Part shown: positions 1 through 64,000 of the stretch, piece after piece | Numbering within the stretch: the stretch's first letter is position 1 | Layout: each line of letters begins with the position of its first letter | Assembly: GCF_030384885.1 (NCBI RefSeq) | Contig: NZ_CP128615.1 | DNA from: Escherichia coli | Lineage (GTDB): Bacteria > Pseudomonadota > Gammaproteobacteria > Enterobacterales > Enterobacteriaceae | Direction: 5' to 3' (one strand) | Length of the DNA: 64,000 nt | Notes under the pieces: model-generated | Seen by the model: the letters and a program-made list of their open reading frames with translations, nothing else | What the model was told of the DNA's origin: nothing | Databases searched by the model: none | Made by a program: the position numbers and the translations under genes

Positions 1-1149
1 TTTCCCTATGAATACTATTCCGTGCGGTTCAGCACCTTCTCCGGGGGGCATTTTGCCGGCTTCAGACGCTATCTGCGCCATCTGCTGTTAGACAGTGCAC
101 GCATCGATAACGAGCACGCCGCACAGGAATATACGCGCACAGTTTACAGCGTCAATGTGCCGGTAGCCGATCGGTACCGGCTTGAAAACAGTTACCGGCA
201 ACAGAAAATGCACTTCTGCACCCGGCATCTGTCAGCCATAAACGACACGCTGGATACGTATCAGTTTGGCGTGCGTTCCGGTGCTAAATCAGGTCTTGAG
301 GCGAATCTGGACATTACCGAGGACGGTATTTCCATTCGTCACCGTGGAAAAGGAAGGCAGTGCTTCATCAAAACAGAGTTTGCACTGCAGCGGCATCAGC
401 AGCAGGGAGAGCTCCACGCACTGTTGCTTGAGGAGCCGGAGAATCATCTCAGCCATGTCAGTATGAAGAGGCTGGTTAATCAGCTTGCAACTGAACGGCA
501 GACGCAGGTGTTTATTGCCACACACAGCAGCCATATCTCATCCCGCCTCGATCTGCGTAAGGCAATCCTCCTCGGGTCTGCCCGACCGGTACTGATGAAT
601 GAACTTTCCGCTGAGACTGCCGCCTTCTTCATGAAAGCACCGGACAATAATGTGCTGGAATTTGCGCTGGCCAGACGTGTGCTGCTCGTGGAGGGGGATG
701 CTGAGTTTATTCTGATCGAGGCCTTTTATCGCCGCCTGTATGGCAGGTCGCCGGAGGATGACGGGGTTCACATCATCGCTATCGGCGGAACGAGTTTCCG
801 TCGTTATCTTGAACTGGCCCGTCTTCTGGAAAATCGCGTCGCGGCCCTTCGTGATAATGACGGCAACTATCAGCAAAACTGCGATGAACGCTATGCTGAC
901 GTGCTTTGTTCCCGCTCCCGGGTATTTGCTGATCGCGATAACACCCGATCCACATTTGAAATCTGCCTGTATCAGGATAACGCTGGTCTGTGTGATGCGC
1001 TTTTCCGCGGAACACGCCGGACACTCACGGTGCAGGAATACATGCTGGCCAATAAGGCAGAAGCAGCATTCCGGCTGTTACAGCTGCACGCCGAAGAGCT
1101 GACAGTACCTGATTATATTCAGGAGGCACTGGCATGGATAAGAGAGTGA
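1..1149 (+). CDS. OLD-family ATP-dependent endonuclease (ABC-ATPase C-terminal part plus Toprim domain), 5'-partial at window edge; Gabija GajA-like
   Basis: Frame is open from base 1 (track ORF 22-1149). Translation has ATPase C-terminal motifs (LLLEEPENHLS, FIATHSSH) followed by Toprim signatures (LLVEGDAEFILIE, RDNDGNY). Stop overlaps the start of the next gene. Confidence 0.6.
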   Translation, partial: FPYEYYSVRFSTFSGGHFAGFRRYLRHLLLDSARIDNEHAAQEYTRTVYSVNVPVADRYRLENSYRQQKMHFCTRHLSAINDTLDTYQFGVRSGAKSGLEANLDITEDGISIRHRGKGRQCFIKTEFALQRHQQQGELHALLLEEPENHLSHVSMKRLVNQLATERQTQVFIATHSSHISSRLDLRKAILLGSARPVLMNELSAETAAFFMKAPDNNVLEFALARRVLLVEGDAEFILIEAFYRRLYGRSPEDDGVHIIAIGGTSFRRYLELARLLENRVAALRDNDGNYQQNCDERYADVLCSRSRVFADRDNTRSTFEICLYQDNAGLCDALFRGTRRTLTVQEYMLANKAEAAFRLLQLHAEELTVPDYIQEALAWIRE

Positions 1150-2156
1150 TATTTGCGGTTGCCGGCTCGGGCAAGACCACGCTGCTGATACAGCGGTTGA
1201 GTGAGGACCGGCGGACGCTGATCCTGACCTTCACCGTGAATAATGAAGCGCATCTCCGGGCGCAGATTATCAGACGTTTTGGCTTTATCCCGGACGGGAT
1301 CAGGGTGATGACCTGGTTTGAGTTTCTGCACGGTTTTTGCTTCAGGCCTTTCCTGCAGGAGCAGCTGGCATCGCGTGGGCTGAGCTTCGACCAGCCCCCA
1401 CCCAGAATACCGCGCACGAATGCCCGGCATTATCAGGATCCCGCCGGACGGCTGTATCACCGGAGGCTCGCACACTTACTCACAGCCCGGGGGCTGCTGC
1501 CAGATATCCGTACCCGGCTTGCCCGTTACTACGATGAACTGCTTGTCGATGAAGTCCAGGACTTTGCCGGACATGACTTTAATTTTCTGCTGGAGCTCTG
1601 CCGCGCGGAAATCACTGTGCTCTGTTGCGGCGATTTTTATCAACATACCTTTGATACAAGCCATGACGGCAACGTTAATTCAACGCTGCACGATGACATT
1701 ACGCGATATGAGGCCCGCTTCGACGCAGCAGGTTTCACGGTTGACCGGGACACGCTCAACCGGACATGGCGTTGCTCAGCTTCAGTGTGCGAGTTTATCA
1801 CCGGACAACTGAACATCCGTATCGCTGCCCATGGGATACATGCCACCCTGATTGAAACGATCACAGATGCAGAGCGCACAGCCACCCTGCACGCCGATAA
1901 TACGGTGATTAAGCTCTTCTATCGTGAACATCACCGTTACGGCTGCTATTCCATGAACTGGGGCGTCAGTAAAGGGCTCGACCACTTTCAGGATGTCTGC
2001 ATTGTGATGGGATCTTCCCACTGGAAGCTTCTGACCCGTCAGGAACTGGCAGCCCTTCCACCGTCGTCCCGTAACAGGCTGTACGTGGCATGCTCACGGG
2101 CGCGCGGCAACATTTATTTTGTTCCCGAAATTCATCTGCGCCGATTCCGGAACTGA
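1134..2156 (+). CDS. UvrD-like superfamily 1 helicase core protein (short, 340 aa), GajB-like partner of the OLD nuclease
   Basis: Walker A AVAGSGKTT, motif II LLVDEVQDF, GDFYQ, C-terminal LYVACSRARGNIYFV; start overlaps upstream OLD gene by 16 bp (operon). Confidence 0.55.
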   Translation: MDKRVIFAVAGSGKTTLLIQRLSEDRRTLILTFTVNNEAHLRAQIIRRFGFIPDGIRVMTWFEFLHGFCFRPFLQEQLASRGLSFDQPPPRIPRTNARHYQDPAGRLYHRRLAHLLTARGLLPDIRTRLARYYDELLVDEVQDFAGHDFNFLLELCRAEITVLCCGDFYQHTFDTSHDGNVNSTLHDDITRYEARFDAAGFTVDRDTLNRTWRCSASVCEFITGQLNIRIAAHGIHATLIETITDAERTATLHADNTVIKLFYREHHRYGCYSMNWGVSKGLDHFQDVCIVMGSSHWKLLTRQELAALPPSSRNRLYVACSRARGNIYFVPEIHLRRFRN

Positions 2157-2445
2157 GTCAGCTGCTTCTCAGTCGGGCACAATTCAGAAATAAAGCTGTA
2201 TGGCCAACGATGTCACTTCAGGCTGGAAAAGTGCGGATCCGGTTTTGCCTTTTTTCGGATCTGAGCGGGAAAAGTGAGAAACCAACATAGGTGTAACATA
2301 TCCATATGCCGGGCATCTGCATAGGCAAAGCATACGCATATACCTACCATCTGCATATGTAACACCTATACAAGCCGGGCTTGCAGGCATATACTTCACC
2401 TATGCGGGAATACTCCCTGGCACACTCAGCATATGAGGAAAAACC

Positions 2446-2676
2446 ATGCGCACAGTTTCGATATTTAAAAACGGCAATAACCGCGCCATCCGTCTGCCCC
2501 GGGACCTGGATTTTGATGGCGTCAGCGAGCTGGAGATCGTCCGGGAAGGGGACAGCATCATTCTGCGTCCCGTCCGGCCGACCTGGGGCTCGTTCGCGCA
2601 GCTGGACAGGGCCGATCCGGACTTTATGGCGGAGCGTGAGGATGTGGTCAGCGATGAAGGACGCTTTGAGCCATGA
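2446..2676 (+). CDS. vapB: VapB/VagC antitoxin (AbrB/SpoVT-type)
   Basis: 76-aa protein MRTVSIFKNGNNRAIRLPRDLDFDG...; 4-bp overlap with downstream PIN toxin gene; palindrome-rich promoter region upstream (2280-2445). Confidence 0.9.
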   Translation: MRTVSIFKNGNNRAIRLPRDLDFDGVSELEIVREGDSIILRPVRPTWGSFAQLDRADPDFMAEREDVVSDEGRFEP

Positions 2677-3089
2677 AGAAAACCTGGATGCTCGACACCA
2701 ACATCTGCTCGTTCATCATGCGCGAGCAGCCGGCAGCGGTGCTGAAGCGCCTGGAGCAGGCGGTGCTGCGCGGTGATCGCATTGTGGTCTCGGCCGTGAC
2801 GTATGCCGAGATGCGCTTCGGCGCCACCGGCCCGAAGGCCTCGCCGCGCCATATTCAGCTGGTCGACGCGTTCTGCGCGCGCCTCGATGCCGTCCTGCCC
2901 TGGGACCGCGCCGCGGTGGACGCCACGACGGACATCCGGGTGGCGCTGCGCCTAGCCGGGACGCCGATCGGCCCGAATGACACGGCCATTGCCGGGCACG
3001 CCATCGCGGCGGGCGCCATCCTGGTGACGAACAATGTGAGAGAGTTTGCGCGGGTCCCGGGCCTGGTGCTGGAAGACTGGGTGAAATAA
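2673..3089 (+). CDS. vapC: VapC/VagD PIN-domain toxin
   Basis: 138-aa PIN protein MKKTWMLDTNICSFIM... with conserved acidic residues; coupled to vapB. Confidence 0.9.
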   Translation: MKKTWMLDTNICSFIMREQPAAVLKRLEQAVLRGDRIVVSAVTYAEMRFGATGPKASPRHIQLVDAFCARLDAVLPWDRAAVDATTDIRVALRLAGTPIGPNDTAIAGHAIAAGAILVTNNVREFARVPGLVLEDWVK

Positions 3090-3130
3090 TCCCGTAATAA
3101 TTTCCGTGACGGAGACGACAGACATGAATG

Positions 3131-3192
3131 GGCTTTGTTGAATAAATCGAACTTTTGCTGAGTTGAAGGATCAGATCACGCATCCTCCCGAC
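3131..3192 (+). mobile_element. IS903 left-end fragment (62 bp)
   Basis: Identical to the first 62 bp of the intact IS903 copy at 23487 (GGCTTTGTTGAATAAATCGAACTTTTGCTGAG...); ends abruptly at the start of the IS3-family element. Confidence 0.8.
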
Positions 3193-3292
3193 TGGATTTG
3201 CCCCTATATTTCCAGACACCTGTTATCACTTAATGGAGTGACCCCGAGCCCGTAGACAAATCTGCCCTATAGTTTGAGCATAGGAGGAGTCT

Positions 3293-3577
3293 ATGGGCAC
3301 ATCACGTTTTACCCCTGAATTTAAGGAAGAGGCCGTCCGCCAGATCACCGAGCGGGGCTATTCTATTGCTGAAGTATCTGAACGGCTCGGCGTGTCGGCG
3401 CACAGCCTATATAAATGGCTCCGGGCTGTTAAGCCTGACAACAGTGGACAGCAGGCACAGGATTTACTGGATGCCAGAACAGAAATTCTCAGGCTGAAAG
3501 CACAGCTTAAACGCACTGAGGAAGAGCGGGATATTCTGAAAAAGGCAGCGCGGTACTTTGCAAGGGAGCCCGACTGA
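3293..3577 (+). CDS. IS3-family transposase OrfA (HTH)
   Basis: MGTSRFTPEFKEEAVRQITERGYSIAEVSERLGVS... typical IS3 OrfA with leucine-zipper-like C-terminus. Confidence 0.85.
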   Translation: MGTSRFTPEFKEEAVRQITERGYSIAEVSERLGVSAHSLYKWLRAVKPDNSGQQAQDLLDARTEILRLKAQLKRTEEERDILKKAARYFAREPD

Positions 3578-3624
3578 AGTATCGCTTTATCAACGATCAC
3601 CGTGAAATCTGGTCGATCGTTACA

Positions 3625-4212
3625 ATGTGTCGGGTCCTTAAGGTTGCCCGTGCCGGATTTTATGTCTGGCTCCATAACCCTGTATCTGCCGGAGAAAAGG
3701 ATAACCAGCGACTGCTGGAACTCATCCGCGACTCCTATACGCTGAGTGGTGGAGTTTACGGTTATCGCAGGGTTCATGGCGATCTTCGCGAAATTGGCGA
3801 AGTGTGCAGCAGAAACCGGGTTGCCAAAATCATGAGGAAAAACAGGATTCAGGCTATACATGGTTATAAAGTGCCACGCGGGAGCCGGGGACGACCGTCA
3901 CTGATAGCGCCTAATCACGTGCGGCGTGAATTTACTGTAGTGAAGCCCAATCAGGTGTGGGTCACCGACATCACCTACATCCGCACCTGGCAGGGCTGGC
4001 TGTACCTGGCAGTGGTTATCGATCTTTTTGCCCGTAATGTGGTGGGCTGGTCGATGAAGCCGACACTGTCGCGCGAGCTGGCACTGGATGCGCTGCTGAT
4101 GGCGGTCTGGCGACGTAAACCTGAAGAAAACGTCATTGTGCACAGCGATAGTAATAATGCCGATGTCAGTCTTTACCACCACTTAGTTTGCCGTTTAACC
4201 AGATTGGTGTGA
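3625..4212 (+). pseudogene. IS3-family transposase OrfB, 5' part, disrupted after the HSD motif by an IS110-family insertion
   Basis: Translation matches IS3 OrfB up to VIVHSD (about 4149) then runs into unrelated sequence and stops. Confidence 0.75.
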
Positions 4213-5525
4213 TTACTGATGCAGTGAAGACCTTCCCGCATCCTGACTCACACAGCGATCGACCTTTTGTGTCCTGCCCTGGACCCGTCGGTTGCCGGAA
4301 GCGCCTTCATGCGAGGCATCTCCTCACCGATGCGCGTGACTCAAGAAGGGCCTGACGGCTTGTCTCGTTACTGTCCTGTCCGGGTTATCTGTCTGGAGAT
4401 TCAACTCTGTTTCCTCACAGGAGCTCTGTCATGGTTGATAAAGTTACCGAAGCTGCCGTTGTGGGTGGCGTGGATACACATAAAGATTTGCACGTTGCCG
4501 CTGTCGTAGATCAGAACAATAAAGTCCTTGGGACTCAGTATTTCTCCACAACACGACAAGGTTACCGGCAGATGCTGGCATGGATGACCTCGTTTGGGAC
4601 ATTAAAGCGAATTGGTGTTGAGTGCACAGGTACCTATGGTTCCGGTTTGCTTCGTTATTTTCAGAACGCCGGGTTAGAAGTTCTTGAGGTGACTGCTCCA
4701 GACCGGATGGAGCGACGCAAACGGGGTAAAAGTGACACAATTGATGCTGAATGTGCCGCTCATGCAGCATTCTCAGGCATCAGGACAGTTACTCCCAAAA
4801 CGCGTGATGGCATGATTGAGTCCCTGCGGGTATTAAAAACTTGCCGAAAAACAGCAATATCAGCCCGCAGAGTCGCTCTCCAGATTATCCATTCAAATAT
4901 TATCTCTGCCCCGGATGAATTACGTGAACAGCTCAGAAATATGACGCGCATGCAGCTCATCAGGACCCTGGGTTCCTGGAGACCTGATGCCAGTGAATAC
5001 CGCAATGTAACCAACGTTTATCGCATTTCATTAAAGTCCCTTGCCCGACGCTATCTCGAGTTACATGACGAAATCGCTGATCTGGATGTCATGATTGCGG
5101 CAATTGTCGACGAGTTGGCACCTGAGCTGATTAAACGTAATGCTATCGGATACGAAAGCGCTTCACAGTTGCTGATCACTGCCGGAGACAATCCTCAACG
5201 GTTAAGATCAGAATCAGGATTTGCGGCACTGTGTGGTGTCAGCCCGGTCCCCGTTTCTTCTGGAAAAACGAACCGTTACCGACTTAATCGTGGTGGAGAT
5301 CGTGCTGCAAATAGTGCACTTCACATCATCGCCATCGGACGCTTACGAACTGACGCAAAAACAAAGGAATATGTCGCCAGGCGTGTAGCCGAAGGACATA
5401 CAAAAATGGAAGCGATACGCTGTCTAAAGCGATATATCTCCCGCGAAGTTTACACGTTACTGCGCAATCAAAACAGGCGGATCAACAGTATCCCGATAAC
5501 AGCTTGACTCTTAGAAGGGCGTCCA
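4150..5525 (+). mobile_element. IS110-family insertion sequence nested inside the IS3-family orfB
   Basis: About 1.38 kb insert between HSD and QGSQY codons of the IS3 orfB; encodes an IS110-type transposase; no obvious terminal inverted repeats, as usual for this family. Boundaries approximate. Confidence 0.6.
4431..5507 (+). CDS. IS110-family transposase
   Basis: 358 aa, N-terminus MVDKVTEAAVVGGVDTHKDLHVAAVVD... (DEDD-type RuvC-like fold family signature). Confidence 0.85.
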   Translation: MVDKVTEAAVVGGVDTHKDLHVAAVVDQNNKVLGTQYFSTTRQGYRQMLAWMTSFGTLKRIGVECTGTYGSGLLRYFQNAGLEVLEVTAPDRMERRKRGKSDTIDAECAAHAAFSGIRTVTPKTRDGMIESLRVLKTCRKTAISARRVALQIIHSNIISAPDELREQLRNMTRMQLIRTLGSWRPDASEYRNVTNVYRISLKSLARRYLELHDEIADLDVMIAAIVDELAPELIKRNAIGYESASQLLITAGDNPQRLRSESGFAALCGVSPVPVSSGKTNRYRLNRGGDRAANSALHIIAIGRLRTDAKTKEYVARRVAEGHTKMEAIRCLKRYISREVYTLLRNQNRRINSIPITA

Positions 5526-5589
5526 GGGCAGTCAGTATGGCAGTGATGACTGGCAGCGGTTCTGCCGGGCCAATAATCTGGTACCGAGC

Positions 5590-5802
5590 ATGAGCCGTCG
5601 CGGCAACTGCTGGGATAATGCAGTGGCAGAATCGTTCTTCAGTTCACTCAAAAAAGAGCGCATCAGGAAGCGGATATACAAAACCCGGGACATGGCCCGG
5701 GCGGATATTTTCGATTATATTGAAGTGTTCTACAACCGGGCCCGGCGCCACAGTCATCTCGGCGGCGTCAGCCCGGAGGCCTTCGAAAAGGCCTCGCAGT
5801 GA
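5590..5802 (+). pseudogene. IS3-family transposase OrfB, 3' part (frame open from about 5527: GSQY...SMSRRGNCWDNAVAESFF)
   Basis: C-terminal DDE-region motifs of IS3 transposases resume immediately after the IS110 insert. Confidence 0.75.
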
Positions 5803-5909
5803 GGACAGAAACTGTCTACCGGAGCGTGGTCACTCCACATTTAAAGAAACGAGCTTTGGTAAACATACCTGTAATGACTCCATAAAATGGCGCGTCAAAC
5901 GACACCTAA

Positions 5910-7985
5910 TCAATTAACCCCAAGCGCCTTAAACACGGCATCGACGGGGTCTGCATAAAAGCTGATCTGGAATTTTGAGAACAACTCAGCAGGAACCGTT
6001 GGAATATCTGAGGCTGAGGCCATTGGGAGCAAAATACGCTTTGCGCCACTGTCCATAGCTAACTGAAGACTGCCTGCAAGATCTTGAACAGGATTGACGA
6101 CACCACCTAAAGTCATCTCACCCAAAACAACCATCTGCTCTTGAATCGGTCGGTTCATCAGAATTGAACAGAACGCAATTAATGCAGCGAGCGATGACTT
6201 TGTACTTGGCCCCGTATTGTGGAGCTCAACAACATGGAGGTGATACTCATGATCAGAAAACTTCGCCGACGCACTGATTCTATTCAGGTTACCTTTGAAA
6301 TAATCAAAGCCAACACGCACAGCTTCTTTCGCTGCGGTATTCGAACCAAGGCCAGACACTGAGTGTTTACCAGAACCAGCCATCATCTGGGTTTCATAGC
6401 GATATAACCCAAGCTGCCCAGTGCTTCCCTGAGTAACCAAGTGCACGACACCAGCGCGAGGTAAGCCCTCAGGAATTAGCTTGCTGCCACCTTGTTCCGG
6501 TACATTGATGAAGAATTCTTCTAATGAATCGTTATCGATGTAGCTAAAGTGCACATCAAAAAATTCCATTCCGCCAAGCTTTTTCAATTGCTCTTTGACT
6601 CTACGTCTAGTTTCCAGCGCATAGGTCAGGCAGGCTCTTACATCATCTTTTGTGTACTGTGCGTCGGGGTGTAGTAGCTTTAACAAGCCCGAAACAGTTC
6701 TGCGTACAGCAATTACATCACGCTGATTAAGGTTATTACCGAGTTTGAAGAACTTATCGATAGCATCCGCAAAACTTCTTTTGCGCATTTCACGCATGTA
6801 TTCAGCAAGATAGTCTGTGATTAATCCGTAACTATTGGTGAAAAACTCAGGACGCATCTTCGGTATTTCCCATCCAGGAATATAGGAATGGAAACGGTCA
6901 AAAAAAGCAGTGTCAATCATGGCTTCAGGAAAAGGTGCCAACAGATGACTGGTCTTCACCAGTGTCTCAACGCTTTGATTGATGTTACCGACGAATACCA
7001 TGGAAGCCTTCGCTTCGATTGAATCACGACCACGGGCAAAAGACCCTGACGCCATATAATCTTTCATTATTTGGACGCCGTCTTTGTCTTTAAAGTTAAT
7101 ACCCGCTACTTCATCAAAGGCGACAACATCCCACATTCCGACCAACCCAACTTGGCGCGAGCTCATGTTATAGAACAAGTTCGCCACAGTTGTTTGTCCG
7201 CCCGAGACAAGCAATGAGTTTGGTGAGCACTCCTTGTAGACATGGCTTTTACCTGTCCCTCTTGGTCCGAGCTCACAAACGTTGTAGTTGTTTTCAACGA
7301 ATGGGATCATACGAGTGATAAGATGCCATTTCACCCGATGCTCTAAGTTGGTTGGCTCCATACCCACGGAACGAAGCAACACATCCATCCACTGATCGGT
7401 ACTAAAATGTCTTCTGGTTGAAAACACCTCATCCATGTTCATGGACGGCATTTGTATCGGTTTTAAACTCATAATGGAGAAAGGTGATGTCTTCTGACCT
7501 TCCTCAAAGAAATACTGGACGGTAATAATGCACCAGATGCCGCCAGTTAATAATTTTTCGTTGTCTTGTACTATTTTGGTCGGTACAAGGGCATCCTTGA
7601 TACCCAGGTTCGACAACGCAGCTTCATAGACGTCTTTTTTCTGGTTGAGCTTAACGCTTACTTTGTCGATGATTTTAAACGTGCCGCGTTCACGGATCAG
7701 TGACTTCACTTTCTCCGCTTCATCTGGTCGGACATAGTTCTCAGCCAAGATTTTTTTTACATTATCAAGGCCTTGCATTACAACTTCGTCGTCATCGGAC
7801 GCACAATACATGCCTAGTAAATACTCAAGCACATAGACAGGGACGTTAGCGCCTTCTTTCAATTGCTTTGTCAGATCTTTTCGAACGACACGGCCTTTAA
7901 AATATTGGTTGAGCAATGCGTCTAAATCGGCGCTTTGCATCTGATTTTTTTCGTCTTTATGATCTTGTGAAAAATCAGTTGTCAT
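5910..7985 (-). CDS. brxL: BREX protein BrxL (Lon-like protease domain protein)
   Basis: 691 aa; last gene of a brxA-brxB-brxC-pglX-pglZ-brxL syntenic block; Walker-like GPRGTGKSH and C-terminal Lon-protease-like region. Confidence 0.85.
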   Translation of the reverse strand: MTTDFSQDHKDEKNQMQSADLDALLNQYFKGRVVRKDLTKQLKEGANVPVYVLEYLLGMYCASDDDEVVMQGLDNVKKILAENYVRPDEAEKVKSLIRERGTFKIIDKVSVKLNQKKDVYEAALSNLGIKDALVPTKIVQDNEKLLTGGIWCIITVQYFFEEGQKTSPFSIMSLKPIQMPSMNMDEVFSTRRHFSTDQWMDVLLRSVGMEPTNLEHRVKWHLITRMIPFVENNYNVCELGPRGTGKSHVYKECSPNSLLVSGGQTTVANLFYNMSSRQVGLVGMWDVVAFDEVAGINFKDKDGVQIMKDYMASGSFARGRDSIEAKASMVFVGNINQSVETLVKTSHLLAPFPEAMIDTAFFDRFHSYIPGWEIPKMRPEFFTNSYGLITDYLAEYMREMRKRSFADAIDKFFKLGNNLNQRDVIAVRRTVSGLLKLLHPDAQYTKDDVRACLTYALETRRRVKEQLKKLGGMEFFDVHFSYIDNDSLEEFFINVPEQGGSKLIPEGLPRAGVVHLVTQGSTGQLGLYRYETQMMAGSGKHSVSGLGSNTAAKEAVRVGFDYFKGNLNRISASAKFSDHEYHLHVVELHNTGPSTKSSLAALIAFCSILMNRPIQEQMVVLGEMTLGGVVNPVQDLAGSLQLAMDSGAKRILLPMASASDIPTVPAELFSKFQISFYADPVDAVFKALGVN

Positions 7986-8001
7986 GTTTCACCTCAGCGC
8001 C

Positions 8002-10674
8002 TTAGAAAAAATCATCTTGGAATGCCAAATCAATGGTTACCGCGTATTGGCTATAACGGGTTCTCATTTCCGCATTCTCAAGAACTAATGTGTATTGAGC
8101 GTTTCTATCGAACTGGGAGCCAATAAGCTTTAACCTAGCTTCGCGAGTACGTTCATCCATCACTTTACTCACGCTATCAAAGTTAATCGTTTCACGACTG
8201 GAGACTTCATTACCTTGTGCATCGACGATATAGACATCCAACAACCGTGCGACGAAACGCTCGCCTACAGGGTCTGTCTGAATAAATCTGACCTTGTCGA
8301 TATTGTTTACTAATTTGATGGGCTGAGTGGCTGCTACAACACCTACCGGTTGTTTCTCATGTTTTGCTGCTTGTTCTTTTTGTAGCTCTCGCACATGTAG
8401 TACCGGTACGCAGACTTCCTGTAGCATCGCTCCGCCATGCACAAACTTAGCACCACCAACGAAGTGGAAGCGTTGAGCCGCTTTTGGAAGCAGGAACTCG
8501 GTATCACTTGAGCCATGAGCCGTATCGTTAATTGAGCCTTTCCAACAGGCTTCATCTGAAGGCAAGTTATTACCAACGATATAACGTTTCTTGGCTTCTA
8601 TCGCTCCAGCAGGTTTGGTTTTCAACGAGGTTTTGTCAGCCGCTACAAGTGCTTTTTGTTGGAAGAGGAAGCCATGGTCAGCAGTGATCACAACTCGGCT
8701 GCCGTTTAGACGGTTGATGACCCGCCCAACGAGGTCTTTTAGCTCTTCAATGGCACTACGACAGGCTTCAAACGTTTTCTCTTCAGTTGCTGCCTTATCA
8801 CCAATCGCATCAATGGTATCGTGATAGATATAAACGACTTCTACGTCTCGAACCTTGTCACGCCCCTCCTGGTTACTCCAGCTCATCAGTTCCTTAGAAC
8901 TCACTGCCATACCACCTACTTTTTGTAGGATGGCGTTGCGGTTGTCTAGACCCTGTGAAGAAATACCATCCACATAAACAGCCGTGCCTTGCTCTGGCTG
9001 GTAACTGAGCGCCTTATGAGGCAATAATGCCGCCATCCCAAGTTGGGTATAACTCGGCAAAACGCCCAACTGCGTAGACACCTCAGCCTTAAATCGCTTC
9101 TCGTTGTTAATGATAGCGCCAAGCTCATTCGCAATTTCAAAACGCAGGGCATCAGAGATGATCACAAACACTCGTTTTGTCTGTTTCAGACTCAGTCGTG
9201 TGCGAACTTCTTTTTCATAGAAGTCATACTGGTGCGGTACGCCAGAAATCTGCCACTTTTCAAGTAATTTTTCATTGGCCAAGTGACGATCCCATGCAAG
9301 GCCAAGCTCATACAAGTACCAGTTGGTATAAATGCTTTCGACTTCGTCGTCGAGCTGACGCAGTATGTCTGCACCTTTACTCAATACAGAGTGCACATGC
9401 TCATTGAACAAACGGTAAGCCTGGTCAAAACGATAAATGTCTGTGGTATAGGCGTCGTACATTGCTTTCGCGTTATCAAAGTGGAACCCATCCACATAGC
9501 GATTTCGCAAGTGCATTAACTCTTCAGCGTTGCGGATAGCTTCATAAATTGCGAAGTATTCTTTGCGTGACAATGTCCAGTGGCTAGAAAGACGTCTTGA
9601 TAAGACCGTATCAAACTGAACCCGGTCTAGCGCTTTACTGCTATCGAGCAAATCACGAACTAAACCACGGATTATGGCCTGTTCCACAGCTTCGAACGTT
9701 TCGCATTCGATAAGCTCAACCGGATGGTACTGCCCAGCACGAGTCGAAATTTCCAACTGTTGGCTAAGCACCTTAGAGATGCTTTCGTAGTAAGCGGCGA
9801 AAGAGCGGCTGTCGCGCCAGCTCACCATAAACGCCAAGGCTGTCGCCCGGCCTGATGCGCTTTTTAGAACATTGTTAAGCAACCAATCGCGTTCAACACC
9901 TTCAATTTGGCTCCAGAATTCAGTACAGAATAATTTCAACACGAAGTCTGAGAAGGTTGGCTCTTCAACTGTATAGCCAAAACCCTCACTCAGATATGCC
10001 CAGAGTGAGGTCTCAAGATCAAACTTTCCTAGCTGGCTCCATAAAGGTTGACCAAGGCTTTCATCTTCGATATAAGCCGCATATTCGCGTAGTAACCCAA
10101 GCAGAATGTCCGACAAAGACGCAGAATCAGCTTTTACAACCACTGCCATCATCTTTCTGTCTAACGACAGTTCGTCTTCGTTCTCAGTCACCCACTTTTT
10201 TAAACCGGCTATGCGCTGTTTATTGGCAAAAAAGCTCTGGCGCTTACGAATGTGCGTGCGAAGCGCCATTTTCGGAATACCCAGCTCATTAAGCAGCATT
10301 GAGCTGTGATCAGCAAAAAACTGCTCGCTATACAAACGCACGTCTAGCAACCAATCGCGGTCAGGCTCTGGCTCAGCGCTTGGAAAATAGATAAGGAATT
10401 TAGCTTCACGCTCATCTACTTCAATGCGTTTTTTCACTGCCAATACAGACTCATTGCCCATATTGAGGATGGTCAAATCATTTGGAAGCACCCGTGCAGT
10501 TTTATCCGCCGATTTATCGTCTGTTTCTTTTGCAAGCCCTTCTTTTGCAATAGAGAGGGCGTTAGCTAAATGCTCAAGCTCTTCAGTAAAGCTTTGCTCT
10601 GGGTCGTACCAAAACACAATGCGGCTTTGTTCAAATTTGGCAGCAACGCCTTGTGCCAGTTCACTAATCTGCAT
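8002..10674 (-). CDS. pglZ: BREX protein PglZ (alkaline-phosphatase superfamily)
   Basis: 890 aa; position between pglX and brxL; size and composition match PglZ. Confidence 0.85.
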   Translation of the reverse strand: MQISELAQGVAAKFEQSRIVFWYDPEQSFTEELEHLANALSIAKEGLAKETDDKSADKTARVLPNDLTILNMGNESVLAVKKRIEVDEREAKFLIYFPSAEPEPDRDWLLDVRLYSEQFFADHSSMLLNELGIPKMALRTHIRKRQSFFANKQRIAGLKKWVTENEDELSLDRKMMAVVVKADSASLSDILLGLLREYAAYIEDESLGQPLWSQLGKFDLETSLWAYLSEGFGYTVEEPTFSDFVLKLFCTEFWSQIEGVERDWLLNNVLKSASGRATALAFMVSWRDSRSFAAYYESISKVLSQQLEISTRAGQYHPVELIECETFEAVEQAIIRGLVRDLLDSSKALDRVQFDTVLSRRLSSHWTLSRKEYFAIYEAIRNAEELMHLRNRYVDGFHFDNAKAMYDAYTTDIYRFDQAYRLFNEHVHSVLSKGADILRQLDDEVESIYTNWYLYELGLAWDRHLANEKLLEKWQISGVPHQYDFYEKEVRTRLSLKQTKRVFVIISDALRFEIANELGAIINNEKRFKAEVSTQLGVLPSYTQLGMAALLPHKALSYQPEQGTAVYVDGISSQGLDNRNAILQKVGGMAVSSKELMSWSNQEGRDKVRDVEVVYIYHDTIDAIGDKAATEEKTFEACRSAIEELKDLVGRVINRLNGSRVVITADHGFLFQQKALVAADKTSLKTKPAGAIEAKKRYIVGNNLPSDEACWKGSINDTAHGSSDTEFLLPKAAQRFHFVGGAKFVHGGAMLQEVCVPVLHVRELQKEQAAKHEKQPVGVVAATQPIKLVNNIDKVRFIQTDPVGERFVARLLDVYIVDAQGNEVSSRETINFDSVSKVMDERTREARLKLIGSQFDRNAQYTLVLENAEMRTRYSQYAVTIDLAFQDDFF

Positions 10675-13600
10675 TAGTTAACCTCCGGGGCCGAACCGGT
10701 AATGGCCTTAACATCAGCCAACAGATCACCAAACTTGCCGTAATTCACTTTCACGCCATCATCCAAATCCAGTGAAATACGCATATCAGCGTAGTGTTTT
10801 AGCTTGTCATCAAACTCGCGTAGTTCAACCTGTTTCTTGATTAAGGCATCCAACTCTTTCTTGAAGCGGTTCGCTTCACTGGTCGAGTCTGCCGTTTCAA
10901 TCTGCTTCTCAAGCTGCTCTGCATAAGCATCGTATTTGCCGAGTAACGGGGTGACATACTCGGTACGCATACGCGAAAGCGTGCCCTCGTTGTAACGGTG
11001 CAGGTAAACCAGGCACTCAAAAGCCTTCTGTTTGCCTGAGCTAAACAACCAATAAATAGGACGTTTTTTGTATGTCTTCAGGTGGTCTTTGTAGAATTGA
11101 GTCGATAAATAGCGGCGGATCGTCTCAAGAGCTGATTCTGATTTTTTGGGCTTTATGGCATTTAAGCACAGAGACTCTGCAACAAAATCGAGATTTTCTT
11201 GTAAGTGTTCTTCACCCCAAACAACTTGGACAAACTCGCGGAAACGATTGGTTGCGTCGTCCTTGAACCATTCTTGGTCGGTTAGGGGAATGATGCCATT
11301 TTCGTCGGCAGCAAAAGATTGATAAGCACCTTCGGCAACGAGTTTATCAAACCCATAATTACAAGCATGAGCGTAGACTAAGCCTTCACGATCAAGAGAG
11401 TAACGCCCCATCATGCAACCAATGGAGTAACTAATGAGTTCACAGGTTGTATCAGATTTTAACTTACTTAAATCAGTAGAATTTTCATATCGAAAAGCAG
11501 GGTTAGCAAATAATGATAGTGTTGAAATATCTATTGAAACCGGCACCGAAATTCCAAAATCATTGCATATTAAAGAATTAACTTCACTTTCCAAATTGGC
11601 TTGTTCATTAACTAGATTTAACTTCACTTCATTTAGAACCTGATAAGATTCAGCAATTTTGGCACGTTTTATTTTACACAGAGGCGAACATTCAAAGTTC
11701 CATGACGTTTCGTACATATCCCAATCAACCTTTGCGTTGGAAATTAAATCGCTCACCTTTTCAAACAATGCTTCTTTGTCAGCCTTATTGAAAATTGCCG
11801 GCAATGAGGCTATTTGACTCGTTTCATAGTTAAGCGTTGGCGAAATGATTTTTAACTGTTCCAGCACTACAGATGAGTTTAACTGAGCCAATAAGGCATA
11901 TTCTTCAATTCGAGAATTAAGAAATACTGATGCACCTGCAACGTCAAATATCGCTCCTTCAGGCTGCCATCTGAACGATGGAATTCCACTCGAAATTTTT
12001 GACCAAGTTACTGAGCTACGAAAATAAAATGCACCATTTTTCACAGTTCTAGTAGGAGACCCATACAAACTTTTAGCGTATGCAAATACCTCTTCACCTG
12101 CATTTTCCCAATTAATTACGTATTCCTGATTGCCATACCATTTTCTATATGAACCGCCTTTATTATATGGAAACCATTTGAATCCTGAGGATTCAGCTTC
12201 ATCTTTAGAACTAGAGTCATACATTGAGGTGTTTACTGGAACTTCATGCCATAGCCTTAAGAATCTATTATTATCACTTGTTTGACACCCAACTCTAGTT
12301 TTAGCAACTGACGATATTGGCGCGTCCATAAATGTATTTAATATTTCCTTGGCAACCCAATAAGCAATCGGACTCCCAGGAATCTTTTTGAAATCATCCT
12401 GAGCTGTCGCTGCAAATTCATTCTCTCTATTGAGCAATGCTTTTTGCTTTTCTTCTTCATTGCCATCTATCAGCCTATAAAAGGTAGGTTGATAATGATT
12501 GATGTGCTTATTTTGAATAATCCAGGCAGTAGTCTGTACAACCTCGCCACTAATCTGACTAAAAGCGCGTGCACCGAGGTGAGCCATAGTAATAAATGTA
12601 TGGTCTTCCAATAAATTGTTTCTTAGTTGCTCATAACTCGACAAGAACATCCACGATTGCATATTGATTTGAGCATTAAATCCATATTGAGAAAGCAATT
12701 TAAATGCTCGCTCCATAAAAATGGCAAACAAGTCTGATTTACTATTTGGGTATTGTTTCTTAGCAAACTCTTTCAAATCTGCATTCATTCCTTTTGCTCC
12801 CATATAGGGAGGATTAGCAATCACAGCATCGTAACGAATAGATAAAACCAAAGCCTGGTGAACAAACTCAATCAATTGCTTCGCTGCCAGCTTCTGCATT
12901 GAGTCGCCTGACTCTTGTAGCTCTACTAGCGTGCTCAGGAGCTCTTTTAGCTGTTCATGGTCATCGCTTGGTACATCAATCAATGAACCAAAGGTCTTGG
13001 CTTGAGTAAATCTTGCCAACGTTCGCTTCAGCAGTTGGTAGCGGTTGTCTGCATTGAACGAGCTTAAATCTTGCTCTTCGTCAGAGAACAGTCCTTGTGA
13101 TGTGCCGCTTTGCCAACTTCCCGATAGGTTGAGTGCTTTCCATAAGGTCGGCAGATCAATATGGTTACTTTCCTGCAATGACAGTACATTGAGTCGCACG
13201 TTACGGGTAAAAATACGCTTGTCGTCATCTCTCGCCATCATCATCAGGGCAAAGCCAGATAGCTGTGCTGCACGATCATCTATGTCCAAGCCGAAGAGGT
13301 TGTTCTCCAGGATCATCTTTGGAATGTCACGAGAGCGGAAACCACGTTCTTCGTAGATGGCTTTTAGTACGTTGTAAGCTTCAATCAGTATGTGGCCCGA
13401 GCCACAAGCGGGATCGAGTACTTTGATGGTTTCAGGTTCAATCGATTCTGGCGTAATAGCCTTTAGCTGTTGGTTAACTTCGTCAGATTGCTGCGCAGGC
13501 TCAATGTAGTATTCCATCTGGCTTTTAATGGCAGAGTCTGGGTAGGTTTGCAGCCATTGACGACCGACTGAGTTTTGTACCAGGTACTTTACAATCCAGT

Positions 13601-14342
13601 TAGGTGTAAATAGCTGAGTAGCGGCAGGAATGTCTTCACTTTTGACTACTTTTCCGATGACCTGATCTTTCTTTTCAGAAATGTAGAATTGGTAAAGCCA
13701 ACCAATCACTTCGACTTGTTGCCAGTCCTCTTCAGGGATGCCGTCTACCAATCCACGCAGAATGGAGTCGGTACGCATTAGGTTGTCTGGTAGCAGAAGC
13801 TCTGTTTCATCGTCCAATGCGTCAAATAAGAAAGGCATCGCTTCATGTAGCTTATGGCACTGGCCTAACAGCAGTTCACGATACAGCTCTTCGTCTTTGT
13901 TGCCCGCAAGCTTGAGTTCAACAATGCGAGCTCTATCTAATCCGAGTTCATCCGCAGCGTCTTGGGCATGGTCGATAATTTCAAAGCCTTTAGGGTTGTC
14001 TGGGTGCGACAAAACACGAAAACCGTGGCCTAGATAGTCATGGATTTCCATATAGCGAATAGCACACAGACGGTTGAACCAGGTATAAGCTACTTGTTCA
14101 ATAAGTTGTGCATACCCAAGTTTCTGGCTTCTGGCTACTATGCGTTTTCTGGGCTCGGCCAGTTTACCGTCAAAACTGTTACCAGCGATTTGAAGCACAG
14201 AACCTTGTAGATTCGCTTCTGCAATTTGTAGCTCGCCCTTTTTATTCGCGGTGATACCAAAGGTATTTAATCGTTTAGCTACCGCATCCATAAATTCGCG
14301 GCGCGCTTTTGGTGCGTATTTTTTAATGTTGTTCGTATTCAT
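10674..14342 (-). CDS. pglX: BREX N6-adenine DNA methyltransferase PglX
   Basis: 1222 aa; contains the amino-methyltransferase motif IV NPPY (VIANPPYMGAKGMN) and an AdoMet-binding-like LDPACGSGHIL motif. Confidence 0.9.
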   Translation of the reverse strand: MNTNNIKKYAPKARREFMDAVAKRLNTFGITANKKGELQIAEANLQGSVLQIAGNSFDGKLAEPRKRIVARSQKLGYAQLIEQVAYTWFNRLCAIRYMEIHDYLGHGFRVLSHPDNPKGFEIIDHAQDAADELGLDRARIVELKLAGNKDEELYRELLLGQCHKLHEAMPFLFDALDDETELLLPDNLMRTDSILRGLVDGIPEEDWQQVEVIGWLYQFYISEKKDQVIGKVVKSEDIPAATQLFTPNWIVKYLVQNSVGRQWLQTYPDSAIKSQMEYYIEPAQQSDEVNQQLKAITPESIEPETIKVLDPACGSGHILIEAYNVLKAIYEERGFRSRDIPKMILENNLFGLDIDDRAAQLSGFALMMMARDDDKRIFTRNVRLNVLSLQESNHIDLPTLWKALNLSGSWQSGTSQGLFSDEEQDLSSFNADNRYQLLKRTLARFTQAKTFGSLIDVPSDDHEQLKELLSTLVELQESGDSMQKLAAKQLIEFVHQALVLSIRYDAVIANPPYMGAKGMNADLKEFAKKQYPNSKSDLFAIFMERAFKLLSQYGFNAQINMQSWMFLSSYEQLRNNLLEDHTFITMAHLGARAFSQISGEVVQTTAWIIQNKHINHYQPTFYRLIDGNEEEKQKALLNRENEFAATAQDDFKKIPGSPIAYWVAKEILNTFMDAPISSVAKTRVGCQTSDNNRFLRLWHEVPVNTSMYDSSSKDEAESSGFKWFPYNKGGSYRKWYGNQEYVINWENAGEEVFAYAKSLYGSPTRTVKNGAFYFRSSVTWSKISSGIPSFRWQPEGAIFDVAGASVFLNSRIEEYALLAQLNSSVVLEQLKIISPTLNYETSQIASLPAIFNKADKEALFEKVSDLISNAKVDWDMYETSWNFECSPLCKIKRAKIAESYQVLNEVKLNLVNEQANLESEVNSLICNDFGISVPVSIDISTLSLFANPAFRYENSTDLSKLKSDTTCELISYSIGCMMGRYSLDREGLVYAHACNYGFDKLVAEGAYQSFAADENGIIPLTDQEWFKDDATNRFREFVQVVWGEEHLQENLDFVAESLCLNAIKPKKSESALETIRRYLSTQFYKDHLKTYKKRPIYWLFSSGKQKAFECLVYLHRYNEGTLSRMRTEYVTPLLGKYDAYAEQLEKQIETADSTSEANRFKKELDALIKKQVELREFDDKLKHYADMRISLDLDDGVKVNYGKFGDLLADVKAITGSAPEVN

Positions 14343-14357
14343 ATGATCTTGCGCCTC

Positions 14358-16121
14358 TTATTCTGTCTCTACGCTGTTTGCGGGTTGTAATGCGGTTCTA
14401 ATGCGGGCAAGCAGTGTTTCCTGACGCTCGCGGTAAAAGTCCATAAACTGGTTTAGTTGTTCAGGTAATGATGTTATGGCTTGCGATTGCAGATGTGCTT
14501 GTCTTGCATTCACATCAGGCCACTGCTGCGCATACCATTCATGGGGCATTTTTTGCCGCTTCTGGTTGTTGATTGTCCCTTCCAACAGTTGAAGGTTTGG
14601 CAGCTTGTTAGATGCCTCGATGAGTTCATCTAGCTGTTCAGCTGGGACACCAACTTTTGCAAGCTTGTTACGCGTAAACAAACCTTTGGGGTAAATGTGG
14701 TCCACATGAAAGTGTCGTGAAAAATCGAATCCTGGGAACAACAAAGTCAACAAGGCAAAGGTACGCGGATTACCATAATCCAACTGCGCTAGTTCACTAA
14801 TTTCCTCTGGGTCAAAGCGCAACGATTTACCACGCTGTTGCATGGTCGCTTCAATTTTCGCTAGCGGGAAACCCGTATCACCCGATTGTTTAATGTCTGA
14901 GCGAAGCATAGTAAGCAGGGTATCCAAACCACTTCCCCAGATGCCTGACGCTTTCAACAACGACCTAATGAGCCAGTTTCTGATGCATTCTCTATCGACC
15001 GCATATTCAACCCTAGAAAGGTAGCTTGCCGTTAACTTTCGGTGGTGCAGGTAATAGGCTAACGGGAGGATGGCACTTGTTGCTCTGAGGTTTTGTGCAT
15101 TAAAACCAAAACTTGCCAGCAACTGCATTGAGAGCAATAACGCATCACGAATTGGCGTCCAGTTCTTTTCGAGAATCGCCATATTTTCCTTGTTAAAGTT
15201 CTCAACCTTAAAGCCCACGCTACCGATGTCAGAGAGCATTAAGCCTGCTTTTAAAACGAGATCTTTTGATACGTTGAATCCATCACCAACACGGTTCATC
15301 TCATCCACTAAGGCATGAATTTCTTCACGGGCATCTAACGAGCTCCACTGCGCTACGGCTATTGAAAGTAGTAAGTCTGAGTAGGACAAAGTAGTGCCGC
15401 CGCTATTCATGCGGATAAAGATATTCAGAACACGTTCAAGGCTCTGATCACTTTCTTCGTAAAACGAAATCTTATCTTTGTCATGGATAGTTCGATACAA
15501 GTGACGAAGAGTTGAGCGAGCCTCTTTGCGTTGCTCCGAGCTCAACCTAGCATCATCAGCAACTTCATCGATAAGTGCATCTTCTTCCTCTTCCATGATC
15601 CGGCCTACACGGAACCAGTATTGTTCAGATGCATCCAAAGAGGCTTTATCGTCGGTTAGGAACTCAAAGTCATACATCGACCCAGTTTCTAAGTCGGGCT
15701 GGCTTAACAGATTTAAGTGAAGCCTGCGCACTGGGAAGGCGTCATCATTGCTCCACCATTTACCTGTCAGCTTCCACGCAAATGAGCCGCGTAGGCCGAT
15801 GTTCAAAGCGGTAATCCGCTGCTGTCCATCTAGGACGGCAATGAACTCACGCTCTGGTAACTGAGTGACATTTTCACAATGGTAGTTATCTCGCTCATGG
15901 TAATGCTGCATGAACTGATAAAACTGATAGCTATGCCGGTTCTCTGGTTTTATCTTCCAGAATAGAAAGGTCCCAAACGGGTAACCTTGCAACAGGCTAT
16001 CAAATAGACGACAGATCTGTTCTGGTCGCCATACAAACTCTCGCTGGATGGCCGGTAACAGGTATTCCTGCTCAGCAACCTTGTCGAGTAATGATCTTAT
16101 TGTTCCACCCGCTTGATACAT
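14358..16121 (-). CDS. brxU: GmrSD-family type IV restriction endonuclease (DUF262 plus DUF1524), BrxU-like, embedded in the BREX locus
   Basis: 587 aa; N-terminal DUF262 motifs (LPAIQREFVW, DGQQR), C-terminal DUF1524 His-Me finger motif (HVDHIYPK); sits between brxC and pglX. Confidence 0.75.
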   Translation of the reverse strand: MYQAGGTIRSLLDKVAEQEYLLPAIQREFVWRPEQICRLFDSLLQGYPFGTFLFWKIKPENRHSYQFYQFMQHYHERDNYHCENVTQLPEREFIAVLDGQQRITALNIGLRGSFAWKLTGKWWSNDDAFPVRRLHLNLLSQPDLETGSMYDFEFLTDDKASLDASEQYWFRVGRIMEEEEDALIDEVADDARLSSEQRKEARSTLRHLYRTIHDKDKISFYEESDQSLERVLNIFIRMNSGGTTLSYSDLLLSIAVAQWSSLDAREEIHALVDEMNRVGDGFNVSKDLVLKAGLMLSDIGSVGFKVENFNKENMAILEKNWTPIRDALLLSMQLLASFGFNAQNLRATSAILPLAYYLHHRKLTASYLSRVEYAVDRECIRNWLIRSLLKASGIWGSGLDTLLTMLRSDIKQSGDTGFPLAKIEATMQQRGKSLRFDPEEISELAQLDYGNPRTFALLTLLFPGFDFSRHFHVDHIYPKGLFTRNKLAKVGVPAEQLDELIEASNKLPNLQLLEGTINNQKRQKMPHEWYAQQWPDVNARQAHLQSQAITSLPEQLNQFMDFYRERQETLLARIRTALQPANSVETE

Positions 16122-16137
16122 AGTTATCCGTTGCCTC

Positions 16138-19100
16138 TTACTTAATTCTTACTCGGTCGCCAGCTTTGACCGCAGCAATCAGCTGCTCTCTTAAAGCGGC
16201 AAGATAGGCATCAACTTCGGCTTCACTTTCAATGAATCCGGTTGTTACTGACTTAGCCATGGCATCGGTTGAGTTAATCGTTACGGTACGTTTTGCAACC
16301 GGCTGTGGCTGCACTGGTTCAGAGGCTGGCTCAGGTGCTGGAGCTGCTTTACCGGCTTTCGCTGCTTCCTCTTCGCGTGTCTGCTGTTCGAGTTCACGAC
16401 GTCTTTGCTCAGCTTCAGCTTTTTTGCGTTGATCTTCGATAAAGCCATTCAGCAACTCATAGGCTTCGTCCTCGTAACCTTCCGCTTCAGTTTGCTCACT
16501 GATAATTTGTGGTATTGAAGAGGTCGCTTCAATACGCTGTCTGCACATTTGTAACGGGCGCAGTGCTTGGTTCTGTAATTCAGACGGTGCATGAGCTTCA
16601 GCTAGCGCTTCTTTTACACGTCCGATGCGCAGATCAACACGCTCTAAGGCATGAGTGCGTTTTTCTTCAACCAATGTTGAGTTAATTTTTGCCACCTGCT
16701 CGATAAGCGGATTAATGTGGCGCAGCTGCTCATACGGCGAGGGCATATTGTAAATGCGTTCTAATTCAGTGAGCGCTTTTAATGCTTCACTGTCTTTTTC
16801 TAACGCAGGTCTATTGGCCTTAAACTTCTCGTTCAATGCGCCAGCAAGGGCTTGCCAAGTTTGAAATTGGCTATTGTAGAAGTCATCAAGATCCTCAAAG
16901 TCCTCAGCAAACTCTTCAAGGGCATCAGCGTTTTCTAAGAATCGGGTGATAAGAGCGAAGCTTGAAGTTTGCTCAAGAATACCCGCGACCAATGCAAGAC
17001 CATCGTCAATTTGAGATTTACCTGGGAAATGGCCTGTCTGTGACTTGGTTCTGAATGATTTAAGCTCTTCATTCCAAGCCAGTAATTCATCGCGCACTAA
17101 TTCGTAGAGCTCCTTTTCACCAGAGCCGGTAAAGGTTTTTGAAAAGATCTCTTTAACAAGACCAGCAGCCTTTTTGATTTGGCGCTCGTCATGTTGCCTG
17201 ATTTTATGTACACGGATCTCACCGCGTTTACGCACGCTGGTAAACGGCTCGTAAGCTTTTTTCAACGCCAGATCTGTGCCCTGGGTACTAAAAGATAACT
17301 TTCCAGCCAAGCCCAGCCTTGCAGTGAGCAATAAGATTTCATTGTCTGGCCAGCCATACGGGCGCTTGCCGAAGTGGGCAACGATGTCACGTAAGTAAAC
17401 AGGCTCATTACGCTCGACTTTTAGCGTTACGTACTGCTCAACCTCACGCGTAGCTTCTGGGTTACATTCATCCGCTTGAAGATCCAGTCCAATCTGAGCA
17501 ATATCATCAGCAACAAGTACGGCCTGTAGCTCACGCAAAACTTCACCAGGCGTCGCCTTGAGCATGTTCAATTTAGCGAAGGTGTTTTCGATAACGTATT
17601 TGTATGCTTCTTCGACGATGGCACTTGGCGTTGCTGATTTCTTCGGTAGTTTTGTGCCGATAGCGTAAACGTCAGCCTCTGCAAACAAAGCTTCAAAATC
17701 CGTTCTTAAGCGTTTTTCACGCTCAATATTTTCCATCTGCTTTTCGCGGAGAAGGTGTTCTTGCTCTGGTCGCTGTCCTGAATTTTGTTTTAAGAATCGG
17801 TCAGTTTTTATAAAGGTTGTCAGGTCATCCCAAAGACGTTTATGTTCGCCCAGCTTGACGAGCACGCACCCATCAGCCTCAAGCGTATGATTGATGCAGG
17901 CTTGATCGTGGGAGTAATTTTCAAAGTGCGAATCCAAAGGTGAAATGACTTTAATGACTAGATCTTCCAGCGTGGTGCCATCTTTTGGATGACCATTGCA
18001 AAAACGGCTCACCGCAAAGTCTTGCTTATTAATCGGGTATCGATAGGCACGATTACCTTTCAAAATACCGTCAAATACGATTGCTGAAAGCTTGTTAGAG
18101 ACCTCTGACATTTCAACGTCAGTGTGGCGGATCTCGTTTTCAATCTCTTTTTCTTCGTTGGTCAGGAAGATAAATTCATCACCATTACGCGCAATCAGCA
18201 ATTGGCGTTCAAGACGATTCAAGCTCTCTTCAATTTGTTTACGCAGCGCAATTTTATCTGCATCGATTCGATCAATTGACAGCGTCACAAGGTTGTCTAG
18301 TGTGCTTTTGACAACGTCCACATAACGGATCAAGAAAAGAGTTTTTAGAATCTTGCCATCGAATTCTGTTAAGGAATCCAACTCACAGGCTTGGTCAATC
18401 GTTCGCTTAACCGCTGGCTCCAAAAAGCTTTCAATCGGTGCATAGAAACTGTAAAACGGGATTAACACATCAAGGCCAGAGTCCTTCATCTGTTTTGCAG
18501 CTGATTGGAAAGCATCAAGTAATGAACGCTCACCCATGGCTAAGTGCTTACCCGTCGCGCCTTTTGTTCGAATTGACTCAAACACTTTTTGAACCAGCGT
18601 GTAGTGGTAAGGCACAAACGGATAGTTGTCCACGAAAGACGGAGCGTCGGTGTAGCCCTTTAGAGACGCAGTTGTCGTTTTATCAAATGTCAGCTGGTTA
18701 CGAAGAATGTCGCCCTTTTCAGCAAACACATCGATGAGGTGTGTACGAGCTTCTTCCGTTTTGGACAACAAACGCTTTTGAATAACTTCCGAGGTATTCG
18801 AGCTCGACAGCTGCAAGCGGGTACTAAAACGCCCTTGAATTTTAGAGAAGTCCTCGCCATCGCGCTTATCCATACCACCAATGGCAGCATCAATGTCTGC
18901 CTGAGAGGTAACAACGACCCAAGCTCTGCCACCACAATATGTGCCAAGATCTTCAGTAATGGTCTGAAGCTTCAACATCATTTGTGTGTTCTTACCGATA
19001 AACTGACCGACTTCATCGACTAAGAAAAGAAGGTTACGATCTCCAGTTCGATCTAAGTATTCATTAACCCACTTACAGAAGTTTCGGATATCTAGCGGGA

Positions 19101-19815
19101 AATTGTTTTCAACCTGTTCAACCCACGCTTTGGCAGACTCTAATGATTGCTCACTGGCATGAGCGAGTGCTTCTGAAAGTTCGTCTCGATAGAAGTCATA
19201 GGCGTCACGCTCCTTTTCCCAAGTTGATTGAGTCAACTCAGCAAATTTGTCCTTGAAAGACATGTATTGATTACGCTTATCAAGCTCGCGTTCTAAATGC
19301 GCAATGTGAGGAAAATCAGCGCAGTATCCTACACGCTCATTAAAGACTTTGAGGAAGACCTTAAGAATGGCATTTTCTCGGTCATCCGTATTGGCTCGTG
19401 AATCGATGTTAAAAAGAATAACATCAGTGTCTTTGGTAACAGCGTTTTGGATATCGGCCAACAGCATGGCATCGTTGATTTTGTCTTTAAAAAACTCAAA
19501 TGCTTGACGGCCTTGGCCATCCTTTTCGACAGACTTATTTTCGAGGAGGTAAGACAAAATTTTCAGGAAGTGAGACTTACCCGAACCAAAGAAGCCAGAG
19601 ATCCACACACCAATTTTTCCTGACATTGATGCGCCACTTTGCGTCACAGATGGAACGTAAGCCTCAAAGAAAGCGCGAAAATGTCGATCTAGCTCTCGGG
19701 TTACAACATACTCATCAAGTTCGACATACACACTGTCATTGTCTTTCTGTTCCGCTTTAACAACGCCGTTAATATCACGCGTCAACTTCTTGGAAAAAAT
19801 CTGTTCAATTTTCAT
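16138..19815 (-). CDS. brxC: BREX ATPase BrxC/PglY
   Basis: 1225 aa; Walker A GFFGSGKSHFLK near N-terminus; position after brxB. Confidence 0.85.
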   Translation of the reverse strand: MKIEQIFSKKLTRDINGVVKAEQKDNDSVYVELDEYVVTRELDRHFRAFFEAYVPSVTQSGASMSGKIGVWISGFFGSGKSHFLKILSYLLENKSVEKDGQGRQAFEFFKDKINDAMLLADIQNAVTKDTDVILFNIDSRANTDDRENAILKVFLKVFNERVGYCADFPHIAHLERELDKRNQYMSFKDKFAELTQSTWEKERDAYDFYRDELSEALAHASEQSLESAKAWVEQVENNFPLDIRNFCKWVNEYLDRTGDRNLLFLVDEVGQFIGKNTQMMLKLQTITEDLGTYCGGRAWVVVTSQADIDAAIGGMDKRDGEDFSKIQGRFSTRLQLSSSNTSEVIQKRLLSKTEEARTHLIDVFAEKGDILRNQLTFDKTTTASLKGYTDAPSFVDNYPFVPYHYTLVQKVFESIRTKGATGKHLAMGERSLLDAFQSAAKQMKDSGLDVLIPFYSFYAPIESFLEPAVKRTIDQACELDSLTEFDGKILKTLFLIRYVDVVKSTLDNLVTLSIDRIDADKIALRKQIEESLNRLERQLLIARNGDEFIFLTNEEKEIENEIRHTDVEMSEVSNKLSAIVFDGILKGNRAYRYPINKQDFAVSRFCNGHPKDGTTLEDLVIKVISPLDSHFENYSHDQACINHTLEADGCVLVKLGEHKRLWDDLTTFIKTDRFLKQNSGQRPEQEHLLREKQMENIEREKRLRTDFEALFAEADVYAIGTKLPKKSATPSAIVEEAYKYVIENTFAKLNMLKATPGEVLRELQAVLVADDIAQIGLDLQADECNPEATREVEQYVTLKVERNEPVYLRDIVAHFGKRPYGWPDNEILLLTARLGLAGKLSFSTQGTDLALKKAYEPFTSVRKRGEIRVHKIRQHDERQIKKAAGLVKEIFSKTFTGSGEKELYELVRDELLAWNEELKSFRTKSQTGHFPGKSQIDDGLALVAGILEQTSSFALITRFLENADALEEFAEDFEDLDDFYNSQFQTWQALAGALNEKFKANRPALEKDSEALKALTELERIYNMPSPYEQLRHINPLIEQVAKINSTLVEEKRTHALERVDLRIGRVKEALAEAHAPSELQNQALRPLQMCRQRIEATSSIPQIISEQTEAEGYEDEAYELLNGFIEDQRKKAEAEQRRRELEQQTREEEAAKAGKAAPAPEPASEPVQPQPVAKRTVTINSTDAMAKSVTTGFIESEAEVDAYLAALREQLIAAVKAGDRVRIK

Positions 19816-19833
19816 TCGGGAGGCTCCCTGCTC

Positions 19834-20427
19834 TTAATTTTTTTTACCGTCTTCAGGCACAAGCTTGAAGGCGCGATAGTAGTTTTTAGATTCGATCATG
19901 CCGAAAGGATGCAAATCCCTTCCGCTATATTCACCCGGATAGAAAAGCACTAATGGCGTGCTACCCATAACGTCTTGCAGAGCACTAAGTAACTCATGTC
20001 CTCGGATAAGAGGCCACGCACTGCCTAAGCCTGACAGCAACACAAACTCAAGTTCTGATGGCTTATATTTGTCCGCGATATACCTTGCCACTTTCTCTTG
20101 GCTCAGAGGCCCGGCTAGTGTTTTTCGAAGGCCATCAACACCGACTTGCAATTCACGCTGGCAAGCTCGGTCGAAAAGGCCTCGCTCCTCAAGCATATCT
20201 ATCAAGACTTCAAAAATATTGAGATGGACAAAGCGGTAACCACGCTTGTTGAGTTTTTCGTCAACGTGCTTAATGTGCTCTCGTACAAGCAGTTCATACT
20301 TGGCTGGATAGTCAAATACCCAAAATCCAATTTCATTGCCCAAGCCATCGTTTTTCAAAAACTTAGGGCTTTCAATTCGTTCCAGTATCAGATCAAGCCT
20401 GGTCTGAAGAGCCTTCATATTGTGCAC
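19834..20427 (-). CDS. brxB: BREX protein BrxB (DUF1788)
   Basis: 197 aa; overlaps brxA by 13 bp; size and position as in type 1 BREX. Confidence 0.8.
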   Translation of the reverse strand: MHNMKALQTRLDLILERIESPKFLKNDGLGNEIGFWVFDYPAKYELLVREHIKHVDEKLNKRGYRFVHLNIFEVLIDMLEERGLFDRACQRELQVGVDGLRKTLAGPLSQEKVARYIADKYKPSELEFVLLSGLGSAWPLIRGHELLSALQDVMGSTPLVLFYPGEYSGRDLHPFGMIESKNYYRAFKLVPEDGKKN

Positions 20428-21014
20428 TCCATTACCTCAATCAAATCTTCCCGGCCCAGACGAACTAACCAGTCTTTAACTTCTGGCATTAGGTAAACAG
20501 GTTGTATTTTCTTTGTCCTGCTATCACTCAGGTAGCCACTATCAACCAGTGCCTTAATTGCGTTGTTACCCATTTTTTTGACAGTTGAGTCAGAAAAACC
20601 GCCAAGCTCAGCATATGCCCGCACTCTCGTGTCATAAAACTCAGACCATGCATCAGCGGTTAAAGAGGGTTTATAGGTGCGACGAGCTTCGGCTAAGGTA
20701 AGTCGCATAAAATAAGCGACAACCGGAGAATGAATGAGTAATGACATCATCAGCATTTGGACATAGGCACGTTCACTCGCGGCTAAAAGATCAGTCATAA
20801 ACTCATCACCCAGGCCTTCAATACGCCAACGGATTGTTCTGGCATAACGAATAGCCGTCTGACCGGATTTTTTCTGAAGAACATTTTGCTCAACGATCAG
20901 CGACTTCCACTCATCTTCTGGAAGTTTTTTCAATAGCGATTCTGCGATTATTCTAGATTCAGTTATCAATAAACTGCCTCCGATAAGATCGCCTAAATAT
21001 TCTTTTATATTCAT
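20415..21014 (-). CDS. brxA: BREX protein BrxA (DUF1819)
   Basis: 199 aa; first structural gene of the BREX block. Confidence 0.8.
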   Translation of the reverse strand: MNIKEYLGDLIGGSLLITESRIIAESLLKKLPEDEWKSLIVEQNVLQKKSGQTAIRYARTIRWRIEGLGDEFMTDLLAASERAYVQMLMMSLLIHSPVVAYFMRLTLAEARRTYKPSLTADAWSEFYDTRVRAYAELGGFSDSTVKKMGNNAIKALVDSGYLSDSRTKKIQPVYLMPEVKDWLVRLGREDLIEVMECTI

Positions 21015-21023
21015 AAATTCATC

Positions 21024-21950
21024 TCACGATTCGCTATATCCAGGAGCGAGTGCAGCATTGTCAACGCCGTATAGTGCTTCTGGATTTTTAAGTGCTAAAT
21101 GGAACTCTCGCCCATTGCTCTTACAATTCTTTGAACAATCGATATTCCATAAACGCAGTAAATATCCAGCGAACGCAGCTCTTATCTCTACACGCAACCT
21201 ATTGTTTTCCATTGCGTAGTCCATCGATACAGCTTCTGGATGTGCTAGTTTTGGATGAGGTATCAGCTCTAGCTCAACGATTCGGTTCCATTGCTTATCC
21301 CACTGAAGAGTCTCAACTTCGTCGTTAACCTCATCCTCTAACAACTCAACTTCACTTATTCTGGTTAAAACAAAATCCCTAAATTCTCTAAGCTTTCTAT
21401 CGAATGCTCGGACATGCCATCTCAAGCCATTGTCAATCAGGGTATGAGGAACTATTTGCCTGCTCCCATGACCACTCGACAATGAGGTGTACTCAATATT
21501 AATCACAGCGCGCTTATGTATGGCTTCACTAATAGCCGCTACAACTTCCAATTTCGGCTTATTGAGATGGAATGGTGCTTCACAAGCCATAGGTGGCCTG
21601 GCCTTGCCAAGAAAGCCATCACCGAACCCTTGGCTTATCGTCGCAAGAGTTCGAACAACGTCATAATCAAACAACGGCTGGAATGCGCTCGTCTTCAAGT
21701 GCACTCTGCGCTTTTCGTCATACATAACGTTGTTAGGAGCCAACTCTTTGTACCGCGCAAAATCTTGTGTTGCCACAGACGGCGCTACGCTAAATCGCTC
21801 GGTTAAATAACTACGCCCAGCTTCACCTTTAAATAACAAAGTGAAATCAATATGAGCGAGTCGTTCTCTCTGTGCTTGGCTAAGCTCTTCAAGTCCAGTG
21901 TTGTCTTGCACTGTCAGCCTCTCAATCCATCTGGGACAAGCCCTAATCAT
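21024..21950 (-). CDS. brxR: WYL-domain transcriptional regulator BrxR (wHTH-WYL)
   Basis: 308 aa; N-terminal winged-HTH-like segment and WYL-like core (QIVPHTLIDNGLRWHVRAFD); directly upstream of brxA. True start may be an internal Met. Confidence 0.7.
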   Translation of the reverse strand: MIRACPRWIERLTVQDNTGLEELSQAQRERLAHIDFTLLFKGEAGRSYLTERFSVAPSVATQDFARYKELAPNNVMYDEKRRVHLKTSAFQPLFDYDVVRTLATISQGFGDGFLGKARPPMACEAPFHLNKPKLEVVAAISEAIHKRAVINIEYTSLSSGHGSRQIVPHTLIDNGLRWHVRAFDRKLREFRDFVLTRISEVELLEDEVNDEVETLQWDKQWNRIVELELIPHPKLAHPEAVSMDYAMENNRLRVEIRAAFAGYLLRLWNIDCSKNCKSNGREFHLALKNPEALYGVDNAALAPGYSES

Positions 21951-22269
21951 TTAAAACTAGGAAGCCATCGATTGAATGCCATCAAGCAACCTACTTTTTT
22001 TCATTAGGTATCATAGTATCAACAAGTCGTCTTGTTGGCTATAAAAATTGGCTTGACGTTGTTCGAATGTTTCTTTTCTGGCCTTGATAGAAGCTCACGC
22101 TGGAATGCCAACTGACGCAATTCATTCTCTCGAACACGCCTAGCAACTTCTGCCTGGGCTGGTAGCTGATCTTGACCCTCCATCTCCGAACAGCTTTTGT
22201 ATCTTAAGTTAACGATGTCCGCTGCCGCCGGTATTCCCTCGGGGAGTGATATCCCAGCGCGCTGTGCGG

Positions 22270-22545
22270 GTGGCTTCCATTTCCATCAGATGTCCTTCCT
22301 GCTCCGCTACTGAAGGCGTGGTGCGTAACGGCAAAAGCACTGCCGGACATCAGCGCTATCTCTGCTCTCACTGCCGTAAAACATGGCAACTACAGTTCAC
22401 TTACACCGCCTCTCAGCCCGGTACGCACCAGAAAATCATTGATATGGCCATGAATGGCGTTGGATGCCGGGCAACCGCCCGCATTATGGGCGTTGGCCTC
22501 AACACGATTTTACGTCACTTAAAAAACTCAGACCGCAGTCGGTAA
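22270..22545 (+). CDS. insA: IS1 InsA
   Basis: [43 protein letters not shown]...; track ORF 22246 start extends beyond the IS1 fragment and is not used. Confidence 0.85.
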
Positions 22546-22967
22546 CCTCACGCATACAACCGGGCAGTGACGTCATTGTTTGCGCGGAAATGGACGAACA
22601 GTGGGGTTATGTCGGCGCTAAATCACGCCAGCGCTGGTTGTTTTACGCGTATGACAGGATACGGAGGACGGTTGTGGCGCACGTATTCGGTGAACGCACG
22701 TTGTCCACGCTGGAGCGTCTTCTGGGCCTGCTGTCGGCCTTTGAGGTCGTGGTATGGATGACGGATGGCTGGCCGCTTTATGAATCACGCCTGAAGGGAG
22801 AACTGCACGTTATCAGCAAGCGATATAAGCAGCGCATTGAGCGGCATAACCTGAATCTGAGGCAGCATCTGTCAAGGCTGGGCAGGAAGTCACTGTCGTT
22901 CTCAAAATCGGTGGCGCTGCATGACAAAGTCATCGGGCATTATCTGAACATAAAACACTATCAGTAA
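22464..22967 (+). CDS. insB: IS1 InsB (expressed as InsAB' by frameshifting)
   Basis: 167 aa [27 protein letters not shown]... Confidence 0.85.
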
Positions 22968-23174
22968 GTTGGAGTCATTACCTTCTTTGCCGCCGGACAT
23001 TGTCCGGCGCAACACCAAACCGGTCTGGCGGGCTGAGCCAATCCCGCAGGCAAATTCAGCCCTTACCGGATGGCTCAGCCCCCTACTCATTGGAATTGGA
23101 TATTCAACTTTCAGGGGCTACTGCGCCAGACTTCAGTCTTTAAAGTGATTGACTTAGCGCCTGGCACACTCAAT

Positions 23175-23486
23175 TTATTTAGGTAGCGGGCCTAATTGCA
23201 CCCCATCAGGATAATACTTCCAGCCATCGCGAATTTTGACATTTTCATCCCACGGAAGTTTGTATTCGCCATTGGCAAGATCGCGCACCCAGGTCAGGTA
23301 ATTCTCGCGTTCGCCTCCCGGTTTGCCGACATAGCCCCGGCAGCCAAGGTTGAAAATATTGTTTTCCAACGCCCAGTTTTCACGCGCTTTATCCACCAGG
23401 CGCGGGAACAGCTCTGCGGTAACAATTTCCCATGGGTTGCGGTGCCCCTGCTGAATGACGTTACCGTCATAATTGCAGACCGTACC
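23175..23486 (-). pseudogene. C-terminal fragment of an unidentified gene, truncated by IS903
   Basis: Open frame runs from the IS903 boundary (23486) to stop at 23175; no N-terminus. Confidence 0.3.
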
Positions 23487-24543
23487 GGCTTTGTTGAATA
23501 AATCGAACTTTTGCTGAGTTGAAGGATCAGATCACGCATCCTCCCGACAACACAGACCATTCCGTGGCAAAGCAAAAGTTCAGAATCACCAACTGGTCCA
23601 CCTACAACAAAGCTCTCATCAACCGTGGCTCCCTCACTTTCTGGCTGGATGATGGGGCGATTCAGGCCTGGTATGAGTCGGCAACGCCTTCATCACGGGG
23701 AAGGCCCCAGCGCTATTCTGACCTTGCCATCACGACTGTGCTGGTCATTAAACGCGTATTCAGGCTGACCCTGCGCGCTGCGCAGGGCTTTATTGATTCC
23801 ATTTTTACACTGATGAATGTTCCGTTGCGCTGCCCGGATTACAGCTGTGTCAGCAGGCGGGCAAAGTCGGTTAACGTCAGTTTCAAAACGTTCACCCGGG
23901 GTGAAATCGCGCATCTGGTGATTGATTCCACCGGGCTGAAGGTCTTTGGTGAAGGCGAGTGGAAAGTCAAAAAGCATGGCCAGGAACGCCGTCGTATATG
24001 GCGAAAGTTGCATCTGGCAGTTGACAGCAACACACATGAAATCATCTGTGCAGACCTGTCGCTGAACAATGTGACGGACTCAGAAGCCTTCCCGGGTCTT
24101 ATCCGGCAGACTCACAGAAAAATCAGGGCAGCATCGGCAGACGGCGCTTACGACACCCGGCTCTGTCACGATGAACTGCGGCGTAAGAAAATCAGCGCGC
24201 TTATCCCTCCCCGAAAAGGTGCGGGTTACTGGCCCGGTGAATATGCAGACCGTAACCGTGCAGTGGCTAATCAGCGAATGACCGGGAGTAATGCGCGGTG
24301 GAAATGGACAACAGATTACAACCGTCGCTCGATAGCGGAAACGGCGATGTACCGGGTAAAACAGCTGTTCGGGGGTTCACTGACGCTGCGTGACTACGAT
24401 GGTCAGGTTGCGGAGGCTATGGCCCTGGTACGAGCGCTGAACAAAATGACGAAAGCAGGTATGCCTGAAAGCGTGCGTATTGCCTGAAAACACAACCCGC
24501 TACGGGGGAGACTTACCCGAAATCTGATTTATTCAACAAAGCC
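23487..24543 (+). mobile_element. IS903 (IS5 family), intact 1057-bp copy, no target-site duplication
   Basis: Terminal inverted repeats GGCTTTGTTGAATAAATC at both ends; flanking 9-mers differ (gaccgtacc vs agatggaat). Confidence 0.9.
23519..24487 (+). CDS. IS903 transposase
   Basis: 322 aa [45 protein letters not shown]... Confidence 0.9.
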
Positions 24544-24625
24544 AGATGGAATAGCCCCGCTCGGTGATTTGGCGGACAGCTTCTTCCTTAAATTCAGGGG
24601 TAAAACGTGGTGTGCCCATAGACTA
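24544..24625 (-). mobile_element. 82-bp remnant of an IS3-family element (orfA start region)
   Basis: Minus strand encodes MGTPRFTPEFKEEAVRQITERGYSI, near-identical to the orfA start at 3293; cut on both sides by IS903 and the IS407-like element. Confidence 0.5.
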
Positions 24626-25208
24626 TGACCTGCTCCCCGTTGATTAGTACACCCCGATGTTAGTAATGTCTTCATAAGCCACATGAGGACATCCCCATGA
24701 AGAAGCGTTTTTCCGACGAACAGATCATCAGTATTCTCCGCGAAGCCGAAGCTGGGGTACCCGCCCGTGAACTCTGCCGCAAGCATGCCATTTCCGATGC
24801 CACGTTTTACACCTGGCGTAAGAAGTATGGCGGTATGGAGGTGCCTGAAGTTAAGCGCCTGAAGTCGCTTGAGGAAGAGAACGCCAGACTCAAGAAGCTG
24901 CTTGCCGAAGCCATGCTGGATAAAGAGGCGCTTCAGGTGGCTCTTGGGCGAAAGTACTGACGACAGACCAGAAGCGGGAAGCCGTGATGCTGATGTGTGA
25001 TGCGACCGGTCTGTCGCAACGTCGTGCCTGCAGGCTTACAGGTTTGTCCCTGTCGACCTGCCGCTATGAGGCTCACCGTCCGGCTGCTGATGCGCATTTA
25101 TCAGGGCGCATCACTGAGCTGGCACTGGAGCGCAGGCGTTTTGGCTACCGTCGTATTTGGCAATTGCTGCGCCGTGAAGGGCTTCATGTTAATCATAAGC
25201 GCGTGTAG
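24626..25208 (+). mobile_element. IS3-family (IS407-group-like) element, 3'-truncated within orfB
   Basis: Begins TGACCTGCTCCCCGTTGATTAGTACACCCCGATG; orfA 24697-24960 and first 74 codons of orfB (24984-25208) only. Confidence 0.6.
24697..24960 (+). CDS. IS3-family (IS407-group) transposase OrfA
   Basis: MKKRFSDEQIISILREAEAGVPARELCRKHAISDATFYTWRKKYGG... Confidence 0.8.
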   Translation: MKKRFSDEQIISILREAEAGVPARELCRKHAISDATFYTWRKKYGGMEVPEVKRLKSLEEENARLKKLLAEAMLDKEALQVALGRKY

Positions 25209-25457
25209 TGATGCGGACTACGACGTGCGTTTGGTCCAGGACTGCTGCTACGACCCGGATCGGGATGCCCACGAAGCTCTGTTGCGTTCCGGGTTCGGCG
25301 GACGTGTACAGGTCGTGTAATTTTCGGGCCTCGCATGATCGCGGCCATAGCCGCAGGTGGATTGGTGCGAGGCAGGGCCAGTCCAAGTCAGGGTGCGGTC
25401 ATCGCGGCGCCTGCAACTCTCAAAAACCCATCGCCGTAGCGGAGGTCTTGTAATCGC

Positions 25458-26342
25458 ATGTCATTACGCACGCCCGATTTATTGTTCACAGCGATAGCAC
25501 CTGCCATTTGGGGCAGCACCTACATTGTCACCACCCAATACCTGCCGAACTTCTCACCGATGACGGTCGCGATGCTGCGGGCGTTGCCGGCGGGTTTATT
25601 GCTCGTGATGATCGTCCGACAGATTCCAACGGGAATCTGGTGGATGCGCATCTTCATCCTCGGCGCACTTAATATTTCGCTATTCTGGAGCTTGTTGTTT
25701 ATTTCGGTCTACCGCCTGCCGGGCGGGGTCGCGGCGACGGTAGGCGCTGTGCAGCCGCTGATGGTCGTGTTCATCTCTGCCGCTCTGCTAGGTAGCCCGA
25801 TACGATTGATGGCGGTCCTGGGGGCTATTTGCGGAACTGCGGGCGTGGCGCTGTTGGTGTTGACACCAAACGCAGCGCTAGATCCTGTCGGCGTCGCAGC
25901 GGGCCTGGCGGGGGCGGTTTCCATGGCGTTCGGAACCGTGCTGACCCGCAAGTGGCAACCTCCCGTGCCTCTGCTCACCTTTACCGCCTGGCAACTGGCG
26001 GCCGGAGGACTTCTGCTCGTTCCAGTAGCTTTAGTGTTTGATCCGCCAATCCCGATGCCTACAGGAACCAATGTTCTCGGCCTGGCGTGGCTCGGCCTGA
26101 TCGGAGCGGGTTTAACCTACTTCCTTTGGTTCCGGGGGATCTCGCGACTCGAACCTACAGTTGTTTCCTTACTGGGCTTTCTCAGCCCGGGGACCGCCGT
26201 GTTGCTAGGATGGTTGTTCTTGGATCAGACGCTGAGTGCGCTTCAAATCATCGGCGTCCTGCTCGTGATCGGGAGTATCTGGCTGGGCCAACGTTCCAAC
26301 CGCACTCCTAGGGCGCGTATAGCTTGCCGGAAGTCGCCTTGA
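25458..26342 (+). CDS. pecM: EamA/DMT-family transporter PecM-like
   Basis: 294 aa, multiple transmembrane segments; located downstream of tetA as in Tn1721. Confidence 0.8.
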   Translation: MSLRTPDLLFTAIAPAIWGSTYIVTTQYLPNFSPMTVAMLRALPAGLLLVMIVRQIPTGIWWMRIFILGALNISLFWSLLFISVYRLPGGVAATVGAVQPLMVVFISAALLGSPIRLMAVLGAICGTAGVALLVLTPNAALDPVGVAAGLAGAVSMAFGTVLTRKWQPPVPLLTFTAWQLAAGGLLLVPVALVFDPPIPMPTGTNVLGLAWLGLIGAGLTYFLWFRGISRLEPTVVSLLGFLSPGTAVLLGWLFLDQTLSALQIIGVLLVIGSIWLGQRSNRTPRARIACRKSP

Positions 26343-26373
26343 CCCGCATGGCATAGGCCTATCGTTTCCACGA

Positions 26374-27573
26374 TCAGCGATCGGCTCGTTGCCCTGCGCC
26401 GCTCCAAAGCCCGCGACGCAGCGCCGGCAGGCAGAGCAAGTAGAGGGCAGCGCCTGCAATCCATGCCCACCCGTTCCACGTTGTTATAGAAGCCGCATAG
26501 ATCGCCGTGAAGAGGAGGGGTCCGACGATCGAGGTCAGGCTGGTGAGCGCCGCCAGTGAGCCTTGCAGCTGCCCCTGACGTTCCTCATCCACCTGCCTGG
26601 ACAACATTGCTTGCAGCGCCGGCATTCCGATGCCACCCGAAGCAAGCAGGACCATGATCGGGAACGCCATCCATCCCCGTGTCGCGAAGGCAAGCAGGAT
26701 GTAGCCTGTGCCGTCGGCAATCATTCCGAGCATGAGTGCCCGCCTTTCGCCGAGCCGGGCGGCTACAGGGCCGGTGATCATTGCCTGGGCGAGTGAATGC
26801 AGAATGCCAAATGCGGCAAGCGAAATGCCGATCGTGGTCGCGTCCCAGTGAAAGCGATCCTCGCCGAAAATGACCCAAAGCGCGGCCGGCACCTGTCCGA
26901 CAAGTTGCATGATGAAGAAGACCGCCATCAGGGCGGCGACGACGGTCATGCCCCGGGCCCACCGGAACGAAGCGAGCGGGTTGAGAGCCTCCCGGCGTAA
27001 CGGCCGGCGTTCGCCTTTGTGCGACTCCGGCAAAAGGAAACAGCCCGTCAGGAAATTGAGGCCGTTCAAGGCTGCCGCGGCGAAGAACGGAGCGTGGGGG
27101 GAGAAACCGCCCATCAGCCCACCGAGCACAGGTCCCGCGACCATCCCGAACCCGAAACAGGCGCTCATGAAGCCGAAGTGCCGCGCGCGCTCATCGCCAT
27201 CAGTGATATCGGCAATATAAGCGCCGGCTACCGCCCCAGTCGCCCCGGTGATGCCGGCCACGATCCGCCCGATATAGAGAACCCAAAGGAAAGGCGCCGT
27301 CGCCATGATGGCGTAGTCGACAGCAGCGCCGGCCAGCGAGACGAGCAAGACCGGCCGCCGCCCGAAACGATCCGACAGCGCGCCCAGCACAGGTGCGCAG
27401 GCAAATTGCATCAACGCATACAGCGCCAGCAGAATGCCATAGTGGGCGGTGACGTCGTTCGAGTGAACCAGATCGCGCAGGAGGCCCGGCAGCACCGGCA
27501 TAATCAGGCCGATGCCGACAGCGTCGAGCGCGACAGTGCTCAGAATTACGATCAGGGGTCTGTTGGGTTTCAC
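26374..27573 (-). CDS. tetA: Tetracycline efflux MFS transporter TetA, class A
   Basis: VKPNRPLIVILSTVALDAVGIGLIMPVLPGLLRDL...; GTG start at 27573 (399 aa); the track ORF extends 25 codons further upstream. Confidence 0.95.
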   Translation of the reverse strand: MKPNRPLIVILSTVALDAVGIGLIMPVLPGLLRDLVHSNDVTAHYGILLALYALMQFACAPVLGALSDRFGRRPVLLVSLAGAAVDYAIMATAPFLWVLYIGRIVAGITGATGAVAGAYIADITDGDERARHFGFMSACFGFGMVAGPVLGGLMGGFSPHAPFFAAAALNGLNFLTGCFLLPESHKGERRPLRREALNPLASFRWARGMTVVAALMAVFFIMQLVGQVPAALWVIFGEDRFHWDATTIGISLAAFGILHSLAQAMITGPVAARLGERRALMLGMIADGTGYILLAFATRGWMAFPIMVLLASGGIGMPALQAMLSRQVDEERQGQLQGSLAALTSLTSIVGPLLFTAIYAASITTWNGWAWIAGAALYLLCLPALRRGLWSGAGQRADR

Positions 27574-27619
27574 GTCTGGCCTCCGGACCAGCCTCCGCTG
27601 GTCCGATTGAACGCGCGGA

Positions 27620-27672
27620 TTCTTTATCACTGATAAGTTGGTGGACATATTATGTTTATCAGTGATAAAGTG
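27620..27672. promoter_or_regulatory. tetA/tetR divergent promoter with two tet operator palindromes
   Basis: TTTATCACTGATAAG and TTTATCAGTGATAAAG palindromes in the tetA-tetR intergenic region. Confidence 0.6.
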
Positions 27673-27678
27673 TCAAGC

Positions 27679-28329
27679 ATGACAAAGTTGCAGCCGAATA
27701 CAGTGATCCGTGCCGCCCTGGACCTGTTGAACGAGGTCGGCGTAGACGGTCTGACGACACGCAAACTGGCGGAACGGTTGGGGGTTCAGCAGCCGGCGCT
27801 TTACTGGCACTTCAGGAACAAGCGGGCGCTGCTCGACGCACTGGCCGAAGCCATGCTGGCGGAGAATCATACGCATTCGGTGCCGAGAGCCGACGACGAC
27901 TGGCGCTCATTTCTGATCGGGAATGCCCGCAGCTTCAGGCAGGCGCTGCTCGCCTACCGCGATGGCGCGCGCATCCATGCCGGCACGCGACCGGGCGCAC
28001 CGCAGATGGAAACGGCCGACGCGCAGCTTCGCTTCCTCTGCGAGGCGGGTTTTTCGGCCGGGGACGCCGTCAATGCGCTGATGACAATCAGCTACTTCAC
28101 TGTTGGGGCCGTGCTTGAGGAGCAGGCCGGCGACAGCGATGCCGGCGAGCGCGGCGGCACCGTTGAACAGGCTCCGCTCTCGCCGCTGTTGCGGGCCGCG
28201 ATAGACGCCTTCGACGAAGCCGGTCCGGACGCAGCGTTCGAGCAGGGACTCGCGGTGATTGTCGATGGATTGGCGAAAAGGAGGCTCGTTGTCAGGAACG
28301 TTGAAGGACCGAGAAAGGGTGACGATTGA
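27679..28329 (+). CDS. tetR: Tetracycline repressor TetR, class A
   Basis: MTKLQPNTVIRAALDLLNEVGVDGLTTRKLAERLGVQQPALYWHF...; 216 aa from the internal Met. Confidence 0.95.
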   Translation: MTKLQPNTVIRAALDLLNEVGVDGLTTRKLAERLGVQQPALYWHFRNKRALLDALAEAMLAENHTHSVPRADDDWRSFLIGNARSFRQALLAYRDGARIHAGTRPGAPQMETADAQLRFLCEAGFSAGDAVNALMTISYFTVGAVLEEQAGDSDAGERGGTVEQAPLSPLLRAAIDAFDEAGPDAAFEQGLAVIVDGLAKRRLVVRNVEGPRKGDD

Positions 28330-28627
28330 TCAGGACCGCTGCCGGAGCGCAACCCACTCACTACAGCAGAGCCATGTAGACAACATCCCCTCCCCCTTTC
28401 CACCGCGTCAGACGCCCGTAGCAGCCCGCTACGGGCTTTTTCATGCCCTGCCCTAGCGTCCAAGCCTCACGGCCGCGCTCGGCCTCTCTGGCGGCCTTCT
28501 GGCGCTCCTGCTGCGGCGTCCGCTCGTGGGCCGTGGCGCGGGTCCGCGCGCCGGCCTCGTGCGCCTGGCGCTCGCGGGCGAGGTCCAGGGCGGCCGTCTT
28601 CACGTTCTGCCTTGCGCAGATGAGATA

Positions 28628-28665
28628 GGGGAGCCCGCAGAATTCGGAAAAAATCGTACGCTAAG
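28628..28665. repeat. Tn1721 internal 38-bp inverted repeat (end of the Tn1722 core)
   Basis: GGGGAGCCCGCAGAATTCGGAAAAAATCGTACGCTAAG; tnpA stop lies inside it. Confidence 0.8.
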
Positions 28666-31627
28666 GTTTTCCGGGCATCCGTAAGGGCCGAAACTTCCCG
28701 TCTTCCAGTCTGCGGCTCTGCCGCCAGACGTAATCGCCGGTTAGGTTGATGTGCTCCCAGCCCAGCGGCGACAGGAATTGCAGCAGCTCGCCGTCCACCG
28801 GCTTGCCGGCCTCGACCAACCCCTGGGTGGCGCGTTCCAGGTACACCGTGTTCCACAGCACGATAGCCGCCGTCACCAGGTTGAGGCCGCTGGCCCGGTA
28901 GCGCTGCTGCTCGAAGCTCCGATCCCTGATTTCCCCAAGGCGGTTGAAGAACACCGCCCTGGCCAGCGAGTTGCGCGCCTCACCTTTGTTCAGGCCGGCA
29001 TGCACGCGGCGGCGCAGTTCAACACTTTGCAGCCAGTCCAGGATGAACAGCGTGCGCTCGATCCGGCCCAGCTCGCGCAGGGCCACGGCCAGTCCGTTCT
29101 GGCGCGGGTAGCTGCCGAGCTTGCGCAGCATCAGCGAGGCGGTGACGGTGCCCTGCTTGATCGAGCTGGCCAGGCGCAGGATGTCGTCCCAGTGGGCACG
29201 CACGTGCTTGATGTTCAGGGTGCCGCCGATCAGCGGGCGCAACGTCGGGTAGGCTTGCACGCCCTGCGGCACGTACAGCTTGGTTTCGCCGAGGTCGCGG
29301 ATGCGCGGCGCGAAGCGGAAGCCTAGCAGGTGCATCAGGGCAAAGACGTGATCGGTGAAGCCGGCCGTGTCGGTGTAGTGCTCCTCGATCCGCAGGTCGG
29401 ACTCGTGGTACAGCAGGCCGTCGAGCACATAGGTGGAATCGCGGACGCCGACATTCACCACGCGGGTGCTGAACGGCGCGTACTGGTCGGAGATATGGGT
29501 ATAGAACAGCCGTCCCGGCTCGCTACCGTACTTCGGGTTGACGTGCCCGGTGCTCTCGCCCCGGCCACCCGCGCGGAAGCGCTGGCCATCGGAGGATGAG
29601 GTCGTGCCGTCGCCCCAGTGGGCGGCAAAGGCGTGGCGATACTGGTGGTTGACCAGCTCGGCCAAGGCCGCCGAATAGGTTTCGTCGCGGATGTGCCAGG
29701 CTTGCAGCCAGGACAGCTTGGCGTAGGTCAGGCCGGGGCTCGACTCGGCCATCTTGGTCAGCCCGAGGTTGATCGCATCACCGAGGATTGCGGACAGCAG
29801 CAACGTCCTGTCTTTGGCCTCGGCCCCGTCCTTCAAGTGGGTGAAGTGGCGGCTGAAGCCCGTCCAGTCGTCCACGTCCATCAGCAGTTCGGTGATCTTG
29901 ATGCGCGGCAGTAACTGGCTGGTTTGGTCGATCAGCGCCTGCGCCCGATCCGGCACCGCCGCATCCAGCGGGGTGATTTTCAGCCCTGACTCGGTGAGGA
30001 TGGCATCGGGCAGCTCGTTGTCCTTGGCCAGGCGGGTGACGGTGGCCAACTGCTCGTCCAGCAGCTGCAAACGCTCTTCCAGGTACTGGTCGCTGTTCGG
30101 GTTGATCGCCAGGGGCAGGGCCTGCTCGCGCTTGAGTGCGGCGAACTTCTCGGCCGGCAGCAGGTAGTCGTCGAAGTCGCGGAACTGCCGCGAGCCCTTG
30201 ACCCAGATGTCGCCGGAGCGCAGGGCGTTCTTCAGCTCGGACAGGGCGCAGATTTCGTAGAATTTCCGGTCGAGGCCTTCCGGGGTGATCACCAGCGGCT
30301 TCCAGCGCGGCTTGATGAAGGCCGTGGGTGCATCGGCCGGCACCTTGCGCAGGTTGTCGGCGTTCATCTCACGCAGGGTCTGCACGGCTGCCAGCACGCC
30401 TTGCGCGGCCGGCGCGGCGCGCAGTTCCAGCACCTCCAGCAAGGCCGGCGTGTAACGGCGCAGGGTGGCGAAGTTCTCGCCGACCAGGTGCAGGTGGTCG
30501 AAGCCTTCCGGCCGGGCCAGCAGCTCGGCCTCGCTGACGCTCTCGGTGAACTCGTCCCAGGGAATCACCGCCTCGATGGCGGCATAGGGGTCGCTGCCGC
30601 TTTCCTTCGCTTCCAGCAGCGCCTGGCCGATCCTGGAGTACAGGCGCACCTTGTCGTTGATCGCCTTGCCCTGCTTCTGGAACTGCTGCTGATGCTTGTG
30701 CTTCGCGCCGCTGAACAGCTTGACCAGGATGCGGTCATGCAGATCGACCAGCTCATCGATCACGGTCGCGGTGCTCTCCAGCACCACGGCGGCCAGGGTC
30801 GCGTAGCGGCGCTGCGGCTCGAACTTACCGAGGTCTTTGGGCGTCATCTGCCCACCCTCGCGGGCCAGCTTGAGCAGGCGGTTCTGGTGGATGTGCCGGC
30901 CCAGGCCTTCGGGCAAGTCCACCAACTGAAATGTCTTCAGCCGCTCGATGTGTTCCAGCATGTGCCGAGAGTTGGGTTTCAGCGGTGCCTGGCGCAGCCA
31001 GGTCAACCAGGTGATGCTGCTGCCGGCCTTGAGCTTCAACAGCTCGTCCAGCTTGGCCCGATGCGAGTCCGTGAGTGGTTCGACCAGGGCGCGGTAGACC
31101 CGCCGATTGGCTCGCGCAATGGCTTCCGAGCAGGCCCGGTCAATCACGCTCAGCGCCGGCAGGATGCGTCGTTTCTGCCGTAGGCTCTCCAGGGCCTGAC
31201 CGGCCAGCAGCAAGCCTTTGTCGGTCTGCTGGGCCAGCTCGGTTAGCTCGCGCACCAGGGCGCGGAAGTCGGACAGGCCGAACGGGGCCAGTTGCAGGTA
31301 GGTGCGCAGTTCCTGGGCATGCTCGCGACGGGTCACGTCGCGCTCGCCGTACTTTGCCCAGCTCGCCGGCTCGGCCTGGACTTGCTTCGCCACCCACAGG
31401 ATGACCGGCTCGGGCAGCTCGCTGTCGGTTCCCAGCGCGTAACCGGGGTAGCGCAGCAGGCAGAGCTGCACGGCGAAGCCGAGGCGGTTGGCGTCGCCGC
31501 GTCGCTGGCGGATCAGCGACAGGTCGGAGTCGTTGAAGGTGTAGTAGCGGATCAGGTCATCCTGGCTTTCCGGCAGCGCAAGCAGGGTGTCCCGCTCCGT
31601 GGCCGAGAGGATCAAGCGACGCGGCAT
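28661..31627 (-). CDS. tnpA: Tn21-subgroup Tn3-family transposase TnpA (Tn1721)
   Basis: 988 aa [31 protein letters not shown]... ending ...LTGDYVWRQ... Confidence 0.9.
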
Positions 31628-31630
31628 GTG

Positions 31631-32191
31631 TCAGTCGTCCGTGCGGAGGTACTGGTAGAGGGTTTCCCGGCTGATGTTGAACTCGCGGGCAAGCTGCGCC
31701 TTGGGCTCGCCGGCCGTCGCTCGCTGCCGCAGGGTAGCAGCCTGCTCATCGGACAGGGCTTTCTTGCGGCCCCGGTACGCGCCACGCTGCTTGGCCAAGG
31801 CGATGCCCTCACGCTGCCGCTCGCGGATCAGGGCGCGCTCGAACTCAGCGAAGGCCCCCATCACCGACAGCATCAGGTTGGCCATCGGCGAGTCCTCGCC
31901 AGTGAACACCAGGCCCTCCTTCAGGAACTCGATGCGCACGCCGCGCTGAGTCAGCTTCTGTACCAAGCGACGCAGGTCATCGAGGTTGCGGGCCAGCCGA
32001 TCCATGCTGTGCACCACCACTGTATCGCCTTCGCGGACGAAGCTCAGCAGCGCTTCGAGCTGGGGGCGCTGGGTGTCCTTGCCCGATGCCTTGTCGGTGA
32101 ACACCTTGCTCACCTGGGTTTGTTCCAGCTGGCGTTCCGGGTTCTGGTCAAAGCTGCTGACCCGGACGTAGCCGATGCGGTGCCCCTGCAC
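31631..32191 (-). CDS. tnpR: Serine resolvase TnpR (Tn1721)
   Basis: 186 aa MQGHRIGYVRVSSFDQNPERQLEQ... with catalytic serine region and C-terminal HTH. Confidence 0.9.
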   Translation of the reverse strand: MQGHRIGYVRVSSFDQNPERQLEQTQVSKVFTDKASGKDTQRPQLEALLSFVREGDTVVVHSMDRLARNLDDLRRLVQKLTQRGVRIEFLKEGLVFTGEDSPMANLMLSVMGAFAEFERALIRERQREGIALAKQRGAYRGRKKALSDEQAATLRQRATAGEPKAQLAREFNISRETLYQYLRTDD

Positions 32192-32499
32192 GATGTCTCC
32201 TTGGTTGAAGGCGGCTTAAGTGCACTTTCTGTTCCGTTGTGCCTCAAAGCCCATTTCTGTCAGGCTGAAATCTATAACCTTCGCGGGCATGTGTCAAAAA
32301 ATGGGAAAGCAGACTCTATTCTGACGAAGCGGCGCGCCCTGCCTGACATCAAGTTAGGGTATAGCCTAGATTGACATGCGCGATGCAACCCTTAACTTGC
32401 TTGCACCTATCGTTTCCATGCTAGCTTTATCGTAACGCTCAAGAAATTGGGCTTAATGCCGAAAACAATAAAATAAAACAGCCAACCCTTGAGGTTCTT

Positions 32500-34077
32500 A
32501 TGCGCCAGAATTTACCAGTGACGGGTCGAAACTTAGAACTCCCAAAAGATGCCAATATTCTTTCGACTACCTCCCCTCAAAGCCATATCACGTACGTTAA
32601 TCCTGACTTCATTAAAATCAGTGGTTTCACTGAGGAAGAACTATTAGGCCAGCCTCACAACATCGTAAGACACCCAGATATGCCGCCTGCTGCATTTGAG
32701 CATATGTGGAGTACATTAAAATCTGGCCGCTCATGGATGGGGCTAGTAAAAAATCGCTGTAAAAATGGCGACCACTATTGGGTAAGTGCTTATGTAACGC
32801 CAATAGCTAAGAATGGTTCGATTGTTGAATACCAGTCTGTAAGGACCAAGCCTGAACCTGAGCAGGTTTTGGCTGCGGAAAAATTATATGCTCAATTGAG
32901 AAGCGGGAAGGCCGCGAGGCCGAAATTGGCTGCTAGCTTTTCCGTGAAAATACTCTTGCTCATATGGGGTAGTATTATATCAAGCGCAATGGCTGCCGGC
33001 ATGCTTACTGATACATCAATAAGCAGCTTATTGTTAGCCACTTTAATGTCAGGAAGCTTAAGCTCTGTTAGTGTTTTGGCTATTCTCTCTCCTCTTGGAA
33101 GACTGGTTGAAAGAGCCAGGAATATTTCCAATAACCCATTAAGTCAATCCCTCTACACTGGGCGCACCGATGAGTTTGGCCAAATAGAGTTTGCTTTACG
33201 AATGATGCAAGCTGAAACAGGCGCCATAGTAGGTCGCATAGGTGATGCATCAAATCGGCTTAGCGAACACACCCGAGGCCTACTAAAGGATATTGAGTCA
33301 AGCAATGTACTTACAGTTGAGCAGCAGGCAGAGACAGATCAAATAGCAACGGCAGTAAACCAAATGGTGGCAAGCATTCAAGAGGTTGCGAGCAATGCAC
33401 AGCATGCTGCAGATGCGGCCGGAAGAGCAGACACTGAGACGGCATCTGGCCAGCGTCTGGTAGCCCACACAAGCCAGTCAATCACTGCCCTTGAAGGTGA
33501 AATTAGGCAAGCCACTCAGGTTATTCATGAGCTTGAAGGTCAAAGTAACGAGATATCAAAAGTTCTTGACGTTATACGAGGGATCGCCGAGCAAACGAAT
33601 TTGTTGGCACTCAACGCAGCAATTGAGGCCGCGCGTGCTGGTGAGCAGGGGCGTGGTTTTGCTGTTGTCGCCGATGAGGTTCGCAGTCTTGCTGCTCGCA
33701 CACAGCAATCGACAACGGATATTCAAAGCATGATCAGCGCTCTACAAGAGCGAGCGCAATCCGCTGTTACAGTCATGGAGCAAAGTAGTCGGCAAGCGCA
33801 CACGAGTGTAGCTCACGCAGAGGAAGCAGCTACAGCTCTTGATGGAATTGGCCAACGCGTTAACGAAATTACCGACATGAACGCGCAAATAGCGACTGCG
33901 GTCGAGCAGCAGGGAGCAGTAAGTGAAGACATAAACCGCAGTATTATCAATATACGCGATGCTGCTGATACCAATGTACAGACCGGGCAGAATAATTTGC
34001 AAAGTGCGAAATCTGTCGCTCAGTTAACTAGCGCTCTGAGCGAACTGGCAAAACAGTTTTGGGAAAAACGAGGATAA
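32500..34077 (+). CDS. Methyl-accepting chemotaxis-like protein (Tn1721 orfI / mcp)
   Basis: 525 aa with PAS-like N-terminus, two hydrophobic segments and a C-terminal MCP signalling domain ([30 protein letters not shown]). Confidence 0.8.
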
Positions 34078-34228
34078 CGCTTTTCAGTATCTCGACAGGG
34101 ATAACTTACTTTACCATCGGTTATCCCTTTTAGCCGCACAAATTTTAGCCATGGCTTTTCAGGAAGTCAGGGCTATCAGAATGGCCTTAGAAAGCCTAGT
34201 CAAAGAGCTGTCACGAGAACACCGTTAG

Positions 34229-34266
34229 CTTAGCGTACGATTTTTTCCGAATTCTGCGGTTCCCCC
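34229..34266. repeat. Tn1721 outer 38-bp terminal inverted repeat
   Basis: Reverse complement of GGGGGAACCGCAGAATTCGGAAAAAATCGTACGCTAAG. Confidence 0.8.
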
Positions 34267-34300
34267 TTAATTTCAGTATCTGTTATTACAGTTGGGTATC

Positions 34301-34372
34301 GGTGATGCTGCCAACTTACTGATTTAGTGTATGATGGTGTTTTTGAGGTGCTCCAGTGGCTTCTGTTTCTAT
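34301..34372 (+). mobile_element. IS1 left-end fragment (first 72 bp)
   Basis: GGTGATGCTGCCAACTTACTGATTTAGTGTATGATGGTG... then abuts a Tn3-family inverted repeat. Confidence 0.85.
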
Positions 34373-34806
34373 GGGGTCAGTTTGGATATCGAAAATTATT
34401 GTACGTTAAGGTCGTTTTTTGACCTTTCTACTTTAGCTGGCCTCAGCCGACGAAACTTACCGGAGGCCGGTATTCTGTTGTTTTTCCAGATGTAATCGCC
34501 TGTCAGATTGATATGCTCCCAGCCTAACGGCGACAAATGTGACAGCAGTTGCTCGTTGATCTTCACCCCTTTACGCTTCAGGGCATCGACCGCTCTTTCC
34601 ATATACACTGTATTCCACAGCGAGATAGTTGCTGTCAGCAGCGTCAGTCCACTGGCGCGGTAGCTCTGATTTTCCGGTTTACGATCCCTGATTTCACCCA
34701 GACGGTGCAGGAATACCGCGCGCGCTAGAGAGAGCTCCCATCGCTGCGCGACGGGCCCCAACCGGAGAACCAAGTTAGTTACAGCATTCAGATGAAAATT
34801 CATCAT
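34373..34806 (-). pseudogene. Tn3-family transposon end: 38-bp IR (34373-34410) plus C-terminal fragment of TnpA
   Basis: IR GGGGTCAGTTTGGATATCGAAAATTATTGTACGTTAAG; ORF fragment ...[17 protein letters not shown]...[17 protein letters not shown] matches TnpA C-termini. Confidence 0.7.
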
Positions 34807-35250
34807 AAAACCGGCGCCGGTTTGCCAGCCAGGAGCCCCTCCCCACCACTGAAAAGCGCCGCCGCCCCCGGCCGAAGGCCGGGAGTAGTGTCGCTTTTAA
34901 TGATGGGTGTTGTAACTACTCTTCGTCATCTCTGTGAGTAGTGTCGCGGTAAGTTCTGGGATACACGCTCGTAAGCGGCCCTAACGGCCCGCTAACGCGG
35001 AGATACGCCCCGACTGCGGCTGTCGCCTTGCCGGGACCACTCCGACCGCGTACAGAGGCATCTGAGCCGTTTTTAGCGGGTATAGCTTTGCAGGGAAGGG
35101 GGTGGGTGAGGCAGAACCTGTCAAAACAGCAGCCGGCTGCGCCGGGCGACGGCGCCATTTACCCGCAGTACTCCATTCAACTTCAGCTGGCGCCTCCATG
35201 CCGCTGACGCGGCATTATCTATACTTTAAGTCTGGCCACTGGAGGTAACC

Positions 35251-35335
35251 ATGTGCGGACGTTTTTCTCAGTCTATGACGCGGGAAGAGTATCTTTCTCT
35301 CCTCGCCAATGAAGCCGATCGAAATATTGCCTACG
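35251..35335 (+). pseudogene. N-terminal fragment of an SRAP (YedK/HMCES-like) peptidase gene, truncated by IS903
   Basis: MCGRFSQSMTREEYLSLLANEADRNIAY; the MCGRF N-terminus is the SRAP hallmark; cut at the IS903 end. Confidence 0.5.
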
Positions 35336-35463
35336 GGCTTTGTTGAATAAATCAGATTTCGGGTAAGTCTCCCCCGTAGCGGGTTGTGTTTTCAGGCAAT
35401 ACGCACGCTTTCAGGCATACCTGCTTTCGTCATTTTGTTCAGCGCTCGTACCAGGGCCATAGC
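35336..35463 (-). mobile_element. IS903 right-end segment (part of an IS903 copy split by Tn5393)
   Basis: 128 bp identical to the last 128 bp of IS903 in reverse orientation; continues at 42169-43102. Confidence 0.85.
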
Positions 35464-35496
35464 GGGGTCGTTTGCGGGAGGGGGCGGAATCCTACG

Positions 35497-38382
35497 CTAA
35501 GGCTTTGGCCAGCGATATTCTCCGGTGAGATTGATGTGTTCCCATCCGAGCGGCGAAACATGGGCCAAGAGATCGGGCGATAGCAGCTTTCCATCGCGTT
35601 TCTGGTTTGCAACGACCTCGCCGAGCTTCATGGTGTTCCAGAAGATGATGATGGCGGCGAGCAGATTCATGCCGGCGATGCGGTAATGCTGGCCTTCGGC
35701 GGAACGGTCGCGGATTTCACCGCGGCGGTGGAAGCTGATTGCCCGCTTCAGCGCATGATGAGCTTCGCCTTTGTTGAGCCCGATCTGGGCACGCCGTTGG
35801 AGTTCGGCATCCAGAATCCAGTCGATCATGAACAGGGTGCGCTCGACGCGACCGACTTCCCGCAGGGCTGTCGCGAGCTCGTTCTGCCGCGGATAGGAGG
35901 CGAGTTTCCGCAGAATCTGGCTTGGCGCGACGGTCCCGGCAGCAATGGTGGCGGCGATGCGCAGGATGTCGGGCCAATTGCGCTCGATCATGGCTTGGTT
36001 GACCTTTCCGCCGATCAACGCTCGCAGGTGCGCCGGGGCGGCCGACGGATTGAACGCGTAGAGCCGTTTGGATGGCAGGTCGCGGATGCGCGGAGCGAAC
36101 CGGTAGCCGAGAATGGCACATGCGGCAAAGACGTGATCGGTGAAGCCGCCCGTGTCGGTGAACTGCTCGCGGATATGGCGTCCAGCATCGTTCATCAGCA
36201 GGCCATCGAGGATGTAAGGCGCTTCGCTTGCCGTTGCAGGAATCACCTGGGTTGCGAACGGCGCATATTGGTCGGAGACGTGGCTATAGGCTTTCAGGCC
36301 CGGGGTATTGCCATATTTCGCGTTGACCAGGTTCATGGCCTCACCTTGCTCTGTAGCGACGAAGAACTGTCCGTCGCTCGAAGCCGACGTGCCCATGCCC
36401 CAGAACCGGGCCATGGGTAACGCTGCCTGTGCCTCGACCACCATGGCCAGCGCCCGGTCATAGGCTTCGCCCTCGACATGCCACCGTCCAATGCGGATCA
36501 ATTCCCAGAAGGTGTGGGTGTTTGTCGCATCCGCCATTTTGCGCAAGCCGAGGTTGATCCCTTCCGCCAAGATAACGTTCATTAGCCCGATCCGGTCAGC
36601 GCAGGGTGCTCCTGTGCGCAGATGGGTGAACGCTTCGGTGAAGCCGGTCGCCGCATCCACCTCCAGCAGGAGATCGGTGATGCGCGTGGGCGGGATCTGC
36701 TTGTAGAGATCGAGCACCAGATCTTCGGCGCCTGTCGGCGCGGCGGCTTCGAGTTTCTCGATATGCAGAACGCCGTTTTCAATCGACCCGCCCGGGATCG
36801 TGCCTGCGCGAGCGGCACGGCCAAGCTCGCGCAACCGCATGTCGAGGCGAGCTTGCCGGTCTGCCAGCCATTCCTCCGGCCGCAATGGCACAGCGAGACG
36901 ACCGCCTTCCGCGATGGATTGTGCCGGAACGAGTGCGTGTTTCAGATCGCCATAGCGCCGGGACCTAGTAAGCCAGACATCTCCGGAGCGGAACGCATCG
37001 CGCAGATGGAACAGCACCGCGATCTCCCATAGGCGAGCGTCGCCAGCCCTCTGGGCCCGAAGGTGGCGATGCCATTTCGAGCTGGGCCGCAAGAAGCTGG
37101 TCATCGCGGCATCGTTCAAACCGGTACGAAGGGCCGTCACCGCTTCCAGAAGCGGCAGTGCAACGGGCGCAGCTCGCAGATCGAGCAGGCGCAACATGCG
37201 TGGAGCGTATCGGCGGAAGCGGTGATAACCGTCGAGCACATGATTGAGCGGATCGTCGGCCATGGTGGCGGTCAGCCTGGTTGCCATTGCAACAAGGGTT
37301 TTTAAGCCGTCCCACCCTGACCCACTCGCGATGACATCGCCCAGCGGCTGGCCATCATCCTGTGCATCGACCAGGGCGCCCCCGATCTCGGCGAAGGATT
37401 TCAGGGTGTCACGCACCACCCCCGCTTCGTCTGCGACCTTTGCATGGCAAATACGCTCCGAAGCACGGTAGAGACGGCCGACGATCCGGTCGTGGGTTTC
37501 GACCACTGCGTCGGCCAACATCGCCTGCCATTCCGAGACGCAAACAGCCAAGATCGCAAGCCGCCTGTCCTCCGGGAGATCGCGCATGCCGTCGGCATAA
37601 TACCGTTCACCCTGCCTGCGCAGACGAGTCACCCGATGGGCAGGAACGCCGGCAAGCAGATCCTCGGGGAGATCGATGCGTTGCAGATATTCGAGCCGGT
37701 CGAGCAGCCGGTTGGCCGACGAAGAGTTCGAGCCAGGCTCGAACTGGCGCAGCCACACAAAACGGGTCACCCGATCATCAGCCGTCTCCTCGAGCAATGC
37801 CAGCAACTGTTCTCGGATCGACATAGGCAGCCGACTGGCGATCCTCGTCTCGATGCGTCGCTCGGCATCGACGAGAGCCGCGGCACAAAGCCGCTCGATC
37901 GTGGATGTCGCGGGAAGGACAGTGCGGGTGCGTCGGCACTCGGCTACGAAGCGACGGGCGATATCCTCGTTCGACACCGCCATCTCGGCTTCTCGGAACA
38001 ACCATTCCTTCAGCTCGCTCGCACCACGTCCGGAGAAGGTGCGGAAGCCGTAGAGCCCCCGTAACTCGGCAAGATGCTCGTGCCGTGTTTCCTCGCGGGC
38101 AGCATAGTCTACGAGATCGTCGGCACCCAGGCCAAGCTGCGCTCCGATAAATTCGATGACCTCTGCAGGGATCAGTTCGCCTGGAGCCAGCACCCGGCCG
38201 GGATAGCGCAGGACACACAATTGCAGGGCGAAGCCGAACCTGTTGTGAGCGCGCCGACGCAGCCTGATATGCCCAAGGTCTTCATCACTCAGCGTATAGT
38301 GCTTGAGCAAATCCGTCTGTGAAGTCGGCAAGCGCAACAGCGCGTCTTTCTGCCGATCGGTTAGAGTGACGCGACGCGGCAT
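35497..38382 (-). CDS. tnpA: Tn3-family transposase TnpA (Tn5393)
   Basis: 961 aa MPRRVTLTDRQKDALLRLPTSQTDLLKHYTLSDEDLG... Confidence 0.9.
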   Translation of the reverse strand: MPRRVTLTDRQKDALLRLPTSQTDLLKHYTLSDEDLGHIRLRRRAHNRFGFALQLCVLRYPGRVLAPGELIPAEVIEFIGAQLGLGADDLVDYAAREETRHEHLAELRGLYGFRTFSGRGASELKEWLFREAEMAVSNEDIARRFVAECRRTRTVLPATSTIERLCAAALVDAERRIETRIASRLPMSIREQLLALLEETADDRVTRFVWLRQFEPGSNSSSANRLLDRLEYLQRIDLPEDLLAGVPAHRVTRLRRQGERYYADGMRDLPEDRRLAILAVCVSEWQAMLADAVVETHDRIVGRLYRASERICHAKVADEAGVVRDTLKSFAEIGGALVDAQDDGQPLGDVIASGSGWDGLKTLVAMATRLTATMADDPLNHVLDGYHRFRRYAPRMLRLLDLRAAPVALPLLEAVTALRTGLNDAAMTSFLRPSSKWHRHLRAQRAGDARLWEIAVLFHLRDAFRSGDVWLTRSRRYGDLKHALVPAQSIAEGGRLAVPLRPEEWLADRQARLDMRLRELGRAARAGTIPGGSIENGVLHIEKLEAAAPTGAEDLVLDLYKQIPPTRITDLLLEVDAATGFTEAFTHLRTGAPCADRIGLMNVILAEGINLGLRKMADATNTHTFWELIRIGRWHVEGEAYDRALAMVVEAQAALPMARFWGMGTSASSDGQFFVATEQGEAMNLVNAKYGNTPGLKAYSHVSDQYAPFATQVIPATASEAPYILDGLLMNDAGRHIREQFTDTGGFTDHVFAACAILGYRFAPRIRDLPSKRLYAFNPSAAPAHLRALIGGKVNQAMIERNWPDILRIAATIAAGTVAPSQILRKLASYPRQNELATALREVGRVERTLFMIDWILDAELQRRAQIGLNKGEAHHALKRAISFHRRGEIRDRSAEGQHYRIAGMNLLAAIIIFWNTMKLGEVVANQKRDGKLLSPDLLAHVSPLGWEHINLTGEYRWPKP

Positions 38383-38507
38383 ACATGTTCCTTTTTCAAA
38401 ATCTGATAGCGTTCAAGACGCTTTGTTTATGAAGCTGGTTGAGATACATTTCCAGAGGTCAATGCAATCGTGGCCGAAGCGCCGCCTCAAACCAACGTTT
38501 GTGATAC

Positions 38508-39122
38508 ATGCTGATCGGATATGCCCGCGTCTCCAAAGCCGATGGCTCGCAGTCTCTCGACCTGCAGCACGACGCCTTGCGCGCCGCAGGTGTCGAACGG
38601 GACAATATCTATGATGATCTTGCTTCCGGCGGTCGTGATGATCGCCCTGGCTTGACTGCCTGCCTCAAGTCATTGCGTGACGGCGATGTGCTGGTGGTCT
38701 GGAAGCTCGATCGCCTCGGACGATCGCTTGCCCATCTGGTCAACACGGTGAAGGAGCTGTCAGACCGCAAGATCGGCCTGCGGGTTCTGACTGGAAAGGG
38801 CGCTCAGATCGACACCACGACTGCGTCCGGTCGCATGGTGTTCGGAATCTTCGCCACCTTGGCCGAGTTCGAGCGGGATCTGATCCGAGAGCGCACCATG
38901 GCGGGTCTCGCCTCCGCGAGAGCGCGCGGTCGCAAGGGCGGACGAAAATTCGCGCTCACCAAAGCTCAGGTGCGTCTCGCGCAAGCCGCCATGGCCCAGC
39001 GCGATACTTCAGTTTCCGATCTCTGCAAGGAACTCGGCATCGAGCGCGTCACTCTCTACCGATATGTCGGTCCCAAAGGCGAGCTCAGAGACCATGGAAA
39101 GCATGTTCTCGGACTTACGTAG
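38508..39122 (+). CDS. tnpR: Serine resolvase TnpR (Tn5393)
   Basis: 204 aa MLIGYARVSKADGSQSLDLQHDALRAAGV... Confidence 0.9.
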   Translation: MLIGYARVSKADGSQSLDLQHDALRAAGVERDNIYDDLASGGRDDRPGLTACLKSLRDGDVLVVWKLDRLGRSLAHLVNTVKELSDRKIGLRVLTGKGAQIDTTTASGRMVFGIFATLAEFERDLIRERTMAGLASARARGRKGGRKFALTKAQVRLAQAAMAQRDTSVSDLCKELGIERVTLYRYVGPKGELRDHGKHVLGLT

Positions 39123-39165
39123 TGGACTTGCCTCGGTTTCGTTCCGGTCTTTTTGAGAGCATTAT

Positions 39166-39462
39166 TTGTTATCAAGGAGACCATATATGTCATTAAAGCA
39201 TAGTGATGAATTTAAGCGTGATGCAGTTCGCATAGCACTCACTAGTGGCTTAACACGCCGTCAAGTTGCGTCAGATTTAAGTATTGGGCTTTCCACGCTT
39301 GGGAAATGGATCGCATCAATTTCCGATGAAACTAAAATTCCTACCCAAGACACTGATCTTCTGCGTGAGAATGAACGTTTACGCAAAGAGAACCGTATCC
39401 TTCGGGAGGAGAGGGAGATATTAAAAAAGGCAGCAATATTTTTCGCAGTACAAAAGCTGTGA
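39166..39462 (+). CDS. IS1133 transposase OrfA
   Basis: ...MSLKHSDEFKRDAVRIALTSGLTRRQVASDLSIGLSTLGKWI... Confidence 0.8.
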   Translation: MLSRRPYMSLKHSDEFKRDAVRIALTSGLTRRQVASDLSIGLSTLGKWIASISDETKIPTQDTDLLRENERLRKENRILREEREILKKAAIFFAVQKL

Positions 39463-40316
39463 GATTTCAGTTTATTACGGATTACCGTGGCTCTCTCTCA
39501 CGTTCACGCATATGTCGTTTGATGGGCGTAACAGATCGTGGTTTACGTGCATGGAAACGCCGTCCTCCATCACTGCGCCAGCGTCGTGATCTTATACTTC
39601 TAGCGCATATACGTGAGCAGCATCGGTTGTGTTTGGGGAGCTATGGTAGGCCGCGTATGACAGAAGAGTTGAAAGCGCTGGGCCTGCAGGTTGGGCAGCG
39701 TCGGGTTGGACGTTTGATGCGCCAGAATAACATTACAGTTGTTCGAACGCGTAAATTCAAACGGACAACGGATAGTCATCATACCTTCAACATTGCACCG
39801 AACCTATTAAAACAAGACTTTAGCGCAAGCGCACCCAACCAGAAATGGGCAGGCGATATCACTTATGTTTGGACCAGAGAAGGATGGGTCTATCTTGCTG
39901 TTATCCTTGACCTGTATTCCCGTCGCGTGATTGGCTGGGCAACAGGTGATCGATTAAAGCAGGATCTTGCATTAAGGGCACTGAATATGGCGTTGGCTTT
40001 ACGCAAACCACCACCGGGTTGTATTCAACACACAGACCGTGGGAGCCAATATTGCGCTCATGAATATCAAAAGCTACTGCTCAAACATCAATTGCTGCCG
40101 TCCATGAGCGGGAAAGGCAATTGTTTTGATAACTCCGCAGTAGAAAGCTTCTTTAAATCATTAAAGGCTGAGTTGATTTGGCGCAGACACTGGCAAACAA
40201 GGCGAGATATTGAGATTGCAATCTTCGAATATATAAATGGCTTTTATAATCCACGCCGAAGACATTCAACACTCGGCTGGAAATCGCCGGTGGCATTTGA
40301 GAAAAAAGCCGCTTAA
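39459..40316 (+). CDS. IS1133 transposase OrfB (DDE)
   Basis: 285 aa with DDE-region motifs (WAGDITYVWT...DLYSRRVIGW...HTDRGSQY). Confidence 0.85.
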   Translation: MRFQFITDYRGSLSRSRICRLMGVTDRGLRAWKRRPPSLRQRRDLILLAHIREQHRLCLGSYGRPRMTEELKALGLQVGQRRVGRLMRQNNITVVRTRKFKRTTDSHHTFNIAPNLLKQDFSASAPNQKWAGDITYVWTREGWVYLAVILDLYSRRVIGWATGDRLKQDLALRALNMALALRKPPPGCIQHTDRGSQYCAHEYQKLLLKHQLLPSMSGKGNCFDNSAVESFFKSLKAELIWRRHWQTRRDIEIAIFEYINGFYNPRRRHSTLGWKSPVAFEKKAA

Positions 40317-40422
40317 AATGAGAGATAGACCGGAACACAACCGGTGCAAGTCCATAGCAACTCGTTTCTTTTCGCAGGTTGAGCCACCTCCGCGCTTCAT
40401 CAGAAAACTGAAGGAACCTCCA

Positions 40423-41226
40423 TTGAATCGAACTAATATTTTTTTTGGTGAATCGCATTCTGACTGGTTGCCTGTCAGAGGCGGAGAATCTGGTGATTTT
40501 GTTTTTCGACGTGGTGACGGGCATGCCTTCGCGAAAATCGCACCTGCTTCCCGCCGCGGTGAGCTCGCTGGAGAGCGTGACCGCCTCATTTGGCTCAAAG
40601 GTCGAGGTGTGGCTTGCCCCGAGGTGATCAACTGGCAGGAGGAACAGGAGGGTGCATGCTTGGTGATAACGGCAATTCCGGGAGTACCGGCGGCTGATCT
40701 GTCTGGAGCGGATTTGCTCAAAGCGTGGCCGTCAATGGGGCAGCAACTTGGCGCTGTTCACAGCCTATCGGTTGATCAATGTCCGTTTGAGCGCAGGCTG
40801 TCGCGAATGTTCGGACGCGCCGTTGATGTGGTGTCCCGCAATGCCGTCAATCCCGACTTCTTACCGGACGAGGACAAGAGTACGCCGCAGCTCGATCTTT
40901 TGGCTCGTGTCGAACGAGAGCTACCGGTGCGGCTCGACCAAGAGCGCACCGATATGGTTGTTTGCCATGGTGATCCCTGCATGCCGAACTTCATGGTGGA
41001 CCCTAAAACTCTTCAATGCACGGGTCTGATCGACCTTGGGCGGCTCGGAACAGCAGATCGCTATGCCGATTTGGCACTCATGATTGCTAACGCCGAAGAG
41101 AACTGGGCAGCGCCAGATGAAGCAGAGCGCGCCTTCGCTGTCCTATTCAATGTATTGGGGATCGAAGCCCCCGACCGCGAACGCCTTGCCTTCTATCTGC
41201 GATTGGACCCTCTGACTTGGGGTTGA
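40423..41226 (+). CDS. strA: Aminoglycoside 3''-phosphotransferase APH(3'')-Ib
   Basis: TTG start; NRTNIFFGESHSDWLPVRGGESGDFVFRRGDGHAFAKIAP...; 267 aa; stop overlaps strB start. Confidence 0.95.
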   Translation: MNRTNIFFGESHSDWLPVRGGESGDFVFRRGDGHAFAKIAPASRRGELAGERDRLIWLKGRGVACPEVINWQEEQEGACLVITAIPGVPAADLSGADLLKAWPSMGQQLGAVHSLSVDQCPFERRLSRMFGRAVDVVSRNAVNPDFLPDEDKSTPQLDLLARVERELPVRLDQERTDMVVCHGDPCMPNFMVDPKTLQCTGLIDLGRLGTADRYADLALMIANAEENWAAPDEAERAFAVLFNVLGIEAPDRERLAFYLRLDPLTWG

Positions 41227-42062
41227 TGTTCATGCCGCCTGTTTTTCCTGCTCATTGGCACGTTTCGCAACCTGTTCTCATTGCGGACACCTTTTCCAGC
41301 CTCGTTTGGAAAGTTTCATTGCCAGACGGGACTCCTGCAATCGTCAAGGGATTGAAACCTATAGAAGACATTGCTGATGAACTGCGCGGGGCCGACTATC
41401 TGGTATGGCGCAATGGGAGGGGAGCAGTCCGGTTGCTCGGTCGTGAGAACAATCTGATGTTGCTCGAATATGCCGGGGAGCGAATGCTCTCTCACATCGT
41501 TGCCGAGCACGGCGACTACCAGGCGACCGAAATTGCAGCGGAACTAATGGCGAAGCTGTATGCCGCATCTGAGGAACCCCTGCCTTCTGCCCTTCTCCCG
41601 ATCCGGGATCGCTTTGCAGCTTTGTTTCAGCGGGCGCGCGATGATCAAAACGCAGGTTGTCAAACTGACTACGTCCACGCGGCGATTATAGCCGATCAAA
41701 TGATGAGCAATGCCTCGGAACTGCGTGGGCTACATGGCGATCTGCATCATGAAAACATCATGTTCTCCAGTCGCGGCTGGCTGGTGATAGATCCCGTCGG
41801 TCTGGTCGGTGAAGTGGGCTTTGGCGCCGCCAATATGTTCTACGATCCGGCTGACAGAGACGACCTTTGTCTCGATCCTAGACGCATTGCACAGATGGCG
41901 GACGCATTCTCTCGTGCGCTGGACGTCGATCCGCGTCGCCTGCTCGACCAGGCGTACGCTTATGGGTGCCTTTCCGCAGCTTGGAACGCGGATGGAGAAG
42001 AGGAGCAACGCGATCTAGCTATCGCGGCCGCGATCAAGCAGGTGCGACAGACGTCATACTAG
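41226..42062 (+). CDS. strB: Aminoglycoside 6-phosphotransferase APH(6)-Id
   Basis: MFMPPVFPAHWHVSQPVLIADTFSSLVWKVSLPDGTPAIVKG...; 278 aa. Confidence 0.95.
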   Translation: MFMPPVFPAHWHVSQPVLIADTFSSLVWKVSLPDGTPAIVKGLKPIEDIADELRGADYLVWRNGRGAVRLLGRENNLMLLEYAGERMLSHIVAEHGDYQATEIAAELMAKLYAASEEPLPSALLPIRDRFAALFQRARDDQNAGCQTDYVHAAIIADQMMSNASELRGLHGDLHHENIMFSSRGWLVIDPVGLVGEVGFGAANMFYDPADRDDLCLDPRRIAQMADAFSRALDVDPRRLLDQAYAYGCLSAAWNADGEEEQRDLAIAAAIKQVRQTSY

Positions 42063-42131
42063 ATATCAAGCGACTTCTCCTATCCCCTGGGAACACATCA
42101 ATCTTACCGGAGAATATCGTTGGCCAAAGCC

Positions 42132-43070
42132 TTAGCGTAGGATTTCGCCCTCTCCCGCAAACGACCCCATAGCCTCCGCAACCTGACCATCGTAGTCACG
42201 CAGCGTCAGTGAACCCCCGAACAGCTGTTTTACCCGGTACATCGCCGTTTCCGCTATCGAGCGACGGTTGTAATCTGTTGTCCATTTCCACCGCGCATTA
42301 CTCCCGGTCATTCGCTGATTAGCCACTGCACGGTTACGGTCTGCATATTCACCGGGCCAGTAACCCGCACCTTTTCGGGGAGGGATAAGCGCGCTGATTT
42401 TCTTACGCCGCAGTTCATCGTGACAGAGCCGGGTGTCGTAAGCGCCGTCTGCCGATGCTGCCCTGATTTTTCTGTGAGTCTGCCGGATAAGACCCGGGAA
42501 GGCTTCTGAGTCCGTCACATTGTTCAGCGACAGGTCTGCACAGATGATTTCATGTGTGTTGCTGTCAACTGCCAGATGCAACTTTCGCCATATACGACGG
42601 CGTTCCTGGCCATGCTTTTTGACTTTCCACTCGCCTTCACCAAAGACCTTCAGCCCGGTGGAATCAATCACCAGATGCGCGATTTCACCCCGGGTGAACG
42701 TTTTGAAACTGACGTTAACCGACTTTGCCCGCCTGCTGACACAGCTGTAATCCGGGCAGCGTAGCGGAACGTTCATCAGAGAAAAAATGGAATCAATAAA
42801 GCCCTGCGCAGCGCGCAGGGTCAGCCTGAATACGCGTTTAATGACCAGCACAGTCGTGATGGCAAGGTCAGAATAGCGCTGAGGTCTGCCTCGTGAAGAA
42901 GGTGTTGCTGACTCATACCAGGCCTGAATAGCTTCATCATCCAGCCAGAAAGTTATGGAGCCACGGTTGATGAGGGCTTTATTGTAGGTGGGCCAGTTGG
43001 TTATTTTGAACTTTTGCTTTGCCACGGAACGGTCTGCGTTGTCGGGAAGATGCGTGATCTGATCCTTCAA
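42132..43070 (-). pseudogene. IS903 transposase, C-terminus replaced by Tn5393 insertion
   Basis: 312-aa ORF identical in most of its length to the other IS903 transposases but ending ...AEAMGSFAGEGEILR inside the Tn5393 IR. Confidence 0.8.
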
Positions 43071-43102
43071 CTCAGCAAAAGTTCGATTTATTCAACAAAG
43101 CC
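42169..43102 (-). mobile_element. IS903 left-end 934 bp (remainder of the IS903 copy split by Tn5393)
   Basis: Includes transposase ORF 42132-43070 whose last codons now read into the Tn5393 inverted repeat; terminal IR ends at 43102. Confidence 0.85.
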
Positions 43103-43406
43103 CATTCAGTCCTCAATTTGTGCATTTTTTAAACGAAAAAAGGGTGTCTAATACGGTGAAATCATAGTATTACCAAAGTAATAAATAAAAAGTTATTTAA
43201 ATCAGTAATTTAGATTTGATTTGTAATACCTGGGTAATACCGCAGCATGGCTAAATTTTGTTTTTTTTCTTTTAAATCAGTGCGATAGCGTGATTTATCA
43301 CGCTGCGTTAGGTGTATAGCAGGTTAAGGGATAAAAAATCATCTTTTTTTGGTAGGGCGATCTCCGTAGGTTAAGGGGCATTTGGCTAAAAAGCGTCCTA
43401 TTCTTT

Positions 43407-43430
43407 GATGGTCATGCTTGCATGACCATC
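43407..43430. promoter_or_regulatory. Perfect 11-bp-arm palindrome GATGGTCATGC-TT-GCATGACCATC (operator-like)
   Basis: Read directly from sequence; lies just upstream of an array of 11-bp direct repeats. Confidence 0.4.
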
Positions 43431-43440
43431 TGAGCAACCA

Positions 43441-43592
43441 AAAACTACAGATAAACTACAGATAAACTACAAAAAACGTTTTGCCTTAGTGTTGTAAGAC
43501 TACAAATAGACTACAATAAAACTACAAATAAACTACAAAAAACGTGACAGACTACAAATAGACTACAATAAAACTACAGATAAACTACAAAA
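43441..43592. repeat. Eleven 11-bp direct repeats (consensus about RACTACARWTA) in three clusters; centromere- or iteron-like
   Basis: aaactacagat x2, aaactacaaaa, gactacaaata, gactacaataa, aaactacaaata ... in helical phase (11-bp period). Confidence 0.7.
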
Positions 43593-43650
43593 CTCGATTG
43601 ACCCCTTCTTACGAGTGTTGTAGAGTCATTTTCATACAACGGAGGGGGTT

Positions 43651-43830
43651 ATGAATAAACCAGCAGATCTGAAACCCCGCAACTTATCGGCTGCTGTCAG
43701 ATTGCGCCTAAATGAAATCGAGAACTGGCTGGACAGAGGGCTAACGCGGCATGAAATTGCTGAAATCCTCGACAGCGAATACAGCTTTTCGGTAACAGCC
43801 AAAGGGCTTGAGATGGATGGCACTGTATAG
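43651..43830 (+). CDS. Small hypothetical DNA-binding-like protein (59 aa)
   Basis: GGAGGGGG RBS then MNKPADLKPRNLSAAVRLRLNEIENWLDRGLTRHEIAEILDSEYSF...; below the 60-aa cutoff of the ORF track. Confidence 0.35.
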   Translation: MNKPADLKPRNLSAAVRLRLNEIENWLDRGLTRHEIAEILDSEYSFSVTAKGLEMDGTV

Positions 43831-44124
43831 AACGCGGCAAAACCGAAAAAATGTATTGCACAATACGCATGATAAGAGTAGCGCGAAGGGTGCAGCGGAA
43901 AGTGTATTGCACAATACACAACCGTCTGAGCCTGAAGTGCAGGAAAGTAAAAAAGCAGAGAGTCCCGGCATTATTGATAAAGAATTCTTCAAGAAAATCG
44001 GTGAGAATTTCGACCCTAAGAAGTTCAACAAAAAATTCTGAGGTGATTTATGAAAGTAGCGGTAATTAATTACAGTGGCAGTGTTCGTAAAACCTTAATT
44101 TCATCTTACCTGTTAGCCCCGCGC

Positions 44125-45181
44125 GGCTTTGTTGAATAAATCAGATTTCGGGTAAGTCTCCCCCGTAGCGGGTTGTGTTTTCAGGCAATACGCACGCTTT
44201 CAGGCATACCTGCTTTCGTCATTTTGTTCAGCGCTCGTACCAGGGCCATAGCCTCTGCAACCTGACCATCGTAGTCACGCAGTGTCAGTGAACCTCCGAA
44301 CAGCTGTTTTACCCGGTACATCGCCGTTTCCGCTATCGAGCGACGGTTGTAATCTGTTGTCCATTTCCACCGCGCATTACTCCCGGTCAGCCGCTGATTC
44401 GCAACAGCACGGTTACGGTCTGCATATTCACCGGGCCAGTAACCCGCGCCTTTTCGGGGCGGGATAAGCGCGCTGATTTTCTTACGCCGCAGTTCATCGT
44501 GACAGAGTTGGGTGTCGTAAGCGCCGTCTGCCGATGCTGCCCTGATTTTTCTGTGAGTCTGCCGGATAAGACCCGGGAAGGCTTCTGAGTCCGTCACATT
44601 GTTCAGCGACAGGTTTGCACAGATGATTTCATGTGTGTTGCTGTCAACTGCCAGATGCAACTTTCGCCATATACGACGGCGTTCCTGGCCATGCTTTTTG
44701 ACTTTCCATTCGCCTTCACCAAAGACCTTCAGCCCGGTGGAATCAATCACCAGATGCGCGATTTCACCCCGGGTGAACGTTTTGAAACTGACATTAACCG
44801 ACTTTGCGCGCTTGCTGACACTGGTGTAATCCGGGCAGCGCAACGGAACATTCATCAGTGTAAAAATGGAATCAATAAAACCCTGTGCAGCCCGCAGGGT
44901 CAACCTGAACACGCGTTTAATGACCAGAACGGTGGTGATGGCGAGATCAGAATAGCGCTGAGGTCTTCCCCGTGATGAAGGCGTTGCCGACTCATACCAG
45001 GCCTGAATAGCTTCATCATCCAGCCAGAAAGTTATGGAGCCACGGTTGATGAGGGCTTTATTGTAGGTGGGCCAGTTGGTTATTTTGAACTTTTGCTTTG
45101 CCACGGAATGGTCTGCGTTGTCGGGAAGATGCGTGATCTGATCCTTCAACTCAGCAAAAGTTCGATTTATTCAACAAAGCC
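44125..45181 (-). mobile_element. IS903, intact copy, no target-site duplication
   Basis: Terminal IRs present; transposase 44181-45149; flanking 9-mers differ. Confidence 0.9.
44181..45149 (-). CDS. IS903 transposase
   Basis: 322 aa [33 protein letters not shown]... Confidence 0.9.
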   Translation of the reverse strand: MKDQITHLPDNADHSVAKQKFKITNWPTYNKALINRGSITFWLDDEAIQAWYESATPSSRGRPQRYSDLAITTVLVIKRVFRLTLRAAQGFIDSIFTLMNVPLRCPDYTSVSKRAKSVNVSFKTFTRGEIAHLVIDSTGLKVFGEGEWKVKKHGQERRRIWRKLHLAVDSNTHEIICANLSLNNVTDSEAFPGLIRQTHRKIRAASADGAYDTQLCHDELRRKKISALIPPRKGAGYWPGEYADRNRAVANQRLTGSNARWKWTTDYNRRSIAETAMYRVKQLFGGSLTLRDYDGQVAEAMALVRALNKMTKAGMPESVRIA

Positions 45182-45673
45182 GTCTGTGTTGTAAAATGGC
45201 GCCGAAAGCCCGGCGTAGCCGGTTGCCGGGCTATAAATTCTGCCACCCTACCCCCTGCCCTGATTAGCCTTAACTCGCGAACAGCAATGAAGAAGTCAAA
45301 GTAATCCCTTTTAACCCCGGTGAGCGGGCTTTACGGCGTTTACGACGTAAAGGGCGTGATTTCCGGGGCCTAAGCGGCGGCAGCTTGCTGCTGACGCTTA
45401 GGGGGATGTTCATCAACTATTTCAGCGACACCAGGGAACTTAACACGGTAGCTGCAAAGCCCTAATCCCGCTCACCGCCACGCAGCTGCCGTACGTCCCC
45501 CACGGGGGTGCGCAGTGCTGCGCGCGGGAACGGCGGCCCGTCTGCGGGACGCGGCGCCGTACTGCGCGTTAGCGGCCGCACGCGGCCGGTTACGGGGGAC
45601 ACTCCGCCATACGACCAGCGACCCGCTGAGCTGCACAATCCACAGATAACACAAGCTACATACATGTCGATAT

Positions 45674-46245
45674 GGGAATCGGCCCACCTTGCCGGGCGCC
45701 GGTGCCGTGTGGAAATCCGCCCACCTTGCCGCGCGCCGGTGCCGTGTGGGAATCCGCCCACCTTGCCGCGCGCCGGTGCCGTGTGGGAATCCGCCCACCT
45801 TGCCGGGCGCCGGTGCTGTGTGGAAATCCGCCCACCTTACCGGGCGCCGGTGCTGTGTGGAAATCCGCCCATCTTGCCGGGCGCCGGTGCCGTGTGGGAA
45901 TCCGCCCACCTTACCGGGCGCCGGTGCCGTGTGGGAATCCGCCCACCTTACCGGGCGCCGGTGCCGTGTGGGAATCCGCCCACCTTACCGGGCGCCGGTG
46001 CTGTGTGGAAATCCGCCCACCTTGCCGCGCGCCGGTGCCGTGTGGGAATCCGCCCACCTTGCCGCGCGCCGGTGCCGTGTGGGAATCCGCCCACCTTGCC
46101 GGGCGCCGGTGCTGTGTGGAAATCCGCCCACCTTACCGGGCGCCGGTGCTGTGTGGAAATCCGCCCATCTTGCCGGGCGCCGGTGCCGTGTGGGAATCCG
46201 CCCACCTTACCGGGCGCCGGTGCTGTGTGGAAATCCGCCCATCTT
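45674..46245. repeat. Tandem array of about 15.5 copies of a 37-bp repeat (GAATCCGCCCACCTTGCCGCGCGCCGGTGCCGTGTGG with point variants)
   Basis: Contiguous head-to-tail repeats without spacers; downstream of a truncated repA paralog, i.e. in the position of an incC/incA-type iteron array. Confidence 0.85.
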
Positions 46246-46292
46246 CATGACAAAAATTTGTCAAATGACAGGCTCATGTGTGCTGATTTATG

Positions 46293-46595
46293 TCAGACGG
46301 GATTTTGCTTATCAATTATTGAGAACAGAAATTTTCCTGAATCATCAATACTATACTTAGCAAGTAAAGGTGTTTTCTCATTTATCTGCTTGAGTGCAGG
46401 ATCAAGGAAAGATCGTTTCAACTCTGCCAAGTTCTTCTGCTGGGATTCCGGTAAGACGAAACGGTCATTTAACCAAGCATGAGTAGTAACCCATAAGCCT
46501 GAAGATTTGAATTGAGCAAGACTTTCATAAAGGCGGATCGTCCGGGGATTTCGAAGACTGCCACAATCGCGGAGCGAGTAGGTGGTGAACTGGTT
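46293..46595 (-). pseudogene. C-terminal fragment of a second Rep_3-family RepA, truncated by IS1
   Basis: Minus-strand translation ...YSLRDCGSLRNPRTIRLYESLAQFKSSGLWVTTHAWLNDRFVLPESQQ... aligns with the C-terminus of the intact RepA at 54177-55043. Confidence 0.6.
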
Positions 46596-46610
46596 GGTAA
46601 TGACTCCAAC

Positions 46611-47114
46611 TTACTGATAGTGTTTTATGTTCAGATAATGCCCGATGACTTTGTCATGCAGCGCCACCGATTTTGAGAACGACAGTGACTTCCTGCCCAG
46701 CCTTGCCAGATGCTGCCTCAGATTCTGGTTATGCCGCTCAATTCGCTGCGTATATCGCTTGCTGATAACGTGCAGTTCTCCCTTCAGGCGGGATTCATAA
46801 AGCGGCCAGCCATCCGTCATCCATACCACGACCTCAAAGGCCGACAGCAGGCCCGGAAGACGCTCCAGCGTGGCCAGAGTACGCTCACCAAAGACGCGTG
46901 CCACCACCGTCCTGCACATCCTGCCATAGGCGTAAAATAACCAGCGCTGACGTGATTTAGCCCCGACGTAGCCCCACTGTTCGTCCATTTCCGCGCAGAC
47001 AATGACGTCACTGCCCGGTTGTATGCGTGAGGTTACCGACTGCGGTCTGAGTTTTTTAAGTGACGTAAAATCGTGTTGAGGCCAACGCCCATAATGCGGG
47101 CGGTTGCCCGGCAT
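46611..47114 (-). CDS. insB: IS1 InsB
   Basis: 167 aa, 95 percent-range similarity to the other insB in the window. Confidence 0.85.
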
Positions 47115-47308
47115 CCAACGCCATTCATGGCCATATCAATGATTTTCTGGTGCGTACCGGGCTGAGAGGCGGTGTAAGTGAACTGTAGCTGCCATGTTTT
47201 ACGGCAGTGAGAGCAGAGATAGCGCTGATGTCCGGCAGTACTTTTACCGTTACGCACCACGCCTTCAGTAGCTGAGCAGGAGGGACAACTGATGGAGATG
47301 GAAGCCAC
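47033..47308 (-). CDS. insA: IS1 InsA
   Basis: [30 protein letters not shown]... Confidence 0.85.
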
Positions 47309-47379
47309 TGGAGCACCTCAAAGACACCATCGTACACTAAATCAGTAAGTTGGCACCATTATCCGGCAGGCGATCTGGA

Positions 47380-49300
47380 TTATCGTCACGCTGTTAAATA
47401 TGTCGCGGTAGGGATACCCGTTACCGGATACCCCCCGCACAGATCCCGGCGTGCGCGATTTACGCACCGGGCTCCTGCCTCGGGTGTCTGGCGGTGAACC
47501 GCTCCACAGGCCATGGATGAAGAACCCGAACCCTTGGTAGCCATGCGGCTGCCAGTTTGTTTGCTTTCGTCCAGGTCGTATCATCCTTCTGGCTCCTGCG
47601 CCTGAGCGCCCGGCGCCAGAGGTTTGTTACGTGTGTCCTGAACTTCTGCATGGTGGGGAAGTTGCCCGGTACCGAGTGATAGTTCAGGTATCCCTGAACC
47701 ACTCTCCTGAGCCATTTTCCCTGTTCGGGGATTGAGTAATGCCAGCGCCTTCGCAGACCGTCTTTGATGGCTTTCAGAGTTGCCGTCATCCGATCCCGGC
47801 GGGTCTTTCGTATCAGCATGAACCTGCCGTTGCGATCTTTCCCGCTGATGTGCGTGAACCCGAGGAAGTTGAACGTTTCTGGTTTGCCTTTTCCCCTGAT
47901 GGCACGGTTTTCGGCAGCGAAGCGGCCGAACTCCATCAGACGGGTTTTCTCCGGGTGAACCGTGAGTCCGAACTCCCTCAGTCTGCGCTGCATGGCTATA
48001 CGGAAGCGCCGGGCATCGTATCGTTTGTCGAACCCGATGACGATGTCATCGGCGTATCTGACCATTACCACATTGCCTGTGGCATAGCGACGTCGCCACT
48101 GATGCGCCCACAGATCGAAGACGTAGTGGAGGTATATGTTTGCCAGCAGCGGTGAGATGACCGCACCCTGTGGGGTGCCTTCCTCCGTTGCTCGCCATTG
48201 ACCCTCCTCCAACGTCCCGGCTGTGAGCCACTTACGTATGAGCCTGATTACGCTCCGGTCGCCGATCCGATGCTCTGTGAACCTGATCAGCCATTCGTGG
48301 CTCACCCTGTCGAAGAACTGACTGATGTCGGCATCCAGTACCCAGTTTACGTTAGTGCGTACCAGCCCTGTGGCCAGTGCGTCCAGTGCATCGTGCTGGC
48401 TTCGCCCGGGTCTGAACCCGTATGAGAACCCCATAAAGTCGTTTTCATAGACTGCGTTCAGGATTTTCACCAGCGCATACTGGACGATCTTGTCCTCCAG
48501 CGAGGCGATGCCGAGCGGGCGTTGTTTTCCATCCGCTTTTGGGATGTAGTGACGCCTGCCGGGCTGCGCCCTGTAGCTGCCCTAATGTAGCCTCCGGTGC
48601 AGATCTGTTATGTTGTTCTTCATGTTTCCGGCGTAGTCCATCCACCTGATGCCATCCACTCCGGCGGCCGCTTTCCTGCTCAGGGAGAGGAATGCGGCTT
48701 CCAGTGCTTCGACTGTCAGCAGGTGGAACAATGCTGTAAACCGTTCTTTCTTCCGCTGCTTCGCAGCTTCCCGCACGCGTGACAGCCTCTGTGACATGCT
48801 TTCCCGGCTCTGTGTCCGGCGCATGTGTGGCTGTTCCGCGTTCCCCTTGGCCCCGCTCCTTCGCTCCACTGACTCCGCTCCTTTCGGGTTGTTCGCCTGC
48901 TTCGCCGCTACTATGAGCGAGTCCGACTTCTCCTCTCCGTACATCACCGGCTATGACTCCTCGTCTTCCCGGTGCGGGCCGTCTCCGACACTGGCAGATG
49001 GTCAGAGGGGAGATCTCCCGGTTCCCGCGTAGAGATCGTATTGACATGCCAGGGTCTCAGACCCCGCCGGGTCCATGTGGCACTCGCAGTATCGCACCCT
49101 ATGATGTTGCCTTCCGTTAACAGTACAACGTCGGCACCCGGTAATTTAATATACATTTCGTGGCTCAATGGCTGGCCTGTCAACACCCCTGTCAACGCTT
49201 CGCCCCATACCTCGCGGTATGCAACGCATGACTCGGGGACCTTGTGGATTGCTGGTCCTTCAATGGTCGGGGACTTTCACCCCTTGATCTCTACCGGTCT
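47380..49300 (-). mobile_element. Group II intron (bacterial, ORF in domain IV), boundaries approximate
   Basis: Encodes an intron-type reverse transcriptase/maturase; domain-V-like hairpin GAGCCCGGTGCGTAAATCGCGCACGCCGGG near 47458-47490 just 3' of the ORF; a GTGCG 5'-consensus-like motif is seen but is too close to the ORF to be the certain 5' end. Confidence 0.55.
47460..48947 (-). pseudogene. Group II intron reverse transcriptase/maturase, split by a frameshift near 48470-48600
   Basis: N-terminal ORF 48582-48947 (domain 0: ...AAAGVDGIRWMDYAGN...) and C-terminal ORF 47460-48470 (RT motifs incl. VRYADD and maturase X-domain VQGYLNYH) are in different frames. Confidence 0.7.
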
Positions 49301-49311
49301 CCCGGTGAACA

Positions 49312-49327
49312 CTGTATGTATAACCAG
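49312..49327 (+). promoter_or_regulatory. LexA (SOS) box upstream of the umuD-like gene
   Basis: CTGTATGTATAACCAG, one mismatch from CTGT-N8-ACAG, about 25 bp upstream of the RBS. Confidence 0.5.
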
Positions 49328-49352
49328 TAAAATTAGAGTGTCAGGAGGAAAG

Positions 49353-49784
49353 ATGAAACTACAACTTTTCAGCACCGGGAAAGAACTCCCGCCACAGGCC
49401 CATCCATTGTTTGCCGATCTGGCCAGCTGCGGTTTTCCCAGCCCTGCTGCTGACTATGTCGAGTCCGATCTGGATCTCCATGATTACTGCATACGGCATC
49501 CGAGCGCGACGTACTACCTGCGTGCCAGCGGAGACAGCATGGCCGACGGCAGTCTGTACAATGGCGATCTGCTGGTTGTGGACAGTGCTGAAAAGCCGCG
49601 GCACGGCGATATCGTTGTCGCCAGCATGCAGGGGGAGTTTACGGTGAAACGGCTTCTGCTGACGCCGCGACTGACGCTGCAGCCCATGAATGCCTCCTGG
49701 TCGCCGATTTATCCTGATCCCGACGAGCTGGATATCTTTGGCGTCGTCACGCATATCATCCACCGCCCGAGGGAGATGTACTGA
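49353..49784 (+). CDS. umuD: UmuD/MucA/ImpA-family SOS mutagenesis protein (S24 peptidase)
   Basis: ...[20 protein letters not shown]...[22 protein letters not shown]...[10 protein letters not shown]; the 270-aa track ORF is an upstream read-through. Confidence 0.85.
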
Positions 49785-51055
49785 TGTTTGCCCTGGCCGA
49801 TGTGAACAGCTTCTATGCCAGCTGTGAACGTGTTTTCCGCCCGGATTTGAAAGGAAAGCCGATAGTCGTCCTGAGCAACAACGACGGGAATGTAATCGCT
49901 CGCAGTGCCGAGGCGAAGCCCTGGATCAAAATGGAAACTCCGTGGTTTCAGATAAAAAACGAAAGATACCCGGAAAAAATATATGCGTTTTCAAGTAACT
50001 ATGAACTTTATGCCTCGATGTTGGCGCGCGTGATGAACAGCCTGGAGGAACTGGCCCCCAGAGTGGAACAGTATTCAATTGATGAGATGTTCCTCGATTT
50101 GACCGGCGTGGAGCACTGTATGGAGCTTGAGGACTTCGGCCGGCAGCTGCGTCAGCACGTGTATGACTGTACCCACCTGACCATTGGCGTGGGCGCCGGA
50201 CCAACGAAGACCCTCGCAAAATCAGCCCAGTGGGCCTCAAAAGAGTGGAAACAGTTTCGTGGCGTACTTGCTCTGACCAGGGGAAATCCGCAGAGAACGC
50301 GGAAACTGCTTTCACTGCAGCCGGTTGAAGAAATCTGGGGGGTGGGTAACCGTATTGCACGCAAGCTGAATGTACTGGGCATTAAGACCGCGCTCGATCT
50401 CGCCCTGACGAACCCGGCCTTCATCCGCAAAAATTTTTCTGTGGTCCTTGAGCGAACGGTACGGGAACTGAACGGGGAAAGCTGCCTTTCGCTTGAGGAA
50501 GCCCCTCCGACGAAACAGCAAATTGTCTGCAGCCGCAGTTTTGGCGTGAAGATCACGGAGTACGAGTCACTCCGTCAGGCTATCTGTCAGCACGCAGAGC
50601 GGGCCTCTGAAAAACTGCGTAAAGAGCACCAGTATTGCCGGCATATTTCCGTTTTCATCAAAACGTCTCCGTTCGCCATTAAAGAGCCTTACTACGGCAA
50701 CGTGGCTACGGAAAAACTTCTTACACCCACTCAGGACACCAGGGACATCATTGCAGCCGCTACAACGGCTCTGGAGCGTATCTGGAGGGATGGGCACCGG
50801 TATGCCAAAGCCGGAGTTATGCTGAATGACTTCACCGGCTCCGGCGTTTCGCAGCTGCAGCTGTTCGACGAACGCCCGCCACGCCCTTACAGTGCTGAGC
50901 TGATGAAGGTTCTGGACGGGATCAACAACTCAGGGCTGGGTAAAGTATGGTTTGCGGGGCGGGGTATTGCCCCGGAATGGCAGATGAAACGGGAGATGCT
51001 TTCTCCTGCTTATACGACACGATGGTCAGATATTCCTTCAGCGAAACTGGCGTAA
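49784..51055 (+). CDS. umuC: UmuC/MucB/ImpB-family Y-family translesion DNA polymerase
   Basis: 423 aa [41 protein letters not shown]...; start overlaps umuD-like stop. Confidence 0.9.
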
Positions 51056-51059
51056 AACT

Positions 51060-51140
51060 TTGGCGATTTCACCTTGAAATTCTCAGCCTAAACTGCCTAA
51101 TTACAATAAGTTAGATGTGAAATCGCCATGGCGAAATTAT
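51060..51140. promoter_or_regulatory. P1-type partition site parS
   Basis: Heptamer ATTTCAC/GTGAAAT and hexamer TCGCCA/TGGCGA boxes flanking an AT-rich (IHF-like) core, immediately downstream of parB. Confidence 0.6.
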
Positions 51141-52114
51141 TGACTCAAATTTCTGTCAAGGACCTCGTTGATAGCCTTGTCCAGTTCATCCTGAATCACT
51201 TTTGACATACGGCTAAACTCATAAGTCAGCGTACGCCCTTTCACACGCTTACGCGCGAACTTGTCCTTTTCTTCAAAAGACCAGAGTGGGGAAACCACTG
51301 ACTTTTCCTTGGGAGATGGATCTATCAATGCCTGAGATGCCTGAGAAATCAGCTTCAGTATACTGGCTTTCTGTTCGTCTTCTGGTCGCTCGCCTTCACT
51401 CAAAATTGCATCGAGCTGAGCTGATACAGACTGAATGAGTTCTTCAGGCGTTAATCCCTTTTCACTGAGTTTTTCATTAACTTCTAAAAGAAGTTTATAG
51501 TCACTAAACGATAGCTCCGACTGAACCGGGAACAGAGAAATCAAGTCTTGCGGTACGGCCGCCGCCTGCAGCGCCCTGGTAACTTTAGCTTGAGATAACC
51601 CCTCCAGTTCAGCAATTTCCTTTTGATTAAATCCGGACTCTTTAAGAGCGATCAATCTCAGGCCAATCTCCCGAAGATTATGTTCTTTAGCTGTCTGGAT
51701 ATCTTTAGCCAGTTGGCGAGCTTCATCAGCTGATAAATGCTCTTCGGTAACCATTACATCAAGGCCTGTACGGACAAAAATTGCTGAGGCTCGCCGTCTT
51801 GAACCATCCAGTATCTCAATCCTTTCACTTTGCTTAATACCAATACAGGGAAAGAACTGCTGAAACTTAATCGTCTGGATAATGGATTTCAGGGATTCCC
51901 TGGTCAGTGCAAGTTGATCTCTTCCGTTGTTTTCCTGGTTTACGAAGGTCTTACTTTCAACTTCAGATGCAGGCACCCGAACAAACCTGAACGTTACCTT
52001 CCTGCCGGTTTTTAAGGTAAATACCTGGCTTCTACCGGTGTCCGTCATTTCCGCAATTGACGCCTGGGTATTTAACTGTCTGCCGATGGTTTTTCTTTTC
52101 TCATTCGACATCAC
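51137..52114 (-). CDS. parB: P1-type partition protein ParB
   Basis: 325 aa; ...EILDGSRRRAS...GLSQAKVTRALQAA...RFARKRVKGR... strongly resembles P1 ParB. Confidence 0.9.
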   Translation of the reverse strand: MMSNEKRKTIGRQLNTQASIAEMTDTGRSQVFTLKTGRKVTFRFVRVPASEVESKTFVNQENNGRDQLALTRESLKSIIQTIKFQQFFPCIGIKQSERIEILDGSRRRASAIFVRTGLDVMVTEEHLSADEARQLAKDIQTAKEHNLREIGLRLIALKESGFNQKEIAELEGLSQAKVTRALQAAAVPQDLISLFPVQSELSFSDYKLLLEVNEKLSEKGLTPEELIQSVSAQLDAILSEGERPEDEQKASILKLISQASQALIDPSPKEKSVVSPLWSFEEKDKFARKRVKGRTLTYEFSRMSKVIQDELDKAINEVLDRNLSQ

Positions 52115-53316
52115 ATACCTCCGTTAGTACGAATGAACTCGATGCGATCAAAGACTGCCTTCGCAAAGTCTTCCGCTGCTGATTTTGCGCTTTTTAGTGC
52201 CTCTGTACTTCCATCATAGGTTGCTGGATTTGCTGAAATAACTGTGTCAAAAGTCTCCCCACAACGTTCGAAACCATCCAGTCTTGGCAGAACCATGTCT
52301 AGCATATCGGCACCGAAAACCTCTTTGGCCTGACTATGGCAAATTTTGTGATCAGACTTGTTCAGGATCTTGGACATGAAGCCGACATTACCGATGAGAT
52401 TGCAGGTGTGCCCATCCATTTCGATGGAATCTATGAGGGCAGGGAGGCTGGCCACAAACTTCAGGGAAGAATGAAAATCAACCGTCGCCGGTGGAAGAGG
52501 GGTCAACATCAGGTCTGCCGCCCCAATGCAGTTTTTCAGGAACGCATCAAGGTGAGGACCACTATCAAGGAAAATAAAGTCGTAGTCATGCTGGAGCTTG
52601 TCGATAATGTTCTCTTTAAGCACCGCATGAATATTTTTCCCTGGCAGATGTTCTTCACACAATCCCTTCCAGCCTTCAGCAAGGAATGCATCGTCAATGG
52701 AAGCGGGGATTACATCAACACCAGGGATAATAGACGGTACTATAAAATCGGAAAGTAATTCTTCACGAGACACGTTCTGGAGCATGGCCTGAGCAGCCGT
52801 ATTTTCAACCAAGCCCACTGAATTCTCATGGCTCAGGAACATTGTCAGAGATGCCTGCGGATCGAAATCGATGGCCAGAATACGCAGGTCTTCGAACAGA
52901 AGCTGAGGATGAGCTCGAAAAGCATGTGATAATGAAGCGGTAGAAACTGTCTTGGAACCACCACCTTTAAGATTACATACAAAAATCGTAAAGGCTTTAT
53001 CGAAGCGATCCCTGTACTTCGGTACTTTACGATGGTTATACAGATCGATGACATTCTGAATCGTCATCGCGTATTTCATCGTATTACCAGAAGGTTTCTT
53101 TTTAAAAATGTAGCCACCGGCTTCCATTTCGGACACAGCATACTCAACACTGCCTTTACTGAGCTTAGGCAGCTTATACAGAGCGGCTTTGCTGTATTCC
53201 TGATAGAACTCGGTAAGCTTCAATTCCTCTTTTTGCTGTCGGATACTTTCGCTCAAAGATGTCAGAAGCTTACCTGCACGTGTAGCGACTTTCCGTAACT
53301 GCTCAATATTGTCCAT
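52111..53316 (-). CDS. parA: P1-type partition ATPase ParA (type Ia)
   Basis: 401 aa; Walker A-containing NLKGGGSKTVSTASLSHA and N-terminal DNA-binding extension as in P1 ParA. Confidence 0.9.
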   Translation of the reverse strand: MDNIEQLRKVATRAGKLLTSLSESIRQQKEELKLTEFYQEYSKAALYKLPKLSKGSVEYAVSEMEAGGYIFKKKPSGNTMKYAMTIQNVIDLYNHRKVPKYRDRFDKAFTIFVCNLKGGGSKTVSTASLSHAFRAHPQLLFEDLRILAIDFDPQASLTMFLSHENSVGLVENTAAQAMLQNVSREELLSDFIVPSIIPGVDVIPASIDDAFLAEGWKGLCEEHLPGKNIHAVLKENIIDKLQHDYDFIFLDSGPHLDAFLKNCIGAADLMLTPLPPATVDFHSSLKFVASLPALIDSIEMDGHTCNLIGNVGFMSKILNKSDHKICHSQAKEVFGADMLDMVLPRLDGFERCGETFDTVISANPATYDGSTEALKSAKSAAEDFAKAVFDRIEFIRTNGGM

Positions 53317-53707
53317 TTATCACCTCATGACGTTTTTTGTCATTTTGAACAAAAAGTGTCATGTTGCAAGAAAAAAATCATATTGTTTTGATTTCGCTCT
53401 CAACAGAAGGGGGATGAAGCTCGACGGGCGTGCTACTAAATCACACTGCAGCAACACGCAGACGCACTTTTGACCATCAACAGCAACTCATACAAAAGGG
53501 CTTTGAGAAAGGTATTCAACTTGCAAGACAGGAGAGTCATTCAGAAGGATTCTGATTTTAGTTACGACCAGTGCAATGCTGAGCCTTATGTATCAGCGCT
53601 CGCCGCAGCCATGTAACCGAGCGTAGCGAGCGAACTGGCGAGGAAGCGAAGAGGAACCGTTCCGGCAGATAGCTCTTACGCTCAGCACAAGAAGAGTTTT
53701 CCATCCT

Positions 53708-54125
53708 CTGTGGGAAACAGGTCAACTTTAATGGACGCTCCGGACTATGGGAAACAGGTCAACTTCGCGGACGGCCCGGACTATGGGAAACAGGTCAACT
53801 TCACGGGCGGCCGGGAGTGTGGGGAACAGGTCAACTTCGCGGACGGCCCGGATTATGGGAAACAGGTCAACTTCGCGGGCGGCCGGGACTGTGGGAAACA
53901 GGTCAACTTTGCAGACGGCCCGGACTGTGGGAAACAGGTCAACTTCGCGGGCGGCCGGGAGTGTGGGGAACAGGTCAACTTCGCGGACGGCCCGGACTAA
54001 GGGAAACAGGTCAGCTTCTCGGACGGCCCGGACTATGGGAAACAGGTCAACTTCTCGGACGGTCGGGAGTGTGGGAAACAGGTCAAGTTAGGCAAGCACT
54101 ATGGGAAACACAGCAAGTTCAGTAT
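53708..54125. repeat. Array of about 11 direct 36-bp repeats (TGGGAAACAGGTCAACTT core); iteron/copy-control locus downstream of repA
   Basis: Regular 36-bp period read directly; located between repA stop and parA start. Confidence 0.85.
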
Positions 54126-54176
54126 CCCCCCATATGTCAGCAACAAACTAAGGGGGGAGGAAATAAAAATTACAGA

Positions 54177-55043
54177 CTATTGTTTTTTATCAAGAAAATT
54201 AAACAGCAAGCGACCATCTTCTTCAGTGGTATATGTTACCTTTAATGGCGTCTTCTCATTAATTTTCTTCAGAGCAGGTTCCAGGAAGGTACGCTTCATT
54301 TCAGCAATATTGTTTTTCTGCGAGGCAGGGAGCATAAACCTTTCACATAACCAGTCATGTGTGGTGATCCAGACACCAGTGCTCCGGAACTGACACAGGC
54401 TTTCATAAAGCCGGATGACACGAACACTATTAAGCTGGCCACAGTCATAGAGAGAATAGGTAGTGAACTGGGAGGTTAAGCCGACCAGGAATGGCATGAC
54501 CTTGTAGTTAAATTCAATCTGCCAGGAACCCCGGCCTCGCTTCATTCCTGCTTCAGCCAGCCACGGACGTTTAACTTCTTCAAACTCACCTTCTTTTGGA
54601 TAAAAGGTAACCGTTGATTCGCCCAGAGCATTTACCCCAGCCTTCACATCACGACTGGCGACAGACGTAGCGACATTGAAGTATTTGACGTAATCGGAAA
54701 CGCTGATTTTGAAGAGCGGCAATACGTCAGAGTCATCTTCCTGGCTGTCATTAAAATAGGCCTGCATGAGGCATAACCACAGCACACGTTTTGCCTGAAG
54801 AGGCAGGTAATATGCAGCTTCGGTCAATTCGTTAGATTGCTTTATACTGGCGCGTTTTTTAAACGTTTTAGTAGCTGGCAAGAGTGCTTGAGTATCCATT
54901 TCAATGCCTATGGGTAAATTTTTACCCACCCATAATGACAGTGAAAACAGAAATTGCAAGCTATCGCGATACTTATCCACCGGAAAAATCTGCACTTTAT
55001 CCACAAGTGGATAATTGAGAACTGAACTTGACCTCTTTCCCAT
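54177..55043 (-). CDS. repA: Rep_3-family replication initiator RepA (RepE of F-like)
   Basis: 288 aa; ...IKQSNELTEAAYYLPLQAKRVLWLCL...VIRLYESLCQFR... parallels F RepE. Confidence 0.85.
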   Translation of the reverse strand: MGKRSSSVLNYPLVDKVQIFPVDKYRDSLQFLFSLSLWVGKNLPIGIEMDTQALLPATKTFKKRASIKQSNELTEAAYYLPLQAKRVLWLCLMQAYFNDSQEDDSDVLPLFKISVSDYVKYFNVATSVASRDVKAGVNALGESTVTFYPKEGEFEEVKRPWLAEAGMKRGRGSWQIEFNYKVMPFLVGLTSQFTTYSLYDCGQLNSVRVIRLYESLCQFRSTGVWITTHDWLCERFMLPASQKNNIAEMKRTFLEPALKKINEKTPLKVTYTTEEDGRLLFNFLDKKQ

Positions 55044-55260
55044 AGCTTGTTGATGCGTATCCCATAGCTTGTTGACACAAAACCCACTGATACGTGATTA
55101 ATTTCCCATATTATGTTTACCAGTTGCCCATACAGGCCCCCTCTCAGGCCGCACTGTACGCGGCTTTCAGGCTCCCTAAAAGATGTAAAATAAAGAAAAA
55201 GAATAAAAAAGTACTTTATAAAAATATGCCCGTGGATAAGTGGATAACCCCGAGGGGAGG
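55030..55260. promoter_or_regulatory. Probable replication origin: short repeats over the repA start, AT-rich stretch, two tandem DnaA boxes (55231-55249)
   Basis: CCCATAGCTTGTTGA x2, A/T-rich 55170-55230, GTGGATAAGTGGATAAC. Confidence 0.5.
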
Positions 55261-55772
55261 TGATTTTTCAGGCATTGAGCGTAAGCAGAATTTATAAGTT
55301 TTGTTCCCTGGTGCTTCCTCGCTCACTCGGGGCTTCGCCCTGTCGCTCGACTGCGGCGAGCACTGCTGGCTCGATCATATCCGTGGCCGGAAGATACTAC
55401 TCCTCCCCCGAGTCGCTCTCCAGAGCCGGCTACAGCGAGACAACCCGCACGAAGATTTCTATCGTCCCTGCAGACATATTCGAATCGTTTTTATTAACCC
55501 TGGCTTCCGTCGTGACAGAACACTACGTCCTGTAAAAGGGGGACTAAGGCCCCTGAATCACACACCTGAATAATGCGGAGTTTTACGATAATGTCATTGC
55601 TGGAAACTTTCCTGACCGCTTCTCAGGGGGCAACAATCCTGTTCCTTGCCATGCTGATCTACTGGCAAAAGCGATAAATCCAAGCGGGCTGGCCTTTGGC
55701 CAGCTTCGCTGTATAAGGGGAAAAATGCGGCATATCCAGACATTTCACTAGGCAATTTGAATTCAGATATCT

Positions 55773-56063
55773 ATGCTTGGGATCCGGTCAACAGGAGGTA
55801 ACAAGATGAAACTTGAAACTATACAGATAGATAATACCGTAAGGAGTGGTCTTAATTCTTTCACTGACGGGGTGATTATTCGTGATACAAAGGTATTGAT
55901 CACGCTCAATCTCCCGGATGGACAGAAAACCACTATTGAGGGGGAATGGCGGCATATGTCGGACGCCAACAGGTTGTCAGAACGTATTACGATGCTTCAG
56001 CATGCGATCTATGAGCAGTATGAGGAATACAGAGCAGATATTCCCGTCAGCTGGTCCAGATAA
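55773..56063 (+). CDS. Hypothetical protein (probable start at internal MKLETIQ, preceded by AGGAGG)
   Basis: ORF only; no recognisable motif. Confidence 0.3.
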   Translation: MLGIRSTGGNKMKLETIQIDNTVRSGLNSFTDGVIIRDTKVLITLNLPDGQKTTIEGEWRHMSDANRLSERITMLQHAIYEQYEEYRADIPVSWSR

Positions 56064-56120
56064 CGTCTGACAGACCTCCCCGGCGAGCAGGACGTTCGCC
56101 AGCATCATTCTCCTAAGTAC

Positions 56121-56899
56121 TTAAATATTCCCTTTCAGCATGGCTACCGCATCCGCTTCGGGCATCTGAAACTGAACTCGATGCCGCGCAGCAACATCAA
56201 GTGCGAACACCTTCGTATAGACTTCCGTCGAGCTAATCGATTTGTGGCCCATCAGGCTCTGCAAAACCTTCAGTGGTATGCCGGCATACAGCACATATGC
56301 ATCGCGTAGGAGTGGCGGAACGTATGCGGGGTGACCGGCACCGAGAATGTCACCCCGTCGACGGCGGCCGCTTCAACCGCTTCGCCAATCCAGGTCCGTA
56401 CTGTCCGGTCGGTGATGTCCCAGATGCGGGCTTTCTCTGTTCTGCCGGTACGCTTGTTGCGTCTTTCCAGCGGAATTTTCAGGGTGGCCACCATCATCTG
56501 CAGCTGGCTGACGTAGTGGTGATCGGAAAGCGGAACCAGACGATGAGCCTGGCTACCGGCGGGAGCTCGGCCGGCTGTCCTGGCCGCTTTTTCGGTGCGC
56601 TGCTTAAGCGTGGCCAGCTGCACGAACGGATACGGTGGCACCAGCGAAAAATCCCCCCGGGTCAGCGCCAGCGCCTCGTTGATACGTGCGCCGGTGTTCC
56701 AGAGGGTTGCCAGCAGCATCTTGCGGTGCAAATCGGGCACATAATGGAGCAGGGCGCTGACTTCCGGTGCCAGCAGGTATTTCGGTAGTTCATCTTGAAC
56801 GAGCGCCATCTGGCGCAGGGCCAGCGCGGCGGGATAGTCAATGGCCACCGGCATTTGCGCCGGCTGCTGCGGGTGAGAATATGATAAGAGGCCGCTCAT
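56121..56899 (-). pseudogene. Tyrosine site-specific recombinase (ResD/XerD-like resolvase), frameshifted
   Basis: N-terminal 209 codons (track 56270-56899) end at ...TFRHSYAMHM; the conserved C-terminus ...LYAGIPLKVLQSLMGHKSISSTEVYTKV... continues in another frame (2-bp shift near 56285). Confidence 0.7.
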
Positions 56900-57639
56900 T
56901 GGTTTGACATTCCATCAGGTATCACTAATTGATTCCACTCCCTGTTGCGGGTAGCTTCAGCAGCGCGCAGGGCTCTTTCGCGCCTCCAGACTTTACGAAA
57001 CACGGAAACTGCAGACCATTCATCATGACCTGTAAGACGTGTTTCGGGCATCCCGGTTGCCTTGCGCAGACGGACGGCAAGAATGACAGCGTTGATGCCC
57101 AAGCGCGTGAACTGATACTGCCGTTCCCTGAAATAGTCCTTATGCCAAGGAGGGTCGGAGTATTCGGCGGCATATGCAATTGCCCTGTGGGCCTCATCCT
57201 GGAGCACCGGCAGTTCACGGATGCGATACATAAGACGTGGCTCTAAAGTCCGCCAGTCACCGGAGACATCGATCAGATTCAGTTCAGGGTAATTCGTGAC
57301 AGCTTTTCTCTCAGGCTGGGGGGCATCATCATCCTGGCCGTCATCCGTCACAACCCGGAAACAACCCTCAGCATACCGTTCAAGCATGAATACCAACTCG
57401 GTGGCAATGTAATGCAGTTCCTTTTTCATTTTATCTTCTGACGCCTGTCTCTCACGCTTAAGCGTGAAATAATGTGTCAGCCAGATGCCAGTGAGTGTTA
57501 TACCCCCAGTAAGCAGGCCAGTGATAAGCCCGGTTGCCACGTTTCCCCAGATCCCCGCCCCTTGATTAATCAGCTGTACGGAAACCGGATGGGATGTCGC
57601 AGCAACTATACTCTCAGTTGCGGCCTGTATATCAGTCAT
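56896..57639 (-). CDS. Hypothetical membrane protein (247 aa)
   Basis: Predicted TM segment GIWGNVATGLITGLLTGGITLTGIWL; start overlaps the recombinase gene. Confidence 0.4.
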   Translation of the reverse strand: MTDIQAATESIVAATSHPVSVQLINQGAGIWGNVATGLITGLLTGGITLTGIWLTHYFTLKRERQASEDKMKKELHYIATELVFMLERYAEGCFRVVTDDGQDDDAPQPERKAVTNYPELNLIDVSGDWRTLEPRLMYRIRELPVLQDEAHRAIAYAAEYSDPPWHKDYFRERQYQFTRLGINAVILAVRLRKATGMPETRLTGHDEWSAVSVFRKVWRRERALRAAEATRNREWNQLVIPDGMSNQ

Positions 57640-57689
57640 TGATCATTTACCCCTTTATATTCCTGAGAAATCCCGCCCTCTGTCCGTAG

Positions 57690-58040
57690 TCAGCGGCCGG
57701 CAGCCAGCTCTTCAGCCAGTTTCACAAACCTTTTGTGCTCAGTCTGCAGGTAATGGCTGTAAATCCGGGCATCACGTTCTGTCAGTCCGGATGGATTGCC
57801 GGTGAAGTAACGTTGCAGCACCGCAATACAGTGATTGTAGGTATCGAGATCATATTCCCAGTTTCCCAGCTCACCGGCCGCATCCAGTTCCTGGCGAAAC
57901 TGCTCGTATTTACGGAGCAGAATGCCAAGACCTAATTCTGTTGCAGCATAAAGATTATTTTCTCCTGGCGCGGAAATCGCATTACGGATTTTTTCAAAAG
58001 CATAACTGAAATCATTTCTCTCATTGAATGCAGTAAACAT
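57690..58040 (-). CDS. Hypothetical protein (116 aa)
   Basis: ORF only; co-oriented with and 50 bp upstream of the membrane protein gene. Confidence 0.4.
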   Translation of the reverse strand: MFTAFNERNDFSYAFEKIRNAISAPGENNLYAATELGLGILLRKYEQFRQELDAAGELGNWEYDLDTYNHCIAVLQRYFTGNPSGLTERDARIYSHYLQTEHKRFVKLAEELAAGR

Positions 58041-58610
58041 GTCCTTTCCTCAGTTGAATAGTTAGCCGTGCAATTTTACCACACCTCAATCATCGTCAGA
58101 TGAGTGCCACTCTGTCGCGACAGTGACTTTCACGAGAGTGATTTTCACATACTAAAATAATAAGCAGCCATATAACAACGTAATTAAATTACCTGACGGC
58201 CGCTCTGGCCGGATCCGACTTTTATGTTATTCCACAGTTTCCGGAAGTGTACCACGCACACGGAATAACCACAGCGCCCTTTCAGGGTGGTGAGCGGCCG
58301 GTCACGGGGCAGGGGAGGGGCACAACATATATGGTCACTGACAGCTGGAAACACCGCTACATCTTGTGTTTCCGGGCCGCTGCGCGCCGGCGGGGCTGAA
58401 TCAGATCCGGAACTGGTGGTTTTCGGATCTGCGGTGGAGAAATGAGAAAACAGGATATGCGCAGCATATCCACATGCCACGCATCTGCATAGGGCAGACA
58501 TACGCATATGTCAGTCATCTGCATATGTTACACCTATACAGACCAGTCCGGCAGGCATATACTGCACATATGTACTCACACATCATGCATGATCAGCCGG
58601 AGGAACATCC

Positions 58611-58841
58611 ATGCGCACAGTTTCGATATTTAAAAACGGCAATAACCGCGCCATCCGTCTGCCCCGGGACCTGGATTTTGACGGCGTCAGCGAGCTGGAG
58701 ATCGTCCGGGAAGGGGACAGCATCATTCTGCGTCCCGTCCGGCCGACCTGGGGCTCGTTCGCGCAGCTGGACAGGGCCGATCCGGACTTTATGGCGGAGC
58801 GTGAGGATGTGGTCAGCGATGAAGGACGCTTTGAGCCATGA
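58611..58841 (+). CDS. vapB: VapB/VagC antitoxin, second copy
   Basis: Protein identical to the copy at 2446; promoter region related but diverged. Confidence 0.9.
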   Translation: MRTVSIFKNGNNRAIRLPRDLDFDGVSELEIVREGDSIILRPVRPTWGSFAQLDRADPDFMAEREDVVSDEGRFEP

Positions 58842-58931
58842 AGAAAACCTGGATGCTCGACACTAACATCTGCTCGTTCATCATGCGCGAGCAGCCGGCA
58901 GCGGTGCTGAAGCGCCTGGAGCAGGCGGTGC

Positions 58932-58932
<1 letters not shown>
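58838..58932 (+). pseudogene. vapC: vapC, truncated after about 31 codons by an IS21-family element
   Basis: MKKTWMLDTNICSFIMREQPAAVLKRLEQAVL then IS terminal sequence TGTCAACGCCACGATG. Confidence 0.85.
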
Positions 58933-60440
<1,508 letters not shown>

Positions 60441-60604
60441 AAAACTGTCAGCGCTGCGAGGACGAAGAAAGTATTACGGCTAAAGCCGTAATACCTCCCC
60501 ATCCAGCTTCAAGCTATGTAGAAACTTATGTGGGTAGAGCAGTCCCGACAGGGCAGTACCGCATTGACAGGCCGTCAGGGCCACTTACGAGCTTGTATGA
60601 CAAG

Positions 60605-60642
60605 GGGGGCCGTCTGGATATAGCGAATTATTGTACGGTAAG
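60605..60642. repeat. Tn3-family 38-bp inverted-repeat-like sequence
   Basis: GGGGGCCGTCTGGATATAGCGAATTATTGTACGGTAAG, 30 of 38 matches to the IR at 34373 and in the same orientation. Confidence 0.45.
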
Positions 60643-61764
60643 CCTTTTTTGAACAGCCTTACCTATTGCTATAGAGGGGAACTCCTACGTTATACGCCGC
60701 TTTCAGGGGATTCGACCTTAATGAGACAACTCAAATATGATCGACAACTTAAACGCGATAGTTGCTGATAAAATCAATCCATTACGCGTTTCAATTGATT
60801 AAATAATGCACTTAATGTACAAAAATTCCCGATCTCAAAACTGAACCCTAAAGATACCAGGCATCTCCCCCAGGAAGCGCCCTCATGCGTTTTCCTGTTC
60901 CGCCCCTGCCACCTACCTTCTGTTTCATACTTGTTGTATTATTGTTTTTGTTTTCAATCCCCAAGGAGACGTCGCTATATGACTGTGCGGGAGACAGAGG
61001 AAAACATTGAACAAATCTTCCCTGAGCTTTCGAACTTAATTGATATTATTAATAAATGGCTTTCCCATGGAAACATTGATCCTGAACTGGCACACTTCAT
61101 CATTTATCTTCTTGATTACCTAACCACCACACACAAAAGCATATAAAAATTTTCCTTGCACATCCATTTTTTTGCGAATATTATTATTCCTGCTGAATAT
61201 GATTCAATATCGCACGCTACTCATCCATCCCAGGATAATGAGTACATAGGTTGAAGTTTCAACACCCCCATTACGGGGGTGTTTTTTTTACCAATAAACA
61301 CAAATCACACCATCGCCATACTCTGTTTGCCAGACATCGATTGGTAAATATGCGTAACTCGCTATAATACAAAAAGAAAAATCAGAACCAGAAACCAGTT
61401 TCCAGATAAAAAACACCCTCCCGAAGGAGGGGACAGACACATTCATATTTCCCAAAACAGGAATTTTTATTTTTATGACGCATTAATGAAGTTACTTCAT
61501 CTCCAGTAGATTAACTTCATTTAAAGTGGCGATCAATCATATTTATTACGACTCTAAACTATTACAACAACCACAATAAGATATCACCTCAAATATAAAA
61601 GATAACTCTTACAAAAACGTTCCGAAAACAAAAAATACAGATAAACACCAATAAAAAACAGAAAACTCTTACACATTTAAAGATGGTAAAATAATATAGA
61701 ACTGTTAGTCTAATGGAGAAGGCGCATCTGATTCAGAGCAATCTATTGCGAAGAATCAGAGTAA

Positions 61765-61806
61765 CAGGGCCCCATGATATAATCATGGGGCCCTGTTGCT
61801 TTTACA
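61765..61806 (+). terminator. Strong intrinsic terminator-like hairpin
   Basis: 14-bp perfect stem CAGGGCCCCATGAT/ATCATGGGGCCCTG with 3-nt loop followed by TTGCTTTT. Confidence 0.45.
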
Positions 61807-62184
61807 GATGTAAAAACGACCAATCATTTAACATCTGTTATCGGCACCGCCCCGGACGGGTTCGGCGCAAATATGGTATGGTACCAGCCCGGCAATTCAC
61901 CTGCCGTGCAATCTGACGAAGCAGTACCGGCGTATGCAGATATATCGTCCAGACATATCTGCCGCATTCAGGCGGTGAGTAAAGCCTTCTCTCTCAAAAG
62001 AGGAGCAACAGTTATCCACAGATTCTGGGGATAACTGCGAAAAGAATATGTGCCAGGAAAGTCGGCTCCCGGGAAAAAGACCGCTGGCGGCGCAGCTGCT
62101 GGATACGAAAGCTGAGCTGAAAGGATCCCGGGAGGACGTCCGTAAACTTCAGTCCCTGGCCCGTCATGACGGGAAGGTGAAAAA

Positions 62185-62826
62185 GTGAATGCGGATACCT
62201 GGACCCGCCTGCAGGCCTTCCGACATGCTCTGGAGCTGACTTCCTGTGAGGCTTCTCTCACCGCCGGGTATGATCACCTGAAGGATTTCCCGGCCGGTTG
62301 CAGCGAGCTGGCCAGCCAGACGCTGACTGATTATCTGACGGAAGACGGCAGCAACCTGTACTCCTGTATTGTCGGTATGCAGTGGGATAATGGTCCTGGC
62401 AGATACGGCCACGTCATTGCCGCCCCTGCCAGGGACTATATCGACCTGACCCTTGATCAGTTTCCAGGCTATCATAACCGGATTGTGGCAGAGCCCGTTG
62501 AGTCCGGCGGACAGCTCGCGGCAGACCTCAACAGGGAGCCTGCCATCAGTACAGCTGATGGAATAGTGGCCAGCGCATCAGATAAGGTTAATTACATTAC
62601 TGAACAGAAAAATCGCCAGCCAATGGTGATCATTACAGAATGTTACAAGCTGATCAGAATAACGGCAAGATTTATACCAATGTGCCAGTCATCTCAACTC
62701 TTCCAGCACCAGGTATTCCCTCGCTTATTTATCATTTCAGACGTTGGCTCCTGCAGTTTGTCCAGGAACACCTTAGATCGTTTAGCTACTGACTGGAAGG
62801 TGACACTGTCCATCCTGTCGCTATAG
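62185..62826 (+). CDS. Hypothetical protein (GTG start), translationally coupled to a 46-codon upstream ORF (62049-62189)
   Basis: GTGA start/stop overlap; no recognised motifs; 3' part overlaps a convergent ORF so extent is uncertain. Confidence 0.3.
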   Translation: MNADTWTRLQAFRHALELTSCEASLTAGYDHLKDFPAGCSELASQTLTDYLTEDGSNLYSCIVGMQWDNGPGRYGHVIAAPARDYIDLTLDQFPGYHNRIVAEPVESGGQLAADLNREPAISTADGIVASASDKVNYITEQKNRQPMVIITECYKLIRITARFIPMCQSSQLFQHQVFPRLFIISDVGSCSLSRNTLDRLATDWKVTLSILSL

Positions 62827-64000
62827 GGCTTGATATAAACCTGGCAGGCAAGGGATCTGGTTAACTCCTTTCCTTCCATAAAGTGTTTGAAGATCCAGAG
62901 ATACGTATCCACAAGCTCCAGCCCTGTACTCTGTGTCCCCGACTGGAAGACCTGCGGTTCAGCTGGTATTTCCGTTACATCCATGACCGGTGTCTGCGCA
63001 GCAGTGCCTGTCATCAGGATCCTGTCACTCTTTCGACCGACAGCTTATGGCATACAGTTGGGCTCGTAAGATCCAGAGTCAATAACTGACAGGGTTTATT
63101 CTGTCATCCTCCGGCAACAAAGGCATATACGATATTCACTTATTTTGTCGGCCCAACGGCTTTTTACAGTAGCTCGTTTTGCCCAACTGATGCTACAGCT
63201 CTTTGGTTTGCTTCATCACGGATATCAGCTCCGACACAGGCACAGCTGACTGGTTGCAACGTCTGCACTTCTCTGGACCTGAAACGTCAATTATCAGGAT
63301 TCTGACGATTAGTCTTAAGACTGTCGGTAAATTAAGTGATGCCAGTTGTCAGGATATTCATGGAGCCAGTCTGCATGCGCCTCTGGCGTTGAGACAAACA
63401 TATGAAGTGTATTTCGGATATGACTGTACGCTCAGGAAGTACGGCAGATTCCGTCAAAAATTACCTGTAAAGACAGACTTCAGAAAAAACAGTGCTCGCC
63501 GCAGACCGGTGACCGGGCGAAGCCCGCGAACCGGCGAGGAAGCGCAATATATCTGTAGTTACAGTGAGCAGGTACGCCCTGAAGCCTTCATAATCGGTAG
63601 TGTATGCTGTTTTTCCGGAATGATTTATCCACATATCCAGAGGCCCGATCCAGTAAATAGATCCATGAATGATCAATAAAGGATCCATTAAAGATCCCCA
63701 TATCGCTACAAACCTTGTTACTCATGGGCCGGGACCACGATCACATAAGCTGTGGCATGTTACTGATAAACTGTAATATGCTAATGATAAGCTGTATTCA
63801 GTAATGCATATACTGAAGTAAGCTAATGACATAAACTATGGTCAGTACGCCAGACTCTGTTGTTAAATACAGACTGCAGGTTTTTCTTCAGTCAGTTAGC
63901 GGGGCTCTGACACACGATTTGCTGTTTATTCTTTTACTGTCCACAGGCAGGAGGCTTTCTGGAAAACGAAAATTCAGACATCAAAAAACTGTTCGGCGAG

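Follow-up and report, generated by a model that had tools for sequence, protein, structure and literature searches.

In the chromosomal umuDC operon of E. coli, two genes overlapping by 1 nt (ATGA) lie just downstream of a LexA box; UmuD has a Cys-Gly cleavage site and a Ser/Lys dyad, and UmuC has the D/D/E residues, Tyr11 and the motif QLxLF. MucAB (R46/pKM101) and the mucAB-like operon of R471 are Pol V operons carried on plasmids, also under a LexA box, and samAB of the Salmonella plasmid pSLT lies convergent to parAB. An insertion resembling a group II intron was reportedly noticed in the R471a mucAB promoter by Kulaeva et al. in 1998. The IncR plasmid backbone includes repB-parAB-umuCD-retA, with resD and vagCD/vapBC (PMC7707992); in that literature retA is a "maintenance" gene, unconnected to the umuDC operator. 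The group II intron Kl.pn.I5, also named S.ma.I1 (PMC3522654, PMC6764390), has its reference copy in the IncR prototype pK245 (PMC3522654) and was reported active in a hospital outbreak. A consensus homing site was built from three copies of Kl.pn.I5, with no mention of LexA, no free site was found in the K. pneumoniae MGH genome, and the intron was handled apart from class C introns (PMC3522654).

An operon of this kind occupies positions 49312-51055 of the window (the whole 64,000-nt stretch of DNA that was analyzed), from the first base of the LexA box through the umuC stop codon. Its coding features are as follows.

49343..49348, plus strand: Shine-Dalgarno sequence AGGAGG, 4 nt 5′ of the umuD ATG, by sequence reading.
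49353..49784, plus strand: umuD-like gene, 143 amino acids, S24 autoprotease, with ATG at 49353 and stop codon at 49782-49784.
49784..51055, plus strand: umuC-like gene, 423 amino acids, Y-family polymerase, by profile matches and alignment.

The overlap of the two genes, claimed in the preliminary description, is 1 base (ATGA, 49782-49786), the same as in E. coli K-12, and profile scores identify a umuDC-type operon. The UmuD-like protein matched Peptidase_S24 (88.9 bits, Pfam profile search) and the NCBIfam Pol V autoproteolytic subunit PRK10276 (144.4 bits, cut-off 110), while the UmuC-like protein matched NCBIfam UmuC (794.8 bits, cut-off 431) and contains the domains IMS, IMS_C and DUF4113. 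The names obtained by searching 5.8 billion proteins ("Y-family DNA polymerase", for example) were too generic to decide between MucAB, ImpAB and SamAB. Loss of catalytic residues, which the preliminary description had named as evidence that would count against it, was sought by alignment, and none was lost in either protein. Like E. coli UmuD, the UmuD-like protein has the Cys-Gly site and the dyad (Cys26-Gly27, Ser62 and Lys99, aligned with C24-G25, S60 and K97). The UmuC-like protein likewise has D6, the steric gate Y11, D100/E101 (D101/E102 in E. coli) and a beta-clamp motif QLxLF (QLQLF at 357-361); D6, Y11, D100, E101 and Q357-L-x-L-F361 are invariant in an alignment with UmuC, SamB and MucB. 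The dN/dS of umuC was 0.12 against the pKP27-NDM4 allele, which indicates purifying selection on this gene. A dN/dS calculated against the IncFIB(K) allele was discarded, as it had dS 3.4 and came from a codon-by-codon comparison without alignment. At least 1000 public contigs encode the exact UmuD-like and UmuC-like proteins. Judged by these alignments and scores, the operon is an intact umuDC-type (DNA polymerase V) operon with both proteins apparently functional, and it would encode a UmuD-like protein open to RecA*-dependent cleavage together with a UmuC-like Y-family polymerase.

Identity to the E. coli proteins is 64% for UmuC and 54% for UmuD, and the operon differs further from chromosomal umuDC in being plasmid-borne, with its upstream promoter DNA replaced by an intron. 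The closest named homologue of the UmuC-like protein is SamB of pSLT (76%), and pSLT has the same convergent parAB/samAB synteny, with ParA 98% and ParB 90% identical to the window proteins. SamA, in contrast, shares only 53% identity, with Ala-Gly at the cleavage site in place of the Cys-Gly of the UmuD-like protein; because of this disparity the operon is mosaic. Against a sister allele, dS was 0.17 for umuC and 0.015 for umuD. MucAB is more distant (MucB 54%, MucA 49%, with an Ala-Gly cleavage site). By sequence comparison SamAB/UmuDC, and not MucAB, is the nearest of the named families, and among the prototypes compared the pair is a mosaic that falls cleanly within none of SamAB, UmuDC and MucAB. 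There is no intron at the samA box of pSLT, whereas the R471 mucAB-like operon carries the same intron as the window, in the same position and orientation relative to the box.

The operator lies upstream of umuD.

49310..49329, plus strand: 20-nt LexA operator CACTGTATGTATAACCAGTA, with the core CTG-N10-CAG at 49312-49327, the only match in the window in the consensus-core search described below.

Matches to the bare pattern CTG-N10-CAG were not significant in the window (18 found, 18.07 expected). Because this is the chance rate, the search was performed instead with the consensus core CTGTATATATATACAG, allowing at most 3 mismatches, which gave a single match in 64 kb (13/16 positions; 0.12 expected); in shuffled-sequence controls the same search gave at least one match in 12 of 100 shuffles. 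The matching core is CTGTATGTATAACCAG, 26 nt from the umuD ATG, and its position relative to the ATG is of the same kind as in E. coli umuD, R46 mucA and pSLT samA. The near-consensus LexA box proposed earlier for the region 5′ of the operon thus holds, being the only such match and conserved in position among homologous operons. Over 20 nt the operator agrees with the consensus TACTGTATATATATACAGTA at 16 positions, and one of the four mismatches was caused by the intron: what stands at operator position 1 (49310) is intron nucleotide G1, read as its complement. Before the insertion the operator, known from the empty-site allele in pKP27-NDM4, read TACTGTATG(C/T)ATAACCAGTA. The umuDC promoter region thus contains a predicted LexA operator, and with the operator 26 nt 5′ of the start codon, umuDC expression should be SOS-inducible.

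The remaining plasmid features flank the operon on its other side.

51137..53316, minus strand: parB (51137-52114) and parA (52111-53316), convergent with umuDC, by comparison with pSLT.
54177..55043, minus strand: IncR repB replication initiator, by plasmid comparison.

Beside repB, at 53711-54086, is a repeat array (36 bp x 10.4). The plasmid location given in the preliminary description was confirmed by 100% identity to IncR-typed plasmids: the module is identical, with the same gene order, in the IncR-typed plasmid NZ_CP024857.1, identical in hundreds of plasmids, and present at ≥99% identity in more than 400 records. The module is therefore an already known and catalogued element of the IncR backbone (pK245, pHN84KPC; vagCD-resD-repB-parAB-umuCD-retA), from which it differs in nothing, and no experimental test of the IncR Pol V module was found in the literature searched. 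Taken alone, the operon adds nothing new, being the Pol V module usual in multidrug-resistance plasmids of the IncR type; the new point is the link between its LexA operator and the neighboring intron.

The intron and the DNA beyond it are arranged as follows.

46596..47363, no strand given: IS1, 768 bp, with insA/insB on the minus strand, by the IS1X3 annotation in an identical plasmid.
47364..47401, no strand given: 38-bp remnant of the original upstream DNA (intron 3′ exon), matching the empty-site allele.
47402..49310, minus strand: group II intron Kl.pn.I5 / S.ma.I1 (Se.ma.I1), 1909 nt, degenerate, by Rfam match and comparison with other copies and the empty site.
47460..48947, minus strand: interrupted intron reverse-transcriptase ORF, with a stop codon at 48582-48584, by comparison with active copies.

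The Rfam model RF02005 (group II intron D1-D4) matched positions 49052-49277 on the minus strand with 186.6 bits. Intron boundaries were set by copies in other contexts and by the empty-site allele, which reads ...GCGATCTGGATTATCGTCACGCTGTTAAATAT/ACTGTATG at the junction (slash, insertion point). On the minus strand the window copy reads CTGGTTATACATACAGT/G at its 5′ junction, and its 3′ exon begins ATATTT; its 3′ end is common to the active copies. The group II intron noted earlier beside the operon in fact abuts the operator itself: it points away from umuD, and its nucleotide 1, at 49310, is contiguous with the LexA box. Truncation of the 5′ end, considered since only 365 nt precede the ORF, was ruled out because full-length copies elsewhere are also 1909 nt. 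The intact reverse transcriptase of the family is 495 amino acids long with an RVT_1 domain, and a domain search found no endonuclease domain in it. Intact copies of Kl.pn.I5 exist in R471 and in E. coli Ecol_AZ146, for example. The window copy has 6 lineage-specific differences from active copies in 1909 nt (~99.7% identical). Two of the six lie in the first 5 nt, where the window copy has GUUCA and active copies have GUGCG, and another, C>T at 48584, creates the stop codon after codon 121. Plasmid copies 100% identical to that in the window carry no ltrA annotation, and those 99.8% identical do. A functional group II intron begins with GUGYG and has the D1-D4 RNA, an intact RT/maturase ORF and a defined 3′ end. 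Compared with the active copies of Kl.pn.I5, the window copy thus differs by a stop codon in the reverse transcriptase and a mutated 5′ splice site, and by these two lesions is identified as a dead fossil, which belongs to the mobile group II introns by descent and not as a functional member.

The 38-bp remnant was once directly upstream of the LexA box and is now 1.9 kb from umuD. By inserting in antisense orientation, the intron displaced everything 5′ of the operator by 1.9 kb. IS1 later cut this displaced DNA, of which 38 bp are left next to the intron 3′ end; a 9-bp target duplication of IS1 was looked for and is absent.

For the intron family as a whole, 74 distinct 40-nt 5′ flanks were recovered from genomes, metagenomes and plasmids using an exact pattern, a procedure that leaves out family copies with divergent 5′ ends. 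CTG-N10-CAGT stood immediately 5′ of the intron in 64 of the 74 flanks and in 47 of 57 after dereplication, with 33 different core boxes, and a LexA box lay directly 5′ of the intron in all nine species-level genome hits (9/9). The flank logo from −19 to −1 is TACTGTATAT..A.ACAGT, and beyond −20 the information content is low. Genes flanking the insertions include umuD, mucA-like (R471), imuA (of imuA-imuB-dnaE2), two DinI families, a dinB-like Y-family polymerase and cloacin. In two E. coli chromosomes the intron sits exactly inside the umuDC box for which K-12 is the empty allele, and precise pairs of empty and occupied alleles were found at two different loci. Hosts belong to Enterobacterales and Burkholderia (the Burkholderia relatives are ~75% identical to Kl.pn.I5/S.ma.I1), and insertions occur in both orientations. 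Because many metagenome contigs end inside the intron, 3′ flanks were available for only ~20 copies; the +1 nucleotide of the 3′ exon was A in 12 of 14. The window copy fits this lineage, as it directly follows CTG-N10-CAGT and has A at +1 of its 3′ exon.

That most plasmid copies lie in umuD contexts of related Klebsiella plasmids would suit a single ancient insertion 5′ of some umuD-like gene, later spread together with the operon. Such an origin of the adjacency was rejected as extremely improbable: the 33 core boxes, the 57 dereplicated flanks, the unrelated genes and the two orientations all oppose it, as do hosts in both Enterobacterales and Burkholderia and the empty/occupied pairs at two loci, including that at E. 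coli umuDC. The best explanation of the whole, an IncR Pol V operon joined to an intron lineage that homes to LexA operators, is judged very probable. On this explanation the LexA box is the homing site of the intron, which is why the two adjoin exactly. Reverse splicing would occur immediately 3′ of ...ACAGT, where position 19 of the 20-nt operator meets position 20, and entry on either strand would be possible because the LexA box is palindromic. A sense insertion places the intron between operator and gene, the situation at cloacin and at the umuDC operon of E. coli chromosomes; an antisense insertion places it on the 5′ margin of the box, which is the case for the window copy, R471 and IncFIB(K) plasmids. 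The 16-nt core operator is left intact in both. No description of LexA-operator homing by group II introns was found in the literature searched in full text, with an earlier notice in Dai & Zimmerly 2002 or Kulaeva et al. 1998 possible.

Candidate sequences for base pairing with the operator were identified in the intron.

49149..49155, minus strand: proposed EBS2 UGUAUAU, intron nt 156-162, pairing with box positions −13 to −7 (ATATA[T/C]A).
49119..49125, minus strand: proposed EBS1 ACUGUU and the preceding U, intron nt 187-192, pairing with (A)ACAGT, positions −6 to −1.

In the proposed model the right arm of the box would be paired to EBS1, its AT-rich center to EBS2, and the +1 A to the U preceding EBS1. 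In the MFE fold the EBS2 candidate is unpaired and the EBS1 candidate lies in a hairpin loop. Over 25 site/intron combinations, EBS2 and the box center formed a mean of 6.0 of 7 pairs, a value reached by 17 of 20000 permutations, and EBS2 variants covaried with the box center (Fisher p=0.002, for sites that are not fully independent). A Burkholderia EBS1 variant, ACUGUAU, matches its own target ATACAGT. Box positions −19 to −14 (left arm, TACTGT) have no RNA partner in this model; this arm may be recognized by the intron protein or be a mere accompaniment of palindromic LexA boxes, and it is missing at ~6 of 71 sites (L003, L025, L064, L067, L068, L080).

Class C (IIC) introns enter downstream of terminator or attC stem-loops and use EBS1 and EBS3, with no EBS2. 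The family resembles them in lacking an endonuclease and in having as target not a single gene but a palindromic, non-coding regulatory motif that recurs, so that each genome offers many "safe" sites. It differs from them in that the motif is a sequence-defined repressor operator, in the EBS2-like pairing and in inserting at the edge of the motif; upstream of the window intron, no terminator of the kind used by class C introns was found. The likeness raises the question of whether LexA boxes are recognized in the class C manner, as DNA hairpins, instead of by EBS2/EBS1 pairing. In single-stranded DNA a LexA palindrome can fold into a short stem-loop, the intron is small (1.9 kb) with a protein devoid of an endonuclease domain as in IIC introns, and the left arm is conserved despite having no RNA partner. 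However, the stems would have just 4-6 AT-rich pairs, insertion takes place inside the right-arm region that pairs with EBS1 and not downstream of a hairpin, and the six sites without the left arm are used all the same. The 7-nt EBS2 candidate both pairs and covaries with the box center, and Kl.pn.I5 has been separated from class C introns (PMC3522654). Hairpin recognition is accordingly rated quite improbable.

As an operator-homing retroelement the intron would find dozens of conserved, mostly non-essential sites in each LexA-bearing proteobacterial genome or plasmid, and such homing would explain the constant presence of retA in IncR and IncF(K) backbones. LexA bound to operators may shield the target sites in unstressed cells; upon damage LexA would be cleaved and the sites exposed, at the same moment as sense copies in SOS 5′ UTRs (umuDC, cloacin, dinI-like) would be transcribed, and insertions would rewire error-prone polymerase operons. 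The promoters occupied by the intron, those of umuDC, mucAB-like, imuABC and dinB-like genes, govern stress-induced mutagenesis. The SOS response, the mobility of a retroelement and the control of mutagenic polymerases carried by resistance plasmids are thereby tied together directly and in a way that can be tested. Through the intron copies, SOS promoters also share a portable 1.9-kb stretch of homology, and practical use could be made of an EBS/IBS pairing that is programmable and directed at a transcription-factor site. The joint reading, in which the lineage evolved the LexA operator as homing site, spreads under SOS gating, and has left in the window a dead end co-opted as the −35 element of umuDC, is doubtful as a combination.

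Two promoter-like hexamers flank the core of the operator.

49306..49311, plus strand: −35-like hexamer TGAACA, formed from the mutated intron 5′ end; alternative register GTGAAC at 49305-49310.
49328..49333, plus strand: −10-like hexamer TAAAAT, directly 3′ of the LexA box, by promoter scan, with putative function.

Unmutated intron copies read CGCACA where the window has TGAACA, with substitutions at 49306 and 49308. A promoter scan of three alleles, made with a weak consensus tool, found TGAACA-16-TAAAAT in the window allele only, and no promoter in the empty-site allele or in the unmutated intron allele L093. Because TAAAAT directly follows the LexA box, the 16-nt core box would form the whole promoter spacer. 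With a 16-nt spacer, only one substitution improves the −35 match (3/6 to 4/6), and with a 17-nt spacer both do (1/6 to 3/6, xTGAxx). The two substitutions (GUGCG to GUUCA) thus give the only promoter-like −35 upstream of umuD, 16-17 nt from TAAAAT. The working hypothesis, held tentatively and at somewhat below an even chance, is that the umuDC promoter has taken over the end of the dead intron as one of its parts. It is not claimed that the intron destroyed a known promoter, because the intron-free allele also has no consensus promoter.

The same arrangement might instead have left umuDC a transcriptionally orphaned passenger, its promoter removed by the intron and IS1, hardly expressed and of no gain to the plasmid. 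All sequence upstream of operator position 2 is intron, the old upstream DNA is truncated by IS1, the scan found no consensus promoter in the unmutated intron allele, and only a vague "stability" role is given to umuCD in the IncR literature (PMC7707992). That scan is, however, uninformative on silence because the intron-free allele is likewise without a consensus promoter, and in the derived allele a −35/−10-like pair flanks the operator. The umuC dN/dS of 0.12, the retention of all catalytic residues and the persistence of identical proteins on at least 1000 contigs also speak against a silent passenger, and this possibility is considered unlikely.

For the change from GUGCG to GUUCA itself, co-option as a promoter competes with neutral decay, or with selection only to kill splicing or mobility; the chances of the latter two, taken together, are evenly balanced. 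The copy was already dead through the stop codon in its reverse transcriptase, and in the 16-nt register only the one change helps the −35 match, as judged by a scan that is a weak test of consensus. Yet two of the six changes fall within the first 5 of 1909 nt, for which the chance under uniform decay is informally estimated at ~1e-4, and in the 17-nt register both raise the similarity to a −35 element. The mutated allele is also frequent while the unmutated one persists in the same backbone: the mutated GTTCA junction was found in 553 plasmid records, and L093 has the unmutated GTGCG intron end in the same context. A natural intron allele with GTGCG is that of pKp_Goe_208-1.

The operator, the genes it precedes, the adjoining intron and a neighbouring insertion sequence were placed as follows.

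49312-49327, plus strand: LexA-box motif CTGTATGTATAACCAG
49343-49348, plus strand: AGGAGG
49353-49784, plus strand: umuD-like ORF, ATG at 49353, stop codon at 49782-49784, 143 codons
49784-51055, plus strand: umuC-like ORF, 423 codons
47402-49310, minus strand: group II intron, 1909 nt
46596-47363: complete IS1, 768 bp

Intron domains D1-D4 were matched with Rfam at 49052-49277 on the minus strand. To set the intron ends, the copy was compared with others, located in a betS gene, on an IncFIB(K) plasmid and on a Burkholderia plasmid, and with the intron-free allele of pKP27-NDM4. On the intron strand (^, junction), the 5′ junction reads ...TTACTGGTTATACATACAGT^GTTCACC..., the 3′ junction reads ...CTACCGCGAC^ATATTTAACAGCG and the intron-free allele reads TACTGGTTATGCATACAGT^ATATTTAACAGCG. 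The junctions, read against the empty allele, show that the intron split the 20-nt LexA operator between positions 19 and 20; the 16-nt LexA core was left on the umuD side and the former upstream DNA was displaced by 1.9 kb. The intron, which the preliminary description had put beside the operon, is thus not only nearby but contiguous with the operator. The element is Kl.pn.I5, alias S.ma.I1/Se.ma.I1, with a reference copy in the IncR prototype pK245 (PMC3522654, PMC6764390). IS1 cuts the old upstream DNA 38 bp past the intron 3′ end and lacks a 9-bp target duplication, a sign that IS1 may have mediated the deletion or rearrangement of DNA formerly upstream of umuDC.

The loose pattern CTG-N10-CAG was uninformative (18 matches in the window, 18.07 expected), and 49312-49327 was the sole match in 64 kb to the consensus core CTGTATATATATACAG at ≤3 mismatches (0.12 expected). 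Of the 20 operator positions, 16 agree with the LexA consensus, and the spacing from box to start codon is comparable in E. coli umuD, R46 mucA and pSLT samA, so that the predicted near-consensus LexA box before the umuDC-like genes was upheld at the sequence level.

Scanning for the exact intron 5′ end, with one genome per species, yielded nine loci, from Pluralibacter, Paraburkholderia and Burkholderia and from two contigs that bear the labels Prevotella and Arthrobacter. A LexA box lay directly 5′ of the intron at every one of them, with a different centre each time; a metagenome scan added 78 further loci. CTG-N10-CAGT lay immediately 5′ of the intron in 64 of 74 distinct 40-nt flanks (47 of 57 after dereplication, all sources), and 33 different 16-nt core boxes occurred among the flanks. 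Flanks without a perfect box were mostly near-boxes, with about six sites lacking the left arm. In a logo of the flanks, positions −19 to −1 read TACTGTATAT(A/T)(T/A/C)A(T/A)ACAGT, with low information content beyond −20, and of 14 complete copies in the scan set 12 have A as the first 3′ exon base; together these make up the full operator, TACTGT-N8-ACAGT^A. Genes beside the intron included umuD-type (16 loci), mucA-like on R471, imuA-imuB-dnaE2, two DinI families, a Y-family polymerase, a cloacin gene and an integrase. The intron was present in 214 of 5426 complete E. coli genomes, at 45 chromosomal places. E. coli Ecol_AZ146 and Z503 carry it exactly in the chromosomal umuDC operator (...GACTACTGTATATAAAAACAGT^intron^ATAACTTCAGGCAGATTATTATG), for which K-12 provides the precise empty allele. 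Both orientations relative to the gene were found: in the sense orientation the intron separates operator from gene (E. coli umuDC, cloacin), and in the antisense orientation it borders the box on the upstream side (window, IncFIB(K), R471, Burkholderia imuA). That the intron family targets the LexA operator itself is strongly supported by this comparison of insertion sites, and this targeting is what the analysis adds.

In 1998 Kulaeva et al. reportedly described an insertion resembling an intron in the mucAB promoter of R471a, and the R471 sequence does show the intron at the mucA-like gene. A homing analysis of Kl.pn.I5 covered three copies without mentioning LexA, and it reported that the host genome had no free sites (PMC3522654). 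Among papers accessible to full-text search, none was found that describes group II introns homing to LexA/SOS boxes. SOS-gated intron mobility and promoter co-option are offered as hypotheses.

At least three copies of the related intron, each at a different LexA box and one upstream of imuA, occur in Burkholderia cenocepacia NCTC13227 (loci L012, L013 and L014), a pattern that fits continuing spread from one SOS operator to another within one host. On an 11.97-kb ColE1-type Klebsiella plasmid (L097/L009), a cloacin (bacteriocin) gene has a sense intron between its start codon and the promoter with LexA box; from this position the intron should be transcribed from an SOS-controlled promoter-like site, and it would have to be spliced out to restore the toxin mRNA. 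In metagenome contigs (L066 and L087; L053 and L027) the intron connects identical 5′ exons, alike in 30-nt flank and LexA box, to different 3′ exons, for example a chromosomal-type umuD and an unknown 79-aa ORF. This could reflect recombination between intron copies at different SOS promoters, with promoters being swapped, or else chimeric assembly across the intron repeat.

A model of how the site would be read was inferred, with comparative support. Intron nt 186-192 form a hairpin loop, UACUGU(U), complementary to (A)ACAGT (−6 to −1) plus the +1 A, and nt 156-162, UGUAUAU, are unpaired and complementary to ATATA(T/C)A (−13 to −7); the loop would pair with (A)ACAGT and A, and UGUAUAU with the box centre. 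EBS2 variants (the stretch proposed to pair with the target) of divergent relatives fit their own targets (UGUUUAU/ATAAATA, UGGAUAU/ATATTTA, UGGAUAC/TATCCA). Mean EBS2-target pairing was 6.0 of 7 over 25 intron/site combinations, reached by 17 of 20000 permutations, and a G at EBS2 position 3 and a pyrimidine at −9 tended to occur together (Fisher p = 0.002). A IIC-style hairpin mechanism of target recognition is disfavoured. For the left arm, TACTGT, the intron RNA offers no pairing partner; this arm may be read by the intron protein (495 aa, endonuclease-less) or may merely accompany palindromic LexA boxes.

The window intron carries six private changes relative to active copies. C>T at 48584 creates a stop after RT codon 121, and changes at intron nt 3 and 5 convert GUGCG to GUUCA; by our rough estimate, two of six changes fall within the first five of 1909 nt with a chance of ~1e-4. 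On the umuD strand these convert CGCACA to TGAACA, and a consensus promoter scan of the window allele returned TGAACA-16 nt-TAAAAT at 49306-49333, with the LexA core as exact spacer; the scan returned none in the intron-free allele or the unmutated-intron IncR allele. The mutated junction occurs in 553 plasmid records. Since the promoter match accompanies only the mutated end, it is tentatively proposed, at somewhat below even chances, that the −35 element of a umuDC promoter was recruited from the dead intron end; the main rival is that the intron-end changes are neutral decay.

The two ORFs overlap, as had been claimed, by one base, and their products matched family models: the UmuD-like protein the S24 peptidase family in Pfam (88.9 bits) and the NCBIfam model "Pol V autoproteolytic subunit" (144.4 bits, cut-off 110), the UmuC-like protein IMS, IMS_C and DUF4113 domains and the NCBIfam UmuC model (794.8 bits, cut-off 431). 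Residues were checked against solved UmuD and alignments with UmuDC, SamAB, MucAB and one IncFIB(K) pair. Cys26-Gly27 (cleavage site), Ser62 and Lys99 are kept in the UmuD-like protein, and Asp6, Tyr11, Asp100/Glu101 and the clamp motif QLQLF in the UmuC-like protein; since the functional residues are complete, the loss of catalytic residues named beforehand as refuting was not seen. The umuC-like gene is under purifying selection (dN/dS 0.12 against the sister allele). Between 49353-51055 and pKP27-NDM4 (L005), dS was 0.015 for umuD and 0.17 for umuC, which points to recombination within the operon.

The operon is plasmid-borne, as described: the DNA of this module is 100% identical in many plasmids (at least 409 records at ≥99% identity), and an IncR-typed E. 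coli plasmid, whose gene order is repB-parA-parB-umuC-umuD-(intron)-IS1, matches best. IncR backbone genes in the IncR literature are vagCD, resD, repB, parAB, umuCD and retA. The exact UmuD-like and UmuC-like proteins each occur on at least 1000 public contigs. The UmuC-like protein is 79% identical to IncFIB(K) UmuC, 76% to SamB (pSLT), 64% to E. coli UmuC and 54% to MucB (R46), and the UmuD-like protein 54% to E. coli UmuD, 53% to SamA and 49% to MucA; pSLT shares convergent parAB/samAB synteny, with ParA 98% and ParB 90% identical to those of the window. By these identities and synteny the operon is placed in the SamAB/UmuDC group, with a divergent, UmuD-like (Cys-Gly) first gene; of the proposed alignments, those with SamAB and MucAB were made. 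Operon, IncR backbone and intron were already catalogued as elements, and the umuDC finding was correct but ordinary.

Elsewhere in the window, a transposon-rich accessory region separates a type 1 BREX phage-defence island, annotated likewise in identical plasmids, from the IncR backbone.

5910-21950, minus strand: BREX island, with brxL, pglZ, pglX, brxC and smaller genes
14358-16121, minus strand: GmrSD/DUF262-type gene in the island
21024-21950, minus strand: WYL-domain regulator in the island
24927-25044: IS1222 ribosomal frameshift element (Rfam, 152 bits, above gathering score)
28661-31627 and 35497-38382, minus strand: two Tn3-family transposase genes
32500-34077, plus strand: PAS-HAMP-MCP (chemoreceptor-like) gene between them
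45673-46245: tandem array, 37 bp × 15.5 copies, 93% matches
53711-54086: tandem array, 36 bp × 10.4 copies, 86% matches, adjoining repB; looks like an iteron array
61192-61283: UptR small RNA (Rfam, 123 bits, above gathering score)

Follow-up and report, generated by a model that had tools for sequence, protein, structure and literature searches.

The 64,000-nucleotide stretch of Escherichia coli DNA that we analysed (contig NZ_CP128615.1; hereafter the window) almost certainly carries a type Ia ParABS cassette of the P1par family that is the partition module of an IncR backbone, with the system of the virulence plasmid pSLT as its nearest relative among those compared. The module itself is already known: it is ordinary, clearly related to the partition system of phage P1, and standard on the widespread IncR backbone.

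The cassette lies on the minus strand in the order parA, parB, parS (Table 1), and the wider order in the window (rep gene, iteron array, parA, parB, parS) is that of P1. The stop codon of parA and the start codon of parB overlap in TGATG. The 81 bp between parB and the convergent umuC gene are occupied by parS in the P1 register, and the degenerate BoxA4 overlaps the umuC stop codon. An earlier note had described the segment as a type Ia cassette of the P1 lineage, and all features of such a cassette that can be tested in the sequence are present (the protein domains, Walker A, the coupled operon and the parS spacing). The span given there, 51060-53316, does contain both genes and the site, but it loses BoxA4 (and only BoxA4) because its start was set at 51060.

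Table 1. Features of the partition cassette and of the region upstream of parA, in window coordinates
Feature	Position	Strand	Remarks
parS	51052..51134	-	83 bp; begins 2 nt past the parB stop codon; ungapped alignment to annotated P1 parS
BoxA4	51058-51052	-	GTTTTAC, degenerate
BoxB2	51066-51061	-	TCGCCA
BoxA3	51072-51066	-	GTGAAAT
BoxA2	51080-51074	-	ATTTCAA
IHF-like site	51113-51101	-	9/13 identical to P1; CAA-N4-TTA core kept
BoxA1	51123-51117	-	ATTTCAC
Extra inverted BoxB	51123..51128	+	TCGCCA; none in P1; TCGCCG (one base different) in pSLT
BoxB1	51134-51129	-	TCGCCA
parB	51137..52111	-	324 aa; centromere-binding protein; start is the ATG overlapping the parA TGA
parA	52111..53316	-	401 aa; type Ia partition ATPase with N-terminal HTH domain
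Candidate ParA operator (parOP)	53326..53363	-	inverted repeat, imperfect, CATGACACTTTTTGT / ACAAAAAACGTCATG; immediately precedes the parA ribosome-binding site
Candidate par promoter	53377..53403	-	TTGAGA, 15-nt spacer, TATGAT; from a relaxed scan; aligns with annotated P1 Ppar

ParA and ParB

ParA matches two Pfam families, AAA_31 and HTH_54 ('ParA helix turn helix domain', residues 15-105, E-value 1.4e-37), and the latter accounts for the N-terminal extension that had been noticed before. The deviant Walker A motif (KGGGSKT at residue 117) is intact and, like the Walker B motif (FIFLDSGP at 247), is in register with P1; residues 3-398 match the structure of P1 ParA (3EZ2, E-value 1.9e-190).

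ParB matches TIGR00180 and, at residues 195-320, PF08775, the P1-type C-terminal dimerisation and BoxB-binding domain (E-value 1.3e-50), and its match to the structures of P1 ParB(142-333) (1ZX4 and 2NTZ, E-value 1.5e-61) includes the central HTH. Two segments are the same as in P1: the HTH segment EGLSQAKVTRALQAA and FARKRVKGR at the C-terminus. An Asp is kept at the position of P1 D288 (this numbering is our own, from the 1ZX4 alignment), the local sequence being FEEKDKFARKRVKGR here versus FEDKDRFARKRVKGR in P1; we take D288 to be the discriminator residue of P1 ParB.

The parS site

The earlier note had placed a boxed site directly after parB, and we find the heptamers (BoxA) and hexamers (BoxB) of that site in the P1 register. 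Its resemblance to P1 parS exceeds chance: 37 out of 39 box positions are identical to those of annotated P1 parS, and the spacers are identical at eight out of 31 positions, which is about random. A 20-nt core (ATTTCAAGGTGAAATCGCCA) is the same in P1 and occurs once in the window; a search allowing at most three mismatches gave three matches, all within parS (0.38 were expected). The AT-rich core described in the earlier note exists relative to the window (66.7% A+T from BoxA1 to BoxA2, against 48.5%), but it is less AT-rich than its P1 counterpart (80.6%). When IncR is compared with pSLT and a Klebsiella relative, boxes B1, A1, A2, A3 and B2 are unchanged, and variation is confined to the spacers, the IHF site and BoxA4.

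With BoxA1, the extra inverted BoxB makes up another copy of the 12-mer GTGAAATCGCCA, in the opposite orientation to the one composed of BoxA3 and BoxB2. The two copies face each other across the IHF site, and the partition complex in this lineage may for this reason be more symmetric than that of P1. Two tandem arrays near the cassette (36 bp × 10.4 at 53711-54086 and 37 bp × 15.5 at 45673-46245) were considered as alternative centromeres and rejected for this ParB, because they are without BoxA and BoxB.

Candidate promoter and operator

No sigma-70 site was detected ahead of parA in a standard scan (16-18 nt spacing), and the promoter listed in Table 1, with its short spacer, is a weak candidate. 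The putative operator is an inverted repeat in which 13 out of 15 arm positions are paired around an 8-nt centre, and its DNA fold (-9.1 kcal/mol, z = -2.5) is moderately better than that of shuffled sequence. The repeat was recognised by eye (our automated repeat search did not report it); the block is kept in pSLT and in a Klebsiella relative with a 91% ParB, and it aligns with the annotated ParA operator of P1. ParA may bind here.

Comparison with related partition systems

The P1par family splits into a P1-like half (P1, Shigella pINV, Pantoea, pSLT and the cassette studied here) and a P7-like half (P7, pMT1 and Klebsiella IncFIB). Asp occupies the D288 position in all the P1-like members that we compared, and their BoxB2 is TCGCCA except in pINV (TCGCCT). 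The alignment with P1, P7 and pMT1 Par proteins that had been suggested as a check places the cassette in the P1 subclade, outside the P7/pMT1 subclade.

The closest relative compared is the parVP region (PSLT052/053) of pSLT, the Salmonella Typhimurium virulence plasmid: its ParA and ParB are 97.8% and 90.1% identical to ours and equal in length (401 and 324 aa), boxes B1, A1, A2, A3 and B2 of its parS and their spacing are identical, and in both plasmids a convergent umuC/samB gene ends inside parS. The two differ in BoxA4 (ATTTCAA in pSLT versus GTTTTAC here) and in several spacer bases; the UmuC of the window is only 76% identical to pSLT SamB, and the replicons are distinct (pSLT is typed IncFIB/IncFII, versus IncR here).

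P1 shares with the cassette the operon order, the domain architecture, an ungapped parS in which both BoxB are TCGCCA, the position of the IHF-like site and, in ParB, a conserved recognition segment and conserved residues near the D288 position. The Par proteins had been called close to those of P1, a description to be qualified by their identities (69.3% for ParA and 54% for ParB). The cassette ParB is nine residues shorter (without about four residues of the N-terminal region and the last four of P1 ParB), the operator arms differ in sequence, and parS differs in its central spacer (67% versus 81% A+T), in the degenerate BoxA4 and in the inverted BoxB beside BoxA1.

The Shigella pINV/pWR100 and Pantoea megaplasmid systems belong to the P1-like subclade, with a D288-position Asp and TCGCCA-type BoxB, and their ParB proteins are 52-56% identical to that of the cassette; unlike the IncR site, which is exactly in the P1 register, their parS sites are spaced differently and have differently organised arms. 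The P7-like systems share the family, the gene order and the BoxA/BoxB arms around an AT-rich centre. Their identities to the cassette are lower (56% for ParA and 43% for ParB in P7; 56% and 42-44% across P7, pMT1 of Yersinia pestis and Klebsiella IncFIB(K)), BoxB2 reads TTCCCA (P7) or TCACCA (pMT1), the residue aligned with D288 is Arg in P7, Asn in pMT1 and Lys in IncFIB(K), and their ParBs have a 2-aa insertion in the C-terminal domain.

Distribution and activity

A database search with the 2.45-kb region gave matches in 2,195 plasmids, 434 of them at 99% identity or more, from Klebsiella, Salmonella, Escherichia, Enterobacter and other hosts; the one identical plasmid record that we checked is typed IncR. 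Published descriptions include parAB in the IncR backbone (PMC9412624, PMC12310702, PMC11047700). Compared with pSLT, at about 0.3 synonymous substitutions per site, parA has a dN/dS of 0.034 and parB one of 0.17, evidence of purifying selection and of a working system. From the intact reading frames, these ratios well below 1 and the wide conservation, we infer that the cassette is active.

It is very unlikely that the cassette is an inactive relic that rides with the IncR replicon while toxin-antitoxin and resolution systems provide the stability. One sentence of a review does state that typical par modules are missing from most IncR plasmids (PMC12310702), parAB has been lost in some Salmonella IncR hybrids (PMC11047700), and BoxA4 is degenerate; but another part of the same review gives parA and parB as common on IncR plasmids (PMC12310702), both genes here are full length with intact motifs and low dN/dS, and five of the boxes (B1, A1, A2, A3 and B2), unlike the spacers, do not vary within the lineage.

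Even less probable is that the main role of this ParB homologue is to relieve silencing of, or otherwise regulate, transcription in the manner of VirB, and not to bind a centromere for partition. One deposited annotation does name the identical protein 'Virulence regulon transcriptional activator VirB', and the VirB structure 3VWB matches ParB residues 137-257 (E-value 1.2e-22); this match, however, is limited to the HTH core, and ParB has in addition the P1-type C-terminal BoxB-binding domain. The translationally coupled parA and the cognate parS directly downstream tell against an orphan VirB-type regulator.

That an F-type SopABC or another non-P1 ParABS family has been misread as P1-like is scarcely credible: ParA has weak matches to SopA and RepA partition models, but these are below threshold (the SopA model scores 64.2 bits against a cut-off of 725, and the SopB-type model PRK13698 scores 67.8 against 274), phage N15 has Sop-like proteins with only 23% (SopA-like) and 35% (SopB-like) identity to the cassette proteins, against 69% and 54% for P1, and no tandem sopC-like array lies in the gap between parB and umuC, whereas F SopABC has its centromere, a tandem array of 43-bp repeats, downstream of its second gene. 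Together these points rule out a SopABC identity. Grouping with SopAB and loss of the ParB box spacing, which the earlier note had named as findings that would tell against its reading, are thus both absent, the boxes aligning without gaps.

Expected mechanism and specificity

For the P1-type cassette we carry the mechanism over from the P1 paradigm, by analogy. The parA-parB operon would be transcribed leftward from a promoter near 53.40 kb and repressed by ParA, which would act through its N-terminal HTH domain at the inverted repeat. ParB dimers would bind parS, recognising BoxA heptamers through their HTH domains and BoxB hexamers through the C-terminal dimer domain, and host IHF would bend the AT-rich centre, bringing both arms of parS into one complex to which more ParB would be recruited. 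The N-terminus of ParB would then stimulate the ATPase of nucleoid-bound ParA-ATP, so that plasmid copies would be pushed apart and both daughter cells would receive them.

Which ParB recognises which parS depends on BoxB and the ParB Asp. Both BoxB hexamers of the cassette are of the P1 type, and ParB has the P1-type Asp and its neighbours; the cassette is therefore predicted to fall in the P1/pSLT ParB/parS specificity species, and hence in their partition-incompatibility species. According to PMC10999674, P1 specificity and incompatibility are set by BoxB2 and the ParB Asp, and these criteria are used there to predict incompatibility with P1. We lean slightly towards the view that IncR plasmids, pSLT-type virulence plasmids and P1-type phage-plasmids form one specificity species, since BoxB and the parS-small core are identical and the ParB Asp is conserved; specificity could nevertheless differ despite the identical BoxB, because identity to P1 ParB is just 54%. 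If they do form one species, IncR, pSLT and P1 would be mutually incompatible in partition.

Indirect evidence on cross-recognition by P1 ParB comes from Salmonella LT2: in cells with pSLT, the GFP-ParB used for P1 parS labelling gave foci although P1 parS was absent, and the foci were gone once the strain was cured of pSLT (PMC4697819). The plasmid in that experiment was pSLT, and its parS is not the same as that of the cassette, several spacer and BoxA4 positions being different.

Implications

The cassette would account for the stable inheritance of low-copy, non-conjugative IncR multidrug-resistance plasmids; in practice, it identifies this segment as belonging to the IncR backbone. It leaves the understanding of type Ia partition unchanged, and the predicted specificity shared by IncR, pSLT and P1 is the only mildly new element. 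If that prediction is true, it would influence which of these three medically relevant element types (IncR, pSLT-type and P1-type) can coexist in clinical Enterobacteriaceae, and DNA labelling with P1 ParB-GFP/parS, a tool in wide use, would give false foci in IncR-carrying strains.

The IncR partition module and its relatives

The cassette is the partition module of the IncR plasmid backbone and belongs, as a pSLT-type member, to the P1par family; it is already known and not novel. parA and parB are co-directional on the minus strand. Although the parB ORF call begins at a GTG (52114), the start that agrees with the RefSeq model is the ATG at 52111, which is preceded by GGAGG and overlaps the stop codon of parA (as TGATG).

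Residues 15–105 of ParA are assigned to Pfam HTH_54 ('ParA helix turn helix domain', E-value 1.4e-37), followed by AAA_31, confirming the N-terminal extension proposed in the earlier note. The deviant Walker A motif is intact (KGGGSKT, residue 117), and the Walker B motif is FIFLDSGP (residue 247). Residues 3–398 align with the solved P1 ParA (3EZ2, E-value 1.9e-190), and the P7 ParA structure also aligns (3EZ9, 9e-150). ParB contains the P1-type C-terminal domain (PF08775, 1.3e-50) and matches the P1 ParB(142–333) structures (1ZX4/2NTZ, ∼1e-61); its helix-turn-helix segment EGLSQAKVTRALQAA and the C-terminal FARKRVKGR show no difference from P1. The proposed closeness to the P1 proteins needs qualifying (69% identity for ParA, 54% for ParB). 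A Sop-family identity was rejected: its models score far under threshold (SopA, 64 bits versus 725), and N15-type Sop-like proteins in phage records share only 23% (ParA) and 35% (ParB) identity.

Identity of ParA and ParB to the cassette proteins (nine family members were compared)
Relative	ParA	ParB
pSLT	97.8%	90.1%
P1	69.3%	54.3%
Pantoea megaplasmid	69.1%	56.0%
Shigella pINV	66.7%	52.2%
P7	56.2% (58% against phage records)	43.5% (44% against phage records)
pMT1	55.8%	42.6%
Klebsiella IncFIB	56.2%	42.4%

The family has two halves, P1-like and P7-like, and the cassette falls within the former. The earlier reading as a cassette of the P1/P7 lineage is supported. The order rep, iterons, parA, parB, parS is that of P1 (repA, incA, parAB, parS), and pSLT shares the gene order of the window, with samB, a homologue of umuC, as its convergent gene.

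The 2.45-kb region matches 2195 PLSDB plasmids (at least 99% identical in 434). Klebsiella contributes the majority, with Salmonella, Escherichia and Enterobacter next. One identical plasmid record is typed IncR; its order (group II intron reverse transcriptase, umuD, umuC, parB, parA, iterons, rep) is the canonical IncR backbone, with which the window is collinear from about 43.3 to 58.4 kb. parAB has been named as an IncR backbone component (PMC9412624, PMC11047700, PMC12310702). A 2025 review contradicts itself, stating both that most IncR plasmids are without typical par modules and that they commonly carry parA and parB (PMC12310702); our PLSDB search supports the latter.

Both ORFs are intact and of lengths typical of the family. 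Against pSLT, dN/dS is 0.034 for parA (dS 0.35) and 0.17 for parB (dS 0.28), which, with boxes invariant within the lineage, is consistent with a functional cassette. Salmonella IncR/pSLT hybrids without the IncR parAB bear a pSLT parBA segment (one plasmid group; PMC11047700), possibly a hint that the near-identical IncR and pSLT cassettes are redundant or have recombined.

Features of the window
Feature	Coordinates	Strand	Remarks
OLD-family and UvrD-like genes	22-2156	plus
BREX type 1-like cluster	5910-21950	minus
Mosaic accessory region	25458-41226
Tandem array	45673-46245		37-bp unit, 15.5 copies, 93% matches
Group II intron	47460-49277	minus	directly upstream of umuD
umuC	49784..51055		Y-family polymerase gene, convergent with parB; umuD before it
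BoxA4 (degenerate)	51058-51052	minus	GTTTTAC
BoxB2	51066-51061	minus	TCGCCA
BoxA3	51072-51066	minus	GTGAAAT
BoxA2	51080-51074	minus	ATTTCAA
IHF-like site	51113-51101	minus	TAACTTATTGTAA
BoxA1	51123-51117	minus	ATTTCAC
BoxB1	51134-51129	minus	TCGCCA
parB	52111..51137	minus	324 aa from ATG at 52111
parA	53316..52111	minus	401 aa ORF
Inverted repeat (candidate operator)	53363-53349 / 53340-53326		15-nt arms, 13/15 positions pair
Candidate promoter	53403-53377		TTGAGA-15-TATGAT
rep iteron array	53711-54086		36 bp × 10.4, between rep and parA
Rep3-family initiator gene	55043..54177		upstream of parA

The parS site and the parA operator region

The 83 bp past the parB stop codon align ungapped to parS of the P1 record, which is annotated box by box; the heptamers and hexamers named in the earlier note are present with the spacing of P1. 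Identity to P1 is 37/39 in the ParB boxes, 9/13 in the IHF site (plus strand TTACAATAAGTTA, CAA-N4-TTA core kept) and 8/31 in the spacers, as conservation of a protein-binding architecture, rather than overall sequence similarity, would predict. The 20-nt 'parS-small' core ATTTCAAGGTGAAATCGCCA equals that of P1 and is found at a single place in the 64-kb window. Among the window, a Klebsiella relative and pSLT, variable positions are confined to the spacers, the IHF site and BoxA4.

The site differs from P1 parS in its less AT-rich centre (67% versus 81%), its degenerate BoxA4, and an extra inverted BoxB adjoining BoxA1, which forms a palindrome TCGCCATGGCGA, so that the 12-mer GTGAAATCGCCA is present in two copies that point towards each other across the IHF site. 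On the P1 model, IHF would bend the centre, and ParB dimers would bridge BoxA (via the HTH) and BoxB (via the dimer domain) across both arms, nucleating a bigger ParB complex; the ParB N-terminus would then stimulate nucleoid-bound ParA-ATP, giving directed separation of plasmid copies.

The centromere fills the entire 81-bp gap between the convergent parB and umuC, and the umuC stop codon (51053-51055) falls within BoxA4, so ParB spreading could, speculatively, alter umuDC expression. In Yersinia pestis pMT1, of the other subclade, a umuC 3'-end remnant (aa 383–422; L006, 2891-3008) lies directly past its own parS, which suggests that the parS–umuC junction is old.

The block TTGCAACATGACACTTTTTGTTCAAAATGACAAAAAACGTCATGAGGTGATAAATG ahead of parA is kept in pSLT and the Klebsiella relative, and its counterpart in the P1 alignment is the annotated promoter/operator region. 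The block contains an inverted repeat (DNA fold −9.1 kcal/mol, z = −2.5), and a promoter-like match lies at 53403-53377; both are candidates only, and a standard promoter scan upstream of parA found none. The sequences of the repeat arms are not those of the P1 operator, which fits a diverged ParA HTH, the domain through which ParA would repress the operon.

Other features in the window

Several ORFs called over the rep iterons, including an annotated 'hypothetical protein', resemble repeat artefacts, and long spurious ORFs cross the second tandem array in the IncR backbone (unit TGGGAATCCGCCCACCTTGCCGGGCGCCGGTGCCGTG). The latter unit shares the TGGGAA start and 21/36 positions with the rep iteron. 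We rejected it as a ParB site (it is without BoxA/BoxB); possible roles are a second iteron array, a copy-control array or the centromere of another system. The group II intron (Rfam RF02005 at 49052-49277, 186.6 bits) occupies the position it has in other IncR backbones, and a reverse transcriptase/maturase ORF is annotated there in the identical plasmid.

The phage-defence cluster resembling BREX encodes a BrxL Lon-like protease, PglZ, a PglX-type methyltransferase, BrxC and a WYL-domain regulator; a GmrSD/DUF262-like nuclease gene is inserted between pglX and brxC, and two short ORFs lie at 19834-21014. The OLD-family TOPRIM/AAA_15 nuclease gene, which the edge of the window may truncate, and the UvrD-like helicase gene after it are reminiscent of a Gabija-type defence pair. 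The accessory region holds typical resistance-plasmid cargo: two Tn3-family transposases, an APH phosphotransferase gene, an IS3-type integrase, a PAS/HAMP/MCP-domain protein, and an MFS efflux gene adjoining an EamA transporter gene.

Partition specificity

Both BoxB hexamers read TCGCCA in P1, as in the window, unlike P7 BoxB2 (TTCCCA) and pMT1 BoxB (TCACCA). pWR100, with the same BoxB, is said to have been found by Sergueev and colleagues in 2005 to have P1 specificity and to share incompatibility with P1. In the 1ZX4 alignment, numbered from residue 142, P1 F284-E-D-K-D288-R-F corresponds to F-E-E-K-D-K-F in the window ParB; the Asp is Arg in P7, Asn in pMT1 and Lys in IncFIB(K), which also have a 2-aa insertion. 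The comparison with P1, P7 and pMT1 called for in the earlier note points to the P1 type.

By the Austin laboratory rule, as restated in PMC10999674, BoxB2 and this Asp set P1 specificity and partition incompatibility; that paper applied the same criteria to a Pantoea plasmid and predicted incompatibility with P1. In S. Typhimurium LT2 devoid of P1 parS, the GFP-ParB used for P1 parS labelling gave discrete foci, and these were gone once pSLT was cured (PMC4697819). Since the parS-small core is identical between pSLT and the window, the IncR cassette probably has P1-type specificity. The one aspect that is somewhat new and can be tested is the predicted sharing of specificity and incompatibility by the IncR cassette, P1 and pSLT.

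Follow-up and report, generated by a model that had tools for sequence, protein, structure and literature searches.

Within the window, that is, the whole 64,000-nucleotide stretch of Escherichia coli DNA analysed here, a Rep_3-type initiator gene is flanked by repeats on both sides and adjoins a partition unit. The features considered are the following (positions are those of the window):

51061–51136, minus strand: parS of P1 type, with box B TCGCCA, box A ATTTCAC, and ATTTCAAGGTGAAATCGCCA
51137–52114, minus strand: parB, 325 aa; Pfam ParB PF08775 (E 1.3e-50), 54% full-length identity to P1 ParB
52111–53316, minus strand: parA, 401 aa, of type Ia, its N-terminus carrying a helix-turn-helix; Pfam HTH_54 and AAA_31, 69% identical to P1 ParA
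53338–53375, no strand: direct repeats of 19 bp, A+T-rich, immediately before parA; candidate promoter/operator of the par genes
53597–53648, plus strand: left putative ColE1 ssiA-like (primosome-assembly-site-like) sequence
53708–54089, plus strand: array of 11 iterons at 36-bp spacing, in which G+C-rich spacers separate the 22-bp cores CTATGGGAAACAGGTCAACTTC; candidate locus of copy control and incompatibility
54099–54120, plus strand: diverged 12th iteron, 30 bp past the 11th, scoring 21.2 bits with the position-weight matrix; member of an inverted-repeat pair
54177–54899, minus strand: repA (named repB in papers on IncR), 240 aa if read from the probable start ATG at 54899; Pfam Rep3_N and Rep3_C
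54911–54928, no strand: inverted repeat TGGGTAAA-NN-TTTACCCA built from half-sites of the iteron, a candidate operator at which RepA dimers would bind
54932–54959, minus strand: candidate repA promoter TTGCAA-16 nt-CATTAT, weak (8/12 matches, by manual reading)
54973–55014, no strand: three DnaA boxes (TTATCCACC, TTATCCACA, TTATCCACT), with the putative origin iterons on one side and the candidate repA promoter on the other
55024–55133, minus strand: five putative origin iterons at exact 22-bp spacing, in the orientation opposite to the array
55176–55231, no strand: A+T-rich segment (80% A+T), candidate DNA unwinding element
55231–55247, minus strand: two overlapping tandem DnaA boxes (TTATCCACG, TTATCCACT) at 55231–55239 and 55239–55247, each matching at 8/9 positions
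55313–55361, minus strand: right putative ColE1 ssiA-like sequence, in the orientation opposite to that of the left one, with which it forms an inverted-repeat pair

Alignment of the 53.3–55.4 kb region showed 100% identity over 2,101 bp to NZ_CP024857.1, a plasmid whose MOB-suite type in PLSDB is IncR, and at least 80% of the region is present in 1,429 plasmid records. Replicon typing by alignment, which had been proposed as a check, thus returned identity to plasmids typed IncR. Relative to the known IncR backbone (pK245-type repB, 36-bp iterons, parAB, umuCD, resD, vagCD) the window shows no sequence difference, and the neighbours umuDC, parAB, resD and vapBC/vagCD are the same. Phased direct iterons beside an A+T-rich region and DnaA boxes, a feature of Rep_3 theta replicons, are likewise found (five repeats of 22 bp, 80% A+T, five boxes). 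The locus is therefore read, with a probability of about 0.8, as the basic replicon of an IncR plasmid, iteron-controlled and of theta type, joined to a P1-type parABS partition unit. The original prediction had not named the replicon as the known IncR one.

The initiator gene and the 36-bp repeats are already published, the latter as the IncR iterons (PMC9412624, PMC7707992), and only some fine detail is new here; the "36 bp, 10.4 copies" given in PMC9412624 are exactly the Tandem Repeats Finder figures obtained for the window. The published IncR accounts that were consulted mention neither the origin iterons of 22 bp nor the DnaA boxes (five of each), nor the candidate operator at 54911–54928, the ssiA-like sequences at the flanks or a shorter form of RepA. 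The literature search returned no experiment on the IncR origin, a 2025 IncR review offering generic statements only, and this origin appears never to have been mapped experimentally.

The reading frame 54177–55043 (minus strand) is uninterrupted and encodes both Rep3 domains (Rep3_N, E 1.8e-31; Rep3_C, E 2.4e-13, both above the Pfam cut-offs), in agreement with the intact repA originally described. Its product is homologous to the RepE, pi and pPS10 RepA structures, and the iteron-bound RepE structure 1REP is matched at E 9e-34, residues 13–232 of RepA (240-aa numbering) aligning with residues 12–235 of RepE; its fold can thus be taken as settled by homology to solved RepE structures. Full-length homology to F RepE (32% identity, E 1e-40) also upholds the assignment to the Rep_3 initiators and not to a non-initiator family. 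With 141.8 bits against the NCBIfam RepE equivalog NF010305, whose cut-off is 342, RepA is nonetheless not a RepE orthologue.

RefSeq, for its part, starts RepA at 55043 (288 aa), which would place iteron 1 and three DnaA boxes inside the coding sequence. The frame is certainly open from 55043, and WP_004118283.1 is annotated with this start in many RefSeq records, but the Pfam domain begins only at residue 67, homologues begin at the equivalent of M49 (288-aa numbering), and it is residue 13 of the 240-aa form that pairs with RepE residue 12. M49 lies 21 residues ahead of the conserved QSNELTEAAY, and the RepA proteins of IncN and of the sister replicon L005 start 12 to 14 residues ahead of it. 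Moreover, in a variant 96% identical to the window (CP052353) codon 7 of the extension changes from TCA to a TAA stop. Since the ATG at 55043 is the CAT within the iteron motif CCCATAG, the open frame from this point is explained by the repeat itself. Translation of the longer form is consequently considered very improbable; RepA probably starts at the ATG at 54899, the RefSeq model being, probably, 48 codons too long. Within the array, RefSeq also annotates a "hypothetical protein" (WP_000339857.1, 53731–54000, plus strand), and all three plus-strand frames are open across the repeats. This openness, however, follows from a unit that is 36 bp long and holds no stop codons; the homologous IncN array, with its 37-bp period, does not preserve a reading frame, the copy number of the array varies freely, and the conserved part of the unit is the RepA iteron, which is also found inverted upstream of repA. 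That the array encodes a repeat protein has a negligible chance of being correct, and the annotated protein is probably an artefact.

Upstream of repA, the short repeats, A+T-rich stretch and tandem DnaA boxes that had been predicted are all present. The short repeats are five 22-bp units carrying the same iteron as the array in inverted orientation: CCCA occurs exactly five times in 54950–55200 (55039, 55061, 55083, 55105 and 55127), in perfect 22-bp phase, and the units are the reverse complement of the array core, copy 1 being 91% complementary. Iterons 3 and 4 are degenerate, with position-weight matrix scores below 3 bits, which counts against the explanation favoured here. The tandem DnaA boxes are kept in L005 and in the IncFIA(HI1) locus L003, and a single box occupies their place in IncN. 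Three further boxes, at 54973, 54997 (perfect) and 55006, were missing from the original prediction and fall inside the RefSeq N-terminal extension; altogether, five boxes are found in 275 bp vs about 11 expected over the whole 64 kb. No match to the IHF consensus was found in the origin, and the Rfam search gave only a chance snoRNA match (E 0.48); an antisense-RNA control element of a known family is therefore unlikely. Between these boxes and repA, a promoter scan with a threshold of 9/12 reported no repA promoter, the candidate listed above scoring lower. IncN and L005 have inverted repeats comparable to that at 54911–54928 in the corresponding position, and in F the inverted repeats that separate promoter and ORF are bound by RepE dimers (PMC13028717).

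Downstream of repA, the approximately 11 regular 36-bp repeats of the original prediction correspond to 11 copies in register followed by the offset 12th. Tandem Repeats Finder delimits them at 53711–54086 (period 36, 10.4 copies, 86% matches), and the core TGGGAAACAGGTCAAC is repeated 11 times on the plus strand from 53711 to 54072, the first step being of 37 bp and the others of 36 bp. When up to three mismatches are allowed, TGGGAAACAGGTCAAC has 14 matches in the window vs 0.46 expected from shuffles. Each unit comprises a 22-bp iteron (48% G+C) and a 14-bp spacer (~90% G+C). The unit had been called unusually long; this holds for the 36-bp period, but the iteron itself is of ordinary size and merely widely spaced, as in P1 incA (30–41 bp) and IncN (37 bp). 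Among the replicons compared, the long array is seen only in IncR and IncN, with two copies in L010, 11 here, ~18 in L011 and 9.7 to 54.5 in IncN, while copy numbers of 10.5 to 22.5 are published for IncR (PMC7707992). L010 is a multi-replicon plasmid, so its two copies do not prove that the array is dispensable.

The adjacent parABS, proposed to complete the maintenance unit, is well supported by the identity of ParA and ParB to their P1 counterparts and by a parS collinear with the annotated P1 one, the right arm of which is identical (21 nt). The parts of a P1-type (type Ia) system are all present, namely a HTH_54 ParA, a PF08775 ParB and, downstream of parB, a parS in which a central spacer accompanies box A and box B; no match to the IHF consensus was found in the window's parS. 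The 53338–53375 repeats, detected by Tandem Repeats Finder and by a repeat search, match in position the ParA operator of the P1 record.

The closest characterised relative, although of a different family, is IncN1 (pCU1/R46, with repA and 37-bp iterons), whose RepA is 57% identical. As in IncR, five 22-bp iterons lie upstream of its gene, after a DnaA box and an A+T-rich stretch, and an inverted long-period array lies downstream; the iteron cores are alike at 13 of 21 positions, including TGGGAA, and differ at eight. On the contrary, IncN1 has a single upstream DnaA box and none between iterons and rep, belongs to a different incompatibility type, and has no adjacent P1-type parAB. With this level of identity, a 36-bp period instead of 37, a different core and an IncR typing, the replicon of the window falls outside IncN1.

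Resemblance to the ori/rep/inc layout of F RepFIA and P1 had also been proposed, and the order of elements indeed matches both. In F, oriS combines an A+T-rich region with two DnaA boxes and four iterons, and is followed by repE and by incC, whose deletion raises copy number (PMC13028717). Nucleotide identity over the A+T-rich stretch, the DnaA boxes and the DNA beyond them, a segment that lies upstream of repE in IncFIA plasmids, amounts to 72% for an F-like plasmid and reaches 95% for IncFIA(HI1), and resD lies on the same side. F differs in its iteron core (TGTGACAA..., four at the origin, vs TGGGAAACAGGTCAAC in the window; F-type iterons were seen in L003) and in its sopABC partition system, which is not of P1-type par. 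In the curated P1 record, parS, parB, parA, incA, repA, incC and oriR with its DnaA site follow one another in the same order and orientation as here, and five origin iterons at ~21–22 bp and tandem DnaA boxes past the A+T-rich region are common to both systems. The control (incA) iterons of P1 are, as in IncR, more widely spaced than its origin iterons, at about three helical turns vs ~3.4 in IncR. The P1 origin contains Dam sites. A homology between RepA and P1 RepA was considered and rejected (BLASTP E 9.5; tblastn against phages matched D6 and others, P1 being absent).

Both ends of the replicon are marked by sequences collinear with ColE1 1310–1361, a segment about 120–170 nt beyond the GGAAAAACGCC switch region that we take to be ssiA from its position and PMC3167613. 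The left one also occurs in the F-like loci L002 and L003, with 87% identity in an F-like plasmid, and in L005 and L006; the right flank is 95% identical in the IncFIA(HI1) locus L003. Folded as single-stranded DNA, these segments gave z-scores from -1.6 to +0.8, ColE1 itself likewise showing no significant z-score, and a literature search on a primosome assembly site in mini-F yielded nothing usable.

Regarding which part of the replicon is the origin, DnaA box(es), an A+T-rich stretch and five or six 22-bp-phased TGGGAA iterons are found upstream of rep in IncR, in IncN and in the sister replicons L005 and L006, whose RepA proteins are, respectively, 57%, 72% and 70% identical to that of IncR. 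L005 and L006 have no downstream array, resD coming directly after rep. Because the upstream module is kept in IncN and both sister replicons, and the array is restricted to IncR and IncN, where it has anything from 2 to more than 50 copies, the role of origin most likely falls to the upstream module and that of copy-control locus to the 36-bp array. Alternatively, the array might be the origin or an essential cis part of it, the five upstream 22-bp repeats serving only as RepA operator sites for repA autoregulation. Such a view would concur with the IncR literature, which calls the 36-bp array simply "the iterons" of repB ("repB and its iterons"), with the oriV mapped downstream (3') of repA in the more distant IncN2/N3/SGI1 replicons, and with a second A+T-rich patch (54140–54229) adjoining the array. 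Nonetheless, DnaA boxes are absent within or beside the array, its spacers are 90% G+C, the two sister replicons keep the upstream module without it, its copies range so widely, and the upstream module is nucleotide-homologous to the DnaA-box/A+T-rich part of F-type oriS. An origin in the array is therefore held to be improbable. Reportedly, by the title of a 2003 paper by Zoueva et al., IncN pCU1 has three origins, oriB, oriS and oriV; initiation may therefore also occur near the array, a point against the favoured reading.

With the upstream module as origin, a mechanism can be proposed from homology and anatomy. RepA monomers, with two winged-helix domains as in RepE, would fill the five in-phase iterons at 55024–55133, DnaA would occupy the boxes on either side of them (55231–55247 and 54973–55014), and the A+T-rich segment at 55176–55231 would melt for loading of the host helicase. 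RepA dimers would bind the inverted half-iteron repeat at 54911–54928, just downstream of the candidate promoter, and repress repA. The 12 downstream iterons (53708–54120; 36-bp spacing, inverted, ~90% G+C spacers) would not fire as an origin; they would titrate RepA and handcuff the origin iterons, a role like that of F incC and P1 incA, resulting in low copy number and IncR incompatibility. ParA, together with ParB bound at parS (51061–51136), would segregate the copies.

A broader and tentative proposal, rather doubtful as a whole, combines two ideas. On the one hand, the long-period IncR/IncN arrays may be purpose-built anti-initiation iterons: a 22-bp site recurring at ~3.4–3.5 helical turns with ~90% G+C spacers would leave neighbouring RepA molecules on different helix faces and DNA unable to melt, and, if so, the array would be limited to titrating RepA and pairing with the origin. 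On the other hand, the initiator-plus-iteron core may be an exchangeable cassette set between initiator-independent host-factor modules (DnaA boxes, the A+T-rich element and two inward-facing ssiA-like sites), modules that are ~95% identical in IncFIA(HI1) plasmids, which still hold two orphan IncR iterons.

In Klebsiella and E. coli, IncR plasmids are major carriers of resistance genes, those for carbapenemases included, and telling the likely origin from the likely copy-control repeats would allow a more rational design of mini-replicons and of curing tools based on incompatibility. The stability of co-resident plasmids might also be affected by orphan iteron arrays, an example of which is the IncN remnant in the window. 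The general understanding of iteron plasmids is left unchanged by these results.

Finally, a 72-bp two-unit superperiod in the array was considered and set aside, its signal being weak (lag-2 identity of 0.89 vs 0.87 at lag 1) and absent from the IncN array, which shows an 8-unit duplication; it probably reflects duplication history and not structure.

Alignment leaves virtually no doubt that the region is an IncR replicon, since 53.3-55.4 kb is 100% identical to NZ_CP024857.1, whose replicon type is IncR (PLSDB), and to hundreds of further plasmids; at least 80% of the query is present in 1,429 plasmid records. The flanking genes are the standard IncR backbone (umuDC, parAB, repB, resD, vapBC/vagCD), repB being the name used in the IncR literature for the initiator gene here called repA. 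The following features were located:

53597-53648 (+): left ssiA-like sequence, collinear with ColE1 1310-1361
53711-54086: 36-bp iteron array (Tandem Repeats Finder: period 36, 10.4 copies, 86% matches)
54099-54120: diverged 12th iteron
54177-55043 (-): repA, an ORF carrying both Rep_3 domains
54911-54928: inverted repeat of the iteron half-site TGGG(T/A)AA, TGGGTAAA-NN-TTTACCCA
just upstream of that inverted repeat: weak candidate promoter, TTGCAA-16-CATTAT
54973-55014: three additional DnaA boxes (one a perfect match), separating the iterons from repA
55024-55045: first upstream iteron
55176-55231: A+T-rich stretch (80% A+T)
55231-55247: two tandem DnaA boxes, each matching at 8 of 9 positions
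55313-55361 (-): right ssiA-like sequence, collinear with ColE1 1310-1361

Thus, the intact Rep_3 gene, the regular 36-bp repeats on its 3' side, and the short repeats, A+T-rich stretch and tandem DnaA boxes on its 5' side were all found as the original prediction had them. For IncR repB, 36-bp iterons in 10.4 copies are published (PMC9412624), and their number varies from 10.5 to 22.5 among IncR plasmids (PMC7707992). With these iterons and the IncR backbone already in the literature, the prediction correctly describes a replicon that was already known, and novelty is limited to annotation-level detail.

Each 36-bp unit comprises a 22-bp core (CTATGGGAAACAGGTCAACTTC, 48% G+C) and a spacer of ~90% G+C. 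The core TGGGAAACAGGTCAAC occurs in 11 copies on the + strand at a period of 36, and at up to 3 mismatches it yields 14 matches window-wide versus 0.46 expected. The short repeats upstream of repA are this same core in opposite orientation and at 22-bp spacing, the first being 91% complementary to it. CCCA occurs exactly five times within 54950-55200 (55039, 55061, 55083, 55105 and 55127); scored with a position-weight matrix from the array, upstream copies 1, 2 and 5 reach 30, 6 and 16 bits, while copies 3 and 4 are degenerate and retain the phased TGGG motif. DnaA boxes number five in 275 bp, against ~11 expected over the entire 64 kb. The candidate promoter was not reported by an automatic promoter scan.

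Relatives were then compared regarding both repeat sets. The IncN locus L007 (RepA 57% identical) carries upstream a DnaA box, an A+T-rich stretch and five phased 22-bp iterons, and downstream an inverted 37-bp array of 54.5 copies. A Raoultella plasmid (L005, RepA 72% identical) shows DnaA boxes, an A+T-rich stretch and six iterons upstream, and a ColV plasmid (L006, 70%) an A+T-rich stretch, six iterons and diverged box-like sequences, with no DnaA box at up to 1 mismatch in its upstream module; in both, the downstream array is absent and rep is followed by resD. F RepE (L002, 32% identical to RepA) has an F-type oriS upstream. Array size is 2 copies in one IncR locus (L010), 11 in the window and ~18 in another (L011), and among IncN arrays 9.7 in L008 and 15.5 in an orphan remnant within the window. 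The upstream module, being always present, is the better origin candidate, and the array, optional and freely variable in copy number, the better control-locus candidate; on this comparative sequence evidence, we consider it probable (roughly 0.75-0.8) that they act as origin and control locus, respectively. The main alternative, that the array itself is, or contains, an origin, appears unlikely given its absence from L005 and L006, and is retained because pCU1 (IncN) reportedly has several origins. In the model with most support, RepA monomers and DnaA would open the upstream module as origin, RepA dimers at the inverted repeat would repress repA, the array would titrate RepA and handcuff the origin, and copies would be segregated by ParABS.

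The predicted likeness to F RepFIA and P1 also holds, element order agreeing with the published description of F and with the curated P1 record. In F, repE is preceded by an oriS made up of two DnaA boxes, an A+T-rich region and four iterons, an inverted repeat before repE is bound by RepE dimers, and deletion of incC, downstream of repE, raises copy number (PMC13028717). DNA upstream of repE in an F-like plasmid is 72% identical to the IncR segment extending from the A+T-rich stretch past the DnaA boxes, and IncFIA(HI1) plasmids reach ~95% over that segment. P1 reads parS, parB, parA, Ppar operator, incA, repA, incC, A+T-rich Dam-site region and DnaA site, an order and orientation shared with the window; its incA (nine iterons, 30-41 bp apart; five, 21-22 bp apart, in incC) is a precedent for widely spaced control iterons. 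ParA and ParB are 69% and 54% identical to their P1 counterparts, and parS is collinear with P1 parS, with an identical ATTTCAAGGTGAAATCGCCA arm; protein comparison found no similarity between RepA of the window and P1 RepA. In IncR, a P1-type partition unit is thus joined to a RepE/IncN-type initiator, which takes the place of P1's own.

RefSeq RepA (WP_004118283.1, 288 aa) starts at 55043, within iteron 1, and its extra stretch (54900-55043, -) spans that iteron, three DnaA boxes and the candidate promoter and operator. The ATG at 54899 (240 aa) is favoured, the RefSeq model probably over-extending the N-terminus by 48 codons, because the Pfam match begins at residue 67 of the 288-aa form, in IncN and L005 RepA 12 to 14 residues precede the QSNELTEAAY motif (M49 lies 21 before it), RepE (1REP) residues 12-235 align with 13-232 of the 240-aa form (E 9e-34), and the extension's seventh codon is a stop in CP052353, a 96% identical IncR variant. 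RefSeq also places a hypothetical protein, WP_000339857.1, at 53731-54000 (+), wholly within the array. That all three + frames are open in this stretch follows solely from a repeat unit of 36 bp that lacks stop codons. The annotation is probably an artefact; in IncN, the homologous array is built on a 37-bp period.

The ssiA-like sequences form an inverted pair bracketing the replicon, both facing inward to the origin (ColE1 sense), and homologues adjoin the origins of F-like plasmids, L005 and L006. ColE1 1310-1361, taken here to be the ssiA / n' primosome assembly site, lies ~120-170 nt past the RNA/DNA switch; such a site is described at that position (PMC3167613). Folding of the ssiA-like segments gave no signal. 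Loading of a second helicase at initiation, or PriA-dependent restart of forks meeting RepA-iteron complexes, are possible roles. In the IncFIA(HI1) locus L003 (NZ_CP132221), one flank is 94.5% identical to 53594-53792, two IncR-type iterons included, and the other 95% identical to 55204-55381, and between them lie F-type iterons, operator, repE and incC. Judging from these alignments, the initiator and its iterons have evidently been exchanged as a core, with the ssiA-like and DnaA-box modules on either side conserved. L003 1451-3177 corresponds to 53594-55381, its two orphan 36-bp iterons adjoining incC.

The two IncR-replicon relatives L006 (NZ_CP045207.1) and L005 (NZ_AP021988.1) are uncharacterised, each with one extra lone iteron beyond the A+T-rich stretch on its far side. 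Besides IncFIB/FIC, MOB-suite gives the L006 plasmid cluster types only (rep_cluster_2244, rep_cluster_2313), and its rep-origin segment is inverted versus IncR relative to parAB and resD; the L005 plasmid is typed IncFII.

Elsewhere in the window, the orphan IncN1 remnant (45673-46606, 96% identical to IncN plasmid pKPC-79f0) holds its 37-bp iterons at 45673-46245 together with roughly the final 250 bp of IncN repA, truncated by an IS1 element at ~46607; without intact IncN RepA, this array could titrate RepA of an incoming IncN plasmid. Relative to the intact 258-aa gene in NZ_CP024857, a frameshift following ...HSYAMHM divides the resD site-specific integrase gene (56121-56899, -) into two ORFs, 56270-56899 and 56121-56294; either resD is a pseudogene or the assembly is in error there. 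Over the backbone as a whole, identity is 99.5%, with five gaps across 11.6 kb. Just upstream of umuD, ORFs at 47460-49050 (-) resemble, from their translations alone, a group II intron reverse transcriptase/maturase and look like the IncR backbone element retA. Near the window end (~62010-62035, also 62905 and 63625), GTTATCCACAGATTCTGGGGATAAC resembles the terminal part of a ColE1/pMB1-type origin and, with several more DnaA-box matches in its vicinity, may mark a fragment of another small replicon.

Follow-up and report, generated by a model that had tools for sequence, protein, structure and literature searches.

The small ORF and its neighbours in the IncR replication region

The window, i.e. 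the whole stretch of 64,000 nucleotides from Escherichia coli that was analyzed (contig NZ_CP128615.1), carries DNA identical to the IncR backbone of hundreds of Klebsiella, E. coli, Enterobacter and Salmonella plasmids. In this backbone, parB, parA, repB, iteron-like repeats, a ColE1-like priming site, a small ORF, an 85-aa ORF and resD follow one another in this order. The features relevant to the small ORF are:

51137-52114, minus strand: parB
52111-53316, minus strand: parA
54177-55043, minus strand: repB
55005-55014 and 55238-55247: two DnaA-box-like sequences, AAGTGGATAA
55036-55132: three iteron-like repeats, with spacings of 22 and 44
55313-55362: homologue of the ColE1/pBR322-type primosome-assembly (PriA n') site, aligning with positions 1515-1568 (reverse complement) of the ColE1-type plasmid L033
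55431-55590, plus strand: conserved non-coding region, presumed promoter and 5' UTR, aligning with locus L019
55538-55553: small GC hairpin, GGGGG-N7-CCCC, preceding the start codon by about 40 nt
55573-55590, plus strand: N-terminal extension MRSFTI (six codons) of the 34-aa RefSeq model, probably not translated
55577-55580, plus strand: Shine-Dalgarno sequence GGAG, read from the sequence, 10 nt upstream of the ATG at 55591
55591-55677, plus strand: small ORF of 28 codons and a TAA stop, product MSLLETFLTASQGATILFLAMLIYWQKR, delineated from sequence, translation and the homologues P0081/L019, L025 and L026-L036
55684-55709: hairpin with the core GCTGGCC-TTT-GGCCAGC, 6 nt past the stop, right-hand boundary of the module
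55806-56063, plus strand: 85-aa ORF with an AGGAGG Shine-Dalgarno sequence, starting 128 nt past the stop of the small ORF
56270-58040, minus strand: resD-like tyrosine recombinase gene in an apparent operon with two further ORFs

The earlier note had placed the small ORF near an origin region, and the iteron-like repeats, the DnaA-box-like sequences and repB are indeed all close to it. The coordinates, the plus strand, the ATG and TAA codons and the translation that it gave were likewise all reproduced from the window sequence. The segment at 55313-55362 is presumably a priming site, given the pBR322 sequence and the alignment to the ColE1-type plasmid. Because of this homology, 4,255 plasmids match positions 55300-55800 whereas only about 1,800 match the small ORF. 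All the IncR replication regions read here have the small ORF beside the rep gene.

Homologues of the 85-aa ORF, with identities down to 68%, occur in Klebsiella, Enterobacter and Serratia, and plasmid pKPN5 of strain MGH 78578 is one of the carriers of this gene; the ORF belongs to no Pfam or NCBIfam family. Since it is found both with and without the small ORF upstream, comparison of these loci indicates that it is a separate module. The resD-like gene gives weak matches to Xer-family HMMs and seems to share an operon with two ORFs upstream of it, of 247 aa and 116 aa, neither of which has an assigned family.

Considered by itself, without comparative data, the small ORF is not beyond what chance provides. 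The window harbors, in its six frames, 219 ATG-initiated ORFs of 24-40 codons, six of which (2.7%) are at least as hydrophobic as the small ORF, and 112 ORFs of at least 20 codons lie within 7 kb. Among the six hydrophobic ORFs, only the small ORF encodes at least two lysines or arginines in the last four residues. The best 17-residue Kyte-Doolittle mean of its product is 1.82 and its C-terminus is QKR.

The earlier note described the ORF as unannotated, which is true of the ORF track it worked from. RefSeq plasmid records have the same frame, annotated by PGAP as a 34-aa hypothetical protein (WP_032409716.1) that starts at the equivalent of position 55573, and a 37-aa allele is annotated as WP_032072094.1. 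No Shine-Dalgarno sequence was found upstream of the ATG at 55573, and the six additional codons themselves contain the Shine-Dalgarno sequence of the start at 55591. Furthermore, the ATG of the PGAP model is AAG in L019, the extension shows replacement changes among close relatives of the window (S>R in L009, I>M in L004 and L027), and no MRSFTI-type extension was seen in the diverged clades. Therefore, the extension is probably untranslated, and the 28-codon start at 55591 is better supported than the 34-codon RefSeq start at 55573.

Conservation of the ORF in plasmids and phage-plasmids

The earlier note had made the case for the ORF depend in part on its conservation in homologous regions. 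The ORF proved to be conserved, both in the clade of the window (IncR and IncFIA(HI1) plasmids, 88-100% DNA identity) and in diverged plasmid clades. It is present on about 1,770-1,840 of the 72,556 plasmids of PLSDB, and hundreds of plasmids have an intact copy showing 100% identity. Within the window clade, two different Rep genes adjoin the same module. The 28-aa and 31-aa alleles of this clade differ by an in-frame tandem duplication of 9 nt, and substitutions are mostly silent (for instance, six silent changes and one replacement between L005 and L009). The 3' half of the ORF (55624-55658) shows 100% nucleotide identity in this clade, while the 5' half shows about eight silent changes; this identity could reflect an extra constraint at the nucleotide level or a recombination tract.

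A profile search of 1.84 billion proteins retrieved a diverged homologue, P0081 (MMSLLEMFLSAPLLSQMATILLLALLMRWKKNE, E = 1.2e-4). Its locus, L019, belongs to an unrelated conjugative plasmid from metagenomes. It shares 66% DNA identity with positions 55431-55670 of the window, and 10 codons carry silent changes at the 19 identical residues. Further clades, mostly unannotated, were found by tblastn and then read directly:

L025: IncFIC plasmid
L026 and L028-L032: pHCM2/SSU5-like phage-plasmids (Salmonella Typhi, Citrobacter, E. coli, Klebsiella), always 33 codons; in pHCM2, the locus lies around NC_003385.1:22,300-22,600
L033: 1.9-kb ColE1-type plasmids (NZ_CP117697.1, 1,888 bp, locus at 500-840)
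L034: IncN/IncY plasmid
L035 and L036: Enterobacter plasmids

The loci from pHCM2/SSU5-like phage-plasmids and from ColE1-type, IncN/Y and Enterobacter plasmids (n = 10) are hereafter called group 2, and those on the side of the window group 1. Comparison of the profiles of the two groups by hhalign gave a probability of 96.5% (E = 1e-9).

The alignment of 14 sequences has the signature of a protein-coding gene. Frame +1 is free of stop codons in all 14, each of the remaining frames is interrupted in several sequences, and third codon positions change most. The Nei-Gojobori (NG86) dN/dS ratio is 0.07-0.45 in all pairs with unsaturated synonymous sites, the synonymous difference between clades being 0.47-0.85, i.e. 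near saturation. Moreover, a Shine-Dalgarno-like purine run lies 6-10 nt before the start codon in nearly every clade (GGAG in L019, AAGGA in L025 and L033, GAGG in L026, AAGGAG in L035), the one in L034 being weak. Since a single frame is open, dN/dS is well below 1, the length change is in frame and Shine-Dalgarno sequences accompany the start codon in nearly every clade, sequence comparison indicates that 55591-55677 is very probably a real protein-coding gene.

The family, whose members are about 28-36 aa long, thus far comprises peptides from IncR, IncFIA(HI1), IncFIC, IncN/Y and ColE1-type plasmids, a metagenomic conjugative plasmid, phage-plasmids and Enterobacter plasmids. They share an N-terminal part of 20 conserved residues, M-x-[ED]-[LM]-[LF]-x-x-F-[LI]-x-A-[PS]-[LP]-x-[ST]-Q-x-[AL]-T-[IV], followed by a hydrophobic C-terminal half. 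F8, A11, P12 and Q16 are invariant in group 2. The hydropathy of the homologues is 1.97-3.34 (2.6-3.3 in group 2), against 1.82 for the window allele. The single transmembrane helix announced by the earlier note is consistent with the hydrophobicity of the peptide, which is probably single-pass, and we infer that it inserts in the inner membrane as a single helix. The basic C-terminus, also put forward at that stage, is a property of the IncR, L019, L025 and phage-plasmid clades; the ColE1, IncN and Enterobacter peptides end differently (HSLLN, PHLF and PILL).

Eight members of the family, compared with the HMMs of NCBIfam, Pfam and PADLOC, gave no match at E values up to 10, and PHROGs returned only weak matches to families of unknown function (E >= 0.017). 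The pHCM2-type peptide had no tblastn match in phages. A full-text literature search for the peptide strings and the WP accessions retrieved nothing relevant; searches by topic brought up only the DqlB precedent, and no ribosome-profiling or proteomics results for this locus. The family is newly described and uncharacterised, and the small ORF is its first-described member, although the kind of gene, a small plasmid-borne gene for a membrane peptide, is known.

A decayed copy was also encountered in L012 (NZ_KY454639.1, around 2440-2545). Its upstream region is deleted, a 1-nt deletion in a G-run causes a frameshift and a stop created by CAA>TAA shortens the original frame. A DUF1173 gene takes the place of the 85-aa gene in L012, behind the same promoter region.

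Flanking elements and a candidate divergent small RNA

In terms of sequence, the conserved upstream region, the Shine-Dalgarno sequence, the ORF and the hairpin that follows it make up a self-contained module of about 280 bp located in the replication/maintenance region of IncR and IncFIA(HI1) plasmids. The neighbour genes of the small ORF differ in each clade, and no neighbouring protein gene is conserved. Over the 125-160 nt upstream of the ORF, mismatch amounts to 0.10-0.29, compared with 0.63-0.69 at the synonymous sites of the ORF (0.29 and 0.69, respectively, in the comparison with L019). The slower change of this DNA indicates that the ORF comes with a functional non-coding element.

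Both arms of the stem at 55538-55553 have changed between the window (GGGG/CCCC) and L019 (GGAG/CUCC) in an RNAalifold analysis of five group-1 sequences, and distant clades have a hairpin at the equivalent position. For the group-1 5' region as a whole, RNAalifold gave -4.4 kcal/mol and supported this small hairpin only. On the other side of the ORF, the hairpin at 55684-55709 is conserved, with a loop change in L009; it has no T-run and was hence not called by the terminator scan. Distant clades have a canonical intrinsic terminator in its place, and in the phage-plasmid copies (L026, L028-L032) a terminator with compensatory changes lies directly 3' of the ORF.

No clear transcription signal could be assigned to the ORF. 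A consensus scan for promoters and terminators found three promoter-like sites, compared with 2.3 expected, and no terminator, while PWM scans of both strands of 12 loci revealed no positionally conserved sigma-70 promoter for the ORF in any clade. The best candidate, GTGACA (55512-55517)-15-TAAAAG (55533-55538), has a PWM score of 3.1. The antisense RNA that the earlier note proposed to look for found no counterpart either: by consensus-based prediction, which may miss an RNA, the window clade, L019 and L025 have no conserved minus-strand promoter or terminator. Two minus-strand candidates were rejected. The first, ATGACA-16-CATTAT (55597-55570), is weak, its -35 box is the complement of the ATG-TCA codons, and it is degraded in L007, L019 and L025; the second, TGGATA-17-TATACA, lies 3' of the ORF and is likewise weak, with mutation in L007. 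A search of the 50-60 kb part of the window against Rfam gave no match at E values up to 1. An Frpo-like single-strand promoter or long hairpin was also discarded, DNA and RNA folds of 55290-55720 being no better than those of shuffled sequences (z = -0.35 for the global fold).

The situation is different in group 2. All ten loci have a minus-strand promoter, TTGACG-17-TA(A/T)nAT, located 42-46 nt from the ATG and facing away from the ORF; according to the PWM scans, it is absent from the window clade, L019 and L025. Its predicted product is an RNA of 92-110 nt with a strong terminator. This terminator covaries in RNAalifold analysis, and inspection of the sequences by eye showed compensatory changes in an internal stem-loop; in the alignment across sub-clades, the terminator alone is supported. 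The candidate gene for this divergent RNA lies at the following positions:

L026: 3821-3919, minus strand
L033: 508-617, minus strand
L034-L036: upstream of 3501

In four related loci, Rfam detected only RNAI, a tRNA and sub-threshold noise, and the divergent RNA corresponds to no Rfam family. Windowed duplexes between this RNA and the ORF mRNA, taken from -40 to +110, were no better than those obtained with shuffled sequences (P = 0.17-0.99), although the two transcripts may overlap if the mRNA starts further upstream.

Possible roles of the peptide and its RNA

The resemblance to type I toxins raised by the earlier note stands as far as the peptide is concerned, since it is small and hydrophobic with a predicted transmembrane helix; it finds no echo in a match to a curated toxin family or in a conserved antisense promoter predicted in the window clade. 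Nevertheless, several observations favour a toxin-antitoxin-like role. The module is autonomous, with different neighbours in every clade, and it is carried by a ColE1-type plasmid of only 1,888 bp. Each of the ten group-2 loci couples the peptide gene with a divergent RNA candidate, the non-coding DNA upstream changes less than synonymous sites do, and the DqlB-agrB system provides a precedent (PMC12365149). Other observations go against a toxin. The gene is intact on about 1,800 plasmids without a recognisable antitoxin, which disfavours strong toxicity. In the window clade, L019 and L025, no conserved antisense or divergent promoter or terminator was detected, and the group-2 RNA is no more complementary to the ORF mRNA than shuffled sequences are. 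In addition, the specific motif F-x-x-A-P-L-x-S-Q looks more like a protein-contact surface than like a membrane-damaging helix, the hydrophobicity of the window allele is moderate, no known toxin family matches and no convincing sigma-70 promoter precedes the ORF.

Weighing these points, we consider it possible, and put forward only tentatively, that these peptides are the protein component of an addiction module resembling type I toxin-antitoxin systems. The ancestral form would have consisted of the peptide gene and a divergently transcribed small RNA of about 100 nt, a pairing that would still be present in pHCM2/SSU5-like phage-plasmids and in ColE1-type, IncN/Y and Enterobacter plasmids. 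The IncR copy of the window would derive from this form by loss of the small-RNA promoter, the peptide gene and the conserved upstream region having been retained. A real gene and a toxin-like mechanism, taken jointly, make up our best explanation of the locus, which may nonetheless well be wrong. The more specific proposal that the ORF is the IncR member of a new two-gene maintenance module or type I family, composed of a membrane peptide of about 30 aa and a divergent RNA of about 100 nt, and extending over IncR, IncFIA(HI1), IncFIC, IncN/Y and ColE1-type plasmids and pHCM2/SSU5-like phage-plasmids, is more doubtful. If RNA-mRNA pairing is really absent, the peptide/RNA module would work on another principle, such as mutually exclusive overlapping divergent promoters.

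The closest precedent for a toxin-antitoxin-like module is the DqlB-agrB type I system of pOXA-48, which was overlooked in unannotated DNA adjoining repA and recently validated (PMC12365149). Like the present family, it involves a gene for a hydrophobic peptide of about 30 aa in apparently empty DNA beside a plasmid replication gene and, like the group-2 clades, it has a divergently transcribed small RNA adjoining the peptide gene. However, agrB pairs with 35 nt of the dqlB 5' UTR (PMC12365149), whereas the present family shows no RNA-mRNA complementarity beyond that of shuffled sequences. DqlB (MINLLIVVLRAVVAVSNAVIAVLELIRQYFD) matches NCBIfam NF041473, for which it served as a positive control (73.5 bits, 8.7e-21), whereas no peptide of the present family does. 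Furthermore, dqlB is found on only 0.4% of IncR plasmids (PMC12365149). The DinQ-like family was defined by nucleotide similarity of the 5' UTR to dinQ (PMC5066626). Membership of this family, suggested by the C-terminal LLN shared by L033, was ruled out by HMM and DNA comparison: the MG1655 dinQ-agrAB and pOXA-48 dqlB loci, which detect each other by blastn, gave only chance matches of 12-35 nt (E >= 0.34) with seven loci of the present family, and DinQ had no tblastn match in plasmids.

The group-2 layout, with the small RNA on the left, the gene for a hydrophobic peptide of 27-36 aa on the right and a terminator for each gene, is the one of the chromosomal pairs tisB/istR-1, zorO/orzO, shoB/ohsC and dinQ/agrB, whose peptides are of similar length. 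The chromosomal type I small RNAs have 18-35 nt of complementarity to the 5' UTR of the toxin (see also PMC3919570). By contrast, the group-2 RNA shows no pairing above shuffled sequences and the window copy has no small-RNA promoter. The hok/sok system also consists of a small membrane peptide gene borne by a plasmid maintenance region. Hok is a peptide of 50-52 aa whose gene overlaps the mok frame, and Sok is a cis-antisense RNA located within the leader. Unlike hok/sok, the present family has no HMM match, no overlapping reading frame and no conserved antisense promoter.

The main alternative is that the peptide is a non-toxic small membrane protein modulating a membrane-associated protein of the host or the plasmid, the N-terminal motif being the contact surface and the hydrophobic half the anchor. 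MgrB, AcrZ, MgtS and PmrR, which are small regulatory inner-membrane proteins (reviewed in PMC12648545), are comparable in size and likewise have a single predicted transmembrane helix and a short conserved motif outside the hydrophobic core. A modulator would account for purifying selection being strongest on the N-terminal motif, with F8, A11, P12 and Q16 invariant in group 2, for an intact gene in a window clade devoid of recognisable antitoxin, for the only moderate hydrophobicity of the window allele and for a divergent RNA that is not complementary to the mRNA. However, MgrB, AcrZ, MgtS and PmrR are chromosomal and stress-regulated and have known partners, whereas the present family is found only on plasmids and phage-plasmids, no partner can be named and no neighbouring protein gene is conserved in any clade. 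Moreover, the presence on a 1.9-kb cryptic plasmid and the tight linkage to a small RNA fit a selfish maintenance module better. We regard the modulator as a possible explanation short of a probable one; the odds that the small ORF encodes a small regulatory membrane peptide are no lower than those of a type I toxin.

It could also be imagined that the small ORF is a leader peptide (uORF) controlling the 85-aa ORF (55806-56063) through the hairpin at 55684-55709, which lies only 6 nt after it, the co-oriented gene starting 128 nt past the stop. This reading is largely refuted by synteny and appears very unlikely: L014-L018 have the 85-aa gene but no small ORF, the homology of L018 to the window starting directly after the hairpin, and other clades have unrelated downstream genes or a full terminator. 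Selection on the amino-acid sequence across 60% divergence would also be unexpected for most leader peptides, and the global fold is no better than that of shuffled sequences. Finally, a chance ORF in DNA conserved for another reason (cis element of the origin, priming site, recombination site or non-coding RNA) would agree with the frequency of small hydrophobic ORFs in the window (6 of 219), with the proximity of iterons and of a ColE1-like primosome-assembly sequence and with the identity of the 3' half at the nucleotide level in the window clade, but it is highly improbable given one frame open in 14 sequences from seven plasmid backbones, the low dN/dS at near-saturated synonymous sites, the conserved Shine-Dalgarno sequence and stop position, the lack of an Rfam family and the unexceptional single-strand folds.

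In Klebsiella and other Enterobacterales, genes for carbapenemases and other resistances are found on IncR and IncFIA(HI1) replicons, and the resident plasmids of Salmonella Typhi include pHCM2. A conserved origin-side gene present on about 2,000 sequenced plasmids, with no family and mostly unannotated outside the IncR clade, is a gap in plasmid biology. If the peptide is an addiction or host-modulating factor, it would be, like DqlB-agrB, a maintenance determinant missed because of its size, and it could bear on plasmid curing. If it is a harmless accessory peptide, the gain would be smaller, in that annotation pipelines could use the right start codon and a definition of the family. We consider the locus to be of moderate interest, since it is widespread among clinically important plasmids and, in related elements, linked to an unexplained RNA gene.

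The ColE1-type plasmid of L033 (NZ_CP117697.1; 409-439 and 924-1025) also encodes RNAI, detected at 92.6 bits, and has a cer-like XerC/XerD core, GGTGCGGGCAA-CGGATG-TTATGGTAAAT. The peptide/RNA module occupies about 330 bp of its 1,888 bp and is among the few recognisable features there.

Follow-up and report, generated by a model that had tools for sequence, protein, structure and literature searches.

Two vapB loci 56 kb apart as probable scars of an IncF and IncR plasmid fusion at rfsF in an Escherichia coli plasmid sequence

The stretch of Escherichia coli DNA analysed here (64,000 nucleotides; hereafter, the window) carries two vapB antitoxin genes, only one of which is followed by an intact vapC toxin gene. 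The window is very probably part of a cointegrate between an IncF and an IncR plasmid, generated by a reciprocal exchange within the spacers of their rfsF sites, most likely through the tyrosine recombinase ResD, with the orphan vapB having come from the IncF partner. Judged from their sequence contexts, the two vapB loci appear to be the resident loci of the IncF and IncR plasmids and not a duplicated module on one replicon; their 56-kb separation would stem from the fusion, at rfsF, of two plasmids that had one copy apiece. The proposed course of events is as follows: (i) the IncF partner, similar to p14EC033d, would have carried gajA-gajB, rfsF, a promoter allele termed P2, vapB, a vapC cut after codon 32, and RepFIB; (ii) the cut in that lineage would have been made by an IS21 end, after which the IS21 would have decayed and lost its transposase end, leaving vapB orphaned with an intact promoter; (iii) the IncR partner, similar to NZ_CP024857.1, would have carried resD, two hypothetical genes, rfsF, a promoter allele termed P1, and an intact vapBC (vagCD); and (iv) the two circles would have recombined reciprocally inside the spacers of their 28-bp rfsF sites, which would insert the whole 56-kb IncR plasmid and leave each of the two junctions with a directly oriented vapB locus.

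The genes at the two loci are:
2446-2676, plus strand: vapB-1 (vagC), antitoxin gene of the IncR plasmid
2673-3089, plus strand: vapC-1 (vagD), intact PIN toxin gene of the IncR plasmid, 138 aa
58611-58841, plus strand: vapB-2, orphan antitoxin gene, intact, 76 aa, product identical to VapB-1
58838-58933, plus strand: vapC', the first 32 codons only; the open reading frame (ORF) continues into IS21 and stops at 58981

A 42-nt probe taken from the vapB start had exactly two sites in the window, where none would be expected by chance, and a repeat finder returned the two loci as a 99% direct repeat with a spacing of 56,165 bp. Their coding stretch is 99.4% identical over 330 bp. The two vapB genes differ by a single synonymous substitution (GAC versus GAT) and both translate to the same 76-aa protein, in agreement with an earlier note on this DNA, which had claimed identical antitoxins at both loci. 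An ATGA overlap joins vapB to the next ORF in each case (in the second copy, the vapC start lies at 58838). The same note had described the first 32 VapC codons as identical, the second vapC as cut by an IS21-family element, and the second vapB as an orphan, and all three descriptions hold: the 32 codons of the two vapC genes match exactly at the protein level up to 58933, with one synonymous base difference, and then diverge; the reading frame of the second runs into the IS21 terminal repeat to give a 47-aa ORF (32 vapC codons plus 15 IS-derived codons); and vapB-2 is intact while vapC-2 is reduced to those 32 codons. A correction concerns the end coordinate, as codon 32 ends at 58933 and the 58932 given previously is one base short. 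Position 58932 is both the last-but-one base of codon 32 and the first base of IS21, and the TG at 58932-58933, being common to the codon and to the IS21 terminus, is assignable to either. The 3' part of the second vapC was absent from the window by both blastn and tblastn.

Family assignments agree with these gene identities. VapB passes NCBIfam NF040493 (92.5 bits; cut-off, 60) and Pfam PF04014 (MazE_antitoxin; 36.6 bits; cut-off, 24.7), and VapC-1 passes the Pfam PIN model PF01850 (55 bits; cut-off, 23.6). VapC-1 also aligned end to end with the solved VapC structures 9H6A and 3TND, with its acidic PIN residues D8, E46, D103, and E124 aligning with those of both. The vapC' fragment retains only D8 (one of the four acidic residues), and its 47-aa product has no Pfam match and does not amount to a complete PIN domain. 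Against the NCBIfam cut-offs for the tRNA(fMet)-specific endonuclease VapC subfamily, VapC-1 falls short (NF010285, 110 versus 143 bits; NF047863, 120 versus 140 bits). Within VapBC, the window genes fall in the plasmid vagCD branch: they are the same genes as the vagCD of IncR and IncF/Klebsiella plasmids, the VapB is identical to WP_001261276.1, which is annotated in IncR and IncFIB plasmids, and the order is likewise antitoxin first, ATGA overlap, and then PIN toxin, beside rfsF-resD. The window differs from that system in having a second copy without toxin after codon 32 and in having two promoter alleles (P1 and P2) upstream of almost identical coding sequences. The VapBC systems of Salmonella LT2 and Shigella pMYSH6000, which feature a tRNA-fMet endonuclease, the operators vapO1/vapO2, and conditional cooperativity, share with the window an AbrB/SpoVT-type antitoxin and a PIN toxin with conserved acidic residues; however, the sequence relation to both systems is only distant (window VapB versus 3TND_B, E = 4e-4), and because of this distance an assignment of the window genes to Shigella pINV MvpAT/VapBC was rejected.

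The homology between the two vapB loci starts ~180 bp 5' of each ATG, at a palindrome, GATCCG-N14-CGGATC. A reading of this palindrome as a terminator or RNA hairpin was rejected because no T-run follows it, it matches rfsF, and its right arm is conserved beyond what pairing would need. The rfsF sites of the window and of the two parental plasmid types are:
2235-2262: recombinant rfsF site 1, GGATCCGGTT-TTGCCTTT-TTTCGGATCT
58403-58430: recombinant rfsF site 2, AGATCCGGAA-CTGGTGGT-TTTCGGATCT
IncF parent: rfsF site, GGATCCGGTT-TTGGTGGT-TTTCGGATCT
IncR parent: rfsF site, AGATCCGGAA-CTGCCTTT-TTTCGGATCT

Their identification as rfsF is based on a published 28-bp pattern and on position in the F plasmid. 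In experiments by Xu et al. (2021), fusion and resolution of a Klebsiella virulence plasmid with an F derivative took place at 28-bp sites, which those authors equated with rfsF; each follows AGATCCGNAANNNNNNNNTTNCGGATCT, in which two 10-bp inverted arms flank a variable 8-bp spacer, and the junction falls in that spacer (PMC8299605). Site 2 matches AGATCCGNAANNNNNNNNTTNCGGATCT with no mismatch and site 1 with three, all confined to the left arm, which derives from the IncF parent; the chance expectation is 0.02. In the F plasmid (NC_002483.1), positions 45921-45948 read AGATCCGAAAACCCCAAGTTACGGATCT, the reverse complement of which is identical to site 2 at 25 of 28 bases, and the RepFIA region with rfsF sites is reported to begin at that position (PMC4398462).

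To each side of a TG shared by the spacers, 500 nt were compared with both parents. At the copy 1 junction, the left 500 nt are 100% identical to the IncF parent (p14EC033d-like) and the right 500 nt are 100% identical to the IncR parent (NZ_CP024857-like); at the copy 2 junction, the left 500 nt are 100% identical to the IncR parent and the right 500 nt to the IncF parent, while the wrong parent pairings gave 34% and 88%. The sites themselves are hybrids of the same kind, site 1 having the left arm and first spacer base of the IncF parent and the remainder of the IncR parent, and site 2 having the left arm and first spacer base of the IncR parent and the remainder of the IncF parent. The parental switch thus maps to the shared TG in the spacer, reciprocally and at the same position at both junctions. 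This arrangement resembles the rfsF/ResD system of F and the sites of Xu et al. in the 28-bp length, the 10-bp inverted arms, the 8-bp spacer with the exchange inside it, the ResD homologue (92%) nearby, and the whole plasmid lying between two directly oriented sites. It differs from them in its partners, which are E. coli IncFIB/FIC-type and IncR plasmids, and in having one degenerate left arm, largely different spacers, and a frameshifted resD nearby. The IncF and IncR spacers share three of their eight bases. Spacer mismatch normally hampers exchange by tyrosine recombinases. With both parental and both recombinant sites known at base resolution, the window offers a natural example for the permissiveness of ResD/rfsF recombination toward largely different spacers and one degenerate arm.

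Between the two exchange points lies a complete IncR plasmid, with the following features adjoining site 2:
2248-58415: complete IncR plasmid, opened at the rfsF spacer, colinear with NZ_CP024857.1
56121-56899, minus strand: resD of the IncR plasmid, tyrosine recombinase gene, frameshifted; 209-aa ORF at 56270-56899
56896-57639, minus strand: hypothetical gene between resD and rfsF, 247 aa
57690-58040, minus strand: hypothetical gene between resD and rfsF, 116 aa

The segment contains vagCD, IS903/ISEc15 debris, BREX type 1, resistance and IS regions, umuDC, parAB, repB with 10.4 copies of 36-bp iterons, resD, and the two hypothetical genes, neither of which has a Pfam match. On the circle of NZ_CP024857.1, the counterparts of the segment's left and right ends adjoin each other, with the pair of hypothetical genes immediately 5' of vapBC. 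The content agrees with that published for IncR backbones, in which vagCD adjoins rfsF-resD and foreign DNA is frequent just downstream of rfsF (PMC9412624). The reference IncR ResD protein is 92% identical to the ResD of the F plasmid, and ResD most likely catalysed the fusion. The resD of the window is frameshifted by an inserted TG (2 bp), so that its product lacks the catalytic His and Tyr; therefore, the recombinase would have acted before this mutation or been supplied in trans. The insertion is absent from all eight full-length matches listed, of 2,804 plasmids with the segment (98.5% identity), and it may either have frozen the cointegrate or be a sequencing error. The IncF plasmid has a more distant ResD relative (47%) just past the window.

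The junction position also bears on two other ways in which such a structure could come about. RecA-dependent homologous recombination could have taken place within the ~530 bp shared by the two plasmids, followed by migration of the Holliday junction to the edge of homology, where it would mimic an rfsF junction. The shared 330-bp stretch, at 99.4% identity, is a good RecA substrate, and rfsF marks the left limit of the shared region (promoter, vapB, and vapC 5' end). In addition, one plasmid (L008) changes promoter type just past the TTTTCGGATCTG block and not in the spacer; therefore, exchanges near rfsF do not all occur at one point. Nevertheless, the crossover in the window lies ~200 bp outside the near-identical stretch, past DNA that is ~71% identical, and falls in a 2-bp identity in the spacer of what is already known as a site for site-specific recombination; the position of the switch is the same at the two reciprocal junctions, and fusion in the spacer of such sites has been demonstrated experimentally (PMC8299605). 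Site-specific recombination better explains an exchange ~200 bp off the stretch favoured by RecA, and a RecA-dependent origin appears improbable.

An assembly duplication artefact had been raised in the earlier note as something that would undo its reading, and it would mean that a shared repeat had led to a false join between two co-resident plasmids, or that a segment had been falsely duplicated. Both parental plasmid types do occur separately in databases, and the cointegrate orders GajB-rfsF-P1-vapBC and hyp116-rfsF-P2-vapB-vapC'::IS21 were found neither in PLSDB nor among 5,426 complete E. coli genomes. However, assemblers join at identical sequence, so that the switch in a mis-join should fall within the near-identical 330-bp stretch; the actual switch is in the rfsF spacer, 180 bp outside that stretch, where the parents share only 7-bp plus 2-bp identity, and it is reciprocal at both junctions. 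In addition, two base differences and distinct promoters set the copies apart. We consider that an artefact of either kind hardly merits credence.

Upstream of the two vapB genes, the fused plasmids each retain a promoter/operator allele of their own, with these predicted elements:
2263-2445, plus strand: P1 promoter/operator allele, IncR lineage; -35 at 2367-2372, -10 at 2390-2395
2318-2338, 2352-2372, and 2386-2406: P1 inverted repeats, TGCATA-N9-TAYRCA
58431-58610, plus strand: P2 promoter/operator allele, IncF/Klebsiella lineage; -35 at 58535-58540, -10 at 58558-58563
58486-58506, 58520-58540, and a weaker one at 58554-58574: P2 inverted repeats
58599-58603: P2 predicted ribosome-binding site, GGAGG

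The two regions are homologous from 2236 and 58404 onward, and from the recombination site to the ATG their identity is ~71%, in keeping with their previous description as related but different. A promoter scan found an identical TATACA-17-TATACT pair at 2367-2395 and 58535-58563. In both copies, the inverted repeats have a 34-nt period, with the second (TGCATA-N9-TATACA) lying across the -35 and the third (GGCATA-N9-TATGYR) across the -10, and GCATA is 15-20 times enriched in the upstream regions relative to the whole window. In an alignment of 16 regions upstream of vapB, taken from plasmids and 68-99% identical to P2, little or no variation was seen in the -35, the -10, the rfsF right arm, and a CATCTRCATAT block (R being G in 15 of the 16), and the three TGCATA-N9-TAYRCA repeats are conserved across these diverged sequences. 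The predicted layout is that of an autoregulated type II toxin-antitoxin operon of the enteric vapBC kind, with the antitoxin first, a gene overlap, and operator-like repeats over the -10 and -35. In Salmonella, the two vapBC operators (vapO1/vapO2) lie over the -10 and -35, and VapB alone binds them weakly, with VapC strengthening the binding (PMC3378870). The overlap with -10 and -35 is alike in the window, although there are three repeats here and two there. The term "diverged promoter" used in the earlier note is therefore only partly apt: the divergence is real, but it is that of another lineage's allele in which identical hexamers, the ribosome-binding site, and the operator-like repeats have been kept. 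P2 appears to be the IncF/Klebsiella-lineage allele of the same promoter with all recognizable elements intact, and it is predicted to be active and to be repressed by VapB or VapBC from either locus.

The element that ends the second vapC is:
58932-60429, minus strand: IS21 remnant (terminal repeat, istB, and the 3' 654 nt of istA)

This remnant is 98% identical to the intact IS21 of pEco15-1, with the match starting exactly at the terminal TGTCAACGCC, and covers 1,498 of the 2,131 bp of IS21 (~1.5 kb). The terminal repeat and the istA-istB pair at high identity place it in IS21, although it is not a complete element: istB has lost 13 bp and contains an in-frame stop, and istA is cut at 60429, with the transposase N-terminus and the other IS end missing. 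With istB disrupted, istA without its N-terminus, and only one IS end left, the remnant cannot move. The intact IS21 of pEco15-1 shows a 4-bp target duplication (ATTG), whereas the window copy, lacking a second end, has no duplication that can be checked. The break in vapC is at a true IS21 terminus, and either a simple insertion or an IS21-mediated deletion may have produced it; the two are indistinguishable because an ancestral full insertion with the other half of vapC was not found, a query of the reciprocal junction (IS21 left end, GTGC, and vapC 3' part) having no covering record in PLSDB. An IS21 remnant with all the same decay mutations, but with a different left flank, is present in pECC-1470_100.

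Outside the two rfsF sites, the window consists of IncF backbone:
22-1149, plus strand: gajA', Gabija OLD-family ATPase/nuclease gene; 5' end beyond the window start
1134-2156, plus strand: gajB, UvrD-like helicase gene (Pfam UvrD-helicase; PADLOC GajB, 161 bits)
60430-64000: IncF backbone toward the RepFIB initiator gene, 99.9% identical to p14EC033d

The gajA' product matches Pfam OLD-like TOPRIM and AAA_15, the gene is 100% identical to p14EC033d, and the full-length gajA there scores 338 bits as PADLOC GajA; the RepFIB initiator gene starts one base past the window end. In p14EC033d, gajA-gajB precede the orphan vapB, whereas in the window the same genes precede the intact copy. The PGAP annotation of p14EC033d lists vapB, a VapC pseudogene ("missing C-terminus"), istB ("frameshifted; internal stop"), and istA ("missing N-terminus"). 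This plasmid fits equally as the IncF parent or as a product of resolution by ResD; its derivation as a deletion product of homologous recombination within the 330-bp repeat was rejected, since it carries P2 and a hybrid rfsF.

At least 10 PLSDB plasmids, with E. coli and Shigella dysenteriae as hosts, contain the vapC'::IS21 junction (window 58700-61200) at full length and 99.7-100% identity, as do 6 of the 5,426 complete E. coli genomes, in every case without the IncR insert. Because the same junction exists in IncF plasmids that lack the insert, and the decay mutations of the remnant are shared with pECC-1470_100, the toxin gene vapC-2 was destroyed before the plasmids fused, and its loss was therefore not decay permitted by copy 1. 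The earlier proposal that the second locus reflects decay of a redundant module fails in this respect. These IncF carrier plasmids also have a third, intact vapBC allele 3.3 kb upstream, and redundancy with that allele may have played a part in the loss of vapC-2. An undamaged counterpart of the locus (hyp-hyp-P2-vapB-whole vapC) is present at 98.7% identity in many Klebsiella plasmids.

An orphan antitoxin by itself is routine, and the junction is already annotated as pseudogenes in public records; nothing about IS21, rfsF/ResD fusion, or orphan antitoxins as such is new. Of more use is the origin of the two copies, namely the probable capture of a whole IncR plasmid by a conjugative IncF plasmid at rfsF, and what is new is this IncF::IncR cointegrate together with a base-level view of a natural rfsF exchange between different spacers. 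IncR plasmids carry resistance genes and have no self-transfer. Because they cannot transfer themselves, an IncF::IncR fusion would be one route by which they become mobile. More generally, where toxin-antitoxin loci on a large plasmid look "duplicated", they may be scars of fusion and not duplications.

Regarding function, VapB-2 is expected to bind VapC-1, because it is identical to VapB-1, and should likewise bind both operators. The ratio of antitoxin to toxin would then rise, and given the identity of the two proteins the orphan could plausibly buffer VapC. Orphan antitoxins are abundant, and the anti-addiction idea is a standard but rarely tested one (PMC7192599). The window resembles such cases in that an antitoxin gene remains intact next to a disrupted toxin gene while the same toxin is encoded elsewhere, and differs in that orphan and toxin are now on one molecule and would be lost together unless the cointegrate resolves. 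After resolution, or with separate plasmids, the IncF orphan could neutralise the VapC that remains after loss of the IncR plasmid.

The orphan might thus have been kept because it is useful, either as a VapC buffer or as an anti-addiction gene after loss of a vagCD-bearing IncR or Klebsiella virulence plasmid. Consistent with this, VapB-2 is identical to the VapB of IncR plasmids, its predicted promoter, ribosome-binding site, and operator-like repeats are intact, the orphan is unchanged in at least 10 plasmids, and orphan antitoxins are common, with an anti-addiction role being an established hypothesis (PMC7192599). However, the carriers are almost identical, too alike to carry a trace of selection, and may share this state through recent common descent. 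Moreover, loss of a toxin gene is always tolerated, and a leftover antitoxin is the expected neutral outcome. Neutral persistence is accordingly the default, and we regard retention for usefulness as a tentative and rather unlikely reading.

A further, decidedly speculative idea is that rfsF and the vapBC promoter form a linked unit, that a toxin-less vapB disarms the addiction module of a partner plasmid, and that the resD frameshift and the mismatched spacers lock the cointegrate. If this were true, each ResD-mediated fusion would set the addiction module of the partner beside the resident one, and an IncF plasmid could capture, and later shed, IncR or Klebsiella virulence plasmids with the same VapB while the host is not killed. 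A query consisting of rfsF, the promoter, and the vapB 5' end was at least 80% covered in at least 4,137 plasmids.

A comparison of the two vapBC loci gives ~71% identity for the promoters of their lineages (2236-2445 versus 58404-58610), whereas the coding sequences are 99.4% identical (2446-2768 versus 58611-58933), and the shift from promoter-level to coding-level identity falls within ~10 nt of the ATG. Because synonymous sites are expected to diverge as non-coding DNA does, this contrast, as read from the sequences, implies that a second, older recombination breakpoint would lie near the start codon. The vapBC upstream region, with its rfsF (the replicon fusion site), stands back to back with ccdAB in many plasmids, as in the comparison loci L006, L007, L010, L011, L012 and L015, and the layout recalls the order rfsF-oriV1-ccdAB-resD of the F plasmid. 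Toxin-antitoxin promoters in general seem to be travelling companions of rfsF.

The resD gene of the IncR segment (56121-56899, minus strand) is frameshifted by a 2-bp insertion (TG), with loss of the catalytic His and Tyr. This insertion, which could be either a sequencing error or a change that locked the cointegrate, is absent from all the top-ranked full-length matches (98.5% identity) among 2,804 plasmids with the segment.

On the IncF side, the IS21 remnant ends at a truncation point at 60429. The same decayed remnant (58932-60429), with the same mutations, occurs in pECC-1470_100 and seven similar plasmids (comparison locus L002, 5800-6001). The left flank there is unlike that of the window and consists of a 160-bp IS3-family fragment, followed by a further IS21 end in inverted orientation; the flank has been exchanged at an IS end that is immobile. 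Beyond the truncated istA, 60430-62184 is AT-rich, lacks any ORF of appreciable size and is left unannotated in related records; it is followed by a hypothetical gene:
62185-62826, hypothetical gene of 213 aa with no Pfam match.

Directly upstream of the first rfsF, the IncF backbone carries a defence pair, of which the 5' part of gajA is missing at the window start:
22-2156, gajA-gajB, Gabija (also L001, 1050-4336).
Just upstream of gajA, p14EC033d has a third, intact vapBC allele (~86% nucleotide identity), whose position projected onto the window would be 0.5-1.1 kb left of its start. An OLD-family ATPase gene likewise follows vapBC in the Klebsiella plasmids L009 and L010.

Downstream of vapC-1 lies IS debris (3125-5900) that agrees with the 'locus A' described for IncR plasmids:
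3125-3192, IS903/IS102-like end of 68 bp, repeated at 23487, 43041 and 45120.
After this end, within 3125-5900, an ISEc15 (IS3 family) copy split by another element.
4431-5507, transposase-like ORF of 358 aa in the splitting element.

The remainder of the IncR segment includes a BREX region 100% identical to that of NZ_CP024857.1 and two tandem arrays, of which the 36-bp array beside repB agrees with published IncR iterons:
~5900-25200, complete type 1 BREX system (brxL, pglZ, pglX, brxC and others).
5910-7985, minus strand, brxL of this system.
45673-46245, tandem array, 15.5 copies of a 37-bp unit.
53711-54086, tandem array, 10.4 copies of a 36-bp unit, adjoining repB.
54177-55043, minus strand, repB of IncR.
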